From: Candidatus Iainarchaeum sp.
Lineage (GTDB): Archaea; B1Sed10-29; WALL01
Length of the DNA stretch: 64,000 bases
Direction: 5' to 3'
NCBI GenBank assembly: GCA_016939415.1
Contig: JAFGGZ010000032.1
Coordinates: forward strand, 1,815 to 65,814
The notes beneath the pieces are model-generated. The model had not been told where the DNA came from. It made no database searches and saw only the letters and a list, made by a program, of their open reading frames with translations. This document shows, piece after piece, positions 1 to 64,000 of this stretch (the stretch's first letter is position 1; every line of letters starts with the position of its first letter). A program made the translations under genes and the position numbers.

Positions 1-266
1 TTTACGTCTATGTTATCTATTTTGTGGCTCATTGACCGGTAGGTTTCTTCGAGCTTGGAGATCCTGTCCTGGATAGTGAGGAGGGGGTGCTCGACCGTAG
101 GACTGTATACCTGCTCCTCTGGACGTCCGCCGCGGGTCAGAGACACGGTTTTTACGTTCCCGTAATTATTCTCGTTGTATTCTACGGTTTCATTGCTCTC
201 TAGATGCTTTTTTGAGCTTTTTCCTTCTTTTGAGAGCTGTTTTCTGAGCCAATTCCCGATGCCCAT
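1..266 (-). CDS. hypothetical protein; N-terminal fragment whose ORF runs off the window edge
   Basis: Manual translation of the minus strand from ATG at 266 gives MGIGNWLRKQLSKEGKSSKKHLESNETVEYNENNYGNVKTVSLTRGGRPEEQVYSPTVEHPLLTIQDRISKLEETYRSMSHKIDNIDVK..., open to position 1 with no stop. It was probably missed by the ORF track because no stop codon falls inside the window. No recognisable family. Confidence 0.3.
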   Translation of the reverse strand, partial: MGIGNWLRKQLSKEGKSSKKHLESNETVEYNENNYGNVKTVSLTRGGRPEEQVYSPTVEHPLLTIQDRISKLEETYRSMSHKIDNIDV

Positions 267-312
267 AGCGTGACTTATGGGTATTCTTCTATAAATTCCT
301 TTGCTTTTCGAG

Positions 313-356
313 TTGACGTGTCAACTGACGTGTCAGATGCGTCAACTGACGCGTCG
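313..356. promoter_or_regulatory. tandem palindromic operator-like element: two ~18-nt direct repeats, each containing an inverted repeat
   Basis: The unit gtgtcaactgacgtgtca at 319–336 repeats as gcgtcaactgacgcgtcg at 339–356, and GTCAACTGACG is identical in both copies with a 20-nt period. It overlaps the inverted repeat GTTGAC-gt-GTCAAC at 313–326 and the perfect palindrome GACGCGTC. It sits directly upstream of the minus-strand ORF that starts at 266. Confidence 0.5.
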
Positions 357-430
357 TCTCCGCGTGCGTAGCAGGTCGTGGTTGGGATTTGCGTGCGCAG
401 GAGAAGGCAAATCAATCGTCTGAACAGTGT

Positions 431-838
431 TCAAACAAATCTATTCCTCCCTCTCCTCGTTTTTGCAATAGTTCTCTCACTTCTTACTGCACTTCTCTTG
501 TACTCTCACTTTGTAGTTTTGTCAGTGCTTTTGTTTTGTTTCTTGCGCGTTTTCCCTCACTTTCTGCGTTCGCTTGCTGGTGCGGGTGTTCATCTGCCGG
601 GATTTCTCTCTTTCGTGCTTTTCGCGCCGCTTTCCTCACTTCTGGCTTTTTTTGTGGCTGCTTCCCTAGATCCTACACGCACTTTTCGGCTTTCTGCGCG
701 TGTTTTCTCACTTCTCTCTTTTTTGCGTTGTTCTGATGCCTTCTTGCATTGCTTTTTCCTTTGGGGTGCGTGCTGTTTCTCACTTTTTCTCCCAGCTGGC
801 GCAGCTGACTTTGAACCCTCACTTTTCCTCAACCCTCA
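431..838. repeat. ~400-nt strand-asymmetric polypyrimidine (C/T-rich, almost A-free) tract with a dispersed YCTCACTTY motif
   Basis: The plus strand is almost entirely C and T. The motif (C/T)CTCACTT(T/C) occurs seven times, near 474, 504, 555, 635, 707, 778 and 815, with irregular spacing of 30–80 nt. The ORFs predicted here on either strand are low-complexity translations; the minus-strand one is K/R/E-rich. Confidence 0.6.
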
Positions 839-969
839 ATGCATGTGCAAAATATACTTTGGTGAGTATTGTTTGTATAAGATTCTTTTCACAATAGGTT
901 TTTGATAGTATACTATCCAACAAATCGTTAAGCTTATATTCTACTGAACATATACATTCGGCTAGGGTA

Positions 970-1257
970 ATGCTCATGGATTCGAGTTTCTTTTTACGGG
1001 AGAAGCCGGTCAGGGTTTTAATAGCCTTGTCTGACAAATCTAGGTCGTGGTATGCTCATTTGCTTTCGAAAGAGGTTGATGTGACTTACGCTCATCTTAT
1101 CAATGTTTTGGATGCGCTTTCTGTCGCGGGGTTGGTTTCTTTTGAGCGTGAGGGCCGCATAAAGCTTGTGAGGATTACTGATGACGGTTTGGAGCTTGCT
1201 AAGGACTTTGAAACTGTTGTTAGGCGCTTGTCAAAGCTTTCCAAGTCTGGGAAATAG
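970..1257 (+). CDS. small winged helix-turn-helix DNA-binding protein (ArsR/MarR-like)
   Basis: 95 aa. The pattern SWYAHLLSKEVDVTYAHLINVLDALSVAGLVSFEREGRIKLVRITDDG fits a recognition helix followed by a beta-hairpin wing. An AT-rich region at 840–965 containing TTATAT lies upstream and may be the promoter. Confidence 0.5.
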   Translation: MLMDSSFFLREKPVRVLIALSDKSRSWYAHLLSKEVDVTYAHLINVLDALSVAGLVSFEREGRIKLVRITDDGLELAKDFETVVRRLSKLSKSGK

Positions 1258-1289
1258 TCTTTGTCTTTTGCCCAAACGTTTTGGGTTTT

Positions 1290-1760
1290 TTATATGCCGA
1301 GGGCGATGACGGTCATGAGGAGGAGTTCTTCCTCTTCTTCGAGCATGTCCTGGTAGTGGCCACTGAGGCCTTTGCCGATGCTGGATAGTATGGGGACGTA
1401 AACGCCGAGGGGGGCGATTTTCCCTATTTCTTTGTTGTCTTTCAGTATTTTGAATTCTTGCTGGAGGATGGTTTCGTGTTCGTGTATGTCGAATAGTTTT
1501 TTGGCTTTGCGGTATACGTCGAAGTGGCTCATGATGCCGAGGCGTTCTTTGATTGAGCCGATGTACTCCCCGTTTTTGTAGATTTTTGCTGTGCGGACGA
1601 TGAGGCCGGAGCGGATTATTGAGTATTTTGCGTTGAACCACTTGACTTCAAGTATGTCTTTGTAGAACGGCCTGTTGATTGAGATTAGGTCTGTTTGTTT
1701 TTTCCTGCGCACTCTCAGCTGTGCACCGGTCAGTCCAGAGAGTAGCTCGAATTCGACCAT
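1290..1760 (-). CDS. hypothetical protein
   Basis: 156-aa ORF with normal GC-rich codon usage and no recognisable motif. Confidence 0.35.
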   Translation of the reverse strand: MVEFELLSGLTGAQLRVRRKKQTDLISINRPFYKDILEVKWFNAKYSIIRSGLIVRTAKIYKNGEYIGSIKERLGIMSHFDVYRKAKKLFDIHEHETILQQEFKILKDNKEIGKIAPLGVYVPILSSIGKGLSGHYQDMLEEEEELLLMTVIALGI

Positions 1761-1785
1761 GCGTTATGCAACTCGGTTTCGGTAT

Positions 1786-2184
1786 TTATTGCTTGCGTTC
1801 TGTTTGCCAGCGTTTGATGAAGCTGTTCCAGATGTCCGTCATTTCCCTGCACCGGTTGCCGAATTGTTCGCTGAGCATCCACTCGCCTTCGCGCTTGGTT
1901 ATCATGCCGGCGTCGCGGAGTTTGTTGAGCATGGTGTAGTACTCTTGGTGTGTGCATGAGAGGCTGCGTTGGGTTTCTGCCCAGTCCTTGTCGGGGATGC
2001 GTTTTTTTTCTATGATGGTGTAGATGAAGGCTTCTGCTTTTTTCGCGAGTTCGGGTTTGCGGAAGTACAGCCCCTCCAGGATTGTTCTCAAGTCCGGTAT
2101 CCGCTCTCTGGCGCGCATCTTGATGGTGGTTTCGTATTTCGTCATTGGGGGGTCACCTGATTGTTTCTTTGGGTCGGACCGCAC
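1786..2184 (-). CDS. hypothetical protein, possible wHTH (start may instead be the internal MTKYETT)
   Basis: 132-aa ORF. The C-terminal stretch HQEYYTMLNKLRDAGMITKREGEWML resembles a winged-helix motif. Confidence 0.35.
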   Translation of the reverse strand: MRSDPKKQSGDPPMTKYETTIKMRARERIPDLRTILEGLYFRKPELAKKAEAFIYTIIEKKRIPDKDWAETQRSLSCTHQEYYTMLNKLRDAGMITKREGEWMLSEQFGNRCREMTDIWNSFIKRWQTERKQ

Positions 2185-2527
2185 GCTTCCTCGTGTTCTG
2201 GATTCTTCGCGCGAGTTCTGCGGTGGGTTGCAGTTCGTTGATTTGTGTTTCCAGTTCTCTACAGAGTGATTGCAGTTCCTGGATTCGCTGCAGGTTATCC
2301 CTTTCGGGCGTCATGCTCTTGAGCGATCCCACCACCCTCAGGCGCAGCCGCTCCAAATCCCTGTGCAGCTCTCCTGCCCTCAACACGTTTTCCATGTCTG
2401 TTGCATTGGGGTCTGGGGTGTGTTTGTCTGCTATCCTGCCGAGCTCGATTCCGAGTTCGTCGAGTTCGTCCATGGCTCCGCCGTTTAGCGGGGGTCTCTT
2501 TCCCAGTCGTTTCCCACCCCCTCCCAT
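2153..2527 (-). CDS. hypothetical coiled-coil protein
   Basis: 124-aa ORF with a heptad-like stretch LQRIQELQSLCRELETQINELQ. Confidence 0.3.
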   Translation of the reverse strand: MGGGGKRLGKRPPLNGGAMDELDELGIELGRIADKHTPDPNATDMENVLRAGELHRDLERLRLRVVGSLKSMTPERDNLQRIQELQSLCRELETQINELQPTAELARRIQNTRKRAVRPKETIR

Positions 2528-2799
2528 TTCCTCTCAAGCAGGTCAAGTTTCAGTATGGTCGACGCGTTGCTCTTCTCTGTTGATAGGAACCGATGCGCTT
2601 CGTTTACCAGCGATTTGTTCGCGCCCGCGTTCTCCAAGGCTCGTACTATTTCTTTTATGCGACCAAGGTGCGCTTCGTGCTGTCCGATTATTCCCATGCC
2701 TTCACCAGCTGTGTTTTTGGTTGTTGTTCTTTGGGTGCGGCAGGCAATATAATTGTTATAGTTGATGTCCAACCGGGTCGTTTGGTTGTTTTCCAGCAA
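2485..2799 (-). CDS. hypothetical protein
   Basis: 104-aa ORF that overlaps the previous ORF slightly; no motif recognised. Confidence 0.25.
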   Translation of the reverse strand: MLENNQTTRLDINYNNYIACRTQRTTTKNTAGEGMGIIGQHEAHLGRIKEIVRALENAGANKSLVNEAHRFLSTEKSNASTILKLDLLERKWEGVGNDWERDPR

Positions 2800-2964
2800 C
2801 CACTCCCGGGTTTGCTTCTTATCTTAATGCTGGGTTTGTCGGCTCCCCGAAGCTTGTTTGCGCAGGAAATGCATTGAGGATTGAGCATCCCCGCCGTCTA
2901 TTATTACTTGATGCCTTAATGCCTCGCGTAATTTTATAAACTCTGCGTCCGTAAGTATGTTTGC

Positions 2965-3861
2965 ATGCCACAAGAGAAGAAAGCGTCGAAGGGCCGGTTC
3001 TCGTTTTTAGGCGCGCCTTTGCGCAGCGGGGAGAACATTGCGTTCATCAAGGCGGGCGGCTACAAGTCGGTTTACGGCGTTGGCCCGGTGGTTAAGCTGT
3101 TGCCCCCCAAATCAGAGCGCCAGCGGTTGCGTGCCGGTGGGCGGAGGGTCGATTTGGTTCCCAGCATTCTCATGAATCGCGTCATCAAGGTGTTTGATCG
3201 GGGCGAGGAGGCCATGGCTCGCTCTGTTGACAAAGAAGAGCTCAAGAGAGAGCAGCACTTACTTGCGCGTTTGAGGGACCTTGTGCCGATGCCCCGCACG
3301 CTTGCCAGGGTTTTCCCAGAGGAGCATGGGGATCCGCGTCATGGCCGCGTTGACATTGATGAGTATGCTGGAGTGGATTATGAGGCGAGGTACCGCACGC
3401 TCGCTGACATGAAGCAGCCGAAGTTCATGAAGGATCTTGAGGAGATCGTGGAGATGGCTTTGCGGGCCAAGGCATCGGCCGGCGTTGTTATCGACATATC
3501 GAAGCTCGATAACTTTTGTGATGGTGTGTGTCTCAACGAGGTGAGGAAGGGTCACAGCGTTGAATTCGTTCCTTCTCCTGAGAAGAAGATTTACGTGGAC
3601 AAGGACACTGCCCAGATGAGCTTTACCACGCGTTCTCCACGCCCTTATGAGAATGCGAACCAGCAGCTGGCTTCTTACCTGGGTCATTTGGTGGGCACGA
3701 TTCTGGAGAAGGAGGCCAAGGAGGCAAAGAGCCGCACTATCTCCCGCGGTGCCGAGCGGTTGGTTGTGAAGAAGCTTCACGCATTCTTCCCCACTGAAGC
3801 CAAGGAGCTGGAGAGGCAATTCAAGCGCGTGCTTGACGACTACAAGGAAGAGCATAAGTAG
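2965..3861 (+). CDS. hypothetical protein with protein-kinase-like motifs (putative atypical kinase)
   Basis: 298 aa. The N-terminal loop IKAGGYKSVYGVGPVVKLL resembles a glycine-rich P-loop with a following Lys. VVIDISKLDNF resembles the HxD-LK-x-x-N catalytic loop and is followed by DG. The assignment is not secure from reading alone. Confidence 0.35.
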   Translation: MPQEKKASKGRFSFLGAPLRSGENIAFIKAGGYKSVYGVGPVVKLLPPKSERQRLRAGGRRVDLVPSILMNRVIKVFDRGEEAMARSVDKEELKREQHLLARLRDLVPMPRTLARVFPEEHGDPRHGRVDIDEYAGVDYEARYRTLADMKQPKFMKDLEEIVEMALRAKASAGVVIDISKLDNFCDGVCLNEVRKGHSVEFVPSPEKKIYVDKDTAQMSFTTRSPRPYENANQQLASYLGHLVGTILEKEAKEAKSRTISRGAERLVVKKLHAFFPTEAKELERQFKRVLDDYKEEHK

Positions 3862-3915
3862 TGCTACCGCACGTTTTTTAAACCCGCTTTACCCATTATC
3901 TACCGGTGATTCCAT

Positions 3916-4377
3916 ATGTTTTTCGCAGTGTCGGCCGCAAAACCCCGCGGAGGCGGTGAAAGGCCCCTGAGCCGCAGACGGATTGAGGAGGCAGTCCGCA
4001 GCAGTCCAGAAGCGCGGTTGGCGCGGCGCCGTGCTTACCTTAATGTGCAAGTGGATTCACTGAATGATCACATAAACCAACTCTTGGTCTTGCAAGAGCC
4101 TCCCAAAGCAGAAACCCTTGAAGAGCGAACACATCGGGAGGCGATATTCAAAGCGCATGCTGAACAGGTTCTCAGCCCGTTCGATCAGGCAAAGAGTTCG
4201 CTCGAGAGGATGAATGATCACCTTGCAGGCCAGGGGACCGCAGTGCCCGTCCACATCACAGCCGAAGTCCGATCCGCGGGAAAAGCGATAGCTGAAGCAG
4301 AGGCGTACCTGACGCGCTTGAGAAGCGAGAACCCGGAGCTTTTCAACTACATTTTGCGCCAGCGCAGGGGTCTGTGA
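3916..4377 (+). CDS. hypothetical protein (helical)
   Basis: 153-aa ORF in a GC-rich coding frame; no family recognised. Confidence 0.35.
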   Translation: MFFAVSAAKPRGGGERPLSRRRIEEAVRSSPEARLARRRAYLNVQVDSLNDHINQLLVLQEPPKAETLEERTHREAIFKAHAEQVLSPFDQAKSSLERMNDHLAGQGTAVPVHITAEVRSAGKAIAEAEAYLTRLRSENPELFNYILRQRRGL

Positions 4378-4387
4378 CGGCGCTTCC

Positions 4388-4807
4388 ATGCCGCGGCCTG
4401 GCATCCACAAGCTCGTCGCGCGTCACGCAGAGCTCAGCGAACGCCTTCACCAAGAGATTCTCCAGAGTTTCGAGGAAGGCGGCCTCACGGGCGATCGGTA
4501 CAAGCCATTCCAAAGCCTTAGGGAAGAGCACAACAGCGTGATGAACTCTATCATGCAGCAGCTGAAGAAGTCGATTCCCAAGAAAAGTCTTTCCAGCGCC
4601 ATCCCCCTGCTTTCATTGCTGGAGATGGAGCACGCGAACAGTCTCTCGCTTGTCGATGAGGTGCTGAACAATAACATGGATTGCGAGACCTACGACCGCG
4701 AGCACGCGAAGCGATCAGAGATCCTGGGCAGAGTGCTTTCCACTCTGCTCGAAGAAGCCGGCTGCAAGAAGCAAGGCCGGAAGTTCGGTGGCATTGGGTA
4801 TTCCTAG
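4388..4807 (+). CDS. hypothetical protein (helical)
   Basis: 139-aa ORF immediately downstream of the previous gene; no family recognised. Confidence 0.35.
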   Translation: MPRPGIHKLVARHAELSERLHQEILQSFEEGGLTGDRYKPFQSLREEHNSVMNSIMQQLKKSIPKKSLSSAIPLLSLLEMEHANSLSLVDEVLNNNMDCETYDREHAKRSEILGRVLSTLLEEAGCKKQGRKFGGIGYS

Positions 4808-5175
4808 ACCACGCGCAGCGTCGCCTTGCACTCTTCTTTTTTCTGCGATTTGTCGAAGCGCTCGTCGTGCTCCCTGACAACCACGCTCATGTCGTACATG
4901 CCCGGCTGTATGCGGCGCTTTCCGAACACTGTGAATACCGCGTCTTTGGCCCGGTTCGGCTCTACATTTGCTATGCGCACGCGCTTCTCCTTCATGACGA
5001 ACGCCGCGTCGAAACCGAGTTCTGAAGGCAGTTTCAGCGTCACTGAATAGTTCTTGTTTATCGCGCTCTTGTTCCTCACTTCCACGTGCATGACTACGGG
5101 TTGGTTCTCTGCCGCCATCATGCGAATCGGCGTGAAAGAGGTCCTGACTTGCATTGTGTCGAATTCCTCTGGCAT
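4804..5175 (-). CDS. hypothetical protein, beta-sandwich-like
   Basis: The ORF spans 4804..5199; the start is probably MPEEFD at 5175 or MQVRTSF at 5154. Alternating hydrophobic and charged residues (PVVMHVEVRNKSAINKNYSVTLKLP) suggest an Ig/CARDB-like fold. Confidence 0.35.
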   Translation of the reverse strand: MPEEFDTMQVRTSFTPIRMMAAENQPVVMHVEVRNKSAINKNYSVTLKLPSELGFDAAFVMKEKRVRIANVEPNRAKDAVFTVFGKRRIQPGMYDMSVVVREHDERFDKSQKKEECKATLRVV

Positions 5176-5232
5176 TTGATAGCACCTCGCTAACAGCAAC
5201 CTTATTATGAATGCATTCCATTAAATAGTTTT

Positions 5233-5697
5233 ATGATTCCAGAGTCCGAACTCATCGACGGGACGTACGTGCTGAGGGACATGCGCCTCACGAACGAGGT
5301 CCGCCTCACGAAGCAGAGCCTGCTGCGCTGGCTCGCTCTCGCTCTGGGTCTGCTGAGCCCCGAAGAGTCGCGCATGGGTTTCGTGCCTGTCATGGATGCG
5401 TTCCTGTCCTTCCAGCTCGCTGAGTCCCGCAGCCCCACTGTAAAGGATCTCGCCGAGCGCAGCCAGCAGCCGGAAAAGGCAGTGCGCTACCACATGAACC
5501 GCCTTGTATCCACGGGCCTGGTGCGCTGCGACAAGCGCAGGTACTGCTTTGTCCGCGACTCAGCCAGCGATGCCCTGAACCTGCCCAAAGCCTTCAGGGA
5601 GCACTACTCTGACAGGCTCGTGAAAAGCGCTTCAACAGTAGAGTCTGCGTTGTCCGAGCTGCAGCGCGCTTACTCGTCAAGGAGCAACCAAGGCTAA
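5233..5697 (+). CDS. winged-helix transcriptional regulator
   Basis: 154 aa. TVKDLAERSQQPEKAVRYHMNRLVSTGLVRCDKRRYCF has an ArsR/MarR-like HTH-plus-wing pattern. The gene is divergent from the gene at 4804–5175 across an AT-rich promoter region. Confidence 0.5.
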   Translation: MIPESELIDGTYVLRDMRLTNEVRLTKQSLLRWLALALGLLSPEESRMGFVPVMDAFLSFQLAESRSPTVKDLAERSQQPEKAVRYHMNRLVSTGLVRCDKRRYCFVRDSASDALNLPKAFREHYSDRLVKSASTVESALSELQRAYSSRSNQG

Positions 5698-6217
5698 ATG
5701 CACGCAACAACCCCCGGAAACACCGCTTATGAACGCCGAGCAAAACGCGCTGGGTTTGGTTACAGACTAACTTATCCCTACCAGAAAACGAATAAATCGA
5801 TATTAAAAAAGCAAAAGACAATTATGAGTCCATTATATTAAGCTAATCCTTTTCGGAGCTCATTTTGCTCGTTAACGCTATTCTCTCTGAAAAGTATGTG
5901 CAACAACATCTATTGTCTATTGTATCATTACAATGATATACTATGACAAATATACAACTCAAAAACATCAATTTACCATATATTTTCTGGAATGCATTTT
6001 TAAAATCCTTTGCTCACTATCCCCCTCCCTCCGAGCAGCAGTGGAATGGGCATCAATAGCCTGTGCTGCTTGTTCCGCGCGTGTTTTTTGTTTCGTGTTC
6101 TTGTTGGCTGTCCTCAGTCCTCTGTTCAGGCTGCGGGTTTTTCCACACCAGCACGCTTGTATGATTTTTGCACAATTTTAGGGGTGTTGGTTTCACCCCC
6201 CGGAACTCTAGCTAATC

Positions 6218-6793
6218 TCACGGAAACATCGTACGGCTGCGGATTGGTGGTTTCAGCATCGCTTCGATTTCGTCCCTGCGTGGGTGATGCGTTAGTCTTT
6301 TGTGTATGTCTTCGTAGTGAACGCCGGGGTACCACTTCATCATGGCGTCTGTGATACCGATGAGCGAGCGTTTTGTCGGAGCGGCTCTGCTTGCGCGCTC
6401 GAATAGGGCCGCGTCTATGAATTCGTCCAACCGGTCCCGGCCGATATACTTGTTGATGTATATGTTTATCGTGGTTTGTGATATTCCCCGGTAACCCACT
6501 TGTCTCCGCAGCGCTTTTACGACCTCGGCTGGGACGACATGCATCTTAGAGAGTAGCTGTAAGTCGGTTTCCATTTCTATGAGGTCGATTGCGGTGGTTT
6601 GTGTGCGCGGCCGCTCTGGCGCGAGAATGTCTTCAATGTCTGCTTTGTATATGCGCGTGTTGTGCTCGTCTTGGATTGCGCTTATTATGTCTGCAGTGCT
6701 CTTTCCGCGTTTGTGCATCTCAAGCACGCTGCCGATCACTTTTTTGCCGTAAATCAGCCCGACTCTCTTTTCTGCGTTCGGGTTCGTGTTCAT
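6218..6793 (-). CDS. hypothetical HTH-containing protein
   Basis: Start set at MNTNPNAEK, ATG 6793, which overlaps the upstream gene's stop in an ATGA. Two HTH-like segments are present (KSTADIISAIQDEH and GISQTTINIYINKYIG), resembling the N-terminal HTH pair of some transposases or regulators. No catalytic motif. Confidence 0.4.
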   Translation of the reverse strand: MNTNPNAEKRVGLIYGKKVIGSVLEMHKRGKSTADIISAIQDEHNTRIYKADIEDILAPERPRTQTTAIDLIEMETDLQLLSKMHVVPAEVVKALRRQVGYRGISQTTINIYINKYIGRDRLDEFIDAALFERASRAAPTKRSLIGITDAMMKWYPGVHYEDIHKRLTHHPRRDEIEAMLKPPIRSRTMFP

Positions 6794-7353
6794 CGCCTCT
6801 GCCGTATCCTTGCTTCTACAAGGGTTTGGTGCAGTGATTCGAGGGATCTTTTCATGGCGTCCTGTTTCGCTTTCAGTCCGGGCGCCAGGCTTTTCGGGAA
6901 TGCGAGGCCTTCCATTGAGTAGTACGTGTCTTCCATTCGCTTGAACAGCTTTTCTGCTGCGGCGTAATCGTCTTCCTTCAGTAGGTCCATGCAAACGCGC
7001 TTCGCCTCGCCTATGGCATCCAGCGCGCCGAGTATGTACGCGTCTGCGGGCACACAGAGTTCTGGCAGGTCCTTGTTTTTCTTGAAGGCGATGAGCATCT
7101 CCAGTTCAACGTACTCCTGGTACGGTGTCGCGAGCAGGCTTCTCAGCCCGGGCCGCTTTTTGGCTTCGGCTTCCAGGCGATGCAGGTCTTTCCTTATCCT
7201 CTCAAGGCGTTTTTTTGCAGCGGCTTCATCGTGCACGTGCATTTCGCGTATGGCTTTGGCGCACTCTATGACAATGCCTCTGCTTGTGGGCATCCACTTC
7301 TCGCGCTCTGCTTGCAGTGTCAAAAGCTCTTTTTCTGCTTTCTTGATGTTCAC
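6790..7353 (-). CDS. translin-family protein (putative archaeal translin)
   Basis: The all-helical protein carries ADAYILGALDAIGEAKRVCMDLL, which matches the translin/TRAX Y-x-x-G-x-x-D-x-x-GE motif. The preferred start is GTG at 7353, forming a GTGA overlap with the upstream DUF1858 stop. The ATG-defined ORF extends to 7509 but would overlap that gene by 160 nt. Confidence 0.5.
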   Translation of the reverse strand: MNIKKAEKELLTLQAEREKWMPTSRGIVIECAKAIREMHVHDEAAAKKRLERIRKDLHRLEAEAKKRPGLRSLLATPYQEYVELEMLIAFKKNKDLPELCVPADAYILGALDAIGEAKRVCMDLLKEDDYAAAEKLFKRMEDTYYSMEGLAFPKSLAPGLKAKQDAMKRSLESLHQTLVEARIRQRR

Positions 7354-7562
7354 TTTCCTTCCCCCGCTGCCTTGTTCAGTGCCTTCAGCATCTTGCTGAC
7401 ATCGATGCCGTGCGCTGCGCAGCCCTGCTCCAGGTTTTCGAATCTTGCTGCGGCGCAGCCGATGCAGTGCAGCCCGAACTCCTGGAACACGCTGATTGTC
7501 TGAGGCCACTTGCTCACTATCTCCATTATCGGCATGTCCTTGGTTATCTTCATTTTAACCAC
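7350..7562 (-). CDS. DUF1858-domain protein (ScdA-N-like small redox/disulfide protein)
   Basis: 70 aa. MKITKDMPIMEIVSKWPQTISVFQEFGLHCIGCAAARFENLEQGCAAHGIDV is the canonical DUF1858 pattern with a CxxC. Confidence 0.75.
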   Translation of the reverse strand: MVKMKITKDMPIMEIVSKWPQTISVFQEFGLHCIGCAAARFENLEQGCAAHGIDVSKMLKALNKAAGEGK

Positions 7563-7567
7563 TCAAT

Positions 7568-10312
7568 GTGTTTTCTCCAGCGCCCCTTAAAAACATTTCT
7601 GCACATAATCCGGGCGTGACCGATTTTTCCAGTATTCACGAGCCTGTGCGAGCGCTCGCACTCCAGCGCTTCAAAGAAGAGACGCCGACGCAGTCGGCAG
7701 CCTTCCCGTCGATACTCAGCGGAAGGCACACGCTCGTCATCGCTCCGACCGGCACGGGCAAGATGGAGGCAGCGTTATTGCCTTTGCTGAGTAAGCTCTC
7801 TTCTGGCGAGTACAAGCCAATCACCGTCTTGTACATCACGCCGCTGAAGGCGCTTAACAGGGACATGCTTTCTCGTATTGAGTGGTGGTGCCGGCACCTT
7901 GGCATATCCTTGTCAGTGCGTCACGGCGACACTCCGCAGTCCGAGCGCGCCAAGCAGACGAAGAACCCTCCGTCGATCATGATAACGACGCCCGAGACAT
8001 TGAATTCCTTGCTGACTGCTAGGATTCTCGGCCAGCACCTCAAGAACGTGAAGTACGTTGTCGTCGATGAGGTGCACGAGCTTGTGGAGTCGAAGCGCGG
8101 CACTCAACTATCCCTCGCTTTGGAGCGCTTGGTGGAGAAGGCCGGCGAGTTCCAGCGCATCGGCCTCAGCGCCACTGTCGGTGACGCGGCGTTGACCGCG
8201 CGGTTCCTTGCAGGGAAGCGCTCTTGCTCTATCGCTCGCGCGGATGTGGAGCGCGGCTTGAAGCTTTCTGTTGAGTGCCCGGCCTACGCGCGGCCCGATG
8301 TTAAGCTCTCAAAGTCGCTGCGCATGCGGCCCTCGACAGTAGCGCGTTTGCGCAGGCTGCACGAGCTTGTTGAGGCGCATGGCAGCGTGCTGACGTTCGT
8401 GAACACGCGCAGCATGGCAGAGCTGCTTTCGTCCAGGTATGCGGCGTGGGACGTGAAGAACAAGGTCCGCGTGCATCACGGATCGCTTTCCAAGGAGGTG
8501 CGCGTTGTTGCTGAGGAGGAGTTCAAGGACGGCCACGTGAAGGGCTTGTTCGCGACGAGTTCTCTGGAGCTTGGCATAGACATCGGCCGCGTGGACCTTG
8601 TTGTCCAGTACATGTCCCCGCGCCAGGTGTGCAGGCTCGTGCAGCGCGCGGGCAGGTCCGGCCACAGCATGGCCAAGGCACCGGAAGGCGTTATTCTCGC
8701 TCAGGACGCAGAGGATGCTTTGGAGTCTGCGGTGATCGCCCGCCGCGCGTTGGCTGGGGATCTGGAGCCCGTGCGCATCCACGAGATGTCTCTTGACGTG
8801 CTTGCCCACCAGCTTGTTGGATTGAGTTTGGAGTACGGCCGAGTGAATGTCTCGGATGCTGTCCGCATCTTTTCGAGGGCGTTCCCGTACCAGTCCTTGT
8901 CAAAGAGCGTGGTTTCGTCCGTGCTCGAGCAACTGGCTTCAGAGCGGTTCGTGTTCGTGGATGGCGCGTCGTACAAGGCGCGCAATGCTTTCAAGTACTA
9001 TTTCTCGAATCTCAGCACGATCCCTGACGAGCAGCGGTTCTTTGTCCATGATGTCGTCAGCCAGAAGAATGTGGCCTCGCTGGATGAGGCGTTTGTCGCA
9101 GAGCATCTGTATGCCGGCCAGGTGTTCATCACGAAGGGCGTGCCTTGGCGCGTCCTTGACGTGGGCGAGAGGGAGGTTGTCGTGGAGCCGGCTTCTGACA
9201 TCACTGCGGCTGTGCCGGATTGGGCGGGCGAGGAGATTCCCGTTCCTTTCGAAGTGGCTCAGGAGGTGGGGGCGCTGCGCCGCGCTGCAGCACGGTCTGT
9301 CAAGGCGTTGGATGCGTATCCCTTGTCTGCTGACGCGCGCGGGACAGTAATTTCTTCTGTGCGGGAGCAGAAGAAGAGCTGTTTCGTTCCTGACGACAAG
9401 CACGTGTTTCTGGAAGGATTCAACGACGTACTGGTTTTGCACACACATGCTGGTACGCTCGTGAACGAGACGCTTGGCAAGGTGTTGTCGTCCCTACTCA
9501 CTTCGTTTACGGGTGGCGCAATCTCTTCGCGTGTTGATGCGTACCGCATCGTGTTCGAGTTCCAGACGGGTCCGAGGCCGGACCTGATTGAGCATTACCT
9601 GCGTTCTTTGGATGCTGATTCCATTCGCGGCATCCTTGTGTCTTCCTTGTCGCGGTCTTCTTTGTTCAAGTGGAAGTTCATTCACGTCGCGAAGCGGTTC
9701 GGCTTGCTTTCGAAGGACGCGGACTATTCCCGCATCAGCCTGCGGCGCCTTATAGGAGCGGTTGTTGATTCTCCTGTCGCTGACGAGGCGATGAAAGAGC
9801 TTTTCGTGGAGAAGTTTGACGTGGATAACGCGAAGCTGTTCTTGAATCGTTTGCAGTCCGGGAGCACGTCGTTCTCGTTCGTCAGTACCGCGTCGCCGTC
9901 TGAGTTCGCTTCTTTTGCCAGAAAGGCTTCGGACATATTCCTGCCGGAGCGTGCTCACGCCGAAATCATGGAGATGGTGAGGGCGCGCATCTTGGACAAG
10001 CGCGTTGGCTTCAAGTGCTTGAATTGCGGGCATGTGTGGTACGAGGTCGTTGCATCGCTTGCTGATGAGCCCAGGTGTGCGGAGTGCGGAGCGAAGCTCG
10101 TTACCCTGCTAGGCCAGAAGGATGGCGAGCGTGTGGCGCAGCTCATCAATGCGTATGGCCGTAGGGCTGTCATTGCTCTTCAGGCGCATGGCGTTGGCCC
10201 GGAGTTCGCTGCTCGCTTGCTGAAGCGGTTGCGGAAGAGCGAGGACGAGCTGATTAACGACTTGGTTGAGGCCGAGCGCACGTTCGCGCGAACGAAGCGT
10301 TACTGGAGCTGA
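7568..10312 (+). CDS. lhr: Lhr-family large ATP-dependent DEAD/DEAH-box helicase
   Basis: 914 aa. Motifs include Q (PTQSAAFP), Walker A (APTGTGKM), YITPLKALNRD and DEVHEL, with a helicase C domain (QRAGRSGH). There is a long Lhr-type C-terminal extension and a terminal zinc ribbon CLNCG...CAECG. Confidence 0.85.
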   Translation: MFSPAPLKNISAHNPGVTDFSSIHEPVRALALQRFKEETPTQSAAFPSILSGRHTLVIAPTGTGKMEAALLPLLSKLSSGEYKPITVLYITPLKALNRDMLSRIEWWCRHLGISLSVRHGDTPQSERAKQTKNPPSIMITTPETLNSLLTARILGQHLKNVKYVVVDEVHELVESKRGTQLSLALERLVEKAGEFQRIGLSATVGDAALTARFLAGKRSCSIARADVERGLKLSVECPAYARPDVKLSKSLRMRPSTVARLRRLHELVEAHGSVLTFVNTRSMAELLSSRYAAWDVKNKVRVHHGSLSKEVRVVAEEEFKDGHVKGLFATSSLELGIDIGRVDLVVQYMSPRQVCRLVQRAGRSGHSMAKAPEGVILAQDAEDALESAVIARRALAGDLEPVRIHEMSLDVLAHQLVGLSLEYGRVNVSDAVRIFSRAFPYQSLSKSVVSSVLEQLASERFVFVDGASYKARNAFKYYFSNLSTIPDEQRFFVHDVVSQKNVASLDEAFVAEHLYAGQVFITKGVPWRVLDVGEREVVVEPASDITAAVPDWAGEEIPVPFEVAQEVGALRRAAARSVKALDAYPLSADARGTVISSVREQKKSCFVPDDKHVFLEGFNDVLVLHTHAGTLVNETLGKVLSSLLTSFTGGAISSRVDAYRIVFEFQTGPRPDLIEHYLRSLDADSIRGILVSSLSRSSLFKWKFIHVAKRFGLLSKDADYSRISLRRLIGAVVDSPVADEAMKELFVEKFDVDNAKLFLNRLQSGSTSFSFVSTASPSEFASFARKASDIFLPERAHAEIMEMVRARILDKRVGFKCLNCGHVWYEVVASLADEPRCAECGAKLVTLLGQKDGERVAQLINAYGRRAVIALQAHGVGPEFAARLLKRLRKSEDELINDLVEAERTFARTKRYWS

Positions 10313-10346
10313 ATGCTTTTATACCCCGGGCGGCTAATGGTTTGCC

Positions 10347-10757
10347 GTGTTGGATGAGGAAATGGTGGAGAGCGTTGTGCTCGGCCTGAAGCAGGGCATC
10401 ACTTTCGAGAAGCTGCGTGCCGGTCTTGCTCCTCTGGGTTACTCGGGCGCTGAGATAGACGAGATCATGTCCGAGGCGTTGAAGCGTTTCGGGAAAGCGC
10501 CGCTAGCGCGCCTGCCGCCAGCTGAGCGCGCTTTGGAGGAGCCGACTCGGCCCGTGGAGCGGCCGCCGGTTCCGTCGCCCGAGGTCTATGCGCCTGCCCG
10601 TGAAGTGCGTGCCGCACAGTTATTGCCTGTGCGCAGCGCTCCGATGGATGAGTTCCGTGAAGGTGGGAAGGATTCTCCGTTGTTGCTGGCGATCGTCGTC
10701 GCGATGTTTTTGGTGATTGTCACGCTCGTCGTCGTGCTTGTTTCCCGGTTCGTGTGA
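10347..10757 (+). CDS. hypothetical membrane-anchored protein
   Basis: 136 aa. It has a Pro-rich linker and a single C-terminal transmembrane helix, LLLAIVVAMFLVIVTLVVVLV. An oligo-T tract follows the stop. Confidence 0.4.
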   Translation: MLDEEMVESVVLGLKQGITFEKLRAGLAPLGYSGAEIDEIMSEALKRFGKAPLARLPPAERALEEPTRPVERPPVPSPEVYAPAREVRAAQLLPVRSAPMDEFREGGKDSPLLLAIVVAMFLVIVTLVVVLVSRFV

Positions 10758-10775
10758 GTTTTTTTTGGGGTTTGC
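10758..10775 (+). terminator. oligo-T archaeal terminator-like tract
   Basis: gtgtgagTTTTTTTTgggg lies immediately after the stop codon at 10757. Confidence 0.4.
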
Positions 10776-10930
10776 GCGGTCTTCCAGCAATCTGTCATGC
10801 AGTGGTTTTACTGGCTGTTCGTGATTATATCCCGGAATAGTTCTGTTGGGTGTTGTTGTTTTGCTCCCCGGAATGTGCGCACCTCTATTTCCCGATTCGC
10901 GTGCTTGCATCATTCGCGCGCGGCCGGCGC

Positions 10931-12838
10931 TTACCTCAGCCTGATGCTATCCAGGTTTCTGGGCACGTTAGTCTCGACTTTGAACTGGTAGCTCAGTGCC
11001 CTGCCGAGGTTCAAGCAGCTCTTCTCGTCGCCATGCACGAGTATCGCCCTGTCCGGCTTTGGTGCCAGCTTCTTGTAGAATCCGAGGAGCTGGTTCCTAT
11101 CAGAGTGTCCTGAGTATCCTTCAATCGTTTCTATGTGCATGTTCACAGTGAGGCCGACTGTCCTGCCGTCCATATGCATGGGGAGGGTCTTGCCTTTCTC
11201 GTGGCGCAGCCCCAGGTTCTGTATCTTCTTTCCGAGGGAGCCTTCGCCTTGGTACCCGATGAACACCATGCTGTTCCTCGGGTCTTCGCATAGGTTCTTG
11301 AAGTATTCCACGCTCGGGCCGCCGGTGAGCATGCCGGATGGAGCGATGAACACGCTCCCCTTCTCCTCAAAGATTTCGCGGCGCTTTGTCTTGTCGACTT
11401 CTATGAATATGTCCGAGTCGAGGGGGGAGGAGTTGTGCAGCACGCGTTTCTTCACGTTCCTGCGAAGGAACTCAGGGTAAGCGGTGTGTATCGCTGACAC
11501 TTCGCGTATCATACCGTCTATGTACACCGGGATGTCCCAGCCCTGGTGCTTTGCGTACTCTTCTATGACCAGCATGATCTCCTGGGAGCGTCCGACTGCG
11601 AATGCTGGGATGAGCACGCTGCCGCCGCGCCTCGCTGTTTCCTTTATCGTTGTTATGAGTCTCTTGTCGGCGACGTATCTTGGGGGCTGGATGTCTTGCG
11701 GCCCTCCGTACGTGCTTTCCATGATGAGGGTTTCGATGCGCGGGTAGCGCGTGTGCACCATGTCGAAGAGTTTTGTGTATCCAAACTTGAAGTCTGCTGT
11801 GTACAGCAGGTTGTGTGCACCCTGGCCGATGTGCAGGTGGGCGGATGAGGATCCGAGGATGTGTCCCGCGTTGTGGAGCGTGAGTCTCATGTCCGGTGAT
11901 ATGTCTGTTACTTCGCCGTACTCCCGGGTGATAACGTATTTCACCATGTTCTTGATGTCTTTCTGTCCGTACGGCGGCTTCTTGCCTTCCTTCATGGCGA
12001 CGTCCACGTAGTCGAGTGCGAGCAGCGTCATTATGTCGCGTGTTGGCGCGGTGCAGTATGTCGGGCCGTTGAACCCGTACTTGTACAGGTACGGGAGGAA
12101 CCCGGAGTGGTCCAGGTGGGCGTGGCTGATGATGACTGCGTCCAGTTCGTCGAGCGGGAAGGTGAGCGAGTCCAGCAAGGGGTACGGTGTTTGGTTGGAT
12201 GCGACGTTTACGCCGCAGTCTATCATGACCTTTGATTCGGGGGTTTCAAGGAGGAAGCATGACCTTCCGACTTCTCTTGCGCCGCCGAGCGGGGTCAGTC
12301 TCACCCAGTCTGTCTTCTTGGTTTGCTCCCGGTATATGCGCGTGCCTATCTCTTTCTGGATTTTGGCGCGTTCTTTGCTTTCTTTGAGCAGCGTGTACCT
12401 TATGCCTTTCATCACTGGTGAGGGCATGGTGGGTACGCGGAGGATGCGCGGGTACCATCCTGTCATGAGTGTGATCGCTTTCAAAGTCTGTCCGTGCTTG
12501 CCTATCACGACGCCGGGCTTCCTGGCTTCGATCACGACTTCGTTGGCTTCCGGGTCGAAGCTTATGTCATTGATGCCGGCGTTTTCCGGGATGAGTTCTT
12601 CGATGCTTTTTTTCGCGGTTTCGGGGTCTGTGAGCATGGATGAGTCGCTGCGGATGTGCACGCGCTTCTTGAGCTCGCCTGCGAGTGTTTTCACTAGGCC
12701 CTCGCTTTCCAGGAAGAGGTTCATGTTTTTCGTGTATATGACGACCTCGCTGGTCTGAAGCCCTACTTTTGTGACCAGGGCTTCGGGAGGGACTATTTCG
12801 CTGATTCTCTTCTCTAGTTGTTTCAAGAACTCGGACAT
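10931..12838 (-). CDS. fttA: archaeal CPSF1 (aCPSF1/FttA): KH domains plus a metallo-beta-lactamase beta-CASP ribonuclease
   Basis: 635 aa, which is the canonical size. It has two N-terminal KH domains (VIGKHGQTLKAI), the HAHLDHSG beta-lactamase motif and the beta-CASP region. It is adjacent to psmB, as is typical in archaea. Confidence 0.93.
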   Translation of the reverse strand: MSEFLKQLEKRISEIVPPEALVTKVGLQTSEVVIYTKNMNLFLESEGLVKTLAGELKKRVHIRSDSSMLTDPETAKKSIEELIPENAGINDISFDPEANEVVIEARKPGVVIGKHGQTLKAITLMTGWYPRILRVPTMPSPVMKGIRYTLLKESKERAKIQKEIGTRIYREQTKKTDWVRLTPLGGAREVGRSCFLLETPESKVMIDCGVNVASNQTPYPLLDSLTFPLDELDAVIISHAHLDHSGFLPYLYKYGFNGPTYCTAPTRDIMTLLALDYVDVAMKEGKKPPYGQKDIKNMVKYVITREYGEVTDISPDMRLTLHNAGHILGSSSAHLHIGQGAHNLLYTADFKFGYTKLFDMVHTRYPRIETLIMESTYGGPQDIQPPRYVADKRLITTIKETARRGGSVLIPAFAVGRSQEIMLVIEEYAKHQGWDIPVYIDGMIREVSAIHTAYPEFLRRNVKKRVLHNSSPLDSDIFIEVDKTKRREIFEEKGSVFIAPSGMLTGGPSVEYFKNLCEDPRNSMVFIGYQGEGSLGKKIQNLGLRHEKGKTLPMHMDGRTVGLTVNMHIETIEGYSGHSDRNQLLGFYKKLAPKPDRAILVHGDEKSCLNLGRALSYQFKVETNVPRNLDSIRLR

Positions 12839-12896
12839 GCCGTCCTCTCCTTGAGTCGTTTCTTCGAGTTTTTTTTTGCTTTATTGTGCTGGGTTG

Positions 12897-13505
12897 TTAC
12901 TTCAGGTACGGGGTCTCGTCAATCTTTTCGTACCCGTCCTTGGTTATCTTGACGAGCATAATGCCGTTCCCGGACATGGCATCCCTCTGCATGGATGATT
13001 GCAGGGCTTCTGCTGCAAGCCGGAGGTTGTCTTCAACGCTCGCGTTTTCCTTGAATTTGTTCTCTAGCACGCCGTACGCTATCGGCGAGCCGCTTCCGGT
13101 TGACACGACTTTTTCTTCGAGGACGCTTCCGAGCGCGTCCAGCGAGTACAGTCTTGGCTTTTCGTCGTATCCTCCGAGGAGTAGTTGCACGTAGTATGGG
13201 TAAAACCTGTTTCCGTGCAGGATGTTTGATAGCAGCGTTGCTGCTGCGTCCACTTTCATCGGGGAGTTCCTCTCTATCTGGTAGAGGCTGCTCTCGACGC
13301 GCATGATGCGCGCGAGCTTCTGGGCGTCTGCCACGCTGCCTGCAGTGGTTATGGCGAGGTGGTCTTGTATCTTGAGGACTTTGTCGACGTCCTTGTTCGC
13401 TATGAGATAGCCCATTGTCGCTCTTCTCTCTGCTGCGAGCACGACGCCGTCCCTTGCGAGTATCCCGATCGTTGTCGTGCCTTTCTTGTAGTCCTCGCTT
13501 TCCAT
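12897..13505 (-). CDS. psmB: proteasome beta subunit
   Basis: 202 aa. A propeptide is followed by TTTIGI with the catalytic N-terminal Thr. The rest matches Ntn-hydrolase proteasome beta sequences. Confidence 0.93.
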   Translation of the reverse strand: MESEDYKKGTTTIGILARDGVVLAAERRATMGYLIANKDVDKVLKIQDHLAITTAGSVADAQKLARIMRVESSLYQIERNSPMKVDAAATLLSNILHGNRFYPYYVQLLLGGYDEKPRLYSLDALGSVLEEKVVSTGSGSPIAYGVLENKFKENASVEDNLRLAAEALQSSMQRDAMSGNGIMLVKITKDGYEKIDETPYLK

Positions 13506-13578
13506 TCATTCGTCTCCTTAAAGCATTAGAAGCAGGTGACCACTTCTTTGTACGTCCCCATTTAAATACGTTACTCTG

Positions 13579-14229
13579 TTACTTCTTTTCGAAGACCTCG
13601 TCGAACTCGACTTTTTCTGCGCCCACCCTGCCGAGCAGTGCGTTAAGCAGGTATCCCTTGTTCTGTCCGTACTCTCTCGTGTTCAGGTTCTGCTGGGTCG
13701 GCGTTATCTTGACGTGCTTGTCTTTGACTTCGACGTTGGCGCCGGGTATGAGGGAGTTCGTCAGGCTTTTTGCCTTCTCTTCCGAGCTCTTCATGACTGC
13801 CAGAACCTTGATGTCGAATTCCAGGTCCTTGCCTGCGAGCTCGTGGTTGAAGTCGACGCGAACGCGGCCGCCGCTCACGCTCTGCACGCGTGCGGGCATG
13901 TCGTCCAGGGTGACTATCATGCCTGGCACGGGTTCGAGGCCGCTCTGCTTGAATGCTTTTAGTGGCACGAGCTTGACGAGTTCGCTGCGTCGCTGGCCGT
14001 ACGCTTTCTCGACAGGCACTTTGACCTGCTTTTCCTCGCCGGCTTTCATGTCTTTGATTGCTTCTTCGAGTCCGGGAATGATGTCGCCATATCCCATGCA
14101 GACTATCATCGGCTCGAATGGTTTTGTTATGCCGTTCTCTTCACCGACTTCTTTTATGGAGGTATCGAACACGCTTCCCCCGGTCTTGCCGGTGTAGTCT
14201 ATCTTGACAAAGTCTCCTTTATCTATCAT
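13579..14229 (-). CDS. FKBP-type peptidyl-prolyl cis-trans isomerase (long archaeal SlyD-like type)
   Basis: 216 aa. The N-terminus has the FKBP domain pattern DFVKIDYTGK...VFDTS. An insert-in-flap domain and a C-terminal extension are typical of archaeal long FKBPs. Confidence 0.85.
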   Translation of the reverse strand: MIDKGDFVKIDYTGKTGGSVFDTSIKEVGEENGITKPFEPMIVCMGYGDIIPGLEEAIKDMKAGEEKQVKVPVEKAYGQRRSELVKLVPLKAFKQSGLEPVPGMIVTLDDMPARVQSVSGGRVRVDFNHELAGKDLEFDIKVLAVMKSSEEKAKSLTNSLIPGANVEVKDKHVKITPTQQNLNTREYGQNKGYLLNALLGRVGAEKVEFDEVFEKK

Positions 14230-14351
14230 GAAAAACCCTCAGAACTAGGTTGGCTGCGATTATTCTGGAACAGTTCTTATTTAAAGCTATGCTCAAATAT
14301 TTAAATGCCCCCGCAGTAAAAAGCACTCGGGCTTGTTCTGCAGTGATTACT

Positions 14352-15548
14352 ATGGTCTCTAAGAATGGTCTTCTTGTCGTGTCGGCTATCCTGGTCGTGA
14401 GCCTTGCGGTCCCGCTTGCTTCCATGCTCACTGAGAGCGCTGCCCCCGAGGCTGAAGAGCCCGTCTCTTCTGACGCGCCGCCGGCCGTGCTGATCCAGAT
14501 AGAGGAATTCAGCGCAGTATCGTCCGGGACGGTCCTCAGCGTGCAACCAGTGCTTATAACGACAGCGACGTCTGATCTTGGCGCTCAGGCGCTGCGCGAA
14601 GCGATTGCGTCGCTACCGGGCGTGCAGAATGTTTCGTTGCAGCAGAGCGAGAATCCCGGTTCGGAAGGCTTGTACAAGTACGATGTCACTGTAACTACTG
14701 CCAGCCAGGCTGACAACGAGCGGGTGTCGTTCCTGCTCACGTCCTTGGTTTCCGGCGCAGATTTTCTGCCTCCCGCATCCCCCGCCGTCATAGGTCTTCC
14801 CAAGGTCTTGGAGGCGCGGAATGGTCGGGGGAGCACGGAGTTCATTGAGTTCGAGAACAATGTGACGACGGGTTACGTGTATGGTTTCACGCACGTCGGG
14901 GATGAGCAGTTGTTCAACTTGGAGATCCAGCGGTCCGGCGGGCGCATTGCTGTCATGGCTGTCGAGGCAGTGCGGCCGTACTCCCCGTCCGTGGAAGAGC
15001 ACGAGGCGGTGGTGGCTGCTCGGATTGTTGAAGTGACTGGCGAGGGCGTGGAGCGCCACCTGCCTTTCGGCGAGGGCGTTGACACGAAGGCGTTGTTCGA
15101 CCAGTACGGTGTGGGCGTCGCGTTCGACGAGGGGCTGCCGTTCTTCACAGTGTCTGCTGATGATGTTGGTTCTGTTCGGTCTGTTCTCGTGGAAAACAAT
15201 GTGTCTTTCTCCGAGTCCAGCGGTCTCTTGCTCGTGAGTTCAGGTGATTACTCAATTTCCTTTATCAAGTCATTGCTGCCGGAAGCGTCTGTTGAAGAAC
15301 CGCATGGCACGCTTTGGGTCGAGGGCAGTCCATTGCCTTCCGGCTTGCCCGGCGTTCTTGTTCGGGAGTACGACATGGCCACGATCACCTTGCCAGAAGT
15401 CGTGCTTGCGGACGGCATTGCCTTCAACTTGTCCGGTGGCAACATCCTCGCGCGCCAGCGCGTTCCTAAAGGTGCTGCAGGCGAGCTGAATGTGACTGCG
15501 GTGTTCAAGACTGCGTTCGGCGTGGTTGTCTCTATCGAGACGCGTTGA
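14352..15548 (+). CDS. hypothetical secreted or surface protein
   Basis: Start set at MVSKNGLLVVSAILVVSLAVPLASM, which reads as a signal peptide or TM segment. The protein is acidic and rich in Ser, Thr and Val, as expected for an extracellular protein. No family recognised. Confidence 0.45.
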   Translation: MVSKNGLLVVSAILVVSLAVPLASMLTESAAPEAEEPVSSDAPPAVLIQIEEFSAVSSGTVLSVQPVLITTATSDLGAQALREAIASLPGVQNVSLQQSENPGSEGLYKYDVTVTTASQADNERVSFLLTSLVSGADFLPPASPAVIGLPKVLEARNGRGSTEFIEFENNVTTGYVYGFTHVGDEQLFNLEIQRSGGRIAVMAVEAVRPYSPSVEEHEAVVAARIVEVTGEGVERHLPFGEGVDTKALFDQYGVGVAFDEGLPFFTVSADDVGSVRSVLVENNVSFSESSGLLLVSSGDYSISFIKSLLPEASVEEPHGTLWVEGSPLPSGLPGVLVREYDMATITLPEVVLADGIAFNLSGGNILARQRVPKGAAGELNVTAVFKTAFGVVVSIETR

Positions 15549-15549
15549 G

Positions 15550-15882
15550 TTATTCCTGCAGCTCGAGAATGGCTGCTGCGATGTCCCCGTCGTGCTTCTT
15601 GAGCGCGGCTTCTGCGTCGGACCTACCTTTTCCTGTCTGCTGCATGACCATCTCGATGTCTTCTTCGTCAAAGACTTGTCTCTCTCTTTCTTCTATGTCG
15701 CCCATGACTTGGTATGTCTTCATGCCTTTCATGTCCACTTCAGTGACTTGCGGGTTTTTGACGATGATTTCCTTTCCGTCCGTGCGTATGATCACTTCTT
15801 TGGCGTTGATTGGCGTTGTCTTGATGCCCATTTGCCGCATCATGCCTTGCATCTGTTTAGGGTTCATGCCTCCGGGGAACAT
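15550..15882 (-). CDS. nac: nascent polypeptide-associated complex alpha subunit (NAC domain plus UBA)
   Basis: 110 aa. It has a NAC domain (KEVIIRTDGKEIIVKNPQVTEVDMKG) and a C-terminal UBA domain (SDAEAALKKHDGDIAAAILEL). Confidence 0.9.
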   Translation of the reverse strand: MFPGGMNPKQMQGMMRQMGIKTTPINAKEVIIRTDGKEIIVKNPQVTEVDMKGMKTYQVMGDIEERERQVFDEEDIEMVMQQTGKGRSDAEAALKKHDGDIAAAILELQE

Positions 15883-15974
15883 GCTTGACCACCTGCTGTT
15901 CTTTTGTCTGCCTGGCTTTTATGTGTTTGCCTGCCACCGTCACTCTTTAAAACCCCGCCGCAGTATTACCCCTC

Positions 15975-16622
15975 ATGCCCGAGACTTACGGCAGTTTTGA
16001 TGATTTCCGCAGGGCCTTGCCTGCTAATTGGGCGAAGGATTACGGCGTGCGGGAGGCGTCGGTCAGGAAGTACTTGGAGATTGGCGGCATAATCAAGGTC
16101 GGCGAGGTGAAGGGTGCGTGGCCCACGCTCGTCTACCCGACAGCATCGCGCCTGGAGAAGCAGCTTGAAGAGGCCGAGCGCAAGCTCGCTGGTGTGGAAA
16201 AGCAGTTGCATGCGTGGAAGCGCCGCCACAAGCGTTTGAAGACGAACACTGTCTCGGATGTCGTCCAGCGCGCTGTCGATCCTCTGTTCTGGGAGCACAA
16301 GATCCGGTTGGTCGCCGACCCAACGTACAGGGAGACGTATGACCTTGTCCGCCCCCCGATGCATCTGATGAACCGCGCTGATTGGCGCAAGAAGCTGAAG
16401 TACTTTGTTCAGAGCAAGGAGTACAGGATTCGGTTGCATGAGGCCCGCACGTCGAAGATCGGGCGGCGCAGGGAGAAGATGGACACCGAGGTCGAGAAGC
16501 GCATGGAGTTCAACCGCCAGCTCGCTGACCAGGAGCACAAGAAGCTGCTGACGAAGAAGAGGGATCTTGAGGATAGGATCCGCGCGGTGAGGGCGCTTAT
16601 TGTTTGGGCGAGGGAGAGTTAG
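15975..16622 (+). CDS. hypothetical basic protein
   Basis: 215 aa, Lys/Arg-rich with coiled-coil character. Its 3' end overlaps the convergent antiporter gene by 26 nt. Confidence 0.35.
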   Translation: MPETYGSFDDFRRALPANWAKDYGVREASVRKYLEIGGIIKVGEVKGAWPTLVYPTASRLEKQLEEAERKLAGVEKQLHAWKRRHKRLKTNTVSDVVQRAVDPLFWEHKIRLVADPTYRETYDLVRPPMHLMNRADWRKKLKYFVQSKEYRIRLHEARTSKIGRRREKMDTEVEKRMEFNRQLADQEHKKLLTKKRDLEDRIRAVRALIVWARES

Positions 16623-17898
16623 CCTTCTTCGGCTTCTTTTCAGTGCTTTTCTTGTCGTTCCCTTCCACGAACGCTTCTGCAAGCGCTTTCTCTGCTTCTT
16701 TCTGGGCGTCCTCTTTTTTCCGGCCGCGCTCTATGACGAACACGCCGATTGTTGTTATGATGATGGTTGCGAGTATCACAGTGAACACGATGTCCGGGAA
16801 CGCGCTGGTGCCGGCGATGCCTCTGCTGGCCGGCAGGTTGGCGAGCACGGCTGCGGCGAGGCCGCGCGGCAGCATGATGCTCATCACCTGCTTGTCGCGT
16901 TCGCTGAAGTTTGTTTTGTGCGTGGCTGCGAGCACGGATATGGGTCTCACGCCGAGCACTGCGATTGATAGTATGACCCCGAAAAGGATGAATGAAATGT
17001 TTTGGATTGTGACGAGCAGCCCGAGGTACACGAAGAAGAATGTCCGCACCAGGAACGCTATTAGGGAGTGGAATTCGCGGGTGGTGCCGCCCATCTGGAA
17101 TGCCATTTTCCTGTATTTTATGATGTCGAAGATTTCCTTGCCGTTCGCCAGCACCACTCCGAACGTGAGGCAGGCTATTGCACCGCTGCCTCCGAGCCAT
17201 TCGGATGCTGCGTATGAGAGTAGGAGCATGGCCAGCGTGACCACGTAGGCGTATTCGAACTTTTCGAGCCGGTGCATTATCGGTACCCACGCGATTCCGA
17301 CTGCGAGGCCGATCATGGCGCCGACGCTGAACGCGCTCGCTATCCACTGGAATCCCACTGCGATGTTGTTCCCGCCGACTGTCAGCGTTTCCATTAGCGC
17401 GATTGCGACGACGATGCAGAGGGCGTCCGTGACTGCTGATTCTATGGCGAGTATGAGTTGCGTGTTCTCACTTATGCCGCCGATCTTGGACACTATGGGG
17501 ATGACGATGGGCGAGCTGACGCCTCCGATGATGACGCCGAGCAGGGCGCCGACCAGCGGGTCGAACCCGACGATCATGGAGAGAACCATTGTTATGACGA
17601 CGGTGAGTGTGAAGGCTGACACTGCGAGGAAGAGGCTGCGCGGCGCTTGCTTGAAGAGCTTGTACAGCTCCATGTTTATGCCGCCTTCGAACAGGATGAT
17701 TATGACTGCGAGCGCTGCGAAGAACTCGGACACGCTCTGCATGAGCGTGGCGTCGACGAGCTCCAGGACCGGACCGACGAGGAGGCCGAAGCCCATGAGC
17801 CAGACTGCGTTGGGTATGTCGGTCTTCTTGAATATGAGGTTGCCTATGAATCCCAGGAGAATGATTATGGCTATGAGGAGTATCGGGAGTATAACCAT
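16597..17898 (-). CDS. Na+/H+ antiporter, CPA1 (NhaP) family
   Basis: 433 aa with about 12 TM helices. The sequence has typical NhaP/Na_H_exchanger features (FEGGIN...). The hydrophilic C-terminal tail is Lys-rich. Confidence 0.8.
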   Translation of the reverse strand: MVILPILLIAIIILLGFIGNLIFKKTDIPNAVWLMGFGLLVGPVLELVDATLMQSVSEFFAALAVIIILFEGGINMELYKLFKQAPRSLFLAVSAFTLTVVITMVLSMIVGFDPLVGALLGVIIGGVSSPIVIPIVSKIGGISENTQLILAIESAVTDALCIVVAIALMETLTVGGNNIAVGFQWIASAFSVGAMIGLAVGIAWVPIMHRLEKFEYAYVVTLAMLLLSYAASEWLGGSGAIACLTFGVVLANGKEIFDIIKYRKMAFQMGGTTREFHSLIAFLVRTFFFVYLGLLVTIQNISFILFGVILSIAVLGVRPISVLAATHKTNFSERDKQVMSIMLPRGLAAAVLANLPASRGIAGTSAFPDIVFTVILATIIITTIGVFVIERGRKKEDAQKEAEKALAEAFVEGNDKKSTEKKPKKANSPSPKQ

Positions 17899-17987
17899 GC
17901 CTTAGCTAACCATATCGGTATATTTAAGTCTTTCTCGGCATGCCGCACGCCCCTCCCTTATTAAGCGCCCGCACCAAAAAGTACGTG

Positions 17988-20102
17988 ATGGACGCGAGCA
18001 TTTTCGGCGTGCAGTCCTTTAACCCCGTTCAGGAAGCGGCTTTTGCCACGCGCTTCATAGAGAACCGCTCCAACCTCGTTGTGGCTACGCCCACTGGCAG
18101 CGGCAAGACGATTGTTGCCATGGCTGCAGCCCTGGATGCGATCCGCAGGGGCAAGAAAGTCGTTTACACCTGTCCGTTGAAGGCTTTGGCCAGCGAGCAG
18201 CATGACACATTCAAGCGCTTGCCCGTGCGTTGCGCGCTGAGCACGGGCGACATGGATAGTTCTGACAAGTGGCTCGAGAAGTACGACCTCATCTCCACGT
18301 CGTATGAGAAGCTGGATTCACTGATGAGGCATAAGGCGCCGTGGATTGCGGATGTCGGCTTGTTGATCGTCGACGAGATCCATCTCCTGGACAGTGATCG
18401 CGGTCCGACTCTTGAGATTGTCGTTACCCGGTTCAAGTACTTGTTCCCGCGCGTTCAAGTGATTGCGTTGAGCGCTACGATCCCTAATGCCGGTGAGATA
18501 GCGAAGTGGCTTGGAGCAGAGTTGGTGTTGATGGATTGGCGGCCCACGCACTTGGCGAAGGGCACGTATGTGGATAAAACGTTGAGGACTACTGATGGCG
18601 TGATCGCCGTGTCTTCCGGGAGGAAGACGCCGGTGCAGCAGCTTGTGGATCGCACGCTCTCGAGGGAGGGTTCTGCTCTCGTGTTCTGTAATTCGCGCCG
18701 CTCTGCCGAGGCGGAGGCTGAGCGGCAGAAGCCTGTTGCTTTGCCTCACGTCGATGAGAAGAGGCTGGTAGTTCTTGCTGACAAGGTGGAGCATGCGCTG
18801 GAGGCTCCCACGCGCCAGTGCCGCAGGCTTGCGGATTGCGTGCGCGGCGGGTCGGCGTTCCACCACAGTGGGTTGGTGGGCAGGCAGCGCGAGCTCGTCG
18901 AGAGCGCGTTCAGGACGGGCTTGCTCCGCGTCATCAGCGCCACCCCAACGCTCGCGATGGGCGTGAACCTTCCTGCTGATGCTGTTATCATGGCTTCGAT
19001 GAAGCGCTACACCGAGCGGGGGTCTGTTGACATACCTGTGCGGGAGTGGCTGCAGTGTGCTGGCCGGGCTGGCCGCCCGCAGTTCGGCCGTGATGGCTTG
19101 GCGGTCATCGTTGCCAAGGACGCGGCTGAGGAGGAGCATTATTGGGAAACGTTCGTGGATACTGCAGCTGAGGATGTTCATTCGCAGTTGGGTTGGGAGC
19201 CGGTGCTCCGCACGCAGGTGCTCGCGAGCGTTGCGCTGGGTATGACCCATTCCCGGGAGCGTTTGCGAGAGTTTTTGTTGCATTCATTCCACGCGTTCCA
19301 GTATGGCGAGATTGCTTCTTTGGAAGCGAAGATCGACACGATCCTTGAGGAGCTGGTTGGCATGGGGTTTGTCGTTTTCTCAGGTAGCAAGCTCCTTCCC
19401 ACCCAGCTCGGGAAGCGGGTTTCCGAGCTGTATCTGGACCCTGTTTCTGCTTACAAGATGGTCCGCGCTTTGCGCGCTGATCTGTCAAGGATGGGTTACC
19501 TGTTTGTTTTAGCTGATACTGAGGAGTTGCGGCCGTACTTCAGGGTTGGTCGTGGGGAGGAGGAGTCGCTGTGGGTGTCGGCGTACGCCGAGGACGGGTT
19601 GGGTGTTTCAGTGGAGTCTGCGGCTTTTGAGGACTATCACTTCCTGGAGAAGTACAAGACCGCCACGCTTTTGCGTGATTGGATTGAGGAGAAGAGCGAG
19701 GATGGCATTCTCGATGATTTTGGGGTGGCGCCCGGGATCCTGCGGGCGAAGCTTCAGAACGCGGATTGGTTGGTGTACTGCGCTGAGGAGTTGTGTAAGC
19801 TTGAGGGCATCAAAAAGTTTGGGGATTTGTCTGTCGTGCGCCGCAGGCTGAAGTATGGCTGCAAGGAAGAGTTGATTCCTCTCGTGGAGCTGAAGCATGT
19901 CGGCCGCGTTCGCGCGCGGCGCTTGTTCGCTAATAACTTGCGCACGCTGCACCAGCTTCGGGACGTTCCCTTCTCTGACTTGTCGCGCATTCTCGGGCCG
20001 AAGGTGGCGGAATCTGTCAAGGCGCAGCTCGGCCAGGAAGTGAGCGCTGTGAATCGCGTTGTTGCGGGGGTTGCGCCGCAGACGAGCCTGAGTGACTTCT
20101 AA
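17988..20102 (+). CDS. hel308: Hel308/Hjm Ski2-like DNA helicase
   Basis: Motifs include Q (FNPVQEAAF), Walker A (TPTGSGKT), DEIH, SAT and HHSGL. The helicase C domain QCAGRAGRPQFG is followed by winged-helix, ratchet and HhH regions. Size is about 700 aa. The ATG-defined ORF opens at 17940; the MDASIFG start at 17988 is preferred. Confidence 0.9.
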   Translation: MDASIFGVQSFNPVQEAAFATRFIENRSNLVVATPTGSGKTIVAMAAALDAIRRGKKVVYTCPLKALASEQHDTFKRLPVRCALSTGDMDSSDKWLEKYDLISTSYEKLDSLMRHKAPWIADVGLLIVDEIHLLDSDRGPTLEIVVTRFKYLFPRVQVIALSATIPNAGEIAKWLGAELVLMDWRPTHLAKGTYVDKTLRTTDGVIAVSSGRKTPVQQLVDRTLSREGSALVFCNSRRSAEAEAERQKPVALPHVDEKRLVVLADKVEHALEAPTRQCRRLADCVRGGSAFHHSGLVGRQRELVESAFRTGLLRVISATPTLAMGVNLPADAVIMASMKRYTERGSVDIPVREWLQCAGRAGRPQFGRDGLAVIVAKDAAEEEHYWETFVDTAAEDVHSQLGWEPVLRTQVLASVALGMTHSRERLREFLLHSFHAFQYGEIASLEAKIDTILEELVGMGFVVFSGSKLLPTQLGKRVSELYLDPVSAYKMVRALRADLSRMGYLFVLADTEELRPYFRVGRGEEESLWVSAYAEDGLGVSVESAAFEDYHFLEKYKTATLLRDWIEEKSEDGILDDFGVAPGILRAKLQNADWLVYCAEELCKLEGIKKFGDLSVVRRRLKYGCKEELIPLVELKHVGRVRARRLFANNLRTLHQLRDVPFSDLSRILGPKVAESVKAQLGQEVSAVNRVVAGVAPQTSLSDF

Positions 20103-20146
20103 TGATTATATACCACCTCGTTCCCTATGTCTTGCAGGTGTGCTTT

Positions 20147-20659
20147 ATGCCGAAAGTGCTTATGGTTGTTGCCCGTGACGGCTTCAGGGACGAGGAGCTT
20201 TTCAAGACGCGTGAGGAATTGGAGGCTGCTGGCCACGAGGTTGTCGTCGCGTCTGATGCAGTCGGTTTGTGCAAAGGCAAGCTCGGCGGCTCTGTTCGTG
20301 CAGAGCTGGCTTTGTGCGATGCTAAGGAGAAGGACTTTGATGCGTTGGTTTTTGTTGGGGGTCCCGGCGCTGCCGGGTTTTTCGATGATGATGTTGCCCA
20401 TGGCTTGGCGAAGGATTTTTTCCGGGCTGAGAAGCCGGTGGCGGCGATATGCATCGCGCCGTGCATTCTCGCTCGTGCGGGTTTGTTGCGCGGTAGGAAC
20501 GCGACCGTGTGGTCTGGCCCTGAGTATGTCCGCATCCTGAAGGAGGAGGGGGCGAAGTATACGGGGAAGGATGTTGAGGTTGCAAGCAACATGATTACTG
20601 CGAGCGGCCCGCATGCCGCGCGGGATTTCGGAAAGGCGGTAGCGAAGAGGTTGGGGTGA
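20147..20659 (+). CDS. DJ-1/PfpI family protein (class I glutamine amidotransferase-like)
   Basis: KVLMVVARDGFRDEE...GHEVVVAS is a DJ-1/PfpI N-terminus. AAICIAPCIL carries the nucleophile-elbow Cys. Length is about 170 aa. Confidence 0.85.
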   Translation: MPKVLMVVARDGFRDEELFKTREELEAAGHEVVVASDAVGLCKGKLGGSVRAELALCDAKEKDFDALVFVGGPGAAGFFDDDVAHGLAKDFFRAEKPVAAICIAPCILARAGLLRGRNATVWSGPEYVRILKEEGAKYTGKDVEVASNMITASGPHAARDFGKAVAKRLG

Positions 20660-20663
20660 TCGG

Positions 20664-21074
20664 ATGGCTGGTCCTGAAGAGGCTTACAGGGAATTGGTTG
20701 CGAAGGAGGCTGGGAAGAAGAAGCCGTCGCGCCCGCAGTTCGGCTGGACGACTTTCGGCATGGTCAAGTTCGGTGATGAGACTTTTTCGCATGACGTGGT
20801 TGTTTCGACTGCTGGAGAGGTTTACGCGCGCCGCACTGATGATTCACACCTTCTTGACAGCAAGGAGCTTGATGCTAGCGTGGATGCGAACACCAGGGTG
20901 GTTGTGTTCGGCACGGGTCAGTACGATGTGGCGAAAGTATCCGGGGATGCGAAGACGTGGGCGCGGAAGAACAAGATCGAGGTTGTTGCCTTGCCGACGC
21001 CGCAGGCTATTGAGGATTACAACAAGCGCAAGAAGAAGGATCAGGTCACTGCAATCATTCACGTAACGTGTTGA
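20664..21074 (+). CDS. Mth938-like (DUF498/NDUFAF3-like) domain protein
   Basis: 136 aa. VVVFGTGQYDVAKVSGDAKTWARKNKIEVVALPTPQAIEDYN fits the Mth938 pattern of a Gly-rich loop followed by GIxVEVMxTxxAxxTYN. Confidence 0.5.
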   Translation: MAGPEEAYRELVAKEAGKKKPSRPQFGWTTFGMVKFGDETFSHDVVVSTAGEVYARRTDDSHLLDSKELDASVDANTRVVVFGTGQYDVAKVSGDAKTWARKNKIEVVALPTPQAIEDYNKRKKKDQVTAIIHVTC

Positions 21075-21132
21075 GCAGCGCTTTCTGCGGGCACTTGCTT
21101 AGTTTTAATAGCCCCGCCTCCATAATTTATGC

Positions 21133-24100
21133 GTGCCACCCAAGATCGTGATTGAAGCGGAGAGAGCGTATTCGAAGCTGCGCGGGAGAAAGACGTTCCC
21201 GGCGCTGCACGCAGCCATGGGTCTTGGGTCGAAGAAGGAGAAGGTGGCGCTTCTCTTAAGTATGCAGACCCACGCCCCTGACTTGTATGCGGCGGTGGGC
21301 GGGAAAACCCTTCGCTTCGGCTTGGAGCGCGGCATGTCTGTGGCCCGAATCGGGGAATTGTTCGGCTATCATGGATTGGCCGGGGCGAGTCTCAGGCACG
21401 TGCACATCATCGCCCAGAAGCGGATGGCGGGGATCGTGGCAGGAGACGCGGGGCTCATCAAGCTTGTGAGGGGCACTCAGGAGGGGCTCTTGAAGTATTC
21501 TCTTCTCCCGGAAGCCGAGTTCACGAAAGACGTCAACAGGGTTGTGTCGGACCAGCTCAAGGATCAGTCGCTTTCCTTGGCCAATGTCGCTGGGGCGCTT
21601 GGTTTTTCTCTCTCAATGCGGAAGGGCAGGCGCCCCAAGGTGCCGGCGAAAGCATCCGGGCGAATCCTGGGTGCTCTGTATCCCGCGGTTCGGCAGAGGG
21701 TTCACGATTCATTGTCGCGGGACGTGGTTGCGTATGCTTCTTTTTTCGGCAAGGAAGCCAAGAATCAGTTGGTGGTTTCTGTTGTCCGCAAGTTGCTTGA
21801 TGAGAACAGGCTGTCTTTGAGGAGCGTCGCTGCTGAGTTGGGTTATCGTTCTGGCGCGCGTGGCGGGCAGCAGATTGCTTCCACGCATGTGCGCGGCGTT
21901 GTCCTCCAGGCGCTCGGTGAAGAGGATCCCGGGTTTCTCGGCGAGATAAAGAAACAGAGGAACAGGAGTTACGATGATTTCCTGGAGTTTTTCGGGAGCG
22001 AGCCAGCCCAGGAACTGCTTGTGGGGTATGTCGTCGCTGGCTTGAAGCAAAGCAAGCGTTTTGATATAGACAGTGCTTTGCGTCGTTTTGGTGTGGGGGA
22101 GGTTTCTCGGGGGAGGATGCAGTCGATCAAGAGGTACGTGCGGAGGTTCGACAAGAAGTATGGTTCTGATGTGTTCGGCATGATGAAGCAGGCTGCCGAG
22201 AATTCGCATCGGTTCTATTCCAAGATGTACGGCAGCGATGCCTTGCGGAACGCTATCAAGGCTGATGTGTGGGGAGCTGTTCAAGGTCGTCGCGAATTCA
22301 GCATCAGAAAGATTGCCGATAAGTGGGGTTATGGCGGGAGTGTGTGCGCACGGTTTCTGCAGCCGCTCTTGGAACGGGATGCCGGTTTGAAGGGTGTGTA
22401 CGAGGGGCGGCTCAGGAAAGAGATAACCGCGCTCTTTGCGGGGGAGCGCAACCCGTCCATGCGCGAGGTTCTTGAAGCAGTCGGGTTGAATCCTGATGGC
22501 GGGGAGTACGTCCGTTCTGTTGTCAGCGGTGATGAGGCTTTATTGGCGAGGGTTGCCGGCAGGAAGCACGATCCAAAGTCGTACACGGATTTCTTCGGTG
22601 AGGGCAGGGTTCACGAATTCATCGCTGGCAGGCTACGTGCGTTAGTTGCTTCCGGCAGGGTGATCACTCCTACTGCTGTTGGTCGGGCTATCGGTCGGAG
22701 GGATCCGAGTTCTCCGCTGGTTTCCCAGCAGCTGCGCCGCGCGCTCGCTCACCAGCCGGATGTCGAGAGGATGTTCAGGGAGAGGCTCATGCAGCAGGGG
22801 GTCAGGGATTTCGCCAGGTTTTACGGCGATGCGGGTGTGGAGCAACTCATTGTAGCGCGGGCGGATGCTTTGAGCAAGGATTTGCGGTTGACTATGGAGG
22901 ATCTTGCTCATGATCTCGGTTACGCTCTTCACGGGGGGAGGTACGTCCCGAAGTCGATCCGCACCACGATACTCCGCGCGCTTGAGAAAGCGGGGAGGGA
23001 TGATTTGTTGCGTGGCGTTGCCGGAAGTGGGTTGGGTGCTGGGGAGCTGTTGGACAGGTACGTGAGCGACATTCAGAACACTGGCTGGGTCAGGCCGAAG
23101 ACAAAGGAGCAGATCGCCAGGAGCTATCCGGGAGGCTTCCCCGAATTCGTGGAGAAAGAGGTTTTCGAGCATGGCGAGCGGTTCCCTCCGCACACGATCC
23201 AGTGCATCCTGAGGGGTTTTTTCGCTGATCTCAAAAAGAATCCCGACCGCTATGCTGAGTACATCAAGAGGTTTTCTGGTGGGGAGGAGTCCCTCGCCCG
23301 CCTTCAGCACGCCTTCAGTGATTTCATTTGTTCGGGCGTGGCTTCGCACGAGGTCGTGAAGATACTGGGTGGGATGGTGAAGAACGGCGAGGTCGATGGT
23401 TACAGCGATGTTAAGCAGTTCAAGCGCGCGATCGATTTCTGCACTGGTCACAACATGTTCACGAAGGCGTTGCTTCACGAAACAGGGTATGTACCTAGGA
23501 CCCTGGCGTTGGATCATAATCCCCATATGCTTGAGAGGGGGATGAAGGACGAGCGGGTCGAGAACCGATTGGCTGATGTCGAGGAGTTGAGTGGTTTGAG
23601 TCCGGAGAATGACTTGGCGTCAATCGGCTTCGGGTTGGAGCACTTGGTTGACAGGAAGCGCCTGATGGAGAATGCCCATCGTTCTCTGAAGCGCGGCGGG
23701 GTGTTTGTTGCTTATGGTTCCGAGCCGTTTTCCGAGCAGTTTGTTGACGGTGCTCGTGAGATGGGTTTCAGGATTTTGAAGACGGGGATGATACGCACCC
23801 GTCTCAATTGGGAAAGCTCCCGCAACGTGAGCAGCGTTTTCGATCCTGACACCGCGAAACGCATAAAGCAGAGGTTTGTGAAGCGGGCGCATTTGCTGAT
23901 CCCCCAGAAGGTCACTGACGCGCCCAAGCCTTCTGGAGAGCGTTTCCTGCTTACTCATTACCCGCAGGAACCTGCTACAAGGCGTCCGCCGCCCTCGCCA
24001 GCCATGCAAATCCTGCCGGGTGATGTCCGCGACCTGGACATGAAAACGACGTCGGTACTTAAGGAAGTGTCTCCTGTTTCTCGTCGTGGGGATGTGGAGC

Positions 24101-24498
24101 ACGTGCGGGAGGTTCTCAGGATGGTGATACGGATGAGCGAGGCGGGCGTGTGGTACAAGGGCGAGCAGGTGAACGAGCTCATCTCGAGAATCCCCAGCGA
24201 CTGCGTGCATGAGTTCACCGGCCTTATCGGCAGGTGGAGGAGCGTGGAGGAGCGGCGCTACGGTGTGAGTCCTGCGCTGGTTGCGGCGCTCGCTGGCGTG
24301 GGGGTCGATCCGCATGTCTTCACCAGAGGGGTTAGGGAGGCGCTGAGGGAGAGCGAGACCATGACCGAGGACGGGTTCCTGGGTGCTGTTGCCGAGCGGA
24401 CGGGCGTGCGCGACAGGGATGTCTTGCTGAGGGCGTTAAGGGCCAGCGGCTACTCGCGCAGTTATTATGCCCGGGCGAAGCGGAAGTACGGGTTTTAG
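21133..24498 (+). CDS. large hypothetical protein (1121 aa) with ~7 sigma-region-4/HTH_10-like helix-turn-helix repeats and a degenerate SAM-methyltransferase-like core
   Basis: HTH-like units recur: MSVARIGELFGYHG, SLANVAGALGFS, SLRSVAAELGYRSG...VRGVV, SIRKIADKWGYGGS, SMREVLEAVGLNPDGG, TPTAVGRAIGRRDP and TMEDLAHDLGYALHGG...IRTTILRAL. Near aa 740–860, LALDHNPHMLERG...DLASIGFGLEHLVDRKRLMENAHRSLKRGGVFVAYG resembles class I methyltransferase motifs I through post-II (compare LKPGG), but no clean GxGxG is present. Confidence 0.5.
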   Translation: MPPKIVIEAERAYSKLRGRKTFPALHAAMGLGSKKEKVALLLSMQTHAPDLYAAVGGKTLRFGLERGMSVARIGELFGYHGLAGASLRHVHIIAQKRMAGIVAGDAGLIKLVRGTQEGLLKYSLLPEAEFTKDVNRVVSDQLKDQSLSLANVAGALGFSLSMRKGRRPKVPAKASGRILGALYPAVRQRVHDSLSRDVVAYASFFGKEAKNQLVVSVVRKLLDENRLSLRSVAAELGYRSGARGGQQIASTHVRGVVLQALGEEDPGFLGEIKKQRNRSYDDFLEFFGSEPAQELLVGYVVAGLKQSKRFDIDSALRRFGVGEVSRGRMQSIKRYVRRFDKKYGSDVFGMMKQAAENSHRFYSKMYGSDALRNAIKADVWGAVQGRREFSIRKIADKWGYGGSVCARFLQPLLERDAGLKGVYEGRLRKEITALFAGERNPSMREVLEAVGLNPDGGEYVRSVVSGDEALLARVAGRKHDPKSYTDFFGEGRVHEFIAGRLRALVASGRVITPTAVGRAIGRRDPSSPLVSQQLRRALAHQPDVERMFRERLMQQGVRDFARFYGDAGVEQLIVARADALSKDLRLTMEDLAHDLGYALHGGRYVPKSIRTTILRALEKAGRDDLLRGVAGSGLGAGELLDRYVSDIQNTGWVRPKTKEQIARSYPGGFPEFVEKEVFEHGERFPPHTIQCILRGFFADLKKNPDRYAEYIKRFSGGEESLARLQHAFSDFICSGVASHEVVKILGGMVKNGEVDGYSDVKQFKRAIDFCTGHNMFTKALLHETGYVPRTLALDHNPHMLERGMKDERVENRLADVEELSGLSPENDLASIGFGLEHLVDRKRLMENAHRSLKRGGVFVAYGSEPFSEQFVDGAREMGFRILKTGMIRTRLNWESSRNVSSVFDPDTAKRIKQRFVKRAHLLIPQKVTDAPKPSGERFLLTHYPQEPATRRPPPSPAMQILPGDVRDLDMKTTSVLKEVSPVSRRGDVEHVREVLRMVIRMSEAGVWYKGEQVNELISRIPSDCVHEFTGLIGRWRSVEERRYGVSPALVAALAGVGVDPHVFTRGVREALRESETMTEDGFLGAVAERTGVRDRDVLLRALRASGYSRSYYARAKRKYGF

Positions 24499-24501
24499 TG
24501 T

Positions 24502-25701
24502 TCACTCAGCGAACCGCTTCTGGACTGCTGACAGGACTTTTTCCGCTGGGAACGATAGTCTGATCAGCCGAGTCTGCCCGCGGATGCCCTTGCCGGACAG
24601 TTCTGTTGTTATGAGTCCCAGCATCTCGAGTTCGTTCAGGTACTCCCTCACCCAGCGGGCGCTGCGCGCGTTCCTGTGCCATTGCTTGCAGACGGTCTGG
24701 TAGCGCTGGTACACTTCCCCGCTGAATAGTGCGGGGTCGTTGCCCCCTCCGCCGAGCCGCTGGTATTTGCCGCCTTCTTCTGTGAGCGTTGCGACCGAGA
24801 ACAGGACAATGCTCTGCTGGTCAGGGAGTGTTTGTATGAGTTCCAGCACGATGTCTTCTTCGACTGCGTTCCTTGCGTTCTTGACGTCCTCGTCCGTGAC
24901 TCTCTTGTTCTGTTCGTCGGCTATCTCTCCCGCTTTCAGCAATAGTTTCAGCGCGTACCTGGCGTCCCCGCTTTCCTGTGCTGCGTAGGCGCTGGCCAGC
25001 GCTATCGCGGAGTCTTCCACATACCCTTCCTTGAAGCCTTCGACTGTGCGCTCCTTGAGTATGGCTTGCAGTTGCTCTGCGTTGTAGGGTGCGAACACCA
25101 TTTCTTCCTGGCAGAGCGTGCTCTTGCTGCGCGGGTCGAGTTTTTCCTTGAAGTCAATCTTGTTGGATATTCCTATGAGCGCTATGTGTCCTTGCAGGAG
25201 GTCGTCGTTGCTGCGGGTGAGGGAGTACATCAGCTCGTCCAGGTCTTTTGTCTTGTCTATCTCGTCCAGGACGACTATGAATGTCACTGCCTTCTTCGCT
25301 ACTTCTTTCAGCAGTCTTTCGTAGAGGAATGTCGCGGGGTGGCCCATGAACGATTCTTCTGGGCAGAGGCGTTCCGCGCACTTGAGCAGGACTTGGTACT
25401 TCGTGTTGTGGATGCGGCAGTTGATGTACACCTGTTCCACCGGCGCTTCGTATTTTTGCGCTGCTTCCCCCAGCCTGGAGAGCACGTGTTTGGTGGATGA
25501 GGTCTTTCCCGTGCCAGTCTTTCCGTAGACGAATATGTTGTTAGGCCTTTTTTGCGAGAGGGATGGCGCTATCGCTTTCATTATCCGGGTTATCTCCCCG
25601 TCCCTGTACGGCAGGTGGTCGGGTATGTAGTGGGGGGATAGGACGTTCCTGTCCTTGAATATGGTCGGCCTGCTCATCTCTTGCTCGAAAATATCTTGCA
25701 T
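24502..25701 (-). CDS. cdc6: Orc1/Cdc6 replication initiator (AAA+ plus C-terminal winged helix)
   Basis: Start set at MQDIFEQEMSRPTIFKDRNVLSPHYIPDHLPYRDGE, a typical Cdc6 N-terminus. Walker A is VYGKTGTGKT. Walker B is VLDEIDK, with sensor motifs and a C-terminal wHTH. The ORF track extends the frame to 25887 with atypical N-terminal residues. Confidence 0.9.
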   Translation of the reverse strand: MQDIFEQEMSRPTIFKDRNVLSPHYIPDHLPYRDGEITRIMKAIAPSLSQKRPNNIFVYGKTGTGKTSSTKHVLSRLGEAAQKYEAPVEQVYINCRIHNTKYQVLLKCAERLCPEESFMGHPATFLYERLLKEVAKKAVTFIVVLDEIDKTKDLDELMYSLTRSNDDLLQGHIALIGISNKIDFKEKLDPRSKSTLCQEEMVFAPYNAEQLQAILKERTVEGFKEGYVEDSAIALASAYAAQESGDARYALKLLLKAGEIADEQNKRVTDEDVKNARNAVEEDIVLELIQTLPDQQSIVLFSVATLTEEGGKYQRLGGGGNDPALFSGEVYQRYQTVCKQWHRNARSARWVREYLNELEMLGLITTELSGKGIRGQTRLIRLSFPAEKVLSAVQKRFAE

Positions 25702-25807
25702 GAATCCACCGCAAGGGTTTAATAAAAGTACTCTCATAAGTATGGGTGCTGTTAGACTTCTACTATTGATGACAATGGTACTTAAAATATGTTGAGGAGG
25801 ACAAAGC

Positions 25808-26176
25808 ATGGTAGGGTTTTTGAAGAACATCTCTAAGCGCTTGGGAAGCACTTCAGAGGAAGCGGATGTCGATGAATACTTGGACACACTAGGGCTCGAG
25901 TCTGATTTCCTTCAGGAGGAAGCAGACGTTTGGGTGAAGCCTTACGTGCTGCAGGATGTCTCTGATGATTCAGCGATCATCGCCGACTTGCACGCTGGTA
26001 ACGTGGTGCTGATAAACATTGAGCCGCTGTACAAGCGGAACACCATCAAGCTGAAGCAAGTCATAAGCGAGCTCAAGAGCGCCGTGAAGAAGCTCGACGG
26101 CGACATGGTGCGCCTTACGGAGTACAAGATCCTTGTTACGCCGAAGGGCATGAAGGTCGCTAAGTCGAGAAAGTGA
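25808..26176 (+). CDS. sepF: archaeal SepF (FtsZ membrane anchor, DUF552)
   Basis: 122 aa. The N-terminal amphipathic helix is MVGFLKNISKRL. The DUF552 core is KPYVLQDVSDDSAIIADLHAGNVVLINIEPLYKRNTIKLKQVISELKSAVKKLDGDMVRLTEYKILVTPKGMKV. Confidence 0.7.
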   Translation: MVGFLKNISKRLGSTSEEADVDEYLDTLGLESDFLQEEADVWVKPYVLQDVSDDSAIIADLHAGNVVLINIEPLYKRNTIKLKQVISELKSAVKKLDGDMVRLTEYKILVTPKGMKVAKSRK

Positions 26177-26183
26177 ATGACGC

Positions 26184-26954
26184 ATGCTCTTGGACGCGCC
26201 CGCTTTGAGGCTGCAGGTCGATACGAACACTGCTCTCGGTATTCTCGAGGGCATCCTCAAGGAGCGGCACTGGAAGCAGTTCAATGTGTCCAGTGCCACC
26301 CTTGTATACACGCCTTTCTGGTTCTTCAACTTTGACGTGTACGAGGAGGCTGAGGGTCGCGCTCAGACATACTCCTCTCAGATGTGCATGAATGGTTTAA
26401 CTGGTGCGCTGGAGCCTGTCTTCATAGAGATTATGAAGGAGATACCGACTGTTGAAGAGAAGGAGATAACTCACAGCATCCAGAACGAGATCAAGCGGCT
26501 CGTTATCCAGAAGGATGAGGTGAAGTCCCTCGCTCAGATAAAGATCGCTGGCCAGATGGGCGTTCAGAAGGACATCATTACTGTGAGCGGCGTTCGCCTG
26601 GTTTACATGCCCCTCTGGGTTTTTTGGGTCGAGGTCGGCCGCAGGACGAAACGCATCGACATGGATGCGATCAGCGGGTCGCCGCTGAACATCCAGGATG
26701 TCCCCACGCGGGAACGCGGCACAATGGAAGTCACCATGGACATGCTCGAAGACTTGAAGCGGCCTGAGAACTGGGTTGACTATTCGAAGCGCGCTTTTGA
26801 CTGGAGCTTGGGTATCGCCGGGCTTGCCGGCCGCGCCGCAGGCTCTGGGGGCGGAGGCGTGATCAACTGGGTCATGACCACGACGATGGGTAAGTACGCA
26901 GCGCTCCTCGTCTTTGCTGCCATACTCGTGATTTACATCTTATCCTTCAAGTGA
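26184..26954 (+). CDS. hypothetical membrane-anchored protein with an internal duplication
   Basis: 256 aa. Two related segments are present: ATLVYTPFWFFNFDVYEEAEGR... and VRLVYMPLWVFWVEVGRRTKRIDMD.... A Gly-rich linker leads to a C-terminal TM helix, YAALLVFAAILVIYILSF. The gene lies 8 nt downstream of sepF. Confidence 0.4.
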   Translation: MLLDAPALRLQVDTNTALGILEGILKERHWKQFNVSSATLVYTPFWFFNFDVYEEAEGRAQTYSSQMCMNGLTGALEPVFIEIMKEIPTVEEKEITHSIQNEIKRLVIQKDEVKSLAQIKIAGQMGVQKDIITVSGVRLVYMPLWVFWVEVGRRTKRIDMDAISGSPLNIQDVPTRERGTMEVTMDMLEDLKRPENWVDYSKRAFDWSLGIAGLAGRAAGSGGGGVINWVMTTTMGKYAALLVFAAILVIYILSFK

Positions 26955-26990
26955 GCTTCGTATTGGGATAGAACCGGATCTGCGTCCGGG

Positions 26991-29900
26991 TCACATGAAC
27001 TCTGCCAGGCTGAACTGCTTGGCCTTGTCGTTGACGAACACTGAGTTTATGTCTCCCTCAACGATCTTGAGTCTTTGTTTCATGTAGTCGCTTAGTCCGT
27101 ACTCATCCGCGATGCGTTTCGAGACTTCCAGGTACTTGCGCACGCTGCCTTCAGCGATCGTGAGGATGATCTTGCCGCCGCACTTGTGGCATTTGCCTAT
27201 GAGCGGCACGCGCCTGTACTTCGCGTTGCAGTCAACGCATCTGAACTTCTGCTCGCCGAACGCCCTCAGGTTGCCGTATATGTCCCTCAGGAAGTGGCTG
27301 TTCAAAAGCCTTTCCGCCTCGTCTTTCTCGTCCACTGACCGGAGTTTCTTGCCGAGTTTCAGCTGAGCGTTGACCTTCTCCTCCATCTCGCCGAGCGTGG
27401 TATACGTTGACCTGGTCACGCCGTTGTCTATGGCGGTCGTGCCGTGCGTGAACCCGAACCCGTCGTATTGCCGGTCTGTGCCGAGCCTGCTTTCCACTGT
27501 TTCTATTTTGAAGTCCCGCGGGTTCAGGAGTTCGTGGCTTCTCCGGTAAAAATCAAGGGGGTACTCCCTGGTTGTTTCCAGTTTGTGCACCTGGTCGTCT
27601 ATTTGCATTGGGTCTATCGCAAGCGTGAGGACGAGGCAGGCATCCATCTTGCCACCGCGGGACGAGGGGAGGTACTTTTTAGAGAAGTTGAGCAGCGCAT
27701 CCAGCAGGAACATGCATCCGTTCTCGTCGCCGTCACAATCCCTCCTTGTGCTGGCGTGGAAGTACGGGTGGGCGTAGCACGCGCGGGCCTTGCTGAATCC
27801 GATTATGCGGCCAAGCACTCCGGCGCTGGTGTGCGGCGCCAGCCCTATGATGAGGTGGCCGACGAGGTCCTCTTTCGTCCGGGCGTTGTAGAACTGCTCG
27901 AGGCCGTACAGTTGCGTGAGCATCTCGTCCAGGGCCTTTGTCACGCGCACGAGGTAGTCGACGCCGGTTTCTGCGAGTATGACGTCCTGCGGGAGGAGCT
28001 CCACGATCTGGTTCTGACTCACCAGGTCCTTGCCTTCGTGGTCGTGAGCGTATCCCAGTTCCTTGAGTCTTTCCACGCTCGTGCCTATCTCCTTTGGTGT
28101 GAAATGCGTGGTGGGTAGGTTGGTGGAATCGAACCGGACCGTGCCGTCTTTGAATATGTACACGCCGTTCCTGGATCGGATTATGCCTTTCTCGAGCGGC
28201 TCGAACATCTTGCCCCCGCTCATCATTCCCTTGACTCCTTTTATCTTCGGGTCTGGCTTGCCGACGTTTTCCATGGCGTGATCCATCATGTCCTTGATGT
28301 TGACCACGCTCTTGTCGTATGCTGTGGGCCTGACGCCGCAGATCGGACACTCGTCTTCTGTCTCCCTGCCGCATTTTGGGCACACGAGCAGCGGCTTTGT
28401 GCGTTCGCCGCAGTCCATGCACTTGTAGGAGAACATGACCTTGCCGCATTTCGGGCACTTCATTCTCGCGATTTCCACGCTGATGGTTTTCCTGTCGTAT
28501 GCTTTCATGATTGAGCGCGTGTTCCCACCGTAGTTCCCCACAGGGAACAGTATGTTCGGCGCAGGCTTCATGAGTCTCTCCTTTGCTTTTTCGGGCCTGC
28601 CCATCCTCGTGCCCAGGTATACGGGCGCCTTCACTTTTATCACATACGGACTGAGCTCGTTCACGAGCGTCATCGGGTCGCCGGCGTCTATCTGTTCCAC
28701 TGCTTTCGCTGAGTCAGGAACTGCCAACGTCTTTTTGAGCGCTTCCCAATCATCCCCTTCTATCACTATTGTGTCTTCCCTCACTGTGTGTGGCACGAGC
28801 AGCTTTTCGAGCGCGCGCTTCTGCGGCCCGGTCTTCATGTCCGTGGCGAGCCATTGCACGAGTTCCCTCAGTTCTGTCACTGTCACGTCGCTGTAATTGT
28901 AGACGTACCTGGGGTGGAGGGGCACTCCGTACTTCTCTGAGTACTTGACTGCTTCTTCGAAGGATACGCGGTATGGGTCTTCGCACAGGCCGCCCGCGTC
29001 CTTGACTTCCAGCGCCCACCACTCCTCGCACCATGCTGACGGAACGATGGGGTGATTTGTTTGCAGGAAGTCGTTGAATGATACGAGTATGTCGCCGTTG
29101 AAGAGCACTTCTTCTGTCGCGGGCCTGAGCTGGTTGGCTTGTTCCTCGCTCTCCACTCGCACGACGCTGCCGTCCCTCAGCCTGATGACCGGCCCTTCGA
29201 TGGTGTCTACTGGGACTACTGTCATGCCCTTGCCGGGTCTTTCTACTTTGAGTTGCGTGCCGATGGCGGGGAACCCGTCGAGTGCCGCCATGGCGGCCGG
29301 GTGCATGCCTTTGGCCATGAGGCCATTGTTTCGGCTGCGGCCGTATCTCAGCCTGAACCCTCCTGGCCTGGAGGGGTAGGAGAAGATGGGGCGGCCCGCA
29401 ACGATGTCGCGGAGGAACTTGTCCAGCGGCTCTATTTTTCTCGCGCCTTCCTCTTCCTTTCCGACTTTTATGAACGACTGGAGCCACCCCCACTTCAATT
29501 TCATCTCGTTCGAGATGCGCAGGATCTTCTGGGCCTTTTGTGCGATGCCTTCTGCCACGACCAGGCACGCGCCGCCGCGCACTCGATTGGTTGGCACGCG
29601 CGGTATGTCTTTGTGGACGTCCACTTCCTGTTCGAGTGTTGGGTCTCCGTTGATGCAGACCGGGCAGTTGCGGATGACTGTCCTGACTTCGTCGTCGCTG
29701 GGCTTGTACTGCAGGTGTTCCACGTTGTGGTATATGTTTATCTCTTCCACGTAGCGCTCGACTTCCGTTTCTGTCGGCCTGTATTCGCTGAGGCCAATCT
29801 TTTGTCTGGCGTAGTCACCGATGAGGCAGGTTATTGCTTGGCCTGTGCCTCCAGCGCTCCGTATGGGTCCTGAGAAGTATATGCTTAGGTACTCGCTTCC

Positions 29901-30293
29901 GTCTGGGTTCTTCTCTATCTTCACGTCTGCGACGCCCTCGATCGGCGCTGCTACGACCGCTTCAGTGTATAGCGCCAGACCTGTTCGGACGCATTGTTCT
30001 GCCTGGCTTGCCTTGTCGTGCTGTCCGTACTTGCCTTCGCAGATTTTGTCGCATATCGCGAGGAGGGTTTGGTCGCGGCTCATCGTCTTGAGGCATTCAC
30101 GTATGTCCTTGGCCACTCCCTTTGGGCCGATGAGTCCCTCGACACGCGCGCTGAGGTCTTCTGCGAGAGGTATTTCGACTTCTGTTTCCGGGTCGATGCC
30201 TATTGCGCGCGCCTTGCCGGCGATTTCGTAGACTGCGTTGGCTTTGGCTTCGAGGTTTTTGTAGTAGTCGAGCACGCGCGCTGATGCTTTCAT
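26991..30293 (-). CDS. polC: DNA polymerase II (PolD) large catalytic subunit DP2
   Basis: About 1100 aa. The sequence matches DP2, including the conserved Zn-binding modules CPKCGKVMFSYKCMDCGERTKPLLVCPKCGRETEDECPICG and RCVDCNAKY...KCHKCGG. Start set at MKASARVLDYY at 30293, which forms an ATGA overlap with the DP1 stop. The ATG-defined ORF extends to 30419. Confidence 0.95.
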   Translation of the reverse strand: MKASARVLDYYKNLEAKANAVYEIAGKARAIGIDPETEVEIPLAEDLSARVEGLIGPKGVAKDIRECLKTMSRDQTLLAICDKICEGKYGQHDKASQAEQCVRTGLALYTEAVVAAPIEGVADVKIEKNPDGSEYLSIYFSGPIRSAGGTGQAITCLIGDYARQKIGLSEYRPTETEVERYVEEINIYHNVEHLQYKPSDDEVRTVIRNCPVCINGDPTLEQEVDVHKDIPRVPTNRVRGGACLVVAEGIAQKAQKILRISNEMKLKWGWLQSFIKVGKEEEGARKIEPLDKFLRDIVAGRPIFSYPSRPGGFRLRYGRSRNNGLMAKGMHPAAMAALDGFPAIGTQLKVERPGKGMTVVPVDTIEGPVIRLRDGSVVRVESEEQANQLRPATEEVLFNGDILVSFNDFLQTNHPIVPSAWCEEWWALEVKDAGGLCEDPYRVSFEEAVKYSEKYGVPLHPRYVYNYSDVTVTELRELVQWLATDMKTGPQKRALEKLLVPHTVREDTIVIEGDDWEALKKTLAVPDSAKAVEQIDAGDPMTLVNELSPYVIKVKAPVYLGTRMGRPEKAKERLMKPAPNILFPVGNYGGNTRSIMKAYDRKTISVEIARMKCPKCGKVMFSYKCMDCGERTKPLLVCPKCGRETEDECPICGVRPTAYDKSVVNIKDMMDHAMENVGKPDPKIKGVKGMMSGGKMFEPLEKGIIRSRNGVYIFKDGTVRFDSTNLPTTHFTPKEIGTSVERLKELGYAHDHEGKDLVSQNQIVELLPQDVILAETGVDYLVRVTKALDEMLTQLYGLEQFYNARTKEDLVGHLIIGLAPHTSAGVLGRIIGFSKARACYAHPYFHASTRRDCDGDENGCMFLLDALLNFSKKYLPSSRGGKMDACLVLTLAIDPMQIDDQVHKLETTREYPLDFYRRSHELLNPRDFKIETVESRLGTDRQYDGFGFTHGTTAIDNGVTRSTYTTLGEMEEKVNAQLKLGKKLRSVDEKDEAERLLNSHFLRDIYGNLRAFGEQKFRCVDCNAKYRRVPLIGKCHKCGGKIILTIAEGSVRKYLEVSKRIADEYGLSDYMKQRLKIVEGDINSVFVNDKAKQFSLAEFM

Positions 30294-31771
30294 GCACCCA
30301 CCTCTTTGTCGAAGTGCACGATGCTCAGCTTTGTGGCGTGCAGGTCCAGTATGGGGAGTATGCATGGCGTCGGGTGGTGGCCTTTCTGCAGTTGGTACGG
30401 CGTCTGTTTCTGCCAGCATCCCGCGTTCACGCCGATGACTCCTTTGTACGTGATGTAGCCGTTCCTGTGCACGTCAGCGACTTGCATGACGTCCGGGACG
30501 CGTTCTATGACCATATAATCCTTTTTTTCCGGGGTGATCGGCGGGCGTTCGCCGTAGACTGGGTGGAGGTGCCTCCTCTGCAGGTACTCCACGCACACCT
30601 TTTCCGGGTGGACGTAGTCCGTTGTCTTTACGTGCGGCACGATGCTGTGGATGCTTGCGCCGTGGTACAGCAGGAACTCAACGCCGTGGAGCGAGCAGTA
30701 GCCGGGTGATGACATGAGGTTCACGTTGTCGAGTGAGGTTATGTTGTTAGTGACTTCATTACTCATTGCGGGCTGCGGGTCGGCGGTGCGCACTGCGTCG
30801 TGGTTTCCGGGGGTGAGCACCACTTCCACGTAGTCAGGGAGCTGTTCGAGGTATTGCTTGAATTGCCTGTATTGCTCGAATATGTCTGTGGTTTCGAGCT
30901 CGTATTCCTGGTTGGGGTATATGCCCACGCCGTCAACCAGGTCTCCTGCGATCGTGATGTACTTTATCCTGCCTGCGAGCTCTCTCTGTTTTGCGTTGCC
31001 GTGCCTGCCGTGCATCCAGTCAATGAATTTCTCGAAGTTCTGTCGCATGAACAGCAGTGAGCCTATGTGCGTGTCGCTCATCATTCCGACGCACAGGCTT
31101 TCTTCTGTTCTTCTCGGCTGGTGGAGGGGTATGTCCGGCTTTATGATTGCGTTGGCGATGAATAGTTCCCTGCTCATTTTTCCGTCGATGGCTATGACTT
31201 CGTCGTTGATGACGTTGTGGGATTCTTCGATGAGTTGTCTGTCGCTTTGCGGGACGAGGACGTTGATGGTGTCGGTCTCGTCTTCCAAGGATATCAGTCT
31301 GTGGCCGTTCTTGGTGGTTTTGATTTCGCTGACCATGCCTATGATGCGTACTTTCTCGCCCATCCCCCGCCTCTTGACGTGCTCGATGTCTCTTGCCGGG
31401 CCGCGTTCCTTGATTATGCCGGACAGCCTGCGGAAGCGGTCCCTGAAGTGTTCCACGAAGTCGTCGACCTTGCCTTCGCACATTGACTTGCCTGTGACGT
31501 TGAAGTCTTCGAATTCCTTGAATTCTGCGTCGTGTTCTTTGGCGAGGGGCTTGAAGTCCGTGTGCTCCACGACGATTTTCTGTTCCGGCAAGAACTTGGG
31601 TTCCGCATCTATGAGTTCTTGTTTCGTGACGACGGGTCCGCGGATCTTCGGGAGTATTTCTTCGCAGTACTTGAGGGGGGTGGGCTTGAGGATTACATGG
31701 CCGAGGCCATCAGAAGACAGCAGCATCCCCCGTTCTCTGAATAAGGCTAGTATTTCTTCTCTCATTGCCAC
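30290..31771 (-). CDS. polB: DNA polymerase II (PolD) small subunit DP1 (calcineurin-like 3'-5' exonuclease)
   Basis: 493 aa. It has an N-terminal OB-fold region. The metallophosphatase motifs are MSDTHIG, GDLVD, GNHD and GH. The gene is co-linear with DP2. Confidence 0.92.
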   Translation of the reverse strand: MAMREEILALFRERGMLLSSDGLGHVILKPTPLKYCEEILPKIRGPVVTKQELIDAEPKFLPEQKIVVEHTDFKPLAKEHDAEFKEFEDFNVTGKSMCEGKVDDFVEHFRDRFRRLSGIIKERGPARDIEHVKRRGMGEKVRIIGMVSEIKTTKNGHRLISLEDETDTINVLVPQSDRQLIEESHNVINDEVIAIDGKMSRELFIANAIIKPDIPLHQPRRTEESLCVGMMSDTHIGSLLFMRQNFEKFIDWMHGRHGNAKQRELAGRIKYITIAGDLVDGVGIYPNQEYELETTDIFEQYRQFKQYLEQLPDYVEVVLTPGNHDAVRTADPQPAMSNEVTNNITSLDNVNLMSSPGYCSLHGVEFLLYHGASIHSIVPHVKTTDYVHPEKVCVEYLQRRHLHPVYGERPPITPEKKDYMVIERVPDVMQVADVHRNGYITYKGVIGVNAGCWQKQTPYQLQKGHHPTPCILPILDLHATKLSIVHFDKEVGA

Positions 31772-31995
31772 ACCCCTGCGCTCTCCGCGACCGAGTGTTG
31801 TCTATGTTTTTGCCGCAATGAAATAAGAAGTTATGCATGCGATTTAAAACATCTCCGGATCCATGCCCTGCATGGCCCCGAATCGCTGGCTGGGATGTCT
31901 CCTATCGCATCAAAGTCGCTGGTGTTTCCTTCCTTCACAACTCGCTGAAAGCGGCGAAATCCTTGCACGAGCAAATGTAGAAAGACGACGCAGGA

Positions 31996-33042
31996 TTATG
32001 ACTTGGCCGCGGGGTATGCGCGTGCCTGCAGTCCTGCTTTTCCTTCGAACCGTTTCCTGACTGGCTCTAACAGTTGGTTCAGTTCTCTGGCAACCGCTTT
32101 CTTTAGGTCCATGGGGTGCAGTTTCTTTTCCGCGAAGTCCTTTTCCAGCGCGGCGTAGTCCCTGTACTCAGCATTGCCTCCGAACTTTGCCGGTCTCTCG
32201 ATGACCAGTGCTTGCTCCCTGTCCGCGAGCACGGTCATGACGACGTGTTTCGTGAACGCGAGCACTGCATTCCCGTCCACTTCGCCCGCAGGGCAGAACG
32301 CGCTCATCACTTTCTTTTCCACGATGTCCTGCGGGTCTGTGAGGCCGATTTTACCGCGCTCTTCTGAGGCGCTCATCTTGCCCCCGGCTTTCCCGCCTTC
32401 AAGGCTCGGCAGGAGGGGCGTGAAGACGCACACTGGTTTTGCGTGGCCCATCTGCGGCAGTGTCTCTCTACCAAGCATGTATATGCCGCGCTGGTCCACG
32501 CCGCTGAAGCACACATCGCACTCCAGCTTGACGAAGTCCTCGTTCTGCATGAGTGGGTATACGAATCCACCGAGCTTGGGCTCATCGCCGAACCTCACGA
32601 CTTCGGCTGCTGCCCTTCGGCATCGCGCCAGCGTTACTTCGCCCGCCATGCGCAGCACGTCCATCATGTAGTCTTCTTTGAGCTGGAATGAAGAGCCAAG
32701 CACGAACTCGAGGTTGCTTTGGTCAACTCCCAGCGCGTCGAATATGCCTTTTATGGCTTCCTCGTACCATTCGGCCCGGGCGTGCAGGAGCTCCCACGGC
32801 GATTTCTGCGCGTCCAGGTACGCGTGCAGATCCGCCATGAGGTACTTGACGCGGAACCCGGCTCTCAGGAAGTCAGCTGCCTTCAGTATCGGAACGATGT
32901 GGCCGACGTGCAGCATGCCTGTGGGGGCGTAGCCGATGTACGCGACTGGCTTCTTTTTCCCGCATACTGCGTTCATTTCTTCTTCTGTGATGACTTCTTC
33001 GGTGTTGCGGGTTATGAGCTTCAGCCGCGCTTCTGGCTTCAT
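31996..33042 (-). CDS. tyrS: tyrosyl-tRNA synthetase (class I TyrRS/TrpRS family; TyrRS favoured)
   Basis: The HIGH-region equivalent is PTGMLHVGH. The KMSKS equivalent is KMSAS. LMADLHAYLD matches the archaeal TyrRS ADLHAYLN motif. Length is 348 aa. Confidence 0.75.
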   Translation of the reverse strand: MKPEARLKLITRNTEEVITEEEMNAVCGKKKPVAYIGYAPTGMLHVGHIVPILKAADFLRAGFRVKYLMADLHAYLDAQKSPWELLHARAEWYEEAIKGIFDALGVDQSNLEFVLGSSFQLKEDYMMDVLRMAGEVTLARCRRAAAEVVRFGDEPKLGGFVYPLMQNEDFVKLECDVCFSGVDQRGIYMLGRETLPQMGHAKPVCVFTPLLPSLEGGKAGGKMSASEERGKIGLTDPQDIVEKKVMSAFCPAGEVDGNAVLAFTKHVVMTVLADREQALVIERPAKFGGNAEYRDYAALEKDFAEKKLHPMDLKKAVARELNQLLEPVRKRFEGKAGLQARAYPAAKS

Positions 33043-33296
33043 TTCAATTCCTCTTTAAGCTTCTCGAGTTCTGCCATGATGCTCATTATGTCTGTCCGCG
33101 TGTGGAACGGCATGTTTATGTCTTGGAGGCACTCGTCCAGCAGGTACATGGCTGACGTGAAATCCACTTCAGGATTCTCGTGCTGCTTGTTTATGAGTCC
33201 GCCCGCCTCAGCGACCGATTTCTTTATGTTGCGTGGCACGCCGTTGTCATTTGCAATGGAATCGATAAGGTAGTTGATGTTGTCCAGTTCGCTCAT
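33039..33296 (-). CDS. UPF0147 family protein
   Basis: 85 aa. LIDSIANDNGVPRNIKKSVAEA...LLDECLQDINMPFHTRTDIMSIMAELE matches the conserved archaeal UPF0147 pattern. Confidence 0.65.
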   Translation of the reverse strand: MSELDNINYLIDSIANDNGVPRNIKKSVAEAGGLINKQHENPEVDFTSAMYLLDECLQDINMPFHTRTDIMSIMAELEKLKEELK

Positions 33297-33358
33297 ACCA
33301 ATGCCCCCAGCAGAATTAGCATTTACATTTATATCGCAGGTATTTTTAAAGTTATAGC

Positions 33359-34141
33359 ATGTTTCTCACGCATTTCGAGGCAAAGCGGCTTTTGCGCGGA
33401 GATAAGCGCGTCAGCCTAGACCTCGGCCTGACAGAGTCGCCTGCACCTGAACTGGATGCAGACCTGTTGAAGGGGATTGCTGCGGACGAGGGCAATGTGT
33501 ACTTCTGCCGTGACGGAGAGTGGTTCAAGGCTGCGTTGCGCGCCCGGCACTTCTACAAGCTCCTTCCCACCAGGGAAGGCCATGCGCCGACGCATTGCAT
33601 TGACGGCATCCGCATGCACTTGATGAAGGACACGACGCCGGACGAGAACGCAGAAGCCATTACCAGCTCTGCGGGCGTGAAGAAAGGCGATCGGGTCCTT
33701 GATGTCTGCACCGGTCTCGGCTACACTGCTATCGCCGCGCGCAGGCGGGGAGCCAGCGTAATTTCGATTGAGGTGGACGAGAACGTGCTGGAGTTGGCGC
33801 GCATCAATCCTTGGTCCAGGGACTTGTTTTCTCCCGGTATCAACCTTATTGTAGGCGATGCTGCAGAGGAAGTGAAGAAGCTGCCGGACTCGTCTTTCGA
33901 TGTAGTGATCCACGATCCTCCGAGACTTGCGCTGGCCGGAGAGCTCTACGGCGCTGTTTTTTACAAGGAGTTGTTCCGCGTTGCGTGTAAGGGAGCTCGG
34001 CTCGTGCATTACATCGGCGGTCCCGGTTCCAGGCACAGGGGGAAGGATGTTGCCGGCGGCGCGGTCTCTCGCCTGAAGAGCATCGGCTGGCAGCGCGTTG
34101 TTGGGGTCAAGCGCATTCAATCCGTCCTAGCGGAGAAGTGA
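33359..34141 (+). CDS. class I SAM-dependent methyltransferase with a DPPR amino-methyltransferase-type motif
   Basis: Motif I is VLDVCTGLGYTAIAAR. An acidic loop occurs at VISIEVDE. VVIHDPPR is a (D/N)PP(Y/F)-like motif typical of N6-adenine, N2-guanine or N5-glutamine methyltransferases. There is an N-terminal extension of about 90 aa. Confidence 0.65.
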   Translation: MFLTHFEAKRLLRGDKRVSLDLGLTESPAPELDADLLKGIAADEGNVYFCRDGEWFKAALRARHFYKLLPTREGHAPTHCIDGIRMHLMKDTTPDENAEAITSSAGVKKGDRVLDVCTGLGYTAIAARRRGASVISIEVDENVLELARINPWSRDLFSPGINLIVGDAAEEVKKLPDSSFDVVIHDPPRLALAGELYGAVFYKELFRVACKGARLVHYIGGPGSRHRGKDVAGGAVSRLKSIGWQRVVGVKRIQSVLAEK

Positions 34142-34504
34142 GCGCGCTTTTGTCATGTTATCGACTGCCAGCGCGACGTCTGTCTTGCCGTTCGCTGACC
34201 CGAGGATGTAGATGTTGTCCACGTTGATGTTCGCGTCCGCGAGCTTTCTCGCTACTTTAGACAACTCGCCGGCCCGGTCTATCAAGTGCAGCACGAGTAT
34301 CTCCACTTCGTTGCACTCGAGGCCTGCCTTGCTGATGGCATCCCTCGTGGTCCGTTCGTCGTTGGTCACCACATGTACGAGTCCTGAGTGGTCCCTCCTC
34401 TCCGAGGCGATGGCTTTTATGTTCACTGACGCTTTTGCCATGGTTTCCGTTATCCCGGCGAGGCTGCCGGGTTTGTTCTGGACTGAGATGCTGAATTGCT
34501 TCAT
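34127..34504 (-). CDS. tandem ACT-domain protein
   Basis: Start set at MKQFSISVQNKPGSLAGITE, giving 125 aa, so that the gene no longer overlaps the NOG1 gene. There are two beta-alpha-beta-beta-alpha-beta ACT-like halves, the second beginning ILVLHLIDRAGELSKVA. Confidence 0.55.
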   Translation of the reverse strand: MKQFSISVQNKPGSLAGITETMAKASVNIKAIASERRDHSGLVHVVTNDERTTRDAISKAGLECNEVEILVLHLIDRAGELSKVARKLADANINVDNIYILGSANGKTDVALAVDNMTKARSLLR

Positions 34505-34554
34505 TTCATCACCGTTCTGACCTTCGGTTATGAGTGCGCTTGTATAAAAGGCTT

Positions 34555-35511
34555 TTAATGCTTGAGCGCCCATTCCGCGACCTTGATCCTGAGGCTCTGT
34601 ACGTCTCCTTCCGACTTCGTGCTCACCCACATGCCCGAGACAACGCCTTTCCTGTCCTGGACGAGGTCTGCTTTGTTGTACACGACGAGCACGTCCTTGG
34701 AAAAGTTTTTCTTCACCATGCGGAATAGTGCTTTCTGCTTTTGCATGGAGTAGCCGCATGTCTCTGACGGGTCGAAGATGAACAGGACTTTGTCGCTGAG
34801 GTGCCTCATTGCTGCGAGGGCCTGCAGTTCTATGCTGTTCATTCTGGACACTGGCCGGTCCATGACGCCCGGCGTGTCGACGAGCTGGATGGACATGTAT
34901 TTGTGCTTCATGTGGCCGACCAGCAATTGCTTGGTCGTGAATGGGTAGGGCTGCACTTCCACGCCGGAGCCGCTCAGTGCTCGAAGGATGCTGCTCTTCC
35001 CGACGTTTGGGTACCCGGCTATTATTACTGTAGGTTCGTCTTTGAGCGAGGGCATGTTGCGCAGTTTCACGTACGCTTCATGCAAGATCTCCAGGTCTTT
35101 GTTAACTCCGCGGAATATTGATTCTGCTCTTGAGTCGAACTGCTTGCGCAGGGCCGTCATCTTGTCTACGTCTCGCGTGCTGCGTATCCTGCGCGCGTAC
35201 TCCCTGCTGAGCTGCCACGCTTTCTTCCCGGCCCAGCCGACAGAGTGCAGTGACTTGCGCACGCTGTCGACGTCTATTATGAGGCCGATCAGTTCCTTGT
35301 GGAACGGAGGGAGCTCATCGAAGTCGGCAGAGCCCTTCACGACAGAGCTTGTCTTGTTGCGCAGCGCTTCTCCCAGTGCCTGGACTTTTCCCGCTTCCCT
35401 GATGCGCATTGTCTCCCAGCGGTTCTTCGCGTTCATCTGCCTGACGCTGTTATGAGCACGTTTCAGTGATGTGCGGAACAGGTCTTTTGGCACTGGCTGA
35501 ATGATCGTCAT
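34555..35511 (-). CDS. NOG1-family GTPase (archaeal Nog1 homologue)
   Basis: It has a NOG1 N-terminal helical domain followed by a G domain. G1 is GYPNVGKSS, G3 is DTPG, and G4 is NKAD. Length is 318 aa. Confidence 0.8.
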   Translation of the reverse strand: MTIIQPVPKDLFRTSLKRAHNSVRQMNAKNRWETMRIREAGKVQALGEALRNKTSSVVKGSADFDELPPFHKELIGLIIDVDSVRKSLHSVGWAGKKAWQLSREYARRIRSTRDVDKMTALRKQFDSRAESIFRGVNKDLEILHEAYVKLRNMPSLKDEPTVIIAGYPNVGKSSILRALSGSGVEVQPYPFTTKQLLVGHMKHKYMSIQLVDTPGVMDRPVSRMNSIELQALAAMRHLSDKVLFIFDPSETCGYSMQKQKALFRMVKKNFSKDVLVVYNKADLVQDRKGVVSGMWVSTKSEGDVQSLRIKVAEWALKH

Positions 35512-35565
35512 AATGAGATTAGCGTGGTGAAACCTTATTATACTTACTGAAGCATAAGATATTCC

Positions 35566-36174
35566 ATGAAGGCATTTGTGCTCCTGCTTCTGTTTTCTGC
35601 AGCGCTCGGTAGCGTCTGCTCTGACATAGCGTCCGAGGCCGAGAAGTGGACGGTGGTCGAGTACTCTCCTGATCTGGGTGTCTGTTCGCTGGAGCCGAAG
35701 GACTGGTATGTCAATTACTCCAAGCGCGCTGAGGCATATGCCACGACAGCGAAGTGCTACACGACCACGGAGTACGACAAGGAGAGGGAGTCTTACTGGT
35801 ACGGCCGCGCGGCGCTCATGTACTCGAGGTCTGCCGAGACGCTGTGCGCTTCAGGCGATGCTTCCAAAAAAATTCGGATCCTCATATCTGCCGGAGAGTC
35901 ATTCGATCTCTCTGGTGACAAGGAGTCTGCGATGGAGTCGTACCAGGCCGCCCAGCGGGTGTACGATGACTACAAGTCTTCAGCGAGTTTGGAGGGCGAG
36001 CGCGCTCTCCTCCAGCAGAAGATCCTAATGAGCCAGTACTCCGACCTGCCGTCGCAAGTGACTGAAAACCCCGCGGATGCCCCGGGTTTTGACGTGGTCG
36101 CCGCGTCCCTCATCGGAGTGCTCTTGGTCTTCAGCGGTTTCTTCATTGCTTATGTGCTGCGCTCAAGGAAGTGA
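35566..36174 (+). CDS. hypothetical secreted or membrane protein
   Basis: The N-terminal signal peptide is MKAFVLLLLFSAALGSVCS. A C-terminal TM helix (LIGVLLVFSGFFIAYVL) is followed by RSRK. Confidence 0.45.
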   Translation: MKAFVLLLLFSAALGSVCSDIASEAEKWTVVEYSPDLGVCSLEPKDWYVNYSKRAEAYATTAKCYTTTEYDKERESYWYGRAALMYSRSAETLCASGDASKKIRILISAGESFDLSGDKESAMESYQAAQRVYDDYKSSASLEGERALLQQKILMSQYSDLPSQVTENPADAPGFDVVAASLIGVLLVFSGFFIAYVLRSRK

Positions 36175-36180
36175 GTTTGT

Positions 36181-37860
36181 TTGGAGCTGCGTTGCAAAGA
36201 CCTGGCCGCGCGGATAGGCTTCTTCAACACGCCGCACGGCAGGATAGAGACCCCGACCATACTGCCAGTGGTGAACCCGTCGCGGCAGAGTGTCCCGGCG
36301 AAAGAGCTCAAACGCATCGGCGCCCAGGCCATAATCACGAACGCCTATCTGATACGCCAGAAGCATCCGGATGTCACTGATGTCCACGAATTCCTTGACT
36401 TTGACGGCCCGGTGATGACGGATTCTGGAGCGTTCCAGCTCATGCAGTACGGTCACGTGCACGTGACGAACAAGGAGATCGTCGGGTTTCAGGAACGCAT
36501 AGGCGTTGACATAGGCGTTTTCCTTGACGTGCCAGGGATCGGCAGCAGGGAAACTGTGTTGAATAACCTGAAGACGACTCTCCAGCGAGCCAGGGAAGCC
36601 AAGAAGCTCACGAAGGGCTCTGAGGCTTTGTGGTGCGGTCCGGTCCAGGGCGGGGAGTTCCTTGACTTGCGGAGGAGGGCTGCGCGCTCCATGTCGAAGA
36701 TCGGTTTCGATGTTTATCCCATTGGGAGTGTTGTCCCCCTCATGAATGACTATCGCTTCGCTGATAACGTGGACATCATTTCCACTGTGCGGAAGGAACT
36801 CCCGTTGAATGCTCCGGTCCATCACTTCGGTGCCGGCCACCCGATGTTCTTCGCTTTCGCTGTCGCGCTCGGCGCGGACTTGTTCGACTCTGCTGCGTAC
36901 TCGTTGTTCGCGCAGCGCGGGGATTACTTGACTGTGAACGGCACGGTGCCTGTCAAGGAGCTGGATGAGCTGCCGTGCTCCTGCCCCATATGTTCTTCCC
37001 GCACTCCGCAGGAAATGGATGAGCTCGCGCTCTCCAGGCACAACCTGTACGTGACGTTCCAGGAGATGCGCACTATCCGCCAGCACATCCGGGAGAACAG
37101 GTTATGGGAGTTGCTGGAGCAGCGTGCCCGCGCTCACCCGGCGCTCTTCGCTGCTTTGCAGCGGATGGGCAAGCACAAGAAGTACTTGGAGTCACTGGAT
37201 GTGTTCTCGAGGAAGAGGTTCTTCTACGTGTCTAAGGAGAGTGAGCTGCGCCCAGAGCTCTACCGCCACAGGAAACGCGCCCTCCAAGGCTTTTCCCAGC
37301 CGACTGTCGACTTGTTCCCTTTCAAGAGCGTGCCTGTCGGCTGCGAAGGGGTTTATCCTTTCGGCCAGCGGGTCCTGCCTTCGGAGAAGGAGGAGCGTGT
37401 CCCTCCGGTCTCGCCGTTAATGTGCTTGAATGCGCTGGCCGAGTACCAGTTCATGGTGAAGGACTTGTTCCCGCTGGATGCGCGGGTCGAGGTGTCCAGG
37501 AACACGGGCAAGATCCGGCGGGTGTATGCAGGCGATGTCCTGTTGGCTTCTGTTTCTGCGAGCGATTACAAGATCATCCCCCACGCTGCTGCCAAGACGA
37601 TCCACGAGCGCTCTGGAAAGTGGAGGGTGGTTGTGCAGGACGATGTCTCTAGCTTCGCGCGGCAAGGCAAGAATGTGTTCGCGAAGTTCGTGGGGTCCGC
37701 TGATCCCGACATACGCGCCGGGAGCGAGGTGCTTGTCGTGGACGGCTCCGGTGCTTTACTCGCTGCCGGGACTGCCTCGCTTTCTGCCGGCGAGATGATG
37801 GCATTCGATAAGGGCGTGGCTGTCAGCGTGAGGAAGGGTTTCGGAGAGGCAAATCAATAA
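36181..37860 (+). CDS. tgtA: archaeosine tRNA-guanine transglycosylase (ArcTGT) with C-terminal PUA domain
   Basis: The N-terminus FNTPHGRIETPTILPVV matches TGT. The catalytic Asp lies in the DSGAFQ context. The Zn site is CSCPIC...H, followed by C-terminal PUA-like modules. 559 aa. Confidence 0.85.
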   Translation: MELRCKDLAARIGFFNTPHGRIETPTILPVVNPSRQSVPAKELKRIGAQAIITNAYLIRQKHPDVTDVHEFLDFDGPVMTDSGAFQLMQYGHVHVTNKEIVGFQERIGVDIGVFLDVPGIGSRETVLNNLKTTLQRAREAKKLTKGSEALWCGPVQGGEFLDLRRRAARSMSKIGFDVYPIGSVVPLMNDYRFADNVDIISTVRKELPLNAPVHHFGAGHPMFFAFAVALGADLFDSAAYSLFAQRGDYLTVNGTVPVKELDELPCSCPICSSRTPQEMDELALSRHNLYVTFQEMRTIRQHIRENRLWELLEQRARAHPALFAALQRMGKHKKYLESLDVFSRKRFFYVSKESELRPELYRHRKRALQGFSQPTVDLFPFKSVPVGCEGVYPFGQRVLPSEKEERVPPVSPLMCLNALAEYQFMVKDLFPLDARVEVSRNTGKIRRVYAGDVLLASVSASDYKIIPHAAAKTIHERSGKWRVVVQDDVSSFARQGKNVFAKFVGSADPDIRAGSEVLVVDGSGALLAAGTASLSAGEMMAFDKGVAVSVRKGFGEANQ

Positions 37861-37912
37861 AAGCCCGTGCTCTGTATCAATGCCATGGTGAATATCCTGA
37901 AGGTGGTTTCAA

Positions 37913-38101
37913 GTGGTTGAAATAAAGAAGCGTTCAGAGACGATGCGTTACAAGCCCAAGGGCAGGGCAGAGGACTGGCGTGTCGACCCGAAGTCCGAGG
38001 CCAAGAAACTGGCCCGCGAGGGCAGGGCGTTGGACATAAGCACCCGCGAGATGTCGAAGAAGGTCAGCGCCAAGCGTCGCATGAAGAAAAAGCTCAAGTG
38101 A
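37913..38101 (+). CDS. small basic hypothetical protein (62 aa)
   Basis: MVEIKKRSETMRYKPKGRAEDWRVDPKSEAKKLAREGRALDISTREMSKKVSAKRRMKKKLK is Lys/Arg-rich. No ribosomal-protein family was recognised with confidence. Confidence 0.3.
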   Translation: MVEIKKRSETMRYKPKGRAEDWRVDPKSEAKKLAREGRALDISTREMSKKVSAKRRMKKKLK

Positions 38102-38828
38102 ACCTTCTTCCGACGATGACGAATGCGGGGAAGCTGAACAGGCCTTTCACCCGCAGGTATTTCTTCAGCTCCCACTCGAGGTTGTTGAACTGTACTGCCT
38201 CGATGCCAACCATACCCAGCTCCTGCATCTTTTCCATGACCGGTTTTACATCGTCGCTCGTGGGGGTGAACACTGCCAGGAACCTTCCTGGTTTCAGGGC
38301 TTTCACCACGCATTCCATGGCTGTTGTGGGGTGCTGCATGTCAAGGAAGGCGGCATCTGATTCCGGCAGGCGCGCTTCGCGCACATCCCCGAAAACCGCG
38401 TTGATGTTCCTGAATCCCTCAAGGCTCTTTTTCGCCATCTCGTAAAAACGCTCCTCTTTCTCGTACGTGATCACTCTCCCGGCCGGGCCGACTGCGTTGG
38501 AAAGGATCATGGTCATCCTGCCGCTGCCTGTCCCCGCTTCTATGACTGTGTCCCCGTTCTGCACTGACATGAGTGCAGCTATGAATCCTGCGTCGTACTC
38601 GTATACTGGTCTCGCCCCGCGCTCTGATAACTGGGTTCTGTCCCTCAGCCTCGGTTCAGTGACGAGGTACGGGATGCCCTTGCCTGTCTTGACCATGCCT
38701 CCTTTATGCACGTCCTCCTTCTGTATCTGCCCGTCCTTGGTGCCGATGCTCTCTCCGCGCCATTTCTTCAGGATCGCTCTGCCTTCCAGGCTTATGAGGA
38801 GTATCTCTTTTTCCATGCGCCTCACCAA
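38094..38828 (-). CDS. trmI: tRNA (adenine57/58-N1)-methyltransferase TrmI (Gcd14 family)
   Basis: An N-terminal beta domain is followed by a Rossmann methyltransferase domain with motif I VIEAGTGSGRMTMIL. The overall arrangement and 244-aa length match TrmI. Confidence 0.8.
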   Translation of the reverse strand: MVRRMEKEILLISLEGRAILKKWRGESIGTKDGQIQKEDVHKGGMVKTGKGIPYLVTEPRLRDRTQLSERGARPVYEYDAGFIAALMSVQNGDTVIEAGTGSGRMTMILSNAVGPAGRVITYEKEERFYEMAKKSLEGFRNINAVFGDVREARLPESDAAFLDMQHPTTAMECVVKALKPGRFLAVFTPTSDDVKPVMEKMQELGMVGIEAVQFNNLEWELKKYLRVKGLFSFPAFVIVGRRFT

Positions 38829-38885
38829 ACAAATATAAACCAGAATCCTTTTAAATTACTCGTATTCTTCCCGCGAGGCGTTTTC

Positions 38886-39875
38886 ATGCAAAACCTTTTT
38901 GAGAACAAGCAGCACAGGCTATTGATACTCATTCCACTGCTTATCGGGGTGCTCGGTGTGGTAATGATCCCATCCATCCCACAGGGCACAGACATCACAG
39001 GAGGGACGACGATCTCGGCGTCGCTTCCTGCAGGAGCGAGCGCGGATGTCGGCGCTATCGAGGAGCGCTTGGCGCACTTCAATCTGTACGATCTCAGCGT
39101 GCGCGTCGCTGAGAACCCTCTCGATGATTCTCAGGGCGTCATAATCGAGTTTGTCGGCAACATTGATTTGATAGAAGCGAACAAGGTGCTCGGCACGAAC
39201 CCGCGCCGCGCTGAAGAGATCGCAGCACAGTTCATCCCATCTCCGGGGAATGCGACGACAGAGGATTGGGTCATGCTGGCCAACAACAAGTTCAGCCAGG
39301 ACCTGCGCGCAGCAGTCGCTGCGGAGTTGGGTGTTGACGAGATGGATCTGGGGTTCCGTGAGGTCGGGCCCACGTTGGGTGCCATGTTCTGGGAGCAGGG
39401 CATACGGGCGATTGTCTTGGCGTTCATACTGATGAGCGTCGTGGTTTTCCTGGCGTTCAGGGAGTTCATGCCTTCTGTGTACGTCGTGTCTTCTGCTGTC
39501 ATCGACATTCTCGGCGCGTTGCTTGGCATGGCTGTGTTTGGAGTGCAGCTGTCACTCCCGACTTTCGTGGCCCTGCTGATGCTGATAGGTTACAGCGTTG
39601 ACACTGACATCATGCTCACGAACAAGGTGGCGAAGCGCAGGGACGGAACGAAGTTCGTGCGCACCGAAGACGCAATGCGCACCGGCCTGACCATGACCGG
39701 GACGACGCTTGCGGCTGTGGGCGTGCTTGCTGTCAGCTCGTACCTGCTCCAGGTGACTACGCTGTTCCAGATATCCGCGGTCCTGCTTTTCGGTTTGGCT
39801 GCTGACTTGGCCAGCACTTGGCTGATGAATGCCCCGCTTTTGTTGTGGTGGCTTGAGCGCAAGGGGGTGAACTGA
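38886..39875 (+). CDS. secF: protein-export membrane protein SecF
   Basis: Start set at MQNLFENKQHRLLILIPLLIGVLGVVM. It has an N-terminal TM, a periplasmic domain and a C-terminal five-TM bundle. The order secF then secD matches haloarchaeal and euryarchaeal operons. Confidence 0.8.
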   Translation: MQNLFENKQHRLLILIPLLIGVLGVVMIPSIPQGTDITGGTTISASLPAGASADVGAIEERLAHFNLYDLSVRVAENPLDDSQGVIIEFVGNIDLIEANKVLGTNPRRAEEIAAQFIPSPGNATTEDWVMLANNKFSQDLRAAVAAELGVDEMDLGFREVGPTLGAMFWEQGIRAIVLAFILMSVVVFLAFREFMPSVYVVSSAVIDILGALLGMAVFGVQLSLPTFVALLMLIGYSVDTDIMLTNKVAKRRDGTKFVRTEDAMRTGLTMTGTTLAAVGVLAVSSYLLQVTTLFQISAVLLFGLAADLASTWLMNAPLLLWWLERKGVN

Positions 39876-39876
39876 G

Positions 39877-41400
39877 ATGGCAGACTCTCTCTTGAGTGAC
39901 TGGCGCGTCCGCATACTCATCATAGCTGTCGTGTTCCTTGGTCTGGGCCCTCTCGCATTGAAGGGTCTGAGTTACGGCATGGACTTCAAGGGCGGCTCTC
40001 TCATCCAGCTGGAGCTCGAGAAGCCGGTTGATGGTCCGACGATGACCACTGTGACAAGCATCCTGGAGAGCAGGCTCAACGGCTTCGGCCTCAAGGACAT
40101 GAGCGTGAAGCCGTGGGGCGACCAGTACATCATAGTCGAGGTCAGCGAAACCGATAAGGACAGTGTTGACATAATCACTGAAACGCTTTCAAAGCAGGGC
40201 AGGTTCTCTGCGGTGATCGAGGGCGAGGAAGTGTTGAGGAGCGAGGATCTCGTGCAGATTATCACGAACCCGCAGGAGGGTTATGGGTACATAGCCAGCA
40301 CCGGCGAGTGGCGCGTGCCGTTCGTGCTCAGCGCTGAGGGCTCGAAGCGGTTCGCAGAGAATGCGGAGGGCAAGTGCCGGAAGGTTGCTGGCGAGACTGT
40401 CTGCGAGCGCATTTATATGTTCATAGACCGCCCGGAGGACGCGGTCGTGCTGGTGCCGACAGCGGTCTACGAGGCAGAATCCGTGATGAACATAAACCCG
40501 GAGAACCCGCGCAGTTACTCGGTGAACGTATCTGAGTTCGAGATGAATTCCATGACGCGGATAATGCCGACGGACAATGTCAGTGACGTGCTTGATGAAG
40601 TCCTCGCTGCTGGCTACTCCGAGGTCATAATCCCGGAGGATGCGGGTTACGATGTCTCGATGCTCGAGCAGAACAACCTGAGCGTCGCGCTCAGGCCGAA
40701 AACGGATTTCTACTGGCTCTGGTCTGCAGTGAACCTGAAGTCCATCCTCTTCCTGTCGCCAGGCGTAACCACCGGCGAGCCTGTGCGTGACGCGCTCATC
40801 ACCGGGCACGCAGACAACCTGCAGGATGCTCAACGCGACTTGACGCAGATGGTGGTGGTGCTCCGCTCCGGAAGACTGCCAGTGTCCGTGTCCATAATGT
40901 CCACGATGAGCGTTTCCCCGACGCTGGGCAAGAGCTTCCTGGGTTCCGTGCTATGGATCGGCGTGCTGGCCATACTCGCTGTCGGCTTAGTGGTGTTCCT
41001 GCGGTACAGGAACCCGAAGCTGACGGCAGCCATCATAGCGAACGACTTCATGGAAGTGACCATCATCCTCGGCATTGCGTCGCTCATCAACTGGCAGATA
41101 GATCTCGCTGCCGTGGCGGGCATCATCGCAGTCCTGGGAACGAGTGTCGACCAGCTGGTCGTCATCTCTGATGAGGCCATGCAAAAGCGCGAGGAGGAGC
41201 TTTCGCTGATCGCTCGCCTGAAGCGCGCGTTCAGCATAATCTTTGTCGCTTCTGCGACCACCGCCATCGCGATGTTCCCGCTGATGACGTTGGGGTTGGG
41301 AGCTATGAAGGGCTTCGCCATCGTGACCATCATCGGCGTGGTGGTGGGGGTCGGTCTTGTGCGGCCCGTGTTCGCGAAGGTCATCGAGAGGATTGTCTGA
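39877..41400 (+). CDS. secD: protein-export membrane protein SecD
   Basis: 507 aa. It begins 2 nt after secF. An N-terminal TM is followed by a large periplasmic domain beginning FKGGSLIQLE. A C-terminal six-TM SecD/SecF domain follows. Confidence 0.8.
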   Translation: MADSLLSDWRVRILIIAVVFLGLGPLALKGLSYGMDFKGGSLIQLELEKPVDGPTMTTVTSILESRLNGFGLKDMSVKPWGDQYIIVEVSETDKDSVDIITETLSKQGRFSAVIEGEEVLRSEDLVQIITNPQEGYGYIASTGEWRVPFVLSAEGSKRFAENAEGKCRKVAGETVCERIYMFIDRPEDAVVLVPTAVYEAESVMNINPENPRSYSVNVSEFEMNSMTRIMPTDNVSDVLDEVLAAGYSEVIIPEDAGYDVSMLEQNNLSVALRPKTDFYWLWSAVNLKSILFLSPGVTTGEPVRDALITGHADNLQDAQRDLTQMVVVLRSGRLPVSVSIMSTMSVSPTLGKSFLGSVLWIGVLAILAVGLVVFLRYRNPKLTAAIIANDFMEVTIILGIASLINWQIDLAAVAGIIAVLGTSVDQLVVISDEAMQKREEELSLIARLKRAFSIIFVASATTAIAMFPLMTLGLGAMKGFAIVTIIGVVVGVGLVRPVFAKVIERIV

Positions 41401-41401
41401 G

Positions 41402-43453
41402 GTGTGGTCTGTGAAGCGCCTGCTCCTCGCTCTCGCCCTCCTCTTCGCTGGTTGCGTTGCTCCTCAGGGTCCTGCTTACAACATGTCCCGCCTCGCGGAC
41501 CAGTCTTTCGCGGGCGCGGTCCACTCGCCTGCTGATGGCGCGTTCCTGAAAGCCAGTGAGCTCGATATCCGCGTGTCTTTCAAAGAGCCGGTGGTGCTGA
41601 TGTCTTTCTCTGTTGACGGCAACGATGCCAAGATCTCCACCGATGACAAGATGGAGTACGTGTCAAGCTGGAAGATGAAGGACGGCGCCCACAATGTATC
41701 CCTCGTCGCGAGGGATGCGAACGACAATGAGGGATCTGTTTCATTCTCATTCACTGTCGACACGAAGCCGCCCGCTGTCGAGGTCGAGCCAGAGGACGGG
41801 GGGTTCGTCACTGACGCCCGCCCCAAGATCAAGCTCTTGTTCAGCGAGGAGGCAGAGCTCCTGACCGCGTCGCTTGATGGCGATGACATGGATTTTTCTT
41901 CCAAGGACGGCGTGACTTACTCGTTCAAGCCTTCCGACGATCTCTCTGATGGGAAGCACTCGCTGGTGTTCCATGCGGTGGACCGCGCGGGCAACGAGAA
42001 GAAATTCGTATCCTGGTTCAAGGTCGGCGCTGGCAGTGACGACGAGCCTCCGGGGCAGGTGCTCGGCTTCTCTGCTTCTGATGAGAAGTCCGGCGGCGCA
42101 ATCAGGCTTTCTTGGACGGCCATAGAGATAAGCGACTTCTTGAAGTACGAGGTGTATACCGGCACTACGTTGCTCAACACGTTATCCAGCAGGACGACGA
42201 ACTCGTATGTTGTCACGGCGCTGGTGAACAACCAGCTGTACTGCTTCAAGATCCGTGCGATTGATTCCGACGGCAAAGAGGGGCCGTTCTCTTCTGCTTG
42301 CGCCACGCCCACTTTCAAGGACACGACCCTGCCTTCGTGCAGCGATGGCAAGCCGCGTAACACGATCGATTACACGAGCGCGGTCGTGAACTTCACGACG
42401 AGCGAGGACGCGAAGTGCAGGGGGTCGTTCAACACGGACGAGACGTTCGAAGAGATGGATTTCGCTTTCGAGGGCTCTGCCACCACCCACACGTACTCTT
42501 ACTCGTTCTCGAACGGCACCACGACGAAGGTGTACGCGCGCTGCAACGACACGGCCGGGAATCTGATGACTTCCAGTTATTCGTGGGAGTTCACTGTCCA
42601 TACGACGTCTTCTGACACTACCGCGCCCGCTATCAGTTCCGTGTCTTCTGGAACTCCGGCGAATACATCCACCACCCTGACGTGGACGACGAACGAGGCT
42701 TCTGACTCGTGGGTCTTCTTCGGCACGTCTTCGTACACGAATCACTCGCACTCGTCTTCTATAGTGACTGCGCACAGCATTTCTGTTTCAGGTCTTGCGG
42801 TCGGCACGACGTACCACTACCTGGTGCGCTCCTGTGATGCATCCAGCAACTGCGCGAACGGCACTGATTCCACGTTCACCACGTCTTCTTCGGACGCGAC
42901 GCCGCCCGGTAGGAGCGGCGGCTCTCCGAGCGGGAATGTCTCGAACGCATCCGTTGTCCTGCAAGTGACGACGAACGAGCCTGCGACGTGCAGGTGGGAT
43001 GGGTCGAGTGTGAATTATGCCTCGATGAGCAACACGTTCAACACGTCTAACAACCTGACGCACACGTATGCGGTCACTGTTTCCGGGGATGGCACCAAGA
43101 TTTATTATGTACGCTGCGTTGATGCGAGCGGGAACGCGAACACAGACGATTACCTGATAACGTTCACTGCGGACACGGCTGCACCGCTGTTCTCCAGCGG
43201 CCCGTCCGCTGTTCCGGGCGCTGCGAACGCGACGGTCTCCTGGACTGCGAGCGAGCCCGTCACAGGCATCGTGTTCTATGGCATTGGTTCCGGGGATTAC
43301 ACGCATTCCCTGCAATCCGCCGCGCTCACGACGACGCACTCCGCACTTCTCCCGTCCTTGTTCAATGCGACGGAGTATTATTACCTGGTCGATATCTGTG
43401 ACACGGTGTCGTTGTGCTCTAACAGTACTGAGCAATCCTTTACCACTTTGTGA
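41402..43453 (+). CDS. cell-surface protein with multiple Ig/fibronectin-III-like beta-sandwich repeats; lipobox-like signal peptide
   Basis: The probable GTG start gives VKRLLLALALLFAGC, a signal peptide with a lipobox-like Cys. The acidic, Ser/Thr-rich body has repeated segments of about 100 aa. Examples are SWTAIEISDFLKYEVY...CFKIRAIDSDGKEG (FN3-like) and later TLTWTTNEASDSWVFFGTS. There are many N-x-S/T sequons. The ATG-defined ORF starts at 41357, inside the end of secD. Confidence 0.5.
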   Translation: MWSVKRLLLALALLFAGCVAPQGPAYNMSRLADQSFAGAVHSPADGAFLKASELDIRVSFKEPVVLMSFSVDGNDAKISTDDKMEYVSSWKMKDGAHNVSLVARDANDNEGSVSFSFTVDTKPPAVEVEPEDGGFVTDARPKIKLLFSEEAELLTASLDGDDMDFSSKDGVTYSFKPSDDLSDGKHSLVFHAVDRAGNEKKFVSWFKVGAGSDDEPPGQVLGFSASDEKSGGAIRLSWTAIEISDFLKYEVYTGTTLLNTLSSRTTNSYVVTALVNNQLYCFKIRAIDSDGKEGPFSSACATPTFKDTTLPSCSDGKPRNTIDYTSAVVNFTTSEDAKCRGSFNTDETFEEMDFAFEGSATTHTYSYSFSNGTTTKVYARCNDTAGNLMTSSYSWEFTVHTTSSDTTAPAISSVSSGTPANTSTTLTWTTNEASDSWVFFGTSSYTNHSHSSSIVTAHSISVSGLAVGTTYHYLVRSCDASSNCANGTDSTFTTSSSDATPPGRSGGSPSGNVSNASVVLQVTTNEPATCRWDGSSVNYASMSNTFNTSNNLTHTYAVTVSGDGTKIYYVRCVDASGNANTDDYLITFTADTAAPLFSSGPSAVPGAANATVSWTASEPVTGIVFYGIGSGDYTHSLQSAALTTTHSALLPSLFNATEYYYLVDICDTVSLCSNSTEQSFTTL

Positions 43454-43457
43454 TTGC

Positions 43458-44210
43458 ATGCGTTTGAATGAAGCAAAAAATGTGATTGACGAGGCGATAT
43501 CTTCAGGTCGCACGCTCGTCGTCGTTGGGGAATGCACTGTCCATTATCACGGCCGCGCTGCTTCGAAGCTGGCTTCTGGTGAGCGTCTCGTGATCGTGAA
43601 GTCTGATGGGTCTTTCCTCGTTCACCAGAACAAGAACATGGCCGCTATCAATTACCAGCCCCCGAAAGGCGTTATCACGGCGGAGTTGGGTGATGGCGCG
43701 CTTGTGCTTCGCGCGTCCAGGCGCGAGCCGAAAGAGCTTCTTGAGGCTTTTTTCTCTCGCATCGATTTCGCGCAGTCGTTCGTCATGCGCGACGATCGTT
43801 CGCTGCGCGTGTTCGGAACCGAGAAGAATTTATCCGAACTCTTGATGCAGGACCTTGAGCTCATCGAGCCGGGGTTGAGGCCGGTGAAGAGCGAGTCGCC
43901 TTTGGGCAAGGGCCGCATTGACGTGTTTGCGTTGGACAGGGACGGCAACCCAGTCGTCATCGAGGTGAAGCGCCGCACTGCTGGGTTGTCTGCGGTGTCC
44001 CAGTTGCAGCGGTATGTTTCCGAGGTCTCGAAGCGGAAGGGCGTGCGTGTGCGCGGGGTCTTGTGTGCGCCCGGCATTTCCCCGAAGGCTTTGAACTTTT
44101 TGGAGTGTGAGGGTTTGGAGTTCTTCAAGCTGGATTACGAAGTGCACAATCCGAGCGCTGAGATTAAGGGCTTGCAGAGGAAGCAGGCTGGATTGAAGGA
44201 GTTTTTCTAG
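43458..44210 (+). CDS. nucS: endonuclease NucS/EndoMS
   Basis: About 250 aa. The N-terminal ssDNA-binding half is LVVVGECTVHYHGRAAS. The C-terminal RecB-like nuclease motifs are GRIDVFALDRDGNPVVIEVKRR, QLQRY and GVLCAP. Confidence 0.88.
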   Translation: MRLNEAKNVIDEAISSGRTLVVVGECTVHYHGRAASKLASGERLVIVKSDGSFLVHQNKNMAAINYQPPKGVITAELGDGALVLRASRREPKELLEAFFSRIDFAQSFVMRDDRSLRVFGTEKNLSELLMQDLELIEPGLRPVKSESPLGKGRIDVFALDRDGNPVVIEVKRRTAGLSAVSQLQRYVSEVSKRKGVRVRGVLCAPGISPKALNFLECEGLEFFKLDYEVHNPSAEIKGLQRKQAGLKEFF

Positions 44211-44746
44211 GCGAGGCCGAAGAAGTCGTCCGGGTCAATGCCCAGCTCTTCACCGATCTGCCTCGCCCTCTGCATCGCGCCTTCTGCTGTGTGTTTGTAA
44301 TTCTTCTTCAGGTAGTCTCCTGTCTTCGAGCCCGGCCCGTACTTCTTCTTCAGGTACTCTTCCTTAACCGAGATCGGCACGACTCTGTCGTGCATTACCC
44401 TGCTGTCTGCGTAGTGGATGATCTTCGACTCGAGGCTCTGTGGCTCGTAGCCTTCCATGCTGTACTCTCCTGCTTCTTCCGGCGCTGCTCCGTGCTGCTT
44501 GACCCAGTCAGCCATTTCTTCTTCGCCGTGGTCGCGCAGTATCTTCTCTGATACGAACCCATGGTACGGGTGCGCGATGCCCCGGCCGATGTCGTGCAGC
44601 AGCGCGGCTATTCTGACTTTTTCCGCGTCCACTGGGAAGCGCTTTGCTATCTTGTACGCCAGGCTGGCGACTGCTTCGCAGTGCCTTCTCACACCCGTGT
44701 CTGAGACGTGCAGGTACAGCAAGTGCTTGGCTTCGTTGTGGTTCAT
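44207..44746 (-). CDS. HD-domain phosphohydrolase
   Basis: Start set at MNHNEAKHL, forming an ATGA overlap with the histone gene stop. The HD motif reads H...HD in VRRHCEAV and ALLHDIGR. Length is about 179 aa. Confidence 0.7.
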   Translation of the reverse strand: MNHNEAKHLLYLHVSDTGVRRHCEAVASLAYKIAKRFPVDAEKVRIAALLHDIGRGIAHPYHGFVSEKILRDHGEEEMADWVKQHGAAPEEAGEYSMEGYEPQSLESKIIHYADSRVMHDRVVPISVKEEYLKKKYGPGSKTGDYLKKNYKHTAEGAMQRARQIGEELGIDPDDFFGLA

Positions 44747-44946
44747 ACTCTGGCCGCGAGCTTGATGTCTTCTGCAGTGACTGTCTTCCTGCCCGCGTGA
44801 TTGGCGAACTGCACTGCTTGTACGCATATCTCCCTCGAAACCTCTTCCAGGACATCAATAAGTGCGTCGCATGCGCTTTGGGACACGCGTTGGGCCCCGC
44901 CGTTCCGTATAAGTCTTTCTGCAGCTGCTCTTGATAGTTCAGTCAT
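44743..44946 (-). CDS. archaeal histone (HMf-like histone fold)
   Basis: 67 aa. AAAERLIRNGGAQRVSQSACDALIDVLEEVSREICVQAVQFANHAGRKTVTAEDIKLAA is the canonical archaeal histone sequence pattern. Confidence 0.9.
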   Translation of the reverse strand: MTELSRAAAERLIRNGGAQRVSQSACDALIDVLEEVSREICVQAVQFANHAGRKTVTAEDIKLAARV

Positions 44947-45004
44947 TATAACACCTTCTTATGTTTAAGGAAGTCGTTATTAATACGATTTGTGGTTTTG
45001 GTGG

Positions 45005-46765
45005 TCATTTCACTGTGACTGACTTGGCAAGGTTCCTTGGCTTGTCTACGTCTGTGCCTTTCGCGACTGCTGTGTAGTACGCGAGGAGCTGGCACGGGAT
45101 GTTCGCCAGCAGGGGGTAGAATAGGTAGTCCACGTTCGGGATTTCGAGCCATGCGTCGAACAGCTCGTTGTTCTCGTCACTGATGCCTATGATGAATGCG
45201 CCGCGCGCTTTTGCTTCTGATGCGTTCGCGAGCGTTTCCCCGTACGTCTGGTCTTTCGGGCATATGACGATGACCGGCGTGCCTTTCTCTATGAGCGCGA
45301 GCGTGCCGTGCTTCAGCTCTCCTGCGGGCATGCCTTCGGCGTGCACGTAAGAGATCTCCTTCATCTTGAGCGCGCCTTCTGTTGCCACTGCGAAGTTCTC
45401 GCCGCGGGCGATGTAGTACGCGCTTTCCTTGTCCTTGAGCTTATCCGCCAGCGCACGTATCGCTGGCTCGGTGTTCTTTATCGTGTAATCGATGTGCAGC
45501 GGTATCTCCCTCAGCCTGTTGTAGCCGTCTTCGTACGCGTAGCCCATCGTGTATGCGAGCAGGTAGAACATGGTCACCTGCGCTGTGAATGCCTTGGTGC
45601 TCGCCACGGATATTTCAGGGCCGCAGTTCAGGTGCAGCGTGACGTCGCTCTCCCTGTCGAGGCTTGATCCGACGACGTTCACCAAGCTGATGACCTTGCA
45701 GCCTTTCTCTTTGCACATGCGCACTGGCCCGAGCACGTCCGCTGTCTCCCCGCTCTGGGACACGGCTATGATGAGCGTGTCCTTCCCGAGCTTGTCCACG
45801 AAGTACTGGAACTCGCTGGCGTTGTACACCTCGCAGTACTTCCCTGATATCTCTGATATCACGTACCTGCCCACGAGGGAGGCGTGCCTGCTCGTCCCGC
45901 AGGCGATGATGCACACTCTCGGGGCTTGGTGCACCCTGCGGGCGACCTGCTCGAGTTTCTTCTTGTCCTGCATCAGCGTGTGCAGAAGCTCTACTGGCTG
46001 TTCATGAATCTCTTTCAGCATGAAGTGGGCGTAGTTCCCTTTAGTGGCTTGCGTTATGTCCCAATCCACTGTACGCGTTTCTTTCTCGACTTTCTCTCCG
46101 GTGCTGGTGCTTATCACTTTTACCTCGGAGTTGGTGACCACCATCTCTCCATCGTCGAGGAACATCACCTTGTTCGTGTGCTCCAGGAAAGCGGGCACGT
46201 CGCTTGCAACGAATGTCTCCCCGTCCTTGAAGCCTATGACGAGCGGGCTCTCGTGCCGCACGCCTATGAGGAGTGGCGAGTCCTTGCTGATCGCCAGGAA
46301 TGCGTAAGATCCTTTGAGCTTGAGGGCTGCGTGCCGCACTGCTTCCTCGAATCCCCTGCCTTGCTCTTCTTCGATGAGGTGGGCTATGACTTCTGAGTCG
46401 CACTCGCTCTTGAAGGTGTGTCCTTTGCTTTCGAGTTCGCGGCGCAGCTCTTTGTGGTTCTCGATGATGCCATTGTGCACGATTGCTATCCCTCCATCGC
46501 AGGAGGTGTGTGGGTGGGCGTTTTCTTGCGTGACGCCGCCGTGAGTGGCCCAGCGGGAGTGGCTTATGGCAATTGTTGAGTCGACACCCTCCAGTGCTTC
46601 GGGCACTGATTGTATCCTGCCGACTGTTTTGGCTATTTGCATGCCTTGGTCGTCGACTGTGGCGATGCCCCAGGAATCGTATCCCCTGTACTCAAGGCGC
46701 TTGATCCCTTGGAACACTATGTCTATGGCATTCTTGTCGCCCTTGTAGCCGATAATGCCGCACAT
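45005..46765 (-). CDS. glmS: glutamine--fructose-6-phosphate aminotransferase (isomerizing) GlmS
   Basis: MCGIIGY carries the N-terminal nucleophile Cys. A class II glutamine amidotransferase domain is followed by two SIS domains, ending ...KSVTVK. 586 aa. Confidence 0.95.
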   Translation of the reverse strand: MCGIIGYKGDKNAIDIVFQGIKRLEYRGYDSWGIATVDDQGMQIAKTVGRIQSVPEALEGVDSTIAISHSRWATHGGVTQENAHPHTSCDGGIAIVHNGIIENHKELRRELESKGHTFKSECDSEVIAHLIEEEQGRGFEEAVRHAALKLKGSYAFLAISKDSPLLIGVRHESPLVIGFKDGETFVASDVPAFLEHTNKVMFLDDGEMVVTNSEVKVISTSTGEKVEKETRTVDWDITQATKGNYAHFMLKEIHEQPVELLHTLMQDKKKLEQVARRVHQAPRVCIIACGTSRHASLVGRYVISEISGKYCEVYNASEFQYFVDKLGKDTLIIAVSQSGETADVLGPVRMCKEKGCKVISLVNVVGSSLDRESDVTLHLNCGPEISVASTKAFTAQVTMFYLLAYTMGYAYEDGYNRLREIPLHIDYTIKNTEPAIRALADKLKDKESAYYIARGENFAVATEGALKMKEISYVHAEGMPAGELKHGTLALIEKGTPVIVICPKDQTYGETLANASEAKARGAFIIGISDENNELFDAWLEIPNVDYLFYPLLANIPCQLLAYYTAVAKGTDVDKPRNLAKSVTVK

Positions 46766-46810
46766 GTACAGACCCTAGGATAGGCAGTGTTTAAAAGAGT
46801 GCTGCCGGTT

Positions 46811-47053
46811 TCAGTCCTTCTTCTCGTCCTTATCCTTTCCCCTGCGCCTGCTTTCCACGAAGTCTGAAATCAGCTTGTATACGAGCAGCAGGCCAAAAGC
46901 GTATATGGGGTACCAGAACATGGATGATTTGGCGTAGTATGCTCCGTAGAACTGGCCGACTATGAATGTGATAAGCAGCACGCCGACGACTGCTGTGAAG
47001 AAGTCTTCTATTGTGTCGTATATGTCGTCAACAATCTTCTTTACAATGGCCAT
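46811..47053 (-). CDS. small hypothetical membrane protein
   Basis: Two TM helices are present (VVGVLLITFIVGQFYGAYYA and WYPIYAFGLLLVYKLI). The tail is basic. Start taken at MAIVKK to avoid overlapping the divergent gene. Confidence 0.35.
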   Translation of the reverse strand: MAIVKKIVDDIYDTIEDFFTAVVGVLLITFIVGQFYGAYYAKSSMFWYPIYAFGLLLVYKLISDFVESRRRGKDKDEKKD

Positions 47054-47107
47054 GCAAAAATTATGAGGAAGGGGGTTTTTAAGCTTTCGGTCCACAATTA
47101 TTTTCAC

Positions 47108-47608
47108 ATGATCGTAATCTCCGGCACGCCAGGCACGGGAAAGACGCAGGTAGCCCGCCTGGTGGCAAAATCGTTGGGCTTGCCGCTCCTTGATGTGACA
47201 AGGCTCGTGCGCGAGGAACGCTTATTCACTTCCAGAGAGAATGGAGTGCTCGTCGTTGACATGCCTGCGCTGGGGAAGCGCCTGCGCGGCTTTTCCGGCC
47301 TCGCTGAAGGGCACGTGCTCTGCGAGCTGAAGCTGCCAGCCCGCTGTGTTGTACTCCGCACTGATCCGCGCGTGCTGGAGGCTCGATTGAAACGCAGGAA
47401 GTACAGGAAGCAGAAGATACTCGACAATGTCGAGTCCGAGGCCTTGGACTACTGTCTCATCTATGCGAGGGAGAATTACCGCGACGTCTTGCAGGTGGAT
47501 ACCACACGCCGTACTGCAGAACAGACTGCTAGGCGCGTGCTTCGCGTGCTGGATGGGAAGGCCGTCAGCGACAAAGTGGATTGGACCGATTGGATCCTCA
47601 ATCACTGA
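47108..47608 (+). CDS. Fap7/AK6-like P-loop NTPase (putative archaeal adenylate kinase isoenzyme 6 homologue)
   Basis: The P-loop is MIVISGTPGTGKTQVARLV. The ~165-aa size and overall pattern match archaeal Fap7-type kinases. Confidence 0.65.
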   Translation: MIVISGTPGTGKTQVARLVAKSLGLPLLDVTRLVREERLFTSRENGVLVVDMPALGKRLRGFSGLAEGHVLCELKLPARCVVLRTDPRVLEARLKRRKYRKQKILDNVESEALDYCLIYARENYRDVLQVDTTRRTAEQTARRVLRVLDGKAVSDKVDWTDWILNH

Positions 47609-50600
47609 TTTGCCTGCTTATCACGCGCTTCAGCGGCTTGTCCTCTTTTTTTCGCATGCGCCACGCCACGAGCGCTGCAGCCATGGGCAGCAGAACCAGC
47701 GGCGTCCACTCCAGCGAGACCATCCCCGTCGCCGCGCTCTTCCTGAGGGCGGTGCGGGAGTGCGCGTATTTCGCGTAGATGAATGCCTTGTTGTACTCTT
47801 CTGCGTTGTACGACTCTGATGCCTTGCTTAGGATGTCTGCCATTGAGTAATCTTCTGTCTCGTCCATGATTGTTTTCGCTGCGTCGTACTCTTCCCAGGC
47901 TTTCTCAGCCAGTGATGATATCGTGGAGTCTATCCTTTGCTTGGCGTTTTCCACGCGCCTCTCCAAATCCTCTATCTCCTGCACTGTTTCTGCCTTGAGT
48001 TCCTGCGACAACAGTCTCTCGCAATCCCTCTCGCTCATGCTTACGGGAATGATGACGTCCAGCTCGGTGTCTGTGGAGCAGGCTTTCAGCAGTCTCTCCT
48101 CATCTGCATCCAGGGATATTGATGATAATCGCTGCGCCACATCCTCGCGCTCGGATTGCATCAGGCCCCTGATCTCTTTCGCGAGCTGCTCTGTTTCCTC
48201 GGCGTTCTCCAAAAAGCAGGCGTAATCCTCTTTCCTGAAGCATGATTCAGCCAGCTCGTATGCCGAGAGCATTGCTGTTGCGTCCGCTCGCATGCTCTTG
48301 GCTTCTTTCGCAATGGCATCCACTTCCTTGCTCAGCGTTGCTTTCCTGTCCTTCAGAGCCCGCTCGACTCCGGCGGACTTTACGCTGCTGGCGGCTTCTG
48401 AGAAAAGTGTTGTGGCTGCGCTGAACTCCCCCGCGTTCTTGAGCGCGCTGGCTTCGGCAGCAAGCGCTTCAGCTCTGGAAACATCTTTCCCTAGGATGCC
48501 GGCTGCTTCCATAAAGCGCGATGCCTGCAGGTACTCTTCTTCTCTGGCTGATGCCTTGGTCATTTCCAGGAGTGTCTTGGCAAGCTCTGTTCGCAGGCGC
48601 TTCGCTTCCTCCATCAGCGTCGGGGCTTCCAGCAGGATCGTGCCCGCGTCCTTCGATCGCAATGCCCCGGCCTTCCTGCGCAGGGCTTCGGCGTCCTCTC
48701 CTGCCAGCGGCATCAGCAGCCTGTCGAGTTCTTCCAGCGCCTCGGCTGAGTCCTCTTCATCGCTTCCTGCAGTGAACTCCATGCCGAACCCGGTGCACGC
48801 CACGCCTTTCACGAGCACTGTTTTTTCCGACAGGCGTTCCACGCGCCCGGAACTCGTTTTTACCTGGCCTTTTGGCGTGAAGGGGAGGTCTATTATCACA
48901 GAAACGTTGTCCCATCCGCAGTTCATGCGGACGGGCACCCAGCAGTCGTAGCCACTCCGCAGGACGGGCGCGTCCACTGCTACAGGGATCGTGAACACTG
49001 CTTCAACCAGGTTATCTCCTTTCTCGAGCTGCTTCCTGACCTCACCGGTCGAGAACGCTATCATGCCTTCTGTGTCTGCCAGTGAGCTGACGGTCCGACG
49101 GCTTTTCACAGTCGCGACACTGTCTCGTATCCATACGCTGCGTTCTTCTGGCCCGCATTCCAGTGCCACGACCATCAGCTCTTCTTCCCATTCCATTGTC
49201 GAGAATGGCTCGACAGCAGAACCGTACGCTGCCACCGGCAGGGGTGTTGGGTTGAACACTGCATGCCATTCAACGCAGCCCACTTCTTTCCCGCATTCCG
49301 GCGCTTCCGTGAATGAGTATGTTGTGCGTTCCTCGAGCCTGGATCCTGCGTCGAATGCGTCAATGATCTTTGCGTAATGCGCTTTCATGATCTTTAGTTG
49401 TCCGATGGCAGCTTCGTAGTCCAAGCCGTTTTCGAACACTCCACCGAACTCTGCGTCATATCCCGTGATTGCGAGTGCCTGCTCCCTCAGCAGGGGTATG
49501 CTGGCGTACTCTCTCCTGGCCCGCTCCACCAGCCGCTCCCTCAACTGTCCTGCCTCTTCTGCTGCGAGAGCGATTTCTGCGGGCATTTCCGATGCCAGTC
49601 TCTGGTCAAGGAATGCCAGTTCCTCTTTTTCCTGCCGCGTGTCCATGTCTTTGCCTGCCCTGTCTAGGAGCGCTCTTGTCTTTGCCAGTTCTTTTTCAGC
49701 GTCTTTCCCGAGGAAGGCATCGGCTTCCATATCGATTAGGCGCTTGGCTTCTGCGTAATTTTTTATGCTACTCCCCGCGTTCCCTGTCGGTGCGCACAGC
49801 CGTTTCACGCGTCCCGCGATTAGCGCTGTTGCGGACGCATCGTGGTTTTCGCACCATGCTGCTCCCAGCGATTCCAGCTCGAGAAGCTCTTGCCTAGCCC
49901 TCTTCGCCTCTTCCCTCAGGTGCGTTGCCTGCGATGAAATTGATTCAAGGAGCAGCGTTGACTCGACGACGTAATCATTGCCCTTCGTTTCCATAATCCA
50001 CTCCGCCTTCTTTGTCAGGCCGCTCAGTCTGTTCACCTCATCCTCCATGAATTCTTTTGTTTCTCGCGGCGTCTTCCTCGCTGCAGTGAAGTGCTTGTCT
50101 TCGAGCGACGCGATGTCCCGCTCAGTGACAAGTTCAACTCCCATGCCCGCAAGTTCGTCTGCCTCCTGTTTGGTAATGGATAGCGCGTTATCCGCTGTTT
50201 CCACGGCTTCTGCTTGGCTGGCTTTCATCTGCTCCTTGGCGCGCATGAGTCTCTGCTTCATGCCCGCGATTTTCTGGAGTGCGGTGCCGTCCCTGTTTGC
50301 GTGCAGCAAGGCGTTGTAGTGCGTTGAGTAATCATTCGGTGCCTGCAGGATCTTCACGTAGTCGTGGTTGAGTACATAGCTTATGATGGATGCATCGACA
50401 GGCATGTCAGATATGTCCATCCTCACCGACCCTTCCACATACACGTGCCCGTATTTCTGCATCGCTGACAAGAATGGCTGCAGTCCGCTGGTTGTCGGTT
50501 CCTCTAATTCCCGCGCCGTGCCAGCGAACGCGTCATGCGACTCGCTCACGCACTCGGTGCGGTCCGCGCCCATGCGGTCGAGTTCTTCCAAGTCGTTTTT

Positions 50601-51056
50601 CAGCTTGTTCCAGGCACTCTGTCCCGCGTGCACTGCCTCCTGATTCCCTGCTGCAAGGTGGCTGACCATCGATCGCACCCCGCTCACGCATTGCAGGGCG
50701 TTGAACGCGCTGCACATCGAGGGCTTTTCTTTCTCTGCCTGCAGCAGGTGCGTCCACGCGCTCTTTATGTGCTGCTCGGTGTCTTCCATGTCATCGTACC
50801 CATAGTCCAGGTAGGTCTTTATGCGCTGCTCTGGCTCGCGGGCGTAGCCGTAATCGCTAATCCGATAATACTGCAGCAGGACGTTGGCGCTGACCACGTC
50901 TTCGATGAGGTGGCCGTCACTGATCATGGCCGCGATGCTGTTGACTGAGCTGACTGCGATGCTCACAGTACTCACGGCCACGCTGAGTTCAGCCGGGATG
51001 CTGAGCGCCATCGCGTCCGCTACCAGCAGTACCACTATCATCCTCTCCCATCTCAT
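47598..51056 (-). CDS. giant (~1150 aa) acidic coiled-coil surface protein with signal peptide and C-terminal TM anchor
   Basis: Start set at MRWERMIVVLLVADAMALS, an N-terminal signal peptide or TM. The body is very rich in E, A, L and K heptad segments. The C-terminus WTPLVLLPMAAALVAW is a TM helix followed by RMRKK. No enzymatic motif was seen. The ATG-defined ORF extends to 51203. Confidence 0.5.
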   Translation of the reverse strand: MRWERMIVVLLVADAMALSIPAELSVAVSTVSIAVSSVNSIAAMISDGHLIEDVVSANVLLQYYRISDYGYAREPEQRIKTYLDYGYDDMEDTEQHIKSAWTHLLQAEKEKPSMCSAFNALQCVSGVRSMVSHLAAGNQEAVHAGQSAWNKLKNDLEELDRMGADRTECVSESHDAFAGTARELEEPTTSGLQPFLSAMQKYGHVYVEGSVRMDISDMPVDASIISYVLNHDYVKILQAPNDYSTHYNALLHANRDGTALQKIAGMKQRLMRAKEQMKASQAEAVETADNALSITKQEADELAGMGVELVTERDIASLEDKHFTAARKTPRETKEFMEDEVNRLSGLTKKAEWIMETKGNDYVVESTLLLESISSQATHLREEAKRARQELLELESLGAAWCENHDASATALIAGRVKRLCAPTGNAGSSIKNYAEAKRLIDMEADAFLGKDAEKELAKTRALLDRAGKDMDTRQEKEELAFLDQRLASEMPAEIALAAEEAGQLRERLVERARREYASIPLLREQALAITGYDAEFGGVFENGLDYEAAIGQLKIMKAHYAKIIDAFDAGSRLEERTTYSFTEAPECGKEVGCVEWHAVFNPTPLPVAAYGSAVEPFSTMEWEEELMVVALECGPEERSVWIRDSVATVKSRRTVSSLADTEGMIAFSTGEVRKQLEKGDNLVEAVFTIPVAVDAPVLRSGYDCWVPVRMNCGWDNVSVIIDLPFTPKGQVKTSSGRVERLSEKTVLVKGVACTGFGMEFTAGSDEEDSAEALEELDRLLMPLAGEDAEALRRKAGALRSKDAGTILLEAPTLMEEAKRLRTELAKTLLEMTKASAREEEYLQASRFMEAAGILGKDVSRAEALAAEASALKNAGEFSAATTLFSEAASSVKSAGVERALKDRKATLSKEVDAIAKEAKSMRADATAMLSAYELAESCFRKEDYACFLENAEETEQLAKEIRGLMQSEREDVAQRLSSISLDADEERLLKACSTDTELDVIIPVSMSERDCERLLSQELKAETVQEIEDLERRVENAKQRIDSTISSLAEKAWEEYDAAKTIMDETEDYSMADILSKASESYNAEEYNKAFIYAKYAHSRTALRKSAATGMVSLEWTPLVLLPMAAALVAWRMRKKEDKPLKRVISRQISD

Positions 51057-51091
51057 GGAATCTCCCCCGCATGCTTTTTGTGTGCTGCCTG

Positions 51092-51961
51092 TTAAATGCT
51101 TTTCGCTGCGTTCTTGATTTCTTCTATACTGCGTGCCGCGCTTATCCTCCCCCGCAGCACAGGGCTTCCTGGGAATCCCTTTGCGAGGAAGAGGGCATGG
51201 CACTTCAAGTCGTTGAGAGAAATCTCGCCAGTGCGCTCCGAGGTGGCTGCATACTCCTCGATGAGTCTGATCTTATCCTCCTTCGCTGTGCTTTCCATGC
51301 CGCTGAATACGCGCGGGTCCTCCAGCGCTGCGCGGCCGATCATTACGTGGTCGCACCCCGTCTCCCCGATCATGCGCTCCGCGTCATCCGAGGAGTGCAC
51401 GTCTCCGTTCCCTATGACCGGCACGCCCACTGAGTCCGCCACGCGCTTTATGACCTGCCAGTCCGCTTTCCCGGAGTATCCGTGCGTGGCGAGGCGTCCG
51501 TGCACCGCGATCATGCTGGCGCCCGCGCGCTCGCAGGCCTCGGCTGTCTCCACCGCGTTTTCCCTGTCCCAGCCGGCGCGTATCTTCACTGTGACAGGTA
51601 CTGTCGCGGCGTCTGTCATGGCCTCGACAATGCGCGCCAGTAGCGTGGGGTCCTTCATCAGGTCAGCGCCCATACCATTGCCTGCGACTTTCGGCACTGG
51701 GCATCCTGCGTTCAGGTCTATGAGCACTGGGTTGTATTGCTCTGCCCATCGCACTGCCTCAACGAGCCGTTCAGGCAGGTTGCCGAACAATTGGATGGAG
51801 AGCGGGCCCTCTTCTTCGCTTGTGAGTATGTCGCGCTGCTGGCCGAAGTGCACTGCGTTCGCACTCATCATCTCGGTGCTCACGACATCGGCCCCGTGCT
51901 TCCTGCACATGATCCTGAACGCGAGCGAGTTATACCCGGCCATGGGCGCAAGGAAAAGCAT
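51092..51961 (-). CDS. dus: tRNA-dihydrouridine synthase (Dus family)
   Basis: LAPMAGY plus a TIM-barrel FMN-binding pattern (IDLNAGCP, the catalytic Cys, and KIR). 289 aa. Confidence 0.85.
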   Translation of the reverse strand: MLFLAPMAGYNSLAFRIMCRKHGADVVSTEMMSANAVHFGQQRDILTSEEEGPLSIQLFGNLPERLVEAVRWAEQYNPVLIDLNAGCPVPKVAGNGMGADLMKDPTLLARIVEAMTDAATVPVTVKIRAGWDRENAVETAEACERAGASMIAVHGRLATHGYSGKADWQVIKRVADSVGVPVIGNGDVHSSDDAERMIGETGCDHVMIGRAALEDPRVFSGMESTAKEDKIRLIEEYAATSERTGEISLNDLKCHALFLAKGFPGSPVLRGRISAARSIEEIKNAAKSI

Positions 51962-52135
51962 GCGTTCTTGTCTTGTTTGTTCGTTAATAACCGTATCTAT
52001 ACCATACGTGATTTCAAGGTATCGGAAGCGCAGGGTCTTGCGGGCCGCGTGGTCACTGTGGATTTCTTGTCTGTTTGCTATGAAACTTTCTGGGGTAGGA
52101 GTCTTGTCGTGATGCTATTGAACCCGAGCGTCAGG

Positions 52136-52900
52136 TCACTTGGCCGCGCGTGATTCCTCCCATTTCTTCAGCGCTTTCGGCAGTGCGTCAACAACGTCGC
52201 TTGCAGTGAAGTGGTCGCCCAGCTTCTTTTTGCATATGTCCCCTGCAGTGCCGTTCACCCATGCTGCGGCGCAGGCCGCGTTGTACAGCGGAAGGCCTTT
52301 GCACAGGAACCCCGCCACGACGCCCGCCAGGATGTCTCCGGTTCCGCCGCGCGTCATGCCCGCGTTGCCTGTCTTGTTCAGGGTAATGCGTTTGCCGTCA
52401 CTGATTTCATCAACCTGTCCCTTCCTGAGGATGATGAGGTCTTTTCTTGCAGCGCTCTTCACAGCAGCTTTCCCGAACAGACGCTCGAACTCCCGCTCGT
52501 GCGGCGTAATGACTGCGTTCGTCGTTTTCTTGGGGTTGATGAACTTCAGCGCGTCCGCGTCGATTACCTTCGGCTTTTTCGTCGTCACCAGCTCATTCAC
52601 TGCCCGCGCTGTTTCTTTGTCCGCCCCCAGTCCCGGACCGATGATCATGACGTCGAAGTCAATGCCCAATATCTCTTTGACGTGCATTGGCGCGAGATGG
52701 CTTCCGTAGAGTTTCTTGGTGATGACGTCCGGCACCAGCCGGTTCATGGCATAAGCTGCCTTTTCCGGGGCCGCTATGACCACGATGTCTGCCCACGTCA
52801 CGAGGGCGGCCATGGCAGAGAATACCGGCGCCCCCACGTAGTCCTCGCTTCCGCCGACGATGAGTATCCGGCCGTTCTGTCCTTTGTGTTGTTTGCGCAT
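52136..52900 (-). CDS. nnrD: ADP-dependent (S)-NAD(P)H-hydrate dehydratase (YjeF C-terminal domain, Nnr2)
   Basis: HKGQNGRILIVGGS...GAP is followed by the GGTGDILAG signature of YjeF_C and carbohydrate kinase domains. Confidence 0.85.
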   Translation of the reverse strand: MRKQHKGQNGRILIVGGSEDYVGAPVFSAMAALVTWADIVVIAAPEKAAYAMNRLVPDVITKKLYGSHLAPMHVKEILGIDFDVMIIGPGLGADKETARAVNELVTTKKPKVIDADALKFINPKKTTNAVITPHEREFERLFGKAAVKSAARKDLIILRKGQVDEISDGKRITLNKTGNAGMTRGGTGDILAGVVAGFLCKGLPLYNAACAAAWVNGTAGDICKKKLGDHFTASDVVDALPKALKKWEESRAAK

Positions 52901-52974
52901 GAATCAGAACACGCTTTATGGGAATAAAAGCCTTCGCGCAAATACTTTTATACACAGTTTCTCTGAATTCACAC

Positions 52975-53862
52975 ATGGCCTGCCTAAAGTGCCCAGAGCC
53001 CGTGTATGCGTCAGGCATGTGCGCCGCGCATTTCAGCCAATACTTCGAGAAGAAGGTCTCAAAGACAATAAAGCGGTTCTCATTGTTCGGGAAAGGCGAT
53101 GTCGTGGGCGTCGCTGCCAGCGGGGGCAAGGACTCGACCGCGTGCCTACATATCCTGAAAAAGCTGGGATACGATGTCACCGCGCTCACAGTGGACGCGC
53201 AAATCGGGTCTTACACAGAGGAAAACCTTGTTGCTCTCCGCTCGTTCTGCGAATCCATTGCCGTGCCTCTGCACGAGATCAGTTTCAAGGGCGAGTTCGG
53301 CTACTCTCTGAACGAGGTAACCAGCGTGCTGAAGTCGAAGGGCAACAGTACGTCTTCGTGCTTGGTGTGCGGCGTGCTGCGCAGGTACCTGCTCAACAAG
53401 CTGGCCAAGGAGCTGGGTCTTGACGTTGTCGCGACTGGCCACACAATGGATGACGAGGTGCAGGCCTTTCTCATGAACATCTTCCGCAATGATGCCCGGC
53501 TTGCGCTGCGCCAGGGCCCGGTCACCGGCGACTCTGATGCATCCGGGTTCGTGAAGCGCGTGAAACCGCTGTACTTGTGCACTGAAGCAGAGACTACAGC
53601 GTACTCCAAGCTGTGCGGGTTCCACGTGAAGTACGAGCGCTGCCCGTGCTCTGTGGATGCATACCGCCGGCAGTTCCGCGACTTCCTGGATGGCTTCGAG
53701 AAGCGCCATCCTTCGGTGAAGCACAACATAATGAGTTTCTATTTGGATAATGTCCTTCCGCTGAAGCCTCCGGTTGCATCGCCGGGGAAGTGCGTTAAGT
53801 GCGGCGAGCCGGCCAGCGATTCGTTGTGCAAGCGCTGCGAAATCCTCTCAATGCTCGGCTGA
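52975..53862 (+). CDS. PP-loop tRNA 2-thiolation ATPase (TtuA/Ncs6/TtcA family) with N- and C-terminal zinc fingers
   Basis: The N-terminal zinc finger is CLKCPEPVYASGMCAAH. The PP-loop is SGGKDS. The C-terminal CVKCGE...CKRCE completes the typical TtuA/Ncs6 architecture. The ATG-defined ORF opens at 52918. Confidence 0.8.
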   Translation: MACLKCPEPVYASGMCAAHFSQYFEKKVSKTIKRFSLFGKGDVVGVAASGGKDSTACLHILKKLGYDVTALTVDAQIGSYTEENLVALRSFCESIAVPLHEISFKGEFGYSLNEVTSVLKSKGNSTSSCLVCGVLRRYLLNKLAKELGLDVVATGHTMDDEVQAFLMNIFRNDARLALRQGPVTGDSDASGFVKRVKPLYLCTEAETTAYSKLCGFHVKYERCPCSVDAYRRQFRDFLDGFEKRHPSVKHNIMSFYLDNVLPLKPPVASPGKCVKCGEPASDSLCKRCEILSMLG

Positions 53863-53928
53863 GTGTTCAAAAAAGCATTTAATCTCCGGCAGTGTGCTCT
53901 GGAGCATAAACCGCGCGGAGGTACTTGC

Positions 53929-54123
53929 ATGGAGAAAAACATCGTTGACATGGTTGCCCTGGTGTTGGTTATCATCGGTGGCCTGAACTGGGGTTTGGTC
54001 GGCCTCATCAACCTGGACCTGGTTGAAACTCTTCTCGGGTCAATCCTTGTACTGGCCCAGATTGTTTACATCCTCGTTGGTTTGGCTGCCGTCTACATGA
54101 TCTACTATGTGGTCAAGAAGTAG
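53929..54123 (+). CDS. DUF378 family small membrane protein
   Basis: MEKNIVDMVALVLVIIGGLNWGLVGLINLDLVETLLG is the hallmark DUF378 GxLNWGLxG pattern. There are two TM helices. Confidence 0.85.
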   Translation: MEKNIVDMVALVLVIIGGLNWGLVGLINLDLVETLLGSILVLAQIVYILVGLAAVYMIYYVVKK

Positions 54124-54141
54124 GCCCGCTTCCTCTTTTTT

Positions 54142-54918
54142 TTATCCGTCGAAGAAGTCTGATCTGACGAGTTTCACGTCGCGTGCCTCTAGCCACAGCT
54201 CCATGTCTTCGAGGTAGCCGAACCAGTACACTACCATGCCCGGCCCCCATAGTTCTGTGTACGGCTTGAGTTGCTTCTCGTAGTCGCGTTTCATCTTGGA
54301 CATGTCGCCGAAGCTTGCTTTCGACTCTATCCAGTAGATCTTCTCGTGTGGCGCTCCGGTCTGGAATTCGACTTCCAGAGGCTCGTCCAGCAGGAAGTCC
54401 ACGGTCTTACCACCGTTCGACTTCAGGTCCGCCTCTTCCTTGAACGCGCGGCCGCGTGCCTCTAGCCAGGAGCGTATCTTGGCCTCGCCTTGCTTGCCTC
54501 GCTCTCTCTGGAGCTTGGCTCCCAGTTCCGAGTAGACCATGTCGCGTGCAGTGGCTTCCATGAGCTCTGCCTGGATGCGTTCGTTCTTGATGGCGTTCGG
54601 GTCCTTCAGTGCTTCGCGCGCCTGGCGCTTGGTGAAGCCGTTCTCGCGCATGAGGATGCTCGCCATCAGCATCGGCGAAAAGGCCAGGTCATCAGCAAGT
54701 TTCGTGAACGAGTCCCCGCCCCTCCACTTCTGGAGCAGTCGCTTGCTCTGGCCCGTGACCTTGTAGTAGCTGCGTTTTACGTTCCTGACGTGCTTCTCGG
54801 TGTACAGCACGAACAATAGCTCGCGCTCGTAACCAGCCTCAGACAGTTTCTCTACGTCTTCGTATGTATTCAGTTCTTTCCAGATCTGATTGTATTCTTC
54901 TATATTCATCTTATTCAC
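54142..54918 (-). CDS. hypothetical protein with N-terminal HTH-like modules and a C-terminal putative PD-(D/E)xK nuclease motif
   Basis: TVDFLLDEP...IYWIESKASFGD gives a D...(I)ExK arrangement, suggesting a restriction-endonuclease-like fold. Similarity to TPD/C15orf41-type proteins is only a guess. Confidence 0.35.
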   Translation of the reverse strand: MNKMNIEEYNQIWKELNTYEDVEKLSEAGYERELLFVLYTEKHVRNVKRSYYKVTGQSKRLLQKWRGGDSFTKLADDLAFSPMLMASILMRENGFTKRQAREALKDPNAIKNERIQAELMEATARDMVYSELGAKLQRERGKQGEAKIRSWLEARGRAFKEEADLKSNGGKTVDFLLDEPLEVEFQTGAPHEKIYWIESKASFGDMSKMKRDYEKQLKPYTELWGPGMVVYWFGYLEDMELWLEARDVKLVRSDFFDG

Positions 54919-54979
54919 TTTGCAATAATTCTAACAGAAACAGCAAACCTATATATGCGGGCAACCCTTTAAAAAGCTT

Positions 54980-55588
54980 ATGGCTAAATTGGGTGTCCAG
55001 CAGGGGTCCGAGCTCGTCCGCCTCGCCCGTCGCGCTATCGAGGACGCGTTCGCCGGCAGTGAGACCCGCGTTCCTGCAGGAGCCTGGCTGCGCGAGAAGC
55101 GCGGTGTGTTCTGCACGCTTAAGAGCCATCCACTGGATGTGTTGCGCGGCTGCATCGGCGTCCCTGAGCCGCTTATGCCTTTGGGTGAGGCTGTTGTCGA
55201 GGCTGCGACTTCCTCTGCGTTCGGAGACCCTCGTTTCAAGCATCTTTCAAAAGAAGAGCTTGGGAGGACTGTCGTGGAACTCACTGTTCTCTCAAAGCCC
55301 GAGGAGCTGGAATGCCCGAAGGACGAGATGCCCAGCCGCATCGCGATCGGCAGGCACGGTCTGATAGTGCGCCGGGGTATGAACTCCGGGCTGCTGCTGC
55401 CGCAGGTGCCTCTCGAGAACGGCCCCTGGTCTTCTGTGGAGTTCTTGGAGGCTACGTGCTGGAAAGCAGGTCTGGCGCCGCAGGCGTGGAAGGAGGAGGC
55501 GACGAGGGTCTACGTGTTCGAGGGCCAGATATTCTCTGAAAAAGAGCCTGGCGGCGGGGTGGAGGAGAAGACGTTCGCGGGGTCATAG
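54980..55588 (+). CDS. AMMECR1-domain protein
   Basis: The matching pattern elements are GVFCTLK, LRGCIG, DPRF, GLLLPQVP and the C-terminal W..V.VFEGQIF. Together they fit the conserved AMMECR1 domain. Confidence 0.85.
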   Translation: MAKLGVQQGSELVRLARRAIEDAFAGSETRVPAGAWLREKRGVFCTLKSHPLDVLRGCIGVPEPLMPLGEAVVEAATSSAFGDPRFKHLSKEELGRTVVELTVLSKPEELECPKDEMPSRIAIGRHGLIVRRGMNSGLLLPQVPLENGPWSSVEFLEATCWKAGLAPQAWKEEATRVYVFEGQIFSEKEPGGGVEEKTFAGS

Positions 55589-55798
55589 TTTCTTTTCGAG
55601 TTCTTTTTGCTTGGCTTTCATCCTGAATACGAGGACAAGGATCACTGCCAAGACCAGCATGTACGCAACCCAGATCGCCGAGAACGCTTCCACGCCGTAC
55701 CAGAGCAGGATGGGATAAATCCACGAGATGAGCACCAAGGCTTGTATGGTGGTTTCGAAGGCGCACACCTGCTTCTTGTATGCTTCTATTCCTTTCAT
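55583..55798 (-). CDS. small hypothetical membrane protein (71 aa)
   Basis: Start set at MKGIEAYKK, forming an ATGA overlap with the upstream Cys-rich ORF stop. Two TM helices are present. The ATG-defined ORF extends to 55924. Confidence 0.35.
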   Translation of the reverse strand: MKGIEAYKKQVCAFETTIQALVLISWIYPILLWYGVEAFSAIWVAYMLVLAVILVLVFRMKAKQKELEKKL

Positions 55799-56085
55799 GC
55801 CAACGCATCCACGCACGCGTAGTCCACGCACTTCTGCGTCGGATTGCAGTGCTCGTCCAATGTGCACTCGTGCTCTGTGCATACATGGTTGACGACTATC
55901 CCCTCGCACTCTATTCCTACGCACTCGCCGTCGGTAAGCAGCTCGTCTTCAGCGCATTGCAGCACTGCTCCTCCCCCGAGCTTGGGTAGCATGAAGACCG
56001 CGCTCGCGATTACGAACGATGCCACGAACAGCAGCAGGGCTTTCTGCCAGAATGCAAGGTTCTTGAATGCCTGAACCAATCCCAT
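55795..56085 (-). CDS. small secreted cysteine-rich acidic protein (96 aa, 8 Cys)
   Basis: The signal or TM segment is LLLFVASFVIASAVFMLP. The C-terminal half contains eight Cys residues in a D/E-rich background. It is translationally coupled to the downstream membrane protein. Confidence 0.4.
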   Translation of the reverse strand: MGLVQAFKNLAFWQKALLLFVASFVIASAVFMLPKLGGGAVLQCAEDELLTDGECVGIECEGIVVNHVCTEHECTLDEHCNPTQKCVDYACVDALA

Positions 56086-56295
56086 GCGCGGAACAACTCA
56101 TGGGTTGTATAAAAGGCTTACATCATGGACTTTGCGAGCTTCCTGGCTTTCTTCAAGCACTTTCTGTGGAACCATTGCCCGCCGAATTTCTTTTCTGCCC
56201 CCGGCTGGCCGCAGACAGAGCATGCTTCACCCGCACTTTCCTGCATGCCTGTGATTAAGAAAGGCTTTTTATTATCCTTTCTTCCTTACTGTCTT

Positions 56296-56757
56296 ATGGA
56301 GAGAGCGATATTCATCGGTAGGTTCCAGCCCCTGCACAAGGGGCATCTGCATGCATTGAGCGAGCTTGGCAAGCACTGGGATGTCACGATCATTGTCGGC
56401 AGCTCGGAATCCCGCAGGACTGCAGAGAACCCTCTCTCCTTCGAAGAGCGGAAAGTCATGATCCGCACAGTGACTGCTGCAGAGGTTATCGGAGTGCCGG
56501 ATGTGTTCAACGCAGAGCGGTGGGCGCAGAGCATCAGGAGCATGATCGATTTCAGCGTCGTCGTGTCCGGCAACGCGTGGACGCGCGCATGCTTCAAGGA
56601 CTGCACTGTGATCGACCCGCCGTTCCTCGAGCCGGAAACGTATAACTCGTCGCGCATCCGCGGCCTCGTCCGGCGGGGCGAGCCGTGGGAGCACTTGGTG
56701 CCTGCGGAGGTTGCGCAGTACCTGCAGTCCAATGACCTGCTGAGGTGGTTCAGATGA
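56296..56757 (+). CDS. nadM: nicotinamide-nucleotide adenylyltransferase (archaeal NMNAT)
   Basis: The nucleotidyltransferase HxGH motif is AIFIGRFQPLHKGHL. Downstream are SGN, SSRIR and GEPWEHLVP. These closely parallel the Methanocaldococcus NMNAT sequence. 153 aa from the MERAIF start; the ATG-defined ORF opens at 56125. Confidence 0.88.
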   Translation: MERAIFIGRFQPLHKGHLHALSELGKHWDVTIIVGSSESRRTAENPLSFEERKVMIRTVTAAEVIGVPDVFNAERWAQSIRSMIDFSVVVSGNAWTRACFKDCTVIDPPFLEPETYNSSRIRGLVRRGEPWEHLVPAEVAQYLQSNDLLRWFR

Positions 56758-57587
56758 ATGCCGACGACGAGATACGACGGCTTCTCGACATCGCTCTGGA
56801 GAACGACATCGGCCCAGGCGACGTGACTGCAGCGCGCATTATCGGCAGGGACCAGCGTGTGACCGCAGTGTTCGTCACGCGTTCCGCAGGCGTCGTCGCT
56901 GGCATCGACGAAGTGGAGTACATGGCTGAAAAGCTCGGCCTTGGGTTCAGGGCGCTGAAGAGGGATGGCGGGGACATGGGGTCCGGCGACGAGCTGGCTG
57001 TAGTGGAGGGCAGGGCTTATGACGTGCTTTGCGCGGAGCGCACTGCCTTGAACGTGCTGGCGAGGATGAGCGCCATCGCTTCCGAGACCAGGGATTGGTG
57101 CTCGCACGGAGTGCCTGTTGCTGCGACGCGCAAGACGCCTCCAGGATGCCTCTTCCTGGACAAGAAGGCGGTGCGCATCGGCGGTGGCCTGACGCACCGG
57201 ATGGCCTTGTGGGATAAGACGCTGGTGAAGGACACGCACTTGGAGTGCCTGAGGACGAGGGGGCTGTCTCACCACGAGGCGTTTCAGGACGCTGTCACGC
57301 GGGGTGAGCGGCCGGTGGAAGTCGAGGTGGAGTCCGAAGATGACGCGCTCTTCGTCGCGGGCCTGGGCGCGGATATAATCATGCTCGACAACTTCTCTCC
57401 GGAGAAGGCGAAGGCGATCATACCGAAACTGCGTTCCATAAGCCCTTGCGTTCGCGTGGAGTTGTCCGGCGGCATCACGCGCGACAACATACGGGAGTAC
57501 GCTGCTTGCGGAGCCGACTTTGTTTCGTCGAGCGCCATCACTGCTGCGGTAGTGCCTTTGGACATGACCATGCGCGTTCAGGAGTAG
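56754..57587 (+). CDS. nadC: nicotinate-nucleotide pyrophosphorylase (quinolinate phosphoribosyltransferase)
   Basis: A QAPRTase N-terminal domain is followed by a C-terminal TIM barrel (RKTPPG, IIMLDNFSPE, ELSGGIT). The start forms an ATGA overlap with the nadM stop. Confidence 0.85.
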   Translation: MNADDEIRRLLDIALENDIGPGDVTAARIIGRDQRVTAVFVTRSAGVVAGIDEVEYMAEKLGLGFRALKRDGGDMGSGDELAVVEGRAYDVLCAERTALNVLARMSAIASETRDWCSHGVPVAATRKTPPGCLFLDKKAVRIGGGLTHRMALWDKTLVKDTHLECLRTRGLSHHEAFQDAVTRGERPVEVEVESEDDALFVAGLGADIIMLDNFSPEKAKAIIPKLRSISPCVRVELSGGITRDNIREYAACGADFVSSSAITAAVVPLDMTMRVQE

Positions 57588-58291
57588 AGTCTTGCAACGC
57601 TTCTCCCCGATGGCGTTATCGACACTTCCTTCTTCTTTCCCCTGCGCTTGTACTCCACGTAACCGAATTCAGCCAGTCTATCGATCTTGCGCGATATGCT
57701 CAACAGCTCTGATTTCGTGGTCTCTCTATTCAGGGATTTCAGCAGTTGGGACAGGGATTCCACGCTGCCGGAATCACTGATCTTGGAAAGCGATTCCCAG
57801 TCCAGTTCCTCGAGTTGTATGGGCAGTGGGGGTATGAACACCGGTTCTTTCGCTATGGCTGCTATCTCCTGGTCTCCGGCATTCAGGTACTCGGCGGCCT
57901 TGCAGTATGTCACCGGCGCGTGGTTCACTTGGCACGCGAGGAATAGTGCTGTTGCCACGGTCTTGTTGCCTGAGGATATGTCCGCGAACACTTCGTGGCC
58001 GTTCGCCTTCTCCCCGAATATTGTCTTGCTTATCGCGGCGAACGCTGCGGGCACATCAAAGAAGTCTACGTGGATTTCTGTCACTTCGAAGACGAAGGGG
58101 TATGGGTTGAATCCGCTTTTTTTCGTGAGGGCCTGTTTTATGCGCTGGACGTGCTTTTCCACGTCCCTCTCCAGTTTTTTCGAGACTTCGTTGGTGTTCC
58201 GGATGATGATGACCTTGTTTGGCGCGTTGATGGACACGGCTGCGAGCGTGCGGTTCGTCTCCAGTCCCTGTGCCACTATGAGCGTTCTCAT
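57578..58291 (-). CDS. Csa3-like/HFX_2341-like transcriptional regulator: CARF-like Rossmann N-domain plus C-terminal winged helix
   Basis: Start set at MRTLIVAQGLETNRTL. The N-domain reads VIIIRN...VTEIHVDFFDVPAAFAAISKTIFGEKANGHEVFADISSGNKTVATALFLAC, a beta-strand, helix and Gly/Ser-loop pattern like CARF or DUF6293. The C-terminus LAEFGYVEYKRRGKKKEVSITPSGRSVARL is a wHTH. The ATG-defined ORF extends to 58507. Confidence 0.5.
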   Translation of the reverse strand: MRTLIVAQGLETNRTLAAVSINAPNKVIIIRNTNEVSKKLERDVEKHVQRIKQALTKKSGFNPYPFVFEVTEIHVDFFDVPAAFAAISKTIFGEKANGHEVFADISSGNKTVATALFLACQVNHAPVTYCKAAEYLNAGDQEIAAIAKEPVFIPPLPIQLEELDWESLSKISDSGSVESLSQLLKSLNRETTKSELLSISRKIDRLAEFGYVEYKRRGKKKEVSITPSGRSVARLYS

Positions 58292-58809
58292 GCCTTCAGC
58301 TCCTTCTTCATGATCCTGAGGAACTCTTTCGAGTACAACACCCTTTCCCGCGACAGCTTCTTTCCTTCTTTGGTGAGCAGCTGGCGGTTCGCGTTGCTCA
58401 GCGCTATCGCTCTCGTGTCTTCCATTGATGTGTCTTTTGCGCCTGCCATGATGAACGCCCGTGCAATGCCGACTGCGCCGAGTGCGTCGATGAGGTTTGC
58501 GTCCCATGCCAGTCTCTCTTCAGTGGTCTTGGGTTCTGTTCGCGAGCGCTCTACTGACTCGAACACTTCAGCGACCTGGATTTCCGAGAATCCGTGCTGT
58601 CTGAGGAAGAACCATATCTCTTTCCTGTAGCGCTTCGTCCGGCCGTGGAAGTACACTGTGAGCAGCATCAGCTCTTTGTTCACGTCCTTCTCGCTGCTCA
58701 ATTCCTTCACGGTCTTGAGCATGCGCTGTATGTGGGAGTAGTTGTGCGCCTTGTCCCTCGCGTCGTAGAGGGGCTTGACGAACCGCTCCACTACCCTCAT
58801 GTCTATCAT
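58288..58809 (-). CDS. HD-domain phosphohydrolase
   Basis: Start set at MIDMRVV. The HD motif reads AHNYSHIQRM ... H...D, within a helical HD fold. The stop forms an ATGA overlap with the downstream regulator start. Confidence 0.55.
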   Translation of the reverse strand: MIDMRVVERFVKPLYDARDKAHNYSHIQRMLKTVKELSSEKDVNKELMLLTVYFHGRTKRYRKEIWFFLRQHGFSEIQVAEVFESVERSRTEPKTTEERLAWDANLIDALGAVGIARAFIMAGAKDTSMEDTRAIALSNANRQLLTKEGKKLSRERVLYSKEFLRIMKKELKA

Positions 58810-58946
58810 CACACCACCGTGCTTGCATAAGCGCTCGCCGTATTTAATGGTAGCGCTGGGTACGGTAAGTAACACGAGAGATTTACTGTCGTGTTCTGTC
58901 TTCTGCTCGCGTCAAAAACCCTTTTATTCCCCGGCCTGCAAAGCCT

Positions 58947-60251
58947 TTGCACGGTGATTACATCCGCATCACGTTCTTCGAGTTCAACCACGGTCCGGAG
59001 CGCATGCGCGCTGTAGAGGAAGCTCTTTCCGCGCCTGTTTCTGAGCCCGCGCTCAGGCAGCTCCTGGATCATTCCTCCGCTCACTTTGTTGTTGAGCAGG
59101 TTTCCCGCCTGGGTTCCGACCTGATCACAGAGGGCAGGGACAGTTACTCGCACCAGTCCCAGCGCTACGTAACGTTCAGGGAGGGCATGAACGATTACTT
59201 CACCCCGGAGTCTATCAGGGCCGCAGGCTTGCAGAAGGGTTATGACGCGCTCATGCAAGGGCTTTTCGAGGCGTACTCCTTCCTTGTTGGGAGAGGCATC
59301 CCTGCTGAGGACGCGCGTTTCGTGTTCGCGCTGTCCTTCAACTCCCACATCAGCGTCACTGTCCAGGGGCGGAAGCTCGTCGACTTCTTCGCGTTCTGCC
59401 TTCACTCCGACTACGGGGAGCTGCGCGCTGTCGGCGAGGCTGTCTTGACCGAGTTCGGGAAGCTGTTCCCGAACACTGCTCGGGCGCTATCTTGTGTTGC
59501 AGGCAACCATCCTCGTCCAGAGGAAAAGGAGCTCGTGTCGCGCGTCAACGCTTCTGGGTTCAATCTCGATGGTGTGACTCTCCTGAATCACACGCTGGAT
59601 CCTGTGTCGCGCTCTGCGATGGGCGCTTCGATCTGCTACAAGTCCGGCGCGCCGTCCGAGTACATGTCCAGCTTCGACAAGGATAAGCAGGAGAAGCTGA
59701 TCCGTCAGGTCGTGTCGATGGGTCATCACTCTGTGATAGAGCATTCCTCGTTCACATTCGGTTTTCCGATGAGCAGGGTGACGTACCAGCAACTGCGCAG
59801 GCATCGCTTGCCGGCCCGCTCTCACACTGACCTGGCTTCTGTGGGCGCTGGCTTCGAGTACGTGACGCCGCCGAGCATCGCTGCATGCAGGGAGTGCGCG
59901 CAGAGGTTTTCGGAGGCCATGGATGCCATCATTACCTTTCGGGAGGCGGCTTCTGGATCTGTGCCTGCGGTGGATCTGGGTTACGTTCTGCCGAACGCCG
60001 TGCAGATAGATGTCTTGCTGACGTCGAATGCACGGGACTTGATGCACATCCTGAACAAGCGGCTGTGCCAGCGCGCGCAGTGGGAGATCCGTGCCGTGGC
60101 TTATGGTATCGCAGAGCATTTGATTCGTCGCTGGCCAGTGCTCTTCGATGGGTTGGGTCCGGACTGCTTTGTGTCTCACTGCAGGGAGGGGAAGATGAGC
60201 TGCAGCCACCCTGAGGTCTACCGCGATTGGAGGGAGTCCCTCAACCGATGA
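58947..60251 (+). CDS. thyX: FAD-dependent thymidylate synthase ThyX, tandemly duplicated (434 aa)
   Basis: The C-terminal half carries the canonical ThyX motifs MGHHSVIEHSSFTF and QQLRRHR. The N-terminal half is a degenerate copy, HSSAHFVVEQVSRLGSDLITEGRDSYSHQSQRYVTF. The SQRY motif is retained, but RHR is replaced by EGR. Confidence 0.7.
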   Translation: MHGDYIRITFFEFNHGPERMRAVEEALSAPVSEPALRQLLDHSSAHFVVEQVSRLGSDLITEGRDSYSHQSQRYVTFREGMNDYFTPESIRAAGLQKGYDALMQGLFEAYSFLVGRGIPAEDARFVFALSFNSHISVTVQGRKLVDFFAFCLHSDYGELRAVGEAVLTEFGKLFPNTARALSCVAGNHPRPEEKELVSRVNASGFNLDGVTLLNHTLDPVSRSAMGASICYKSGAPSEYMSSFDKDKQEKLIRQVVSMGHHSVIEHSSFTFGFPMSRVTYQQLRRHRLPARSHTDLASVGAGFEYVTPPSIAACRECAQRFSEAMDAIITFREAASGSVPAVDLGYVLPNAVQIDVLLTSNARDLMHILNKRLCQRAQWEIRAVAYGIAEHLIRRWPVLFDGLGPDCFVSHCREGKMSCSHPEVYRDWRESLNR

Positions 60252-61158
60252 GCGCGGGCTTCGCGTGATTGGTGAGCAGCACGACGCGGCTCTGCTCCGA
60301 CTCGTTCACGACGTCGTAGCCGCGCAAGTGCTGGGTGATGCTTTCGGCGAACGCCTTCACTTCCGCGTGCCTCGGCATGTTCTCTATGCGCAGGCGCTCC
60401 CTGCTCGCGCCGACGAGCATGTATGCCTTGACTTCTATGAAGTCGGCTCCGCTCTTCTCCAGCAGTTTTGCGTAGGCTTCTGGCTCGGTGTCGTTCCAAC
60501 CCTTCACGAGCGTTATCCTGATGCATGTCCTCGTGTCCAGTGAAGGCAGCAGCTCCAGCGTCTTGTTCAGTCGTTCCCACGAGTCTTTCCAGAGCGGCAC
60601 GTTCAGCCGCTTGTGCGCTGCTTCGTTGGGCGCGTCGAGTGATACGTACAGTTGCGTGGGCATCGTCATTTTTTCGAGGGCTTCCGGCAGGAGTCCGTTC
60701 GTGACGAGGAAGGTGGTGAAGTCTCGCTTGTGGAATGCTTGAATGAGTTCGCTTATTTTTGGGTAGGTGGTCGGCTCTCCTGCGAGGCTGATGGCTACTT
60801 GGTTCGGGTTCATTGCTTCGTCGAGTTTTTTCTTGTCCGCGTTCGGGTTGCCGTAATATCCTTCGAGGAGTTTCCTTTGCGCGTCTATGGATCCGTTTAT
60901 GATGTCTTCCGGCTCGTCCCATTCTTCCGGCATTGCCTGTTCGTACTTGTACGGTCTCCAGCAGAAGAGGCATCTTTGCATGCAGTAGATGCTCGGTGTC
61001 ATCTGCATGCATCTGTGGGATTGTATGCCGTAGAACTTTTGCTTGTAGCATGTGCGCCCTTCTGCGAGCGAGGCCTTGCACCAGTGGCAGGTTTTTACTG
61101 CGCTGTGCCTGCCGACTATCCTGTATCCCATCTTCTTGAGTTCGTCTGCGTATTCCAT
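60241..61158 (-). CDS. taw1: tRNA 4-demethylwyosine synthase Taw1/TYW1 (radical SAM)
   Basis: The radical-SAM cluster is CMQMTPSIYCMQRCLFCWR, a CxxxCxxC arrangement with the Taw1-specific FCWR. The additional N-terminal Cys motif is CHWCK...C. 305 aa. Confidence 0.85.
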   Translation of the reverse strand: MEYADELKKMGYRIVGRHSAVKTCHWCKASLAEGRTCYKQKFYGIQSHRCMQMTPSIYCMQRCLFCWRPYKYEQAMPEEWDEPEDIINGSIDAQRKLLEGYYGNPNADKKKLDEAMNPNQVAISLAGEPTTYPKISELIQAFHKRDFTTFLVTNGLLPEALEKMTMPTQLYVSLDAPNEAAHKRLNVPLWKDSWERLNKTLELLPSLDTRTCIRITLVKGWNDTEPEAYAKLLEKSGADFIEVKAYMLVGASRERLRIENMPRHAEVKAFAESITQHLRGYDVVNESEQSRVVLLTNHAKPALIG

Positions 61159-61187
61159 GCATCTGTCTCCTGCAGTGGTGCAAGGGC

Positions 61188-61889
61188 TTATCTCATGCGG
61201 GTGATGCCGCGTTTCGCGAGGTTCTGCGGTGCTATGCCCGGCAGGTGGAAGAGTGTCTGCTTGGCGTTCCTGCCGTCCTTTGTTCTTGCCATCACTCGCT
61301 TGTGTGATACGAGGCCTTGACTTTCCAGTTCACTGAGTTTGTAACGCAGGCGATCGAGGGGCAGGGGTTTCATGCCTTTGGCTTCCCGCATGTCGTTGAT
61401 CATGATCGCGAGGTTTGTCGCGAGCTCTCCTTTCCTGATTGTTTCCACGAATCTTCCGAGTTCGGGGATTGTCATCGGCGCGACTTCTCTCAGGCGCCTC
61501 ATGACGCGCACGTTGTTCTCTCCTATGTTTTCTTCGAGTGTCCTGGCGTGTTCTTCCAAGACGTCTTTGAACGCGGGGTTGATGAGGTGTATCGCGCGTA
61601 TGGAGTAGGATACTTCTCTGTCGAGCACTAGCGCGTATTTTGAGTGGAACAGGTTCTCGTACATTTTCCTCCCGAGCTGCATTTCCACCACGCTGCGCGT
61701 GCCGTGTCGCCAACTGCTCTTCGCTCCCAGCATCTCGAGGCGTTTCGCGACTTCGGTTATCGTGAATGGCTTTGGCCTGCTGTCGAATCCTCCGATGGTG
61801 TTCCGCACTTTTGTCTTGCTGATGTTGTCTAGGTTGCGGTGTATGTCTTCTGCCAGGCGATCCAGGAGTCTCTCTCTTTCTTCGTTCAT
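61188..61889 (-). CDS. hypothetical DNA-binding protein (wHTH-like C-terminus)
   Basis: 233 aa. The C-terminal stretch LRYKLSELESQGLVSHKRVMARTKDGRNAKQTLFHL resembles a winged helix. The family was not recognised. Confidence 0.35.
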   Translation of the reverse strand: MNEERERLLDRLAEDIHRNLDNISKTKVRNTIGGFDSRPKPFTITEVAKRLEMLGAKSSWRHGTRSVVEMQLGRKMYENLFHSKYALVLDREVSYSIRAIHLINPAFKDVLEEHARTLEENIGENNVRVMRRLREVAPMTIPELGRFVETIRKGELATNLAIMINDMREAKGMKPLPLDRLRYKLSELESQGLVSHKRVMARTKDGRNAKQTLFHLPGIAPQNLAKRGITRMR

Positions 61890-61993
61890 GATTTTTTTGT
61901 GTCTCTGCTGGTTAAATATCTTTTTGCAAGGTGCGAAAAGCTTTTAAATCCCAAAAACTTAGTCTATTTGCTCTGTTTGGGAGGAGTTTTTCA

Positions 61994-62257
61994 ATGGCCA
62001 CACGGAAATTCGCAATCGCAAAGCAGCTCGGAGGCAAGCGCGTCATCACTAACAAGGGTGAGGAAGTAGGCAGGCTCAGTGACATCCAGATTGACACGAA
62101 GACTGGTGACCTCGCCGTCTTCTTGGTGGAGCCAGCCGCTGACTCGAAGATCGCTGCGACCCTCCCCAAGAACGAGGAAGACTTTATCATGGTGCCGTAC
62201 AAGGCAGTTTACGCTGTCAGCGACGTCATCGTTATTGATGAAACCGCTCTCGTCTGA
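61994..62257 (+). CDS. PRC-barrel domain protein
   Basis: Start set at MATRKF. VITNKGEEVGRLSDIQIDTKTGDLAVFLVEP and VIVIDETAL match the PRC-barrel pattern. The ATG-defined ORF opens at 61931. Confidence 0.7.
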   Translation: MATRKFAIAKQLGGKRVITNKGEEVGRLSDIQIDTKTGDLAVFLVEPAADSKIAATLPKNEEDFIMVPYKAVYAVSDVIVIDETALV

Positions 62258-62279
62258 GAGCCCCTCATTATTTTTTTAA
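62258..62279 (+). terminator. oligo-T terminator-like tract
   Basis: gagcccctcattaTTTTTTTaag lies directly after the stop codon. Confidence 0.35.
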
Positions 62280-62293
62280 GCAGAGCTGCGGCT

Positions 62294-62425
62294 CTATGTT
62301 CCTCTGTTGTAGTCTATGAGGAGCTGGAAGAATTCGGTTGGGTACGTACGGGTCATCTTGCTCGCTTCGAACAGCGATATCTCCCCGTTCTTGTATCTGT
62401 TGATGGCTAACTCTATCTTGTTCAT
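62294..62425 (-). CDS. 43-aa mini-ORF resembling the C-terminal HTH of UPF0175-type antitoxin-like proteins
   Basis: Manually translated as MNKIELAINRYKNGEISLFEASKMTRTYPTEFFQLLIDYNRGT. Compare the UPF0175 signature LYxxGKISLGKAAELAGMSRxEFxxLL. It is below the ORF-track size cutoff and may be a remnant. Confidence 0.35.
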   Translation of the reverse strand: MNKIELAINRYKNGEISLFEASKMTRTYPTEFFQLLIDYNRGT

Positions 62426-62542
62426 TCTCACACCTCGCAAAAATAAAACACCCTTTGCCCCAGGGGGCCCTAATCGTTACGATGCCGTTCTATAAAAGGA
62501 TTTCGTCAATTTTACGTAAGCTGACGAATGCTTTTTGCACTC

Positions 62543-63571
62543 TCATGCGTCGATGATGAGTTTCCATTTCTCGACTCTTGCCTTCTTCCCGAGCGCTTCT
62601 GTGAGTTCCTTGTCGCTCTTCCCTTGTTTCCGCATGCGCTCGATCGCTTTGCGCGCGGTCTCTATCTCCTGGAAGTGCGCGTAGATCCAGTCACCGACTT
62701 CTTTGAACTCCTGCGCTTCGCGCTCGAAGCGCTTCAGTGCTTCTTCTTGCTCTTGGTACCTGTGCTCTACCCCCCCGGATTTTTTTTCTTCTTCTGGCAG
62801 TAGGAGGGGTGCGTAGTACTCGTCAAGCGCGTCATTGAACGATGGCCTCGGAACGAACTTGTCTTCTAGCACATGCATCGGGAATGGCACTGGCACGCCC
62901 TGTGTGCCTGGCTTCAGTTCTTTGTTCGCAAGGTCCTTGACTGCGTTGAACAATTTTTTCTTGTCCGCGCCTGTCGGCTTTTGCTTGTTCTTGTCCACGC
63001 CTGCTGCGAAGCACGCTTCTTCCAGGAAAATCGCCGAAAGGTTGATTTCCGAAGCCATTGAGCGTATTACGTCCTTTTCTTTGAAAATAGCTTCGAATTC
63101 TTCGTATTTCATGTCTTTTGGGTTCAATCCTCTGCTCTTTGGGTATATGTATGGTTTTTTTGGCTTTATTTCCCTGTCTTTCCATTCTTCGTAGTGGTCT
63201 GCCCAGCGTGTCAGTCCGTCTGGATCGACTAAAACCACGTTTCCTTTGCCGAATAGCTCGAGTATTATGCTCCAATCGTTGTCGAAATGGAGGGTAAGGA
63301 CCCTATCGAAGCCGTGTTGTGCTATGGTTGTGAGTTTGCTGCCTTGCAGGCTCTTTCTTACGAAGGATATGTTGCTGTTTGTGGTCTTGGCTTCGTGCTG
63401 GTAGCGCGTAGAGTGCACACTGTACGCTGGTGCCAGGACCAGGTCTGTGCCTTGCAGTCGGAGTTTATAAACCCCCGGCTTTATTGTCTGGAATTTGGAG
63501 AAGAACGCCTTAATGTCTGCGAGTTCTCTTGCTACGGCGTTTGTCTCCAGGCTTGACAATGTCATATACAT
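62543..63571 (-). CDS. NFACT-N (FbpA/Rqc2-like N-terminal) domain protein with coiled-coil tail; short for an archaeal Rqc2/NEMF homologue
   Basis: The N-terminal MTLSSLETNAVARELADI and ILELFGKGNVVLVD fit the NFACT-N pattern. A Lys/Glu coiled coil follows. At 342 aa it lacks the NFACT-R and Zn-ribbon regions of the ~650-aa archaeal homologues. Confidence 0.5.
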   Translation of the reverse strand: MYMTLSSLETNAVARELADIKAFFSKFQTIKPGVYKLRLQGTDLVLAPAYSVHSTRYQHEAKTTNSNISFVRKSLQGSKLTTIAQHGFDRVLTLHFDNDWSIILELFGKGNVVLVDPDGLTRWADHYEEWKDREIKPKKPYIYPKSRGLNPKDMKYEEFEAIFKEKDVIRSMASEINLSAIFLEEACFAAGVDKNKQKPTGADKKKLFNAVKDLANKELKPGTQGVPVPFPMHVLEDKFVPRPSFNDALDEYYAPLLLPEEEKKSGGVEHRYQEQEEALKRFEREAQEFKEVGDWIYAHFQEIETARKAIERMRKQGKSDKELTEALGKKARVEKWKLIIDA

Positions 63572-64000
63572 CTTCCTTGAACCACGTGAATGCTTTTCTC
63601 TTGAATGCGTACATGTATGCGAGCGCGCAGGCCATGCCTATGAAGTGTATTTCCATGCTGACTGGCGTGATGGCTTCTGTTTGCCTGCCTTTCACGACTT
63701 GTTCTTCTGCGAGTGCGAGTTCTCTTTCTTCTTGTTGTTTTTCTTCGAGGCTTTCCTGGACTTCATCCAGCTGCTGCCGTATGTCGATGGCTTCTTCTTG
63801 CGTTAGGTTGGGTTGTTGGAGTGCTTCTTCGAGTTCTTGCGCTGCCTGGTCCATTGCGTTGATGTCAGTGATCGTCCCGATTTTTTCTTCGACTGTTTTT
63901 TGCGTGAAGGCGTCGAGCGCCGTGTCTGTCGCCGGGAAGACGATGAGCGGGACTGCTGCGATGCAGGCGACGAGCACCACCACGGTTTTTTTGAAGTCTG
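63510..64000 (-). CDS. hypothetical membrane/coiled-coil protein; N-terminus probably beyond the window
   Basis: The frame is open to the window edge. There is an N-terminal hydrophobic segment (VVLVACIAAVPLIVF), a Gln/Glu-rich coiled coil and a C-terminal TM helix (IGMACALAYMYAF). It overlaps the previous gene's start by 62 nt. Confidence 0.35.
   Translation of the reverse strand, partial: DFKKTVVVLVACIAAVPLIVFPATDTALDAFTQKTVEEKIGTITDINAMDQAAQELEEALQQPNLTQEEAIDIRQQLDEVQESLEEKQQEERELALAEEQVVKGRQTEAITPVSMEIHFIGMACALAYMYAFKRKAFTWFKEDVYDIVKPGDKRRSKRTRRH

Follow-up and report, generated by a model that had tools for sequence, protein, structure and literature searches.

The 64,000-nucleotide stretch analysed here (the window) derives from a Candidatus Diapherotrites/Iainarchaeum MAG. 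At its left end, two divergent winged-helix (wHTH) genes are separated by a 709-nt gap, and this gap is filled by a tract with a purine-rich minus strand. The region comprises the following features, in which the TATA-like boxes are predicted from sequence:

1-266, minus strand: 5' part of the gene for a 226-aa protein (start codon 266-264), which runs off the window
286-298, minus strand: P3 TATA-like box, GAATTTATAGAAG, ~27 nt upstream of the 226-aa start codon
312-356, no strand assigned: palindromic operator cluster of ~4 tandem ~11-nt units, TGACGYGTCAAC, including CGTCA-GT-TGACG and GTTGAC-GT-GTCAAC
406-438, minus strand: terminator-like hairpin of 10 pairs that immediately follows the last box and has a T-rich tail, TTGATTTGCC; a minus-strand transcript may end here
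431-838, minus strand: the tract, purine-rich, with 13 runs of at least four A, no run of at least four T and seven same-direction boxes
475-483, minus strand: box 7, GTAAGAAGTGAGAGAAC, found by PWM and motif match
504-512, minus strand: box 6, CTACAAAGTGAGAGTAC, PWM and motif match
555-563, minus strand: box 5, GCAGAAAGTGAGGGAAAAC, PWM and motif match
634-642, minus strand: box 4, GCCAGAAGTGAGGAAAG, the weakest of the seven
706-714, minus strand: box 3, GAGAGAAGTGAGAAAAC, PWM and motif match
778-786, minus strand: box 2, AGAAAAAGTGAGAAAC, PWM and motif match
817-825, minus strand: box 1, GGAAAAGTGAGGGTTC at 828-813, at the predicted transcription start of P2
848-860, minus strand: P2 TATA-like box, AAAGTATATTTTG, directed into the tract; it precedes box 1 by 27-30 nt, and its 5' flank is A-rich and BRE-like
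948-959, plus strand: P1 TATA-like box, ACATATACATTC, ~23-25 nt upstream of the small wHTH start codon
976-1257, plus strand: gene for a 93-aa ArsR-like winged-helix protein (the small wHTH), highly conserved in the lineage

Both genes bordering the tract encode ArsR-type winged-helix domains. The 93-aa protein has one wHTH, whose putative recognition helix TYAH[L/M] is nearly invariant. The gene for the 226-aa protein is complete on an identical Logan contig (L001, 170-850), and the N-terminus of its product is disordered and rich in K and E; the remainder comprises a conserved helix (VEHPLLTIQDRISKLEE), a single helix of ~80 residues and, behind this long helix, one C-terminal ArsR-like winged helix. 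The AlphaFold model of this protein has PDB fold matches of the SmtB/CzrA wHTH type; the fold search returned generic ArsR/SmtB wHTH matches only, with no initiator or partition homologue ranked high. The family has about 17 full-length cluster representatives among 1.84 billion proteins.

On the plus strand, positions 431-838 hold 178 T, 120 C, 71 G and 39 A (408 nt; A 9.6%, T ~44%). The minimum of A (8.5%) and the maximum of T (44.5%) among all 400-nt windows of the 64 kb both fall inside the tract, the means per 400-nt window being 17.6% (sd 3.4) for A and 26.6% for T. A is already scarce along the entire plus strand of the window, so the tract intensifies a genome-wide bias; its composition is atypical among the window's other intergenic regions, an outcome that goes against one of the two refutations named in the initial annotation. 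The initial annotation had called it nearly A-free polypyrimidine: its A content is indeed the extreme of the window, but "polypyrimidine" overstates a sequence with 73% pyrimidines, 17% G and a longest pure pyrimidine run of 15 nt (17 runs of at least 14 nt occur in the window). Measured from the first box to 60 nt short of the 226-aa start codon, the minus strand is 67% purine. A wedge model places the window's maximum of predicted curvature at 159-309 and positions 450-650 of the tract in the top 1-3%, and predicts only moderate static curvature for the tract itself.

The motif YCTCACTTY has eight exact matches in the 64 kb, where ~2.3 are expected. Seven lie in the tract (475, 504, 555, 634, 706, 778 and 817) and the eighth at 5074; the seven dispersed copies reported initially are thus all present, at positions that differ by at most 2 nt. 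On the minus strand, the box consensus spans 13-16 bp and reads (A)AAAGTGAG(R)G(TT), and a PWM built from all loci described below reaches scores of at least 15 only in the tract within the 64-kb window. Successive spacings are 29, 51, 79, 72, 72 and 39, and TRF finds no tandem repeat in the tract, its sole call being the operator at 314-355, in agreement with the earlier statement that the boxes are irregularly spaced and form neither a CRISPR array nor a simple tandem repeat. We also rejected a CRISPR array on other grounds: the box measures 13-16 nt against a minimum of ~23 nt for CRISPR repeats, spacings vary between 9 and 220 nt, and the spacers are compositionally biased. Pfam, NCBIfam and PADLOC searches of the locus proteins found no Cas proteins, and only weak similarity of the wHTH domains to Csa3/CARF-type regulators.

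We then compared 11 readable loci, consisting of the window and ten independent related loci from Iainarchaeia MAGs and contigs (42-50% protein identity); the upstream part of contig L143 was too short for it to count as an independent test locus. Gene order is kept, with an AF_0843-like gene, a 156-aa gene and the small wHTH on one side of the gap and the 226-aa wHTH, TraB and PRC genes on the other, and the gap always measures 0.5-0.8 kb. Every gap contains the minus-strand box, (A)AAAGTGAG(R)GTT, in 4-11 copies. All 69 PWM matches in the 11 gaps lie on the strand of the 226-aa gene (69/69, 0 inverted), and 62 kb of flanking sequence holds only 7 matches. The spacers evolve fast and contain many A-tracts; they are purine-rich on the motif strand (60-81% purine, 11/11 loci) yet unalignable between loci. 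Even where the genes are 70% identical in nucleotide sequence (L008 and L014), the spacers cannot be aligned while the boxes are retained, and this persistence counts in favor of selection on the boxes.

In L008 and L014, boxes lie on both sides of the palindrome and sit directly against the 226-aa gene's TATA box; in these loci and L012 they extend into the first ~110 coding nt of that gene. Such interleaving with palindrome and TATA box fits DNA sites at a promoter. The box is missing upstream of more distant small-wHTH homologues (49% identity, other gene context), which is neutral with respect to the small wHTH as binder. A mobile element or prophage origin of positions 1-5700 was rejected: BLAST found no match in plasmids or phages, no viral-contig protein matched, and chromosomal synteny is kept. 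Plasmid, phage and viral collections held no match to the locus, and scanning viral contigs for a 14-mer gave 120 isolated chance matches and no locus with at least three clustered boxes. The box array could be used as a signature to locate this locus in new Iainarchaeia genomes.

The array also keeps a fixed geometry relative to the predicted promoters. Wherever a locus has both features, 152-156 nt separate box 1 from the start codon of the small wHTH, and box 1 follows a conserved TATA-like box by 27-30 nt. Aligned in eight loci, the stretch from the small wHTH start codon to box 1 shows a single 2-nt indel, and A150 and T156 are invariant inside the P2 box; the P1 region forms a conserved block with an invariant T57 (alignment A2). 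From this sequence pattern we infer that P2 functions as a promoter. A TATA-like box stands at a matching distance before the 226-aa start in 11/11 loci, and the distances of P3 (~27 nt) and P1 (~23-25 nt) from their start codons imply leaderless mRNAs. Relatives carry palindromes of other sequence (TTACGTAAnnTTACGTAA, AACGCTTTnnAAAGCGTT) at the place equivalent to the window operator, and the initially proposed association of the tract with the neighboring palindromic operator and the small wHTH gene is supported. In L006 and L011, box 1 is itself a 6-2-6 palindrome, GTGAGA-GT-TCTCAC, with a geometry equal to that of the window operator GTTGAC-GT-GTCAAC. A box 1 hairpin (GUGAG-AGUU-CUCAC) was considered as a conserved element and rejected, as it occurs in only 2-3 loci.

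Successive box spacings cluster at 27-29, 38-40, 49-51, 58-61, 70-73 and 80-86. The all-pairs periodogram has its maximum at 10.0 bp, matched at any period by 0.1% of jittered nulls, this register having been discovered and tested on one set of 11 loci. Individually, 5/11 loci are significant at 10.0 bp and 0/11 at 10.5 bp; the register is weak in L010, L011, L012 and L014. A period of 11.1-11.2 nt with a half-period offset fits the nearest-neighbor spacings equally well but misfits the all-pairs spectrum. Further, AA dinucleotides show a mean power of 5.1-5.4 at 10.0-10.1 nt, compared with 1.5 in 274 control windows, and a power of 2.6-3.2 remains once the boxes are masked. With a local helical repeat of ~10 bp, copies at multiples of 10.0 bp would all face the same side of the helix, and a register of 10.0 bp instead of 10.5 bp hints at wrapped or overwound DNA.

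Because the array is lineage-wide, points in a single orientation, keeps a fixed promoter geometry and follows a 10-bp register, we interpret it as a protein-DNA array. Specifically, we estimate a probability of about one half that the tract is a helically phased array of wHTH-binding boxes that controls the divergent promoters, with probable transcription into a purine-rich RNA. As in phased multi-operator arrays, repeated sites at integral turns overlap promoters and lie beside a candidate regulator gene. The boxes with their orientation, register, conservation and geometry, and the tract's non-coding status, are direct observations; from this arrangement we infer that a protein binds the boxes, which proteins are its likely candidates, and that the promoters are active and the tract transcribed. 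The boxes would be bound by an adjacent wHTH protein, the candidates being the 93-aa ArsR-like protein and the 226-aa coiled-coil wHTH protein, and once bound, the copies would interact with one another along the DNA or around it, building a higher-order complex. This complex may set how active the 226-aa gene promoter and the internal promoter P2 are, P2 being predicted to start within box 1, and the separate palindromic operator could provide classical dimer control. Transcription of the minus strand from P2 is probable and would give a ~420-nt purine-rich RNA lacking oligo-U terminators, either as a by-product or as part of the regulation. DNA sites alone leave two observations unexplained, the one-strand purine-rich spacers (11/11 loci) and the absence of runs of at least four T on the sense strand (7/11 loci); together with the conserved P2 box, both fit transcription.

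The locus is a sharply defined, lineage-conserved cis-element, with a box, a polarity, a register, a length-invariant ~150-bp promoter module and probable protein partners. DPANN archaea are uncultivated, and to our knowledge their gene regulation is essentially unknown. Literature searches on the motif, AF_0843 and Diapherotrites origins returned nothing describing the element, and we found no published counterpart.

We give some tentative weight to a composite alternative, in which the array is more than a plain operator cluster. It would be either the template of a terminator-free, purine-rich regulatory RNA whose 4-11 AAAGUGAG boxes titrate a nucleic-acid-binding wHTH protein, like the sponge RNAs of bacteria and maybe via co-transcriptional R-loops, or a lineage-specific iteron-like replicator or centromere of DPANN archaea without Orc1/Cdc6 adjacency. 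Either would add an element class new to archaea. Considered singly, it is unlikely that RNA is the product, whether as a P2-driven, purine-rich and largely unstructured ~420-nt ncRNA or as a long leader of the 226-aa gene, with repeated AAAGUGAG boxes that bind and titrate either a complementary RNA or an RNA-binding protein in a CsrB/RsmZ-like manner. A single strand holds 69/69 boxes, and a transcript starting 27-30 nt downstream of the conserved TATA-like box would begin with a box. The sense strand is 60-81% purine and usually free of runs of at least four T, and therefore of archaeal oligo-T terminators, of which the antisense strand is full. In the window, the last box is followed by the hairpin with a T-rich tail at 406-438, which is the strongest local helix in the RNA fold. 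These features (the TATA-like box before box 1, the missing T runs and the hairpin) keep the purine-rich minus-strand ncRNA of the initial annotation plausible.

Predicted folds make the box cores slightly more accessible than in spacer-shuffled controls (Stouffer z 2.7 under a loose null), but the effect is weak against a strict null (Stouffer z 1.9). The 10.0-nt register of boxes and AA dinucleotides over hundreds of nt is a signature of duplex DNA, and we know of no single-stranded RNA property that predicts it. Further, some loci interleave boxes with palindromes and the TATA box and extend them into the coding region. We found no conserved secondary structure, and the window fold has a z-score of only -1.76. 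No Rfam family passed gathering thresholds in the window (the tract has a chance-level U6atac match, E=0.49), and no tRNAs were found alongside this screen. No terminator was identified in most relatives, where an equivalent of the 406-438 hairpin was not clearly seen.

A role in replication or segregation appears improbable. The tract would be an iteron-type (secondary) origin with an adjacent AT-rich 130 bp unwinding element, or a parC/ParR-style centromere bound by a wHTH protein. We used the layouts of iteron plasmids and parC-type centromeres for comparison, and the combination of phased direct repeats, an AT-rich stretch and the palindromic operator of a wHTH gene matches them; as in iteron origins, the repeats are direct, in one orientation and helically phased (69/69 boxes, 10.0-bp register). 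The window's own cdc6/orc1 gene has no adjacent long repeat-bearing intergenic region, and no ORB-like repeats occur near cdc6 or in the other long gaps of the window. The T>A skew is uniform across the window, leaving no switch of skew within it on the right-hand side of the tract. By contrast, the locus has no Rep, primase, helicase, ParA or SegA genes, only small generic wHTH proteins; an adjacent two-winged-helix Rep initiator, as in iteron origins, is missing, as are other replication genes. The locus is chromosomal rather than plasmid-borne or mobile, with synteny kept and no plasmid, phage or viral match, and neither AT nor GC skew reverses consistently at the tract in the flanks of nine related loci, which are short and of low power. 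Archaeal ORB elements occur in inverted orientation around their unwinding element, whereas here every box is on the same side of the AT-rich segment and points the same way, and cdc6 (24502-25887) is 24 kb away. For the single complete Diapherotrites genome whose skew was analysed, the origin was placed beside cdc6 (PMC5905446).

We consider it very improbable that the tract acts through non-B DNA, that is, an intramolecular triplex (H-DNA) or stable R-loops formed by a purine-rich transcript. The strand asymmetry of purines and pyrimidines is strong (motif-strand GC skew is positive in 10/11 loci, and A exceeds T in 11/11), and a likely promoter points into the tract. Purine-rich RNA forms very stable hybrids on pyrimidine-rich DNA. 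However, H-DNA needs long uninterrupted mirror repeats (roughly at least 15-20 bp); the longest pure run reaches 15 nt, a length often found in the window. The triplex proposed initially is accordingly not borne out, there being no long homopurine/homopyrimidine mirror tract, and asymmetry alone fails to explain a specific box, a fixed position and a 10-bp register.

That the tract encodes a K/R/E-rich low-complexity minus-strand protein (an 80-aa ORF at 590-832, possibly frameshift-extended) is scarcely credible: minus-strand ORFs of 80 and 51 aa exist in which boxes read K/R-S-E, gene callers place short ORFs in the tracts of two relatives, multiples of 3 are mildly over-represented among the box spacings (residues 0/1/2 modulo 3 = 28/16/14), and the 226-aa N-terminus of some relatives has a matching composition with boxes as K-S-E codons, but many spacings are no multiple of 3, each locus has boxes in all three frames and each box has a TGA in one frame, so that no long ORF survives, and no ORF is common to the loci, whose spacers are unalignable. 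The tract on the identical Logan contig has no gene call and no Pfam match. The lysine-rich protein raised initially is thus set aside, its 80-aa antisense ORF not being conserved, and the tract is non-coding.

Among known systems, the CsrB/RsmZ sponge RNAs share with this locus short one-strand motif copies, irregular spacing, a position downstream of a promoter-like element and fast-evolving surroundings. They differ in that the box here is 13-16 nt rather than 4-5 nt, has no CsrA-like partner or Rfam match, is not demonstrably placed in hairpin loops, and follows a 10-bp register unexpected for RNA. Archaeal oriC regions (ORB/mini-ORB, Orc1/Cdc6) are likewise long intergenic regions with repeated directional elements and an AT-rich stretch; the box, however, lacks the ORB dyad and G-string, resembles the mini-ORB loosely through a short CAC-T core only, and occurs in one orientation with orc1/cdc6 not adjacent. 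The iteron origins of pSC101, R6K, F and pPS10 share phased direct repeats beside an AT-rich segment and a wHTH gene with an inverted-repeat operator. Here, by contrast, the operator palindrome and the box have different sequences, the repeats are unevenly spaced, and the locus is chromosomal with no two-winged-helix Rep.

The Sal-box arrays of eukaryotic rDNA (TTF-I sites T1-T10), which act directionally on polymerases, also consist of about ten same-direction boxes irregularly spaced in a non-coding spacer; they belong to another domain of life, involve other proteins and accompany rRNA genes, of which there is none here, so that the analogy is one of layout only. OmpR/PhoB-type boxes and Lrp arrays share a wHTH gene beside its target, non-palindromic same-direction sites at integral turns, and several sites that overlap or adjoin promoters. 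Compared with these, the array described here has 4-11 boxes over 300-700 bp with gaps of 1 to ~20 turns, a register of 10.0 bp rather than 10.5-11 bp, strand-asymmetric purine-rich spacers, and archaeal ArsR-like candidate proteins without a receiver or Lrp domain. If the boxes are bound as we propose, the locus would provide a clear archaeal case of a long, one-face, multi-site nucleoprotein array.

The A-poor tract at 431-838 of the window occupies a 709-nt gap separating two divergent winged-helix (wHTH) genes of a DPANN archaeon, given by the sources as a Candidatus Diapherotrites / Iainarchaeum MAG. Contig L001, an identical Logan contig, adds 584 nt leftward. One neighboring gene encodes a 226-aa protein whose AlphaFold model (mean pLDDT 79) comprises a disordered K/E-rich N-terminus, a conserved helix, a single helix of ~80 residues and a C-terminal ArsR/SmtB-like winged helix; the other encodes a 93-aa ArsR-like winged-helix protein (the small wHTH). 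The remaining window is ordinary chromosome (Lhr, FttA, a proteasome subunit, cdc6, a sepF-like sequence, PolD, TyrRS, TGT, SecDF, ThyX). The region matched nothing in plasmid, phage and viral contig collections, which together with conserved synteny rules out a mobile element. At 1290-5697, small family-less proteins (156, 124, 298, 153 and 168 aa) cluster with more wHTH proteins (AF_0843-like, 119 aa; HTH_24, 154 aa); because this cluster is partly syntenic in relatives, it is a lineage-specific regulator-rich island.

Features of the divergent control region (window coordinates; promoters predicted from sequence)
266, minus strand: start of the 226-aa protein gene
298-286: TATA-like box of the 226-aa gene (P3), ~27 nt upstream of its ATG
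475, 504, 555, 634, 706, 778, 817: copies of YCTCACTTY in the tract, exact pattern match
860-848, minus strand: TATA-like block AAAGTATATTTTG with A-rich 5' flank, reading into the tract (P2)
948-959: TATA-like block of the small wHTH gene (P1), ~25 nt upstream of its ATG
976-1257, plus strand: gene of the 93-aa ArsR-like winged-helix protein

On the plus strand the tract holds 178 T, 120 C, 71 G and 39 A (9.6% A), and both the A minimum and the T maximum among all 400-nt windows of the 64 kb fall within it. Because the whole strand is A-poor (A 17.6%, T 26.6%; so in 31 of 32 2-kb bins), the tract is the extreme of a general bias. The initial annotation had called it a nearly A-free polypyrimidine sequence; its A-poverty is borne out, but "polypyrimidine" overstates a pyrimidine content of 73% and a longest pure run of 15 nt, a length not unusual in the window. 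The seven dispersed motif copies stand: the tract contains seven of the eight YCTCACTTY matches in the window, against ~2.3 expected over its whole length. Likewise, TRF found no tandem array in the tract, as the annotation had held. A repeat search places several copies within longer, weakly similar units (up to 43 nt) 72-79 nt apart.

Homologues of the 226-aa protein are scarce: a database clustered at 90% identity has 8, and a set of 1.84 billion proteins yields ~17 full-length representatives. We compared ten more independent loci (L003/L004, L005, L006, L008/L013, L009, L010, L011, L012, L014 and L015). All keep the order AF_0843-like / 156 aa / small wHTH (opposite strand) / long gap / 226-aa wHTH / TraB-PrgY / PRC despite 42-50% protein identity, and the gap is invariably 0.5-0.8 kb. 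Every gap carries 4-11 copies of a box, (A)AAAGTGAG(R)GTT(CT), on the strand of the 226-aa gene (the window minus strand). A weight matrix derived from these copies and scanned over gaps, flanks and window gave 69 matches in the gaps, in a single orientation throughout, and only 7 in 62 kb of flanks; strong matches within the window are confined to the tract. In each of the 11 loci purines make up 60-81% of the motif strand, which has many runs of four or more A and usually none of four or more T. The boxes persist although spacers fail to align even for L008 and L014, a pair with ~70% nucleotide identity between their genes; selection therefore targets the boxes and composition. The array is confined to a small DPANN lineage. 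More distant small-wHTH homologues (49% identity; L137-L142) lie in a different context: a gene for a XerA-like tyrosine recombinase borders them on one side and a Memo-like gene (in L141/L142, one for a class-Ic, Glu/Gln-type tRNA synthetase) on the other, and their short upstream gaps lack boxes. Within the window, region 5760-6140 comprises a 300-nt gap of only ~28% GC leading into an A-poor, T/G-rich stretch (6060-6140, including CCGCGCGTGTTTTTTGTTTCGTGTTCTTG) that resembles the tract spacers and has no boxes.

Successive box distances cluster at 27-29, 38-40, 49-51, 58-61, 70-73, 80-86 and 89-93 nt. For nearest-neighbor spacings the Rayleigh statistic was 0.46 at a period of 10.1 nt (phase near 0) and 0.51 at one of 11.2 nt, where the phase is shifted by half a period; in 2000 jittered controls the 99.9% quantile was 0.44, below the former, and the maximum 0.47, below the latter. 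One peak, at 10.0 nt, dominates the all-pairs spectrum, and only 0.1% of jittered nulls attain its height at any period; five loci, the window among them, are individually significant at 10.0 nt and none at 10.5 nt. The mean AA-dinucleotide spectrum of the 11 tracts also peaks at 10.0-10.1 nt (power 5.1-5.4 versus 1.5 in 274 control windows; still 2.6-3.2 with boxes masked), and for this signal the tract is among the highest 0.3% of all 420-nt windows in the window. A 10-bp register, such as specific boxes and A-tracts keep here, belongs to duplex DNA: boxes in phase would all lie on the same face of a helix repeating every ~10 bp, and the register may reflect wrapped or overwound DNA. A wedge model ranks part of the tract (450-650) among the top 1-3% for predicted curvature and sets the strongest predicted bend of the window at 159-309, over the promoter of the 226-aa gene and the 5' end of its coding sequence. 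Region 1000-1600, covering the small wHTH and 156-aa genes, has the strongest 10-bp TT/AA periodicity and outranks the tract; with the curvature peak, this extends the periodic DNA structure past the tract.

Box 1 keeps a fixed geometry relative to predicted promoters. Because P1 lies only ~25 nt from the ATG, a leaderless small wHTH mRNA is implied. In an 8-locus alignment from this start codon to box 1, the sole length change is a 2-nt indel; every locus has P2 27-30 nt upstream of box 1, and the distance separating box 1 from the ATG is 152-156 nt throughout. With the TATA-to-start distance usual in archaea, the P2 start would fall in the A-run of box 1, reading into the tract. Palindromes precede P3 in a lineage-dependent sequence: the window has CGTCA-GT-TGACG, other loci TTACGTAAnnTTACGTAA or AACGCTTTnnAAAGCGTT. 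The P3 palindrome is flanked by boxes in L008 and L014, where they also abut the TATA box. In these two loci (L008 4033-4115, L014 1280-1350) and in L012 (3970), further boxes occupy the 226-aa coding sequence up to nt ~110, read in frame as K-S-E, and the variable K/E-rich N-terminus of that protein shares the composition of the translated tract. Box 1 is itself a 6-2-6 palindrome (GTGAGA-GT-TCTCAC) in two lineages. Its geometry matches that of the GTTGAC-GT-GTCAAC operator, which suggests two related dimeric wHTH proteins with differing half-site specificities.

The palindromic operator words (GACGYGTCA, CGTCA-GT-TGACG) stand ahead of the 226-aa gene at 312-356, where TRF reports ~4 tandem 11-12-nt units at 314-355. 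They reappear just 3' of its stop codon and within its coding sequence (L001 95-190 and 395-470), in the latter as codons for QLTRQ / ELTQLTH; the presumed operator thus brackets the gene. GC-rich perfect palindromes (e.g., GGCCGCCAATTGGCGGCC) recur in spacers just upstream of boxes in L009 (3300-3330, 3600-3630), and shorter palindromes or hairpins precede boxes in several loci, such as CAGCTGCGCCAGCTG at window ~790-804.

We put at about one in two the probability of the best-supported reading, in which the boxes would be helically phased, unidirectional binding sites for a neighboring winged-helix protein. The array would organize a nucleoprotein complex across the divergent control region, covering the P2 start at box 1 and extending to the 226-aa gene promoter. 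Covariation gives no protein-to-site assignment, since neither the recognition helices of the two wHTH proteins nor the box core varies across loci. The tract is probably transcribed as well, as indicated by the P2 box, the purine richness of one strand and its lack of oligo-T runs.

That the boxes act in RNA is a distinctly less likely alternative. Accessibility of the box cores slightly exceeds that in shuffled controls (Stouffer z 2.7 under a loose null, 1.9 under a strict one) and, in the window, the last box is followed by a hairpin carrying a T-rich tail, but no Rfam family matched and the minus-strand fold z-score is only -1.76. These results make transcription plausible. A replicator or centromere is more doubtful still, since the boxes all point one way and cdc6 lies 24 kb off with no adjoining repeat-bearing gap; in 'Forterrea', a Diapherotrites genome that is complete, the origin located by skew adjoins cdc6 (PMC5905446). 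No skew switch appears in the window or the flanks of 9 loci. At 24502-31771 of the window, cdc6/orc1 adjoins a sepF-like gene and those for PolD DP2/DP1, with neither a long intergenic region nor ORB-like repeats next to cdc6, so the chromosomal origin is not evident in the window. Strand bias in the window is strong and one-replichore-like, with no switch at cdc6: in 31 of 32 2-kb bins plus-strand T far exceeds A irrespective of gene orientation, with AT skew from -0.03 to -0.38, and GC skew is positive to ~26 kb and flat beyond.

The remaining readings are together very improbable. Triplex (H-DNA) formation, proposed initially, is not supported, as the tract has no long mirror homopurine stretch. 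A protein gene is rejected because box-to-box distances modulo 3 occupy all three residue classes (28/16/14), one frame of each box contains TGA, no ORF common to the loci was found and no gene was called within the tract on L001; the antisense ORF, entertained initially as a lysine-rich protein gene, is not conserved among the loci.

The box array is a well-defined, conserved and unexpectedly regular element of an uncultivated organism, its function inferred only. No description of such a box array was found in the literature searched; its layout is a variant of that of direct-repeat winged-helix operators and iteron-like arrays.

Follow-up and report, generated by a model that had tools for sequence, protein, structure and literature searches.

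A methyltransferase-domain protein with eight tandem repeats of about 80 residues in a DPANN archaeon

The stretch of DNA analysed here (the window, 64,000 nucleotides) is derived from a tiny symbiotic-type (DPANN) archaeon, and the feature examined is, on the + strand, a single open reading frame (ORF) of 1121 amino acids plus stop (21133-24498; TAG stop at 24496-24498), which was borne out as the sequence-only reading had placed it and opens with a GTG start. Two candidate starts can be recognized, the GTG at 21133 and the first in-frame ATG at 21217, and the true start is uncertain; direct reading of the sequence places a TATA-like TTTTAATA at 21114-21121, upstream of the ORF. The translated sequence is that of NCBI entry MBN3037345.1, a 'methyltransferase domain-containing protein' of a Candidatus Diapherotrites archaeon MAG. 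The ORF is a genuine gene with native codon usage, having a GC3 of 0.69 and a codon-usage distance of 0.13 from the window's core genes, which is within the core-gene range. An artefact could be suspected, either a long ORF that is spurious or a gene that MAG assembly made chimeric or fused through a frameshift, since the protein is a singleton found on one MAG contig, begins with GTG and has an uncertain 5′ end. This is hardly credible: the gene matches core genes in GC3 and codon usage, its Pfam domain is in frame, the repeats are periodic over 600 amino acids in one frame, and in the relatives, too, one polypeptide combines an N-extension, a linker and a methyltransferase.

The convergent neighbour, which serves as context only, is Orc1/Cdc6 (24502-25701, - strand; likely start ATG at 25701), recognized by its Cdc6_C (9e-21) and Cdc6_lid (3e-19) domains. 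The two stop codons were confirmed to be 3 nt apart on opposite strands (TAG at 24496-24498 for the repeat ORF, TCA at 24502-24504 for orc1/cdc6). The repeat ORF lies within a group of replication genes, namely Hel308, Orc1 and PolD DP2/DP1.

All features of the protein are given below with their coordinates on the + strand. After a basic N-terminal stretch of 40 residues that lies outside the repeats (21133-21252, upstream of 21253), the protein carries eight tandem units of about 80 amino acids (aa 41-640), seven full and one partial. These are U1 (aa 41-120; 21253-21492), which is marginal and has an 8-aa insertion in helix 1; U2 (aa 121-199; 21493-21729); U3 (aa 200-281; 21730-21975; leave-one-out z 12.1), the most typical unit; U4 (aa 282-361; 21976-22215); U5 (aa 362-435; 22216-22437), which has the shortest, canonical-length turn (WGYGGSV); U6 (aa 436-482; 22438-22578), a half unit that lacks the first two helices; U7 (aa 483-558; 22579-22806), which is Arg-rich (13 R, 0 K); and U8 (aa 559-640; 22807-23052; leave-one-out z 7.5). 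Statistical support is strong for five units and marginal for three. In leave-one-out HMM comparisons U2, U3, U5 and U8 outscored all 300 shuffles (0/300 for each) and the score of U4 was reached by 1/300, the corresponding counts for the marginal units being 3/300 (U6), 4/300 (U7) and 11/300 (U1). Pairwise Smith-Waterman z values against shuffles reached 9.1 (U3/U8), 7.2 (U3/U4) and 6.4 (U3/U5). Identity between units is 14-26%, and the repeats are ancient duplicates, with no recent expansion.

The sequence-only reading had described a recurring unit of about 25 amino acids along the N-terminal 700 residues, with Gly-rich loops between the units. Tandem repetition was confirmed, but the 25-aa motif is the conserved core of the 80-aa unit, the array ends at about aa 640, and the Gly-rich loops sit inside the units, where they separate the second core helix from the third. 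The recurring core itself, S-[LM]-x-x-[VI]-A-x-x-LG[YF], stood up to scrutiny: the strict form of the earlier pattern has two matches in the protein, and a slightly looser form has five (aa 69, 148, 228, 390 and 587; spacings of 79, 80, 162 and 197 aa), where 20,000 shuffles give an expectation of 0.004. The array carries a net charge of +30 (pI 10.1), with positive charge in nearly all units. An AF2 model of U3, for which the eight units served as the alignment (pLDDT 76.6, pTM 0.63), has five helices, with the Gly-rich loop at unit aa 38-51 between core helices 2 and 3. An AF2 model of the whole protein, made with no alignment, was too poor to use (pLDDT 43 overall and about 30 over the methyltransferase region).

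That the repeats are HTH units is weakly supported. The signals point towards AraC-type domains and all lie below threshold: the whole protein scored 21.9 bits against HTH_AraC (cut-off 26.6), with no single stretch passing, and 16.7 bits against HTH_18 (cut-off 33.6), U3 being the sole unit that matched HTH_18 (E=0.19). Neither a single unit nor the unit consensus reached the threshold of any Pfam HTH model. The repeat profile found an AraC regulator (E=0.011) and Ner (E=0.77) in the PDB, and Foldseek searches of the unit model against the PDB and BFVD returned nothing significant (E of 1.5 or higher). The likeness to sigma-70 region 4 or HTH_10 that had been proposed was not borne out: neither was matched by the whole protein (E<=0.1) or by single units and the unit consensus (E<=10). 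Single units, linker, C-terminal tail and unit consensus gave no usable match to Pfam or the PDB. In the unit model helices 2 and 3 are joined by a long loop of low confidence. Among the units, the Gly/Arg-rich loop that separates the putative HTH helices ranges from about 2 to 14 residues, a variability not typical of HTHs that read DNA.

The array is followed by a helical linker (aa 641-755; 23053-23397), which from aa 688 on is conserved with the relatives P0002 and P0005/P0010, and by a class I SAM-methyltransferase core (aa 756-900; 23398-23832). Next are a post-methyltransferase segment (aa 901-966; 23833-24030) that is conserved in the small family, with R..LL..QK and a basic Pro-rich end, and a C-terminal helical tail (aa 967-1121; 24031-24495) that is unique to MBN3037345.1. 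The tail has two A..(G)VG HTH-like stretches with no significant relation to the repeats, and it matched neither the repeat profile nor the tail of P0010.

A methyltransferase-like segment had been proposed from the sequence and was confirmed at aa ~760-860, where the protein passes the gathering cut-offs of Methyltransf_11 (PF08241; 29.9 bits against 21.2; aa 769-859, profile positions 3-94/95) and Ubie_methyltran (27.1 bits against 20.1). With the equivalog and subfamily models for UbiE/MenG (NCBIfam TIGR01934 and NF001244) the score was about 30 bits, far short of their cut-offs of 158-420, which rules out a quinone methyltransferase orthologue.

Motif I reads A-I-D-F-C-T-G-H-N-M-F (aa 766-776; 23428-23460), so that the canonical (E/D)xGxGxG loop is indeed absent: D768-F-C-T-G772-H-N774 has Cys at the position of the first Gly and Asn at that of the third. 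In the relatives the motif is D-Y-A-A-G-P-N, D-L-G-A-G-P-S or D-C-G-S-G-P-S; the third Gly is replaced across the whole family, the first only in MBN3037345.1 and P0002. The other core motifs are post-I (D794, in the context LALD), motif II (D815, in LADVEEL), LKRGG (852-856) and a family-specific EPFSEQF...MGFRIL (864-882). D768, G772, D794, D815, K853 and G856 are invariant across the four family members, which share 24-29% identity, and D768, G772, D794 and D815 are the residues expected to contact SAM. The suggestion of a catalytically dead fold is unsupported, since the presumed SAM-contacting Asp and Gly are invariant in three distant relatives and Pfam gathering thresholds are passed; the core is probably active.

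The methyltransferase family is very rare, having been seen only in a few archaeal metagenome contigs and in one CPR-bacterial clade (P0003/P0007, Candidatus Shapirobacteria). An exhaustive phmmer search of 1.84 billion representative proteins yielded four matches, all to the methyltransferase core; true homology over aa 688-966 was found for P0002, P0003 and P0005 alone, with E-values of 1.5e-18 to 1.4e-4. Among 5.8 billion word-indexed proteins the whole protein found itself alone, and neither the family core profile nor the repeat profile found a match; no relative of the protein was found in genome and metagenome contigs. Matches of a two-sequence core alignment in the contig scan were all generic bacterial methyltransferases. 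Deep searches with the repeat region likewise returned only the protein itself, which bears out the earlier remark that no described family is known to join so many repeats to a methyltransferase fold. A literature search found no report of tandem-HTH methyltransferases in archaea. P0005 and P0010 have N-terminal repeats of about 85 amino acids with a similar 'helix - ITxxDIxxKLxYG - basic Gly loop' pattern, but these show no significant relation to those of MBN3037345.1 (hhalign, P0010 repeats, P=0.055). None of the relatives' neighbour genes was found to be a split-off repeat domain.

The N- and C-terminal extensions differ in every family member (P0002 has no extension at all), and the number of repeats is polymorphic, two or three, within the single 90% cluster of P0005/P0010. 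Together with the restriction of the family to a handful of archaeal contigs and Shapirobacteria, this would suit an interaction or accessory protein that evolves fast and is specific to lineages of episymbiotic DPANN and CPR organisms, with a target in the host or in a mobile element and with repeats that diversify quickly in number and sequence. We give this reading only a slim chance. The repeats of MBN3037345.1 are old rather than recently expanded, neither a signal peptide nor a transmembrane segment is evident in the protein sequence, and the gene has native codon usage and lies among core genes. Phage and defence families, too, were matched no better than by generic methyltransferase similarity: PHROGs gave weak methyltransferase similarity at most, and PADLOC gave no significant match, its mad2 model scoring 14 bits (E=0.004) over the methyltransferase core.

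The sequence-only reading had further proposed a multivalent DNA-binding HTH scaffold with a dead methyltransferase fold, which would work with the adjacent Orc1/Cdc6 to control replication or organise the chromosome. Such a scaffold is very unlikely, even though the repeat array is basic, HTH signals are present in weak form, the glycine loop is non-canonical and the gene sits among replication genes. Apart from the invariant SAM-site residues and the Pfam scores, the genomic setting speaks against it: the P0010 locus is flanked by Alba, AspRS, Sec61-beta and others and the P0002 loci by HTH_10, a methyltransferase and enolase, all without orc1, one clade of the family is bacterial, and synteny is not conserved. 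The two genes are convergent and hence are not co-transcribed. The periodic DNA motifs for which a check had been suggested were not found nearby, there being no DNA-level repeats around the repeat gene or in the orc1 intergenic region. The 3-nt junction with orc1/cdc6 reflects the compactness of the genome and no functional coupling, and the repeat protein offers no handle on archaeal replication control.

We favour, at a little under an even chance, a lineage-restricted multidomain enzyme in which the repeat array binds nucleic acid and tethers a probably active methyltransferase. Here, eight all-helical modules of about 80 amino acids, each with a three-helix core that resembles an HTH but has its turn enlarged to a basic Gly-rich loop, would bind a long nucleic-acid substrate multivalently, and the array and helical linker would hold the class I SAM methyltransferase on that substrate. 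The enzyme would probably modify RNA rather than DNA. Its core is similar to UbiE/Methyltransf_11 and Rrp8-type enzymes and lacks the (D/N/S)PP(Y/F/W) motif by which DNA amino-methyltransferases (N6-adenine/N4-cytosine) are known: [DNS]PP[YFWH] occurs nowhere in the 1121-aa protein, and the whole protein does not match N6_N4_Mtase or MethyltransfD12 in Pfam. The four-member family profile has human RRP8 ('cerebral protein 1', 2zfu) as its best PDB match (E=4e-6), generic methyltransferases following from 1.8e-5; the alignment with 2zfu includes the family-specific PFS..F...G(F/Y).I segment and excludes motif I. The relative P0003 just passes Methyltransf_8 (PF05148; 27.9 against a threshold of 27). 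The pointer to Rrp8 and RNA comes from this four-sequence family profile, the query alone giving no match to Methyltransf_8 at E<=0.1. The similar repeat pattern in P0005/P0010 speaks for the favoured reading; against it stand the sub-threshold HTH scores, the non-significant Foldseek results, the variable loop, the non-canonical glycine loop, the poor whole-protein model and the protein's being a singleton from one MAG.

The same array could instead be a protein-protein interaction solenoid (ARM/TPR-like), with an enzyme that methylates a protein or a small molecule, an unlikely alternative. The variable length of the 'turn' would fit it, as would the nearest single-sequence methyltransferase matches, which are small-molecule enzymes (Coq5/UbiE, with Coq5 the best match of the query alone) and a protein lysine methyltransferase at E=0.27. 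Very high positive charge across nearly all units is harder to reconcile with a solenoid; the unit's only sequence-level matches are DNA-binding HTHs, and 80-aa, five-helix units are longer than those of ARM, HEAT or TPR repeats. A more specific form of the nucleic-acid-binding reading, which we regard as quite unlikely, holds that the 80-aa unit is an HTH-derived nucleic-acid-binding repeat, not described before, whose turn became a basic Gly/Arg loop, that eight such units position a rare, Rrp8-like methyltransferase on long RNA or DNA in DPANN archaea, and that P0005/P0010 represent a second independent expansion.

If the 80-aa unit is correctly read in this way, the repeat-guided methyltransferases of ultra-small symbionts would be a class of their own, and a new one. 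A basic array acting as a modular nucleic-acid reader would add a new repeat type to the few tandem-module binders, namely zinc fingers, TALE, PUF, PPR and Myb, and would show how genome-reduced DPANN and CPR organisms target an RNA- or DNA-modifying enzyme. For now this is a single orphan protein from one MAG, its methyltransferase core is ordinary and it lacks a conserved genomic partner; its practical value is limited to that of a candidate for structural or biochemical characterisation.

Among known systems, the Methyltransf_11 and UbiE-COQ5 families (PF08241, PF01209) are both matched above gathering scores by aa ~758-860, where motif I is followed as usual by post-I, II and III and the conserved Asp residues are present. 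MBN3037345.1 differs from them in its glycine loop, C-T-G-H-N rather than G-x-G-x-G, and in its extensions of 750 amino acids at the N-terminus and 220 at the C-terminus. Rrp8/nucleomethylin (Methyltransf_8; 2zfu), which has a non-catalytic N-terminal extension, provides the best solved structure for the family profile, and the aligned part spans the segment after the LK.GG strand (..F....F...v..lG(F/Y).i); unlike the protein described here, it is eukaryotic and lacks tandem helical repeats. Rrp8 is the 25S rRNA m1A645 methyltransferase (PMC6085284). With AraC/XylS-type HTH proteins the unit shares its 'helix - lSl..vA..lGy - helix' core, which aligns with the second HTH of the AraC regulator 5chh; in contrast to these and other tri-helical or winged HTHs, the turn is a Gly/Arg-rich loop of 2-14 residues and the unit has two extra helices. 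Several tri-helical or winged HTH domains are also strung in one chain in TFIIIC tau138, but none of the AraC/XylS, other HTH or winged-helix arrays carries a methyltransferase, and all scores are sub-threshold. A further comparison is with P0002, P0003-P0007 and P0005-P0010, all unnamed 'methyltransferase domain-containing proteins' of which none is characterised; their extensions have no detectable relation to those of MBN3037345.1, whereas the linker, the PFS.SF motif, the LL..QK tail and the motif I variant D-x-[GAC]-x-G-[PH]-[NS]-[TM] are shared.

The best-supported explanation of the 1121-amino acid (aa) protein encoded at 21133-24498 (+) is that it is probably a SAM methyltransferase tethered to nucleic acid by a repeat array. 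The gene is a single open reading frame (ORF) with a GTG start, and its product is identical to NCBI MBN3037345.1 ('MAG: methyltransferase domain-containing protein [Candidatus Diapherotrites archaeon]'), which comes from a 66.6-kb contig and forms a one-member cluster. The gene has a GC3 of 0.69 and lies at a codon-usage distance of 0.13 from the window's core genes, where correctly framed core genes (Orc1 left out) range from 0.08 to 0.20; because both values match those of the core genes, this is a native coding gene and not a chance ORF. The 5′-end is uncertain, which leaves the repeats unaffected. TATA-like TTTTAATA (21114-21121) and ATAATTTA (21123-21130) lie just before the GTG at 21133, too close to that codon, so that transcription may begin downstream of it; the earliest in-frame ATG is codon 29 (21217).

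The N-terminal part of the protein had been described as at least seven recurrences of a unit of about 25 aa. This motif is real, but it forms only the conserved core of a longer, roughly 80-aa unit, and the number and boundaries of the units also required correction. In loosened form the motif occurs five times at spacings of 79, 80, 162 and 197 aa, against 0.004 occurrences expected from shuffles. The N-terminal 640 aa were divided into eight consecutive units (U1 to U8, aa 41-640), and pairwise Smith-Waterman comparison against 200 shuffles gave z-scores of 9.1 (U3/U8), 7.2 (U3/U4), 6.4 (U3/U5), 4.4 (U2/U3), 4.2 (U1/U5) and 3.5 (U3/U7); beyond aa 41-640 the comparison yielded no more than a lone weak match (U6/aa 641-720, z 3.8). 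In a leave-one-out HMM test U3, U8, U5 and U2 scored above 300/300 shuffles and U4 above all except one of 300; U6, which is a half unit, U7 and U1 were marginal, their scores being matched by 3, 4 and 11 of 300 shuffles. Identity between units is 14-26% and no DNA-level repeat underlies them around the gene, and the duplications are therefore old. The unit consensus is (D/S)Y..FFG....eqlv..v...l...r.S(l/i)r.vA..lGy-[Gly/Arg-rich loop of 2-14 residues]-v...vR..l...d.gl...v, which places within each unit the Gly-rich loops that had been assigned to the spaces between repeats. The array carries a strong positive charge (net +30, pI 10.1, 65 Arg in 600 aa); in the linker (aa 641-755) and methyltransferase core the charge is close to neutral. 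No relative of the repeat module was detectable in any library searched.

The evidence leans toward the proposed helix-turn-helix (HTH) nature of the repeats, yet it stays below every formal threshold. An hmmscan of the whole protein listed HTH_18, HTH_38 and HTH_AraC, the last at 21.9 bits (cut-off 26.6) with no individual stretch passing, and neither single units nor the HMM consensus gave a useful match in Pfam or the PDB. When compared with all PDB sequences, the eight-unit profile matched the AraC-family regulator 5chh (E=0.011) and phage Mu Ner (E=0.77), and in each case the alignment falls on 'helix + first HTH helix + Gly'. The AlphaFold2 model of U3, for which the eight units served as each other's alignment, contains five helices (pLDDT 76.6, pTM 0.63) with a poorly defined loop joining the second and third core helices, and a Foldseek search of the unit model against PDB and BFVD returned nothing significant. 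The length of the 'turn' varies among units, which is unusual for a canonical DNA-reading HTH. We read the units as HTH-derived three-helix cores set in a five-helix unit, and their charge points to a putative role in nucleic-acid binding.

The stretch at residues ~758-860 scores above the gathering thresholds of both Methyltransf_11 (29.9 bits; threshold 21.2) and Ubie_methyltran (27.1 bits; threshold 20.1), but far under the cut-offs of the NCBIfam UbiE/MenG equivalogs. When 1.84 billion representatives were scanned exhaustively with HMMER (E<=0.001), only four other proteins were recovered, with every match within aa 688-966 of the query: P0002 (326 aa, E 1.5e-18), P0003 (649 aa, in a cluster that contains Candidatus Shapirobacteria proteins), P0005 (666 aa, with the 751-aa cluster-mate P0010), all unnamed 'methyltransferase domain-containing proteins', and P0004, a generic UbiE-like protein. 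The canonical GxGxG is indeed absent from the query, as had been noted, motif I being D768-F-C-T-G772-H-N774; in the relatives motif I reads D-x-[GA]-x-G-P-[NS]-T, so loss of the third Gly is a family trait. Across the query and its three true relatives (P0002, P0003 and P0005; 24-29% identity), D768, G772, D794 (post-I), D815 (motif II), D827 and K853/G856 (LK.GG) are invariant, as is a family-specific segment, PFS.SF...G(F/Y).I. Purifying selection thus acts on the acidic residues that contact SAM, which argues against the catalytically dead fold suggested earlier; the enzyme is probably active.

The best solved relative of the family profile is human RRP8 (2zfu, 'cerebral protein 1', E=4e-6), in a match that takes in the segment past the LK.GG strand, and P0003 narrowly passes Methyltransf_8. 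Rrp8 is the 25S rRNA m1A645 methyltransferase (PMC6085284). Since the query by itself matches Coq5 most closely and does not match Methyltransf_8 in the Pfam search, the Rrp8 relation is a lead and not a family membership. The 1121-aa protein lacks a (D/N/S)PP(Y/F/W) motif and matches no DNA-methylase family in Pfam, and RNA is predicted to be a more likely substrate than DNA.

Tandem helical modules precede the catalytic domain in two of the four members of this rare methyltransferase family. An N-terminal unit of ~85 aa lies upstream of the core in three copies in P0010 (L001:377-2632) and in two in P0005, with 75-86% mutual identity. Their pattern, 'YINQLIAYLEKATGKQRESITYEDIEDKLTYG-KMNKAGERG-LYQAF', resembles 'helix - S-I/L-x-x-x-(A/I)-x-x-L-x-Y-G - basic Gly loop - helix'; profile-profile comparison with the query units was not significant (P=0.055), and a common origin is at most plausible. 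P0005 and P0010 share a 90%-identity cluster, and the repeat copy number has changed recently between them; it can change quickly.

The gene lies among archaeal housekeeping and replication genes, including Lhr, FttA, a Na+/H+ exchanger and a Hel308-type helicase. Immediately upstream, in the same orientation, are DJ-1/PfpI and DUF498; Orc1/Cdc6 is downstream and convergent, and beyond it follow SepF, a 256-aa ORF (26184-26954, +) without Pfam, NCBIfam or PADLOC matches, and PolD DP2 and DP1. Genes for DNA replication, DNA repair and RNA processing cluster at positions 7568-31771 (Lhr-type helicase, FttA/aCPSF1, Hel308-type helicase, Orc1/Cdc6, and both PolD subunits, large DP2 and small DP1). 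Within this cluster the mechanical DP1 ORF (30290-31771) runs ~130 nt into the 5′-end of DP2 (26991-30419), presumably through its own over-extension.

The stop codons of the 1121-aa gene and orc1/cdc6 are 3 nt apart, as the sequence-only reading stated. The association is not kept among homologues: neither P0010, P0002 nor the Shapirobacteria members, which are bacterial, are near orc1/cdc6. The P0010 locus, on an archaeal contig, has an unknown gene on one side and a bPH_2 protein, adenosine-specific kinase, AspRS, Alba, DUF460 and others on the opposite side; P0002 is flanked by small unknown ORFs, with an HTH_10 regulator, another methyltransferase and enolase nearby. Genes around the homologues are unrelated to the query's repeats or tail. 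Between 20.6 and 26.3 kb the DNA shows neither periodic nor repeated motifs, and just three tandem repeats, all trivial, are present across the whole window. For the suggested defence role, comparison with PADLOC and PHROGs returned only weak methyltransferase similarity. Most simply, the convergent junction is an outcome of tight gene packing, with no detectable functional tie to Orc1/Cdc6. The mechanical Orc1/Cdc6 ORF (24502-25887, -, 461 aa, GTG at 25887) overlaps the divergent SepF gene (25808-26176, +; PF04472, E 1e-11), and the true start is probably the ATG at 25701 (MQDIFEQEMS..., 399 aa). This start leaves an AT-rich intergenic region of ~105 bp (25702-25807) without ORB-like repeats, and hence no obvious origin beside orc1.

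Elsewhere in the window, a second large orphan ORF (47598-51203, -, 1201 aa) has native codon usage and no Pfam or PADLOC match. Its N-terminus carries a hydrophobic segment, long helical stretches are rich in Glu/Ala/Lys, and a hydrophobic anchor at the C-terminus precedes RKKEDK; the product could be a surface or envelope protein. A 432-aa ORF (14250-15548, +) has no Pfam match. No tRNA genes, and no Rfam families at gathering threshold, were found within the 64-kb window, and GC is 0.47-0.50 at both window ends (1-2000 and 62001-64000) versus ~0.56 elsewhere.

Overall, the sequence-only reading was largely right in observation, save for unit length, number and boundaries, and partly right in interpretation. 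The protein would be a lineage-restricted SAM methyltransferase in which eight HTH-like helical modules form a basic array that keeps the enzyme on a nucleic-acid substrate. Judged from this single MAG protein, what is new is the domain architecture, in which a repeat module without detectable relatives is joined to an enzyme of a known kind.

Follow-up and report, generated by a model that had tools for sequence, protein, structure and literature searches.

CARF proteins bind nucleotide-derived ligands such as cA4 or cA6 in a pocket formed where the two subunits of the dimer meet. The superfamily is built on a Rossmann-like core of six strands, the last two of which pair as a beta-hairpin, and its signature, [DN]x[ST]xxx[RK], has a basic residue following strand 4; a polar Ser/Thr at the end of strand 1 is "often" present and not obligatory (PMC4012209). 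Csa3a recognizes an 18-bp palindrome adjoining the BRE and the TATA box (PMC8699464). Stand-alone regulators of the HFX_2341 type are already known in Haloferax, where HFX_2341 is a Csa3a-like global transcriptional repressor without linkage to cas genes, and its deletion mainly de-represses nutrient-transport genes (PMC11434293). The deletion phenotype makes HFX_2341 a metabolic and not a defense regulator. In the HD-fold protein YpgQ, the metal ligands are H29, H58, D59, and D124 (PMC8177086).

The locus described here is a two-gene operon on the minus strand of a DPANN archaeon (a Candidatus Diapherotrites MAG), and its 237-amino-acid (aa) regulator is a further member of the HFX_2341-type stand-alone regulators. 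The operon lies in a window of 64 kb, the window being the whole stretch of DNA that was analyzed. The features of the locus, in window coordinates, are as follows.

57578 to 58291, minus strand: regulator gene, 237 aa, including the stop codon, from the ORF and the sequence (ATG at 58291, stop at 57578-57580)
57581 to 57814, minus strand: C-terminal PF22665/winged-helix part of the regulator, placed by PF22665 (residues 200-235), the model elements, and the invariant columns
57827 to 58291, minus strand: CARF-like Rossmann domain of the regulator, approximately residues 1-155, with six strands in the model and a fold that matches CARF proteins
57962 to 57982, minus strand: CARF signature D104-I-S106-S-G-N-K110, directly after strand 4
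58288 to 58291, minus strand: ATGA in which the start codon of the regulator gene overlaps the stop codon of the HD-like gene (the plus strand reads TCAT)
58288 to 58809, minus strand: HD-like gene, 173 aa, the upstream member of the pair (ATG at 58809, TGA at 58290-58288)
58495 to 58503, minus strand: D103-A104-N105 (GAC GCA AAC), with N105 in place of the last metal-ligand Asp (YpgQ D124) in alignments to YedJ, Lin1889, and YpgQ
58642 to 58647, minus strand: H55-G56 (CAC GGC), replacing the HD dyad and aligned to YedJ H58-D59
58841 to 58848, minus strand: TATA-like box ATTAAATA, putative operon promoter, 32-39 nt upstream of the HD-like ATG
58869 to 58886, no strand assigned: 18-bp palindrome GTAA-N10-TTAC, predicted operator, between the HD-like operon and thyX
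58947 to 60251, plus strand: thyX, 434 aa, the divergent neighbor (PF02511 Thy1, 3.8e-62, in two stretches), which has the intergenic region with the palindrome in common with the operon

The 4-nt overlap of the two genes, which the earlier note had pointed out, can be read directly from the sequence. Such overlaps are common in this genome (4 of 27 co-directional neighbor pairs in the window), so the overlap marks an operon and nothing more specific. An alternative start of the HD-like ORF at GTG 58875 (195 aa) was dropped, since it overlaps the palindrome and the TATA box and the homologues align from ATG 58809. The neighboring genes in the window are housekeeping genes, including thyX, nadC, an NMNAT-like gene, TYW1, and AMMECR1, and are syntenic with related genomes. 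A horizontally transferred island was ruled out because the G+C content of the operon (0.54) is typical of the window (0.56). The earlier note was right that no cas genes are nearby: PADLOC identified none among the 63 ORFs of the window, its matches being generic (helicase, methyltransferase, and radical-SAM), and neither TRF nor a search for direct repeats revealed a CRISPR array in the 64 kb, where there is also no cyclase gene. The PADLOC matches "Cas3," "BrxHI," and "HamB" were rejected as cas genes and belong to two generic superfamily-2 helicases (914 and 720 aa). Likewise, a "CARF3" match that could be taken for a second CARF gene in the window falls on a 95-aa winged-helix protein, with the wHTH part alone being matched. 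A weak Cas3-HD match (2e-4) was seen on a window ORF other than that of the HD-like protein.

The 237-aa protein was shown to be a member of the HFX_2341/DUF6293 family, a Csa3-like transcription factor that combines a CARF-type domain with a winged helix, as had been proposed from the sequence. It passes the Pfam thresholds of PF19810 HFX_2341_N (49.9 bits; cut-off of 30) and PF22665 DUF6293_C (28.0 bits; cut-off of 27), and the PADLOC profile CARF3--CARF matches it at 1.4e-18. A search of 5.8 billion proteins yielded 12 homologues with E values of 4e-69 to 1e-24. PF19810 is carried by all 13 homologues in the regulator family, and the N terminus, MRTLIVAQGLE, aligns as in all of the homologues. 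The AlphaFold2 model (pLDDT of 88.6) has strands at residues 2-7, 26-32, 69-75, 100-104, 127-138, and 141-153, with the strand 5-6 hairpin of the CARF core, and the predicted structure thereby bears out the CARF-like nature of the N-terminal domain. The Gly/Ser-rich loop quoted in the earlier note, FADISSGNKTVATALFLAC, is present at residues 102-120, and in the 13-member family alignment D104, S106, and K110 are invariant and G108 is nearly so. The Ser/Thr at the end of CARF strand 1 is missing from the regulator (V6-A7-Q8-G9), with a Ser at position 7 in 2 of 13 relatives. The C-terminal part is modeled as three helices (residues 165-174, 180-186, and 193-208) followed by two strands (residues 212-217 and 220-225), and every family member has K193 and R201 in the winged helix. 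The best Foldseek matches are Csa3 structures in apo and cA4-bound forms (2wte, 6wxq, and 6w11; E of about 1e-10; probability of 1.00), followed by Sis0811, SSO1393, Can2, Cam1, and Csm6 (probability of 1.00 for Crn1, Can2, Cam1, and Csm6). PDB sequence searches with the regulator, both single-sequence and profile, returned noise and no significant match to a solved structure, so that the CARF relationship is visible only through the Pfam and PADLOC profiles and the fold comparison.

The product of the upstream gene had been described as an HD-domain protein. The HD fold was recovered, whereas the HD dyad is replaced by H55-G56 and a Pfam search gave no HD (PF01966) match. In the PDB, phmmer matched the protein to YedJ (3gw7; 2.8e-10), Lin1889 (3b57; 1.2e-8), and YpgQ (5dqv; 1.1e-7), and Foldseek with its AlphaFold2 model (pLDDT of 95.5) gave TM-scores of 0.77-0.80, with approximately 0.79 to 3b57 and 5dqw. 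These matches place the HD-like protein in the YpgQ/YedJ clade of nucleotide pyrophosphohydrolases, and its relatives occur in mixed contexts; both points go against the signaling role suggested for it at first. It scores 51.7 bits against the YedJ equivalog NCBIfam PRK10119, which is below the cut-off of 286. HMMER retrieved 486 homologues at E <= 1e-3, while a word-index search found no match beyond the protein itself, and PADLOC gave no match for it.

The HD-like residues H26, H55, G56, and N105 align with YpgQ H29, H58, D59, and D124, respectively. In a test of the four ligands (His, His-Asp, Asp), H26 and H55 are kept and both carboxylates are replaced. Gly occupies the column of the dyad Asp in 60 of 146 relatives, and the 26 closest ones all have H55 and G56; the column of the last ligand contains Asp, Asn, and His in 78, 35, and 21 sequences, respectively. 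This replacement is conserved across a widespread subfamily of approximately 175 aa, here termed HG, with the pattern HG...DA[NH], in which H22, H26, H55, and D103 are invariant and D19 is nearly invariant. Because two of the four metal ligands are lost, the protein is unlikely, judging from these residues, to act as a phosphohydrolase of the canonical type. In the HG subfamily, a metal site may have been rebuilt, which would allow catalysis, because the four invariant residues and, nearly always, D19 have been kept. The HDOD (HD-related output domain) has the HD fold minus the catalytic metal ligands and is thought to be non-enzymatic; its likeness to the HD-like protein is offered by analogy alone.

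The 64 kb contain GTAA-N10-TTAC a single time, compared with an expectation of 0.09. Of seven related loci, six (L001, L003, L013, L005, L007, and L006) have the palindrome ahead of the regulator operon, with a chance probability of 0.002-0.005 per locus, and the related locus L014 has a version with one mismatch and an N11 spacer. In total, nine matches were found in the six loci and the window (about 124 kb), seven of which are at the operon-upstream position. In loci where the regulator gene comes first, the TATA box forms the N10 spacer and precedes the ATG by 17-32 nt; in the window and L003, the palindrome lies approximately 20 nt upstream of the TATA box without overlapping it. The left half-site GTAA sits at the BRE position in five loci and could partly reflect a promoter consensus. 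The recurrence of the palindrome upstream of the operon in the related loci suggests that it is the operator of the regulator and that the operon is autoregulated.

The neighborhood evidence comprises about ten loci; scans of genome and metagenome contigs with a closer alignment each gave one locus, already among those known, and so added none. The earlier note's proposal turned on conservation of the gene pair in relatives, which did not hold: the pairing of the HD-like gene with the regulator is lineage-specific and is not conserved in the loci examined from either side. No HD-like gene intervenes in the closest relative, where the palindrome and the TATA box stand 19 nt ahead of the ATG of the regulator itself. 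In L003, which encodes a 50%-identical relative, a SerB-like HAD gene takes the overlapping upstream position in an operon with the order SerB-like HAD, regulator, and SHMT, and folP and folC adjoin it. L013 has a DHH/DHHA1 gene downstream of the regulator relative, and other relatives are coupled to a 373-aa ORF to which no family is assigned; neither the DHH/DHHA1 protein nor the 373-aa ORF had a match in PDB or PADLOC searches. From the other side, none of the three HD-like homologues whose neighborhoods were examined has a CARF neighbor, their contexts being pyrF with NUDIX and cytidylyltransferase-like genes, housekeeping genes, and HEPN and KNTase_C genes. Because the pairing is restricted to this lineage, we regard the locus as a fairly ordinary local regulator operon rather than a new signaling or defense module.

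Taken as a whole, the locus is rather probably one in which an HFX_2341-type regulator autoregulates a two-gene operon through the palindrome, with a lineage-specific, degenerate HD-fold gene as cargo. The regulator dimer would bind GTAA-N10-TTAC in its own promoter, in the region in common with the divergent thyX, and DNA binding would be altered by a small ligand, probably nucleotide-like, in the CARF pocket where the two subunits meet; the regulator would therefore control its own operon and possibly thyX. The HD-like gene would be lineage-specific cargo inserted between the operator and the regulator gene, and its product would most likely be a nucleotide-binding protein or an atypical enzyme, not a canonical phosphohydrolase.

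Another reading, which we consider possible but doubtful, is that of a metabolite-sensing regulator of nucleotide and one-carbon metabolism, with a nucleotide or phospho-metabolite as the signal read by the CARF pocket and with thyX or glyA as the targets, along with an exchangeable cargo gene for a phosphoesterase or a nucleotide-binding protein; the HD-like protein would act in the same pathway. In the window, the palindrome falls within the promoter region of the divergent thyX, and in L013 within that of the divergent SHMT gene, and the L003 operon next to folP/folC and the close HD-like homologue near pyrF fit this reading, as does the metabolic role of HFX_2341, whose deletion mainly de-represses nutrient-transport genes (PMC11434293). 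However, the three or four loci concerned are related and have wider synteny in common (AMMECR1, TPD, NadC, TYW1, and PRC barrel), so the adjacency may reflect inheritance instead of selection. The window has no SHMT gene and the other loci examined have no thyX, the palindrome has no second copy in the 64 kb, and a more distant clade with the same operator is found in defense-island-like contexts. A broader and equally tentative version of this idea is a CARF-based metabolic family whose operator may serve as a landing site, behind which lineages place different genes (HG-type HD-like, SerB-like HAD, DHH/DHHA1, glyA, or divergent thyX). The pocket would then sense a nucleotide or phospho-metabolite of the pathway, and the degenerate HD-fold protein might be a nucleotide-binding partner or a signal buffer.

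The earlier note had suggested a sensor-plus-degrader, a ring-nuclease-like off-switch outside cas loci, in which a cyclic oligoadenylate or another nucleotide messenger is detected by the CARF domain and broken down by the cotranslated HD protein. The CARF fold and signature are intact, with cA4-bound Csa3 and ring nucleases among the best structural matches, both genes are cotranscribed behind the predicted operator, and the coupled gene again encodes a phosphoesterase-superfamily protein in relatives (HAD in L003 and DHH/DHHA1 in L013). These three couplings (HD-like, HAD, and DHH) could be a real functional theme that is underrated here. However, the HD-like protein is without two of the four defining metal ligands, and replacing such ligands inactivates YfbR (PMC8177086). 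Furthermore, the protein is in the YpgQ/YedJ (d)NTP pyrophosphohydrolase clade and not in a phosphodiesterase clade, the pairing is absent from all other loci examined from either side, the SerB-like HAD partner in L003 has its own metabolic logic beside SHMT, and neither a cyclase gene nor a cas gene lies in the 64 kb. The two genes do not form a conserved sensor-plus-degrader module, nothing linking them to CRISPR or cyclic oligoadenylates was found, and an off-switch of this kind is improbable. Least credible of all is a defense or abortive-infection system, which the earlier note had also raised, with the regulator as one part and the HD-like protein as effector or modulator: relatives P0007, P0008, and P0009 (42-44% identity) are near HsdR, a Piwi-domain protein, helicases, ThiF/E2/Multi_ubiq, Nmad3, and PD-(D/E)XK genes, and CARF proteins are mostly linked to defense (PMC4012209), but the window neighborhood is housekeeping and syntenic with related genomes, the operon has typical G+C content, PADLOC gives nothing for the HD-like protein, and its catalytic carboxylates are missing.

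With this locus, the HFX_2341 family of Csa3-like, cas-unlinked regulators reaches from haloarchaea to DPANN archaea, and a concrete predicted operator is supplied for a regulator of this type. A widespread and unnamed YpgQ/YedJ-like subfamily without both carboxylate metal ligands is also brought to notice, and a hydrolase annotation for members of the HG subfamily should wait for evidence. If the metabolic reading were true, the locus would add evidence for CARF domains as general small-molecule sensors beyond CRISPR signaling.

The locus has clear resemblances to, and differences from, the known systems. Like YpgQ (Bacillus subtilis; 5DQV), YedJ (Escherichia coli; 3GW7), and Lin1889 (3B57), the HD-like protein has an all-helical fold, with significant sequence similarity, and retains the His equivalents of YpgQ H25, H29, and H58. 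However, D59 and D124 are changed to G56 and N105, respectively, and it has 173 aa compared with 205-231 aa, forming a separately conserved HG...DA[NH] subfamily apart from these proteins. The regulator has the CARF-plus-wHTH architecture in common with the Crn1-type ring nucleases SSO1393 (3QYF) and Sis0811 (7PQ2), which give the highest TM-scores (0.53-0.54), but their identity to it is only 10-13%, and their type III CRISPR context was not found around the regulator. Crn1-type enzymes cleave cA4 with a catalytic Ser after strand 1 and a catalytic Lys, an arrangement for which no evidence was seen in the regulator: its residue after strand 1 is Ala7, and K110, a possible counterpart of the Lys, is conserved.

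HFX_2341 of Haloferax mediterranei, compared by families and description, similarly has PF19810 and PF22665 with a CARF-like N-terminal domain and a winged helix, and it is likewise chromosomal without adjacent cas genes. It is a 308-aa protein of a haloarchaeon, whereas the window regulator has 237 aa, belongs to a DPANN host, and is encoded in second place in its operon, downstream of a gene for a degenerate HD-fold protein. Csa3a (Sso1445; 2WTE, 6W11, and 6WXQ) is the best structural match over both domains. Its motif 2, Leu-x2-Gly-h-Arg, matches I105-S-S-G108-N-K110 of the regulator, whereas motif 1, T-h-G-F-[ND]-E-x4-R, is altered to x-Q-G-L-E-x2-R. The regulator misses the Csa3 family cut-offs (TIGR01884, 40.5 versus 60.2; PF22662 Csa3_N, 20.2 versus 27 bits) and does not have the cas association of Csa3, with no cas gene or repeat array in the 64-kb window. 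The window regulator has a specific predicted palindromic operator, while the retrieved part of the published account of HFX_2341 gives none, and the palindrome and its link to the regulator are new here. The sites of Csa3a and, as predicted, of the regulator are both 18-bp palindromes by the BRE and TATA box, differing in operator sequence.

Both genes of the pair described in the earlier note are present on the minus strand, and the reported ATGA overlap was confirmed in the sequence:
57578-58291, minus strand: regulator gene, 237 aa by ORF reading (ATG 58291, stop 57578-57580)
58288-58809, minus strand: upstream HD-like gene, 173 aa by ORF reading (ATG 58809, TGA 58290-58288)
58288-58291, minus strand: start/stop overlap of the two genes, ATGA on the coding strand by sequence reading
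Exact protein matches gave the locus tags JW834_02950 and JW834_02955 in a Candidatus Diapherotrites archaeon MAG. Twelve homologues of the regulator were found (E = 4e-69 to 1e-24), and a HMMER search of 1.8 billion cluster representatives returned 486 matches to the HD-like protein (E <= 1e-3). Judged from sequence, both are genuine genes. Since a 4-nt overlap was seen in 4 of the 27 codirectional neighbor pairs of the window, the ATGA is a mark of an operon and nothing special.

The regulator is a member of the HFX_2341 family: it scores 49.9 bits against HFX_2341_N, for which the Pfam gathering threshold is 30, and 28.0 bits against the C-terminal DUF6293 winged helix, for which it is 27. 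It falls short of the Csa3 cut-offs (PF22662, 20.2 versus 27; TIGR01884, 40.5 versus 60.2). PADLOC CARF3--CARF models matched it at 1.4e-18. Sequence searches with the regulator detected no solved structure. Its AlphaFold2 model (pLDDT, 88.6; 13-member input alignment) contains a six-stranded alpha/beta domain, with a hairpin made by its final two strands, and then a winged helix. Foldseek comparison with the PDB placed Csa3 at the top (apo 2wte and cA4-bound 6wxq and 6w11; E ~ 1e-10), followed by the CARF-wHTH ring nucleases Sis0811 and SSO1393 and then by Can2, Cam1, and Csm6. The CARF signature [DN]x[ST]xxx[RK] (PMC4012209) occurs as D104-I-S106-S-G-N-K110 immediately past strand 4. Every family member has D104, S106, and K110, together with K193 and R201 in the winged helix. 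The Ser/Thr frequent after CARF strand 1 is absent from the regulator, which has A7-Q8-G9. The Pfam scores, the signature, and the matches to Csa3 and ring nucleases bear out the earlier structural guess, and the regulator has a CARF-wHTH fold with a CARF signature.

The description of the upstream product as an HD-domain protein holds for its fold and fails at the dyad Asp, which is G56; the protein has no Pfam HD match. Sequence matches were obtained with YedJ (3gw7, 2.8e-10), Lin1889 (3b57, 1.2e-8), and YpgQ (5dqv, 1.1e-7), on which the AlphaFold2 model (pLDDT, 95.5) superposes at a TM score of ~0.79. YpgQ is a Mn-dependent (d)NTP pyrophosphohydrolase with metal ligands H29, H58, D59, and D124 (PMC8177086). 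The counterparts of H29 and H58 are kept in the HD-like protein (H26 and H55), whereas those of D59 and D124 are replaced by G56 and N105; D124, the second Asp of the DAD motif, was mapped via the six-residue tag offset of chain 5dqv_A. In an alignment of 146 relatives, the dyad column is occupied by D 73 times and by G 60 times, and the last-ligand column by D 78 times, by N 35 times, and by H 21 times; H22, H26, H55, G56, and D103 are invariant among the 26 closest relatives. The replacement of the two ligands is thus conserved and does not reflect decay in a single genome, which, together with the YpgQ and YedJ matches, indicates that the protein has an HD fold, belongs to the YpgQ/YedJ clade, and carries a conserved noncanonical site. 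According to a profile search, members of this ~175-aa "HG" subfamily, annotated solely as "hypothetical" or "HD domain-containing," occur widely among bacteria (Thermosipho, Laceyella, Clostridia, and cyanobacteria) and DPANN archaea. The protein is unlikely to be a canonical phosphohydrolase. Its metal site may be rebuilt using D19 or D103, and it could bind nucleotides or have an atypical role.

The proposed coupling of the regulator to an HD protein is not conserved in related genomes. Viewed from either gene, the related loci show other partners or none:
L003, regulator homologue P0004 (50% identity): SerB-like HAD-IB phosphatase gene upstream in the same ATGA-overlapping position; SHMT gene 20 nt downstream; folP and folC adjoining the operon
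L013, regulator homologue P0005: divergent SHMT gene upstream; overlapping DHH/DHHA1 gene downstream
L001, regulator homologue P0002 (52% identity): no gene between palindrome and regulator; 61-aa ORF overlapping the regulator stop
L005, L006, and L007, regulator homologues P0007, P0008, and P0009 (42-44% identity): among HsdR, a Piwi-domain protein, helicases, ThiF/E2/Multi_ubiq, and Nmad3
L005:6768-7889 and L007:6768-7892: 373-374-aa ORF overlapping and following the regulator
L008:430-1775 (short contig), P0015, the closest HD-like homologue (38% identity): directly downstream of HEPN and KNTase_C genes
HD-like homologue P0256: housekeeping neighbors
HD-like homologue P0018: pyrF, NUDIX, a canonical HD gene, and a cytidylyltransferase-like gene
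No CARF neighbor was found in the inspected neighborhoods of the three HD-like homologues. The regulators of L005, L006, and L007 form a more distant clade (256 aa); their flanks are defense-island-like, with PD-(D/E)XK also among the neighbors. The 373-374-aa ORF has no family assignment except a faint phosphoribosyltransferase similarity. Wider synteny (AMMECR1, TPD, NadC, TYW1, and a PRC barrel) extends across the window, L001, and L003, which indicates that in this lineage the regulator gene is chromosomal and has been inherited vertically. The GC content is typical.

Comparison of upstream regions revealed an 18-bp palindrome, GTAA-N10-TTAC, with a single match in the 64-kb window (0.09 expected):
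58869-58886: palindrome, within the 137 bp that separate the HD-like ATG from thyX
58947-60251, plus strand: thyX, 434 aa, with two Thy1 stretches
Exact copies lie upstream of the regulator operon at L001:96, L003:5316, L013:1403, L005:5965, L007:5963, and L006:5951, with a chance probability of 0.002-0.005 at each locus; L014 has no exact copy, just a one-mismatch N11 variant. Seven of the nine matches in the window and related loci (~124 kb) are upstream of a regulator operon, and as a sequence pattern the palindrome is conserved. A caveat is that GTAA occupies the expected BRE position in five loci; the full pattern is absent from other promoters of the same loci. In the five loci whose operon begins with the regulator, the TATA box itself forms the N10 spacer (e.g., TTTATTAA), 17-32 nt before the ATG, and autorepression is implied because binding there would occlude TBP/TFB. 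In the window and L003, which have an enzyme-like gene between palindrome and regulator, the distance from the palindrome to the first ATG is 56-59 nt, and a separate TATA-like box follows the palindrome (ATTAAATA, 58848-58841 in the window). The extra gene is therefore placed under the predicted operator of the regulator, and this placement is the strongest evidence for the HD-like gene as co-regulated cargo. A regulator dimer would bind the palindrome, and the invariance of K193 and R201 agrees with a conserved half-site; a ligand in the CARF pocket would modulate binding, and the regulator would control its own expression and possibly that of thyX.

Phosphoesterase-superfamily genes (HD-like, HAD, and DHH) and one-carbon genes (thyX, glyA, folP, and folC) recur around the predicted operator. 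The recurrence is suggestive of a metabolic regulator, a reading that draws on few, mutually related loci and that we consider improbable. Unlike the usual thyX, with its single domain of about 220-250 aa, the window gene may encode a tandem-domain (fused) flavin-dependent thymidylate synthase. The 16-nt block AATAAAAGGGTTTTTG is shared without mismatch by window positions 58913-58928, where it covers the thyX TATA-like box, and positions about 55-70 of L001, in the upstream region of the 52%-identity relative. The divergent gene of L001, cut by the contig end, may be thyX because it likewise begins MH... The 61-aa ORF of L001 shares 71% identity over 41 aa with a window ORF missed by the 50-aa ORF cut-off:
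about 56121-56246, minus strand: small Cys-rich ORF, MQESAGEACSVCGQPGAEKKFGGQWFHRKCLKKARKLAKSMM
Between this ORF and the regulator lie two opposite-strand genes, an NMNAT-like gene and nadC.

The absence of cas genes near the pair was upheld within the window: PADLOC returned only generic matches among 63 ORFs (two superfamily-2 helicases, methyltransferases, radical-SAM, and PP-loop proteins), with none, Cas3-HD included, for the HD-like protein, and TRF and direct-repeat searches found no CRISPR array.
7568-10312, plus strand: superfamily-2 helicase, 914 aa
17940-20102, plus strand: superfamily-2 helicase, 720 aa
Both helicases matched BrxHI, SngC, DpdJ, and HamB strongly and Cas3 helicase models weakly. 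As no partner defense genes were detected for them, they are probably housekeeping enzymes, by inferred family Lhr/Hel308-type. A candidate second CARF protein (970-1257, plus strand) was rejected as a 95-aa stand-alone winged-helix protein that weakly matches the C-terminal wHTH part alone of Csa3/CARF3 models (8.9e-5). A window ORF other than the HD-like gene matched Cas3-HD and Cas3b weakly (about 2e-4), which suggests a further HD-domain protein somewhere in the window.

The gene pair does not constitute a new kind of system. It adds one member to a known regulator family and another to a variant of a known enzyme fold that is widespread but undescribed. The regulator family is already described through HFX_2341 of Haloferax mediterranei, a Csa3a-like global repressor with no link to cas genes (PMC11434293). 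HFX_2341 and the window regulator share two Pfam families, and no cas gene lies near the window regulator within the 64 kb. Csa3a likewise uses an 18-bp palindrome adjoining BRE/TATA, comparable to the predicted regulator site in the window.
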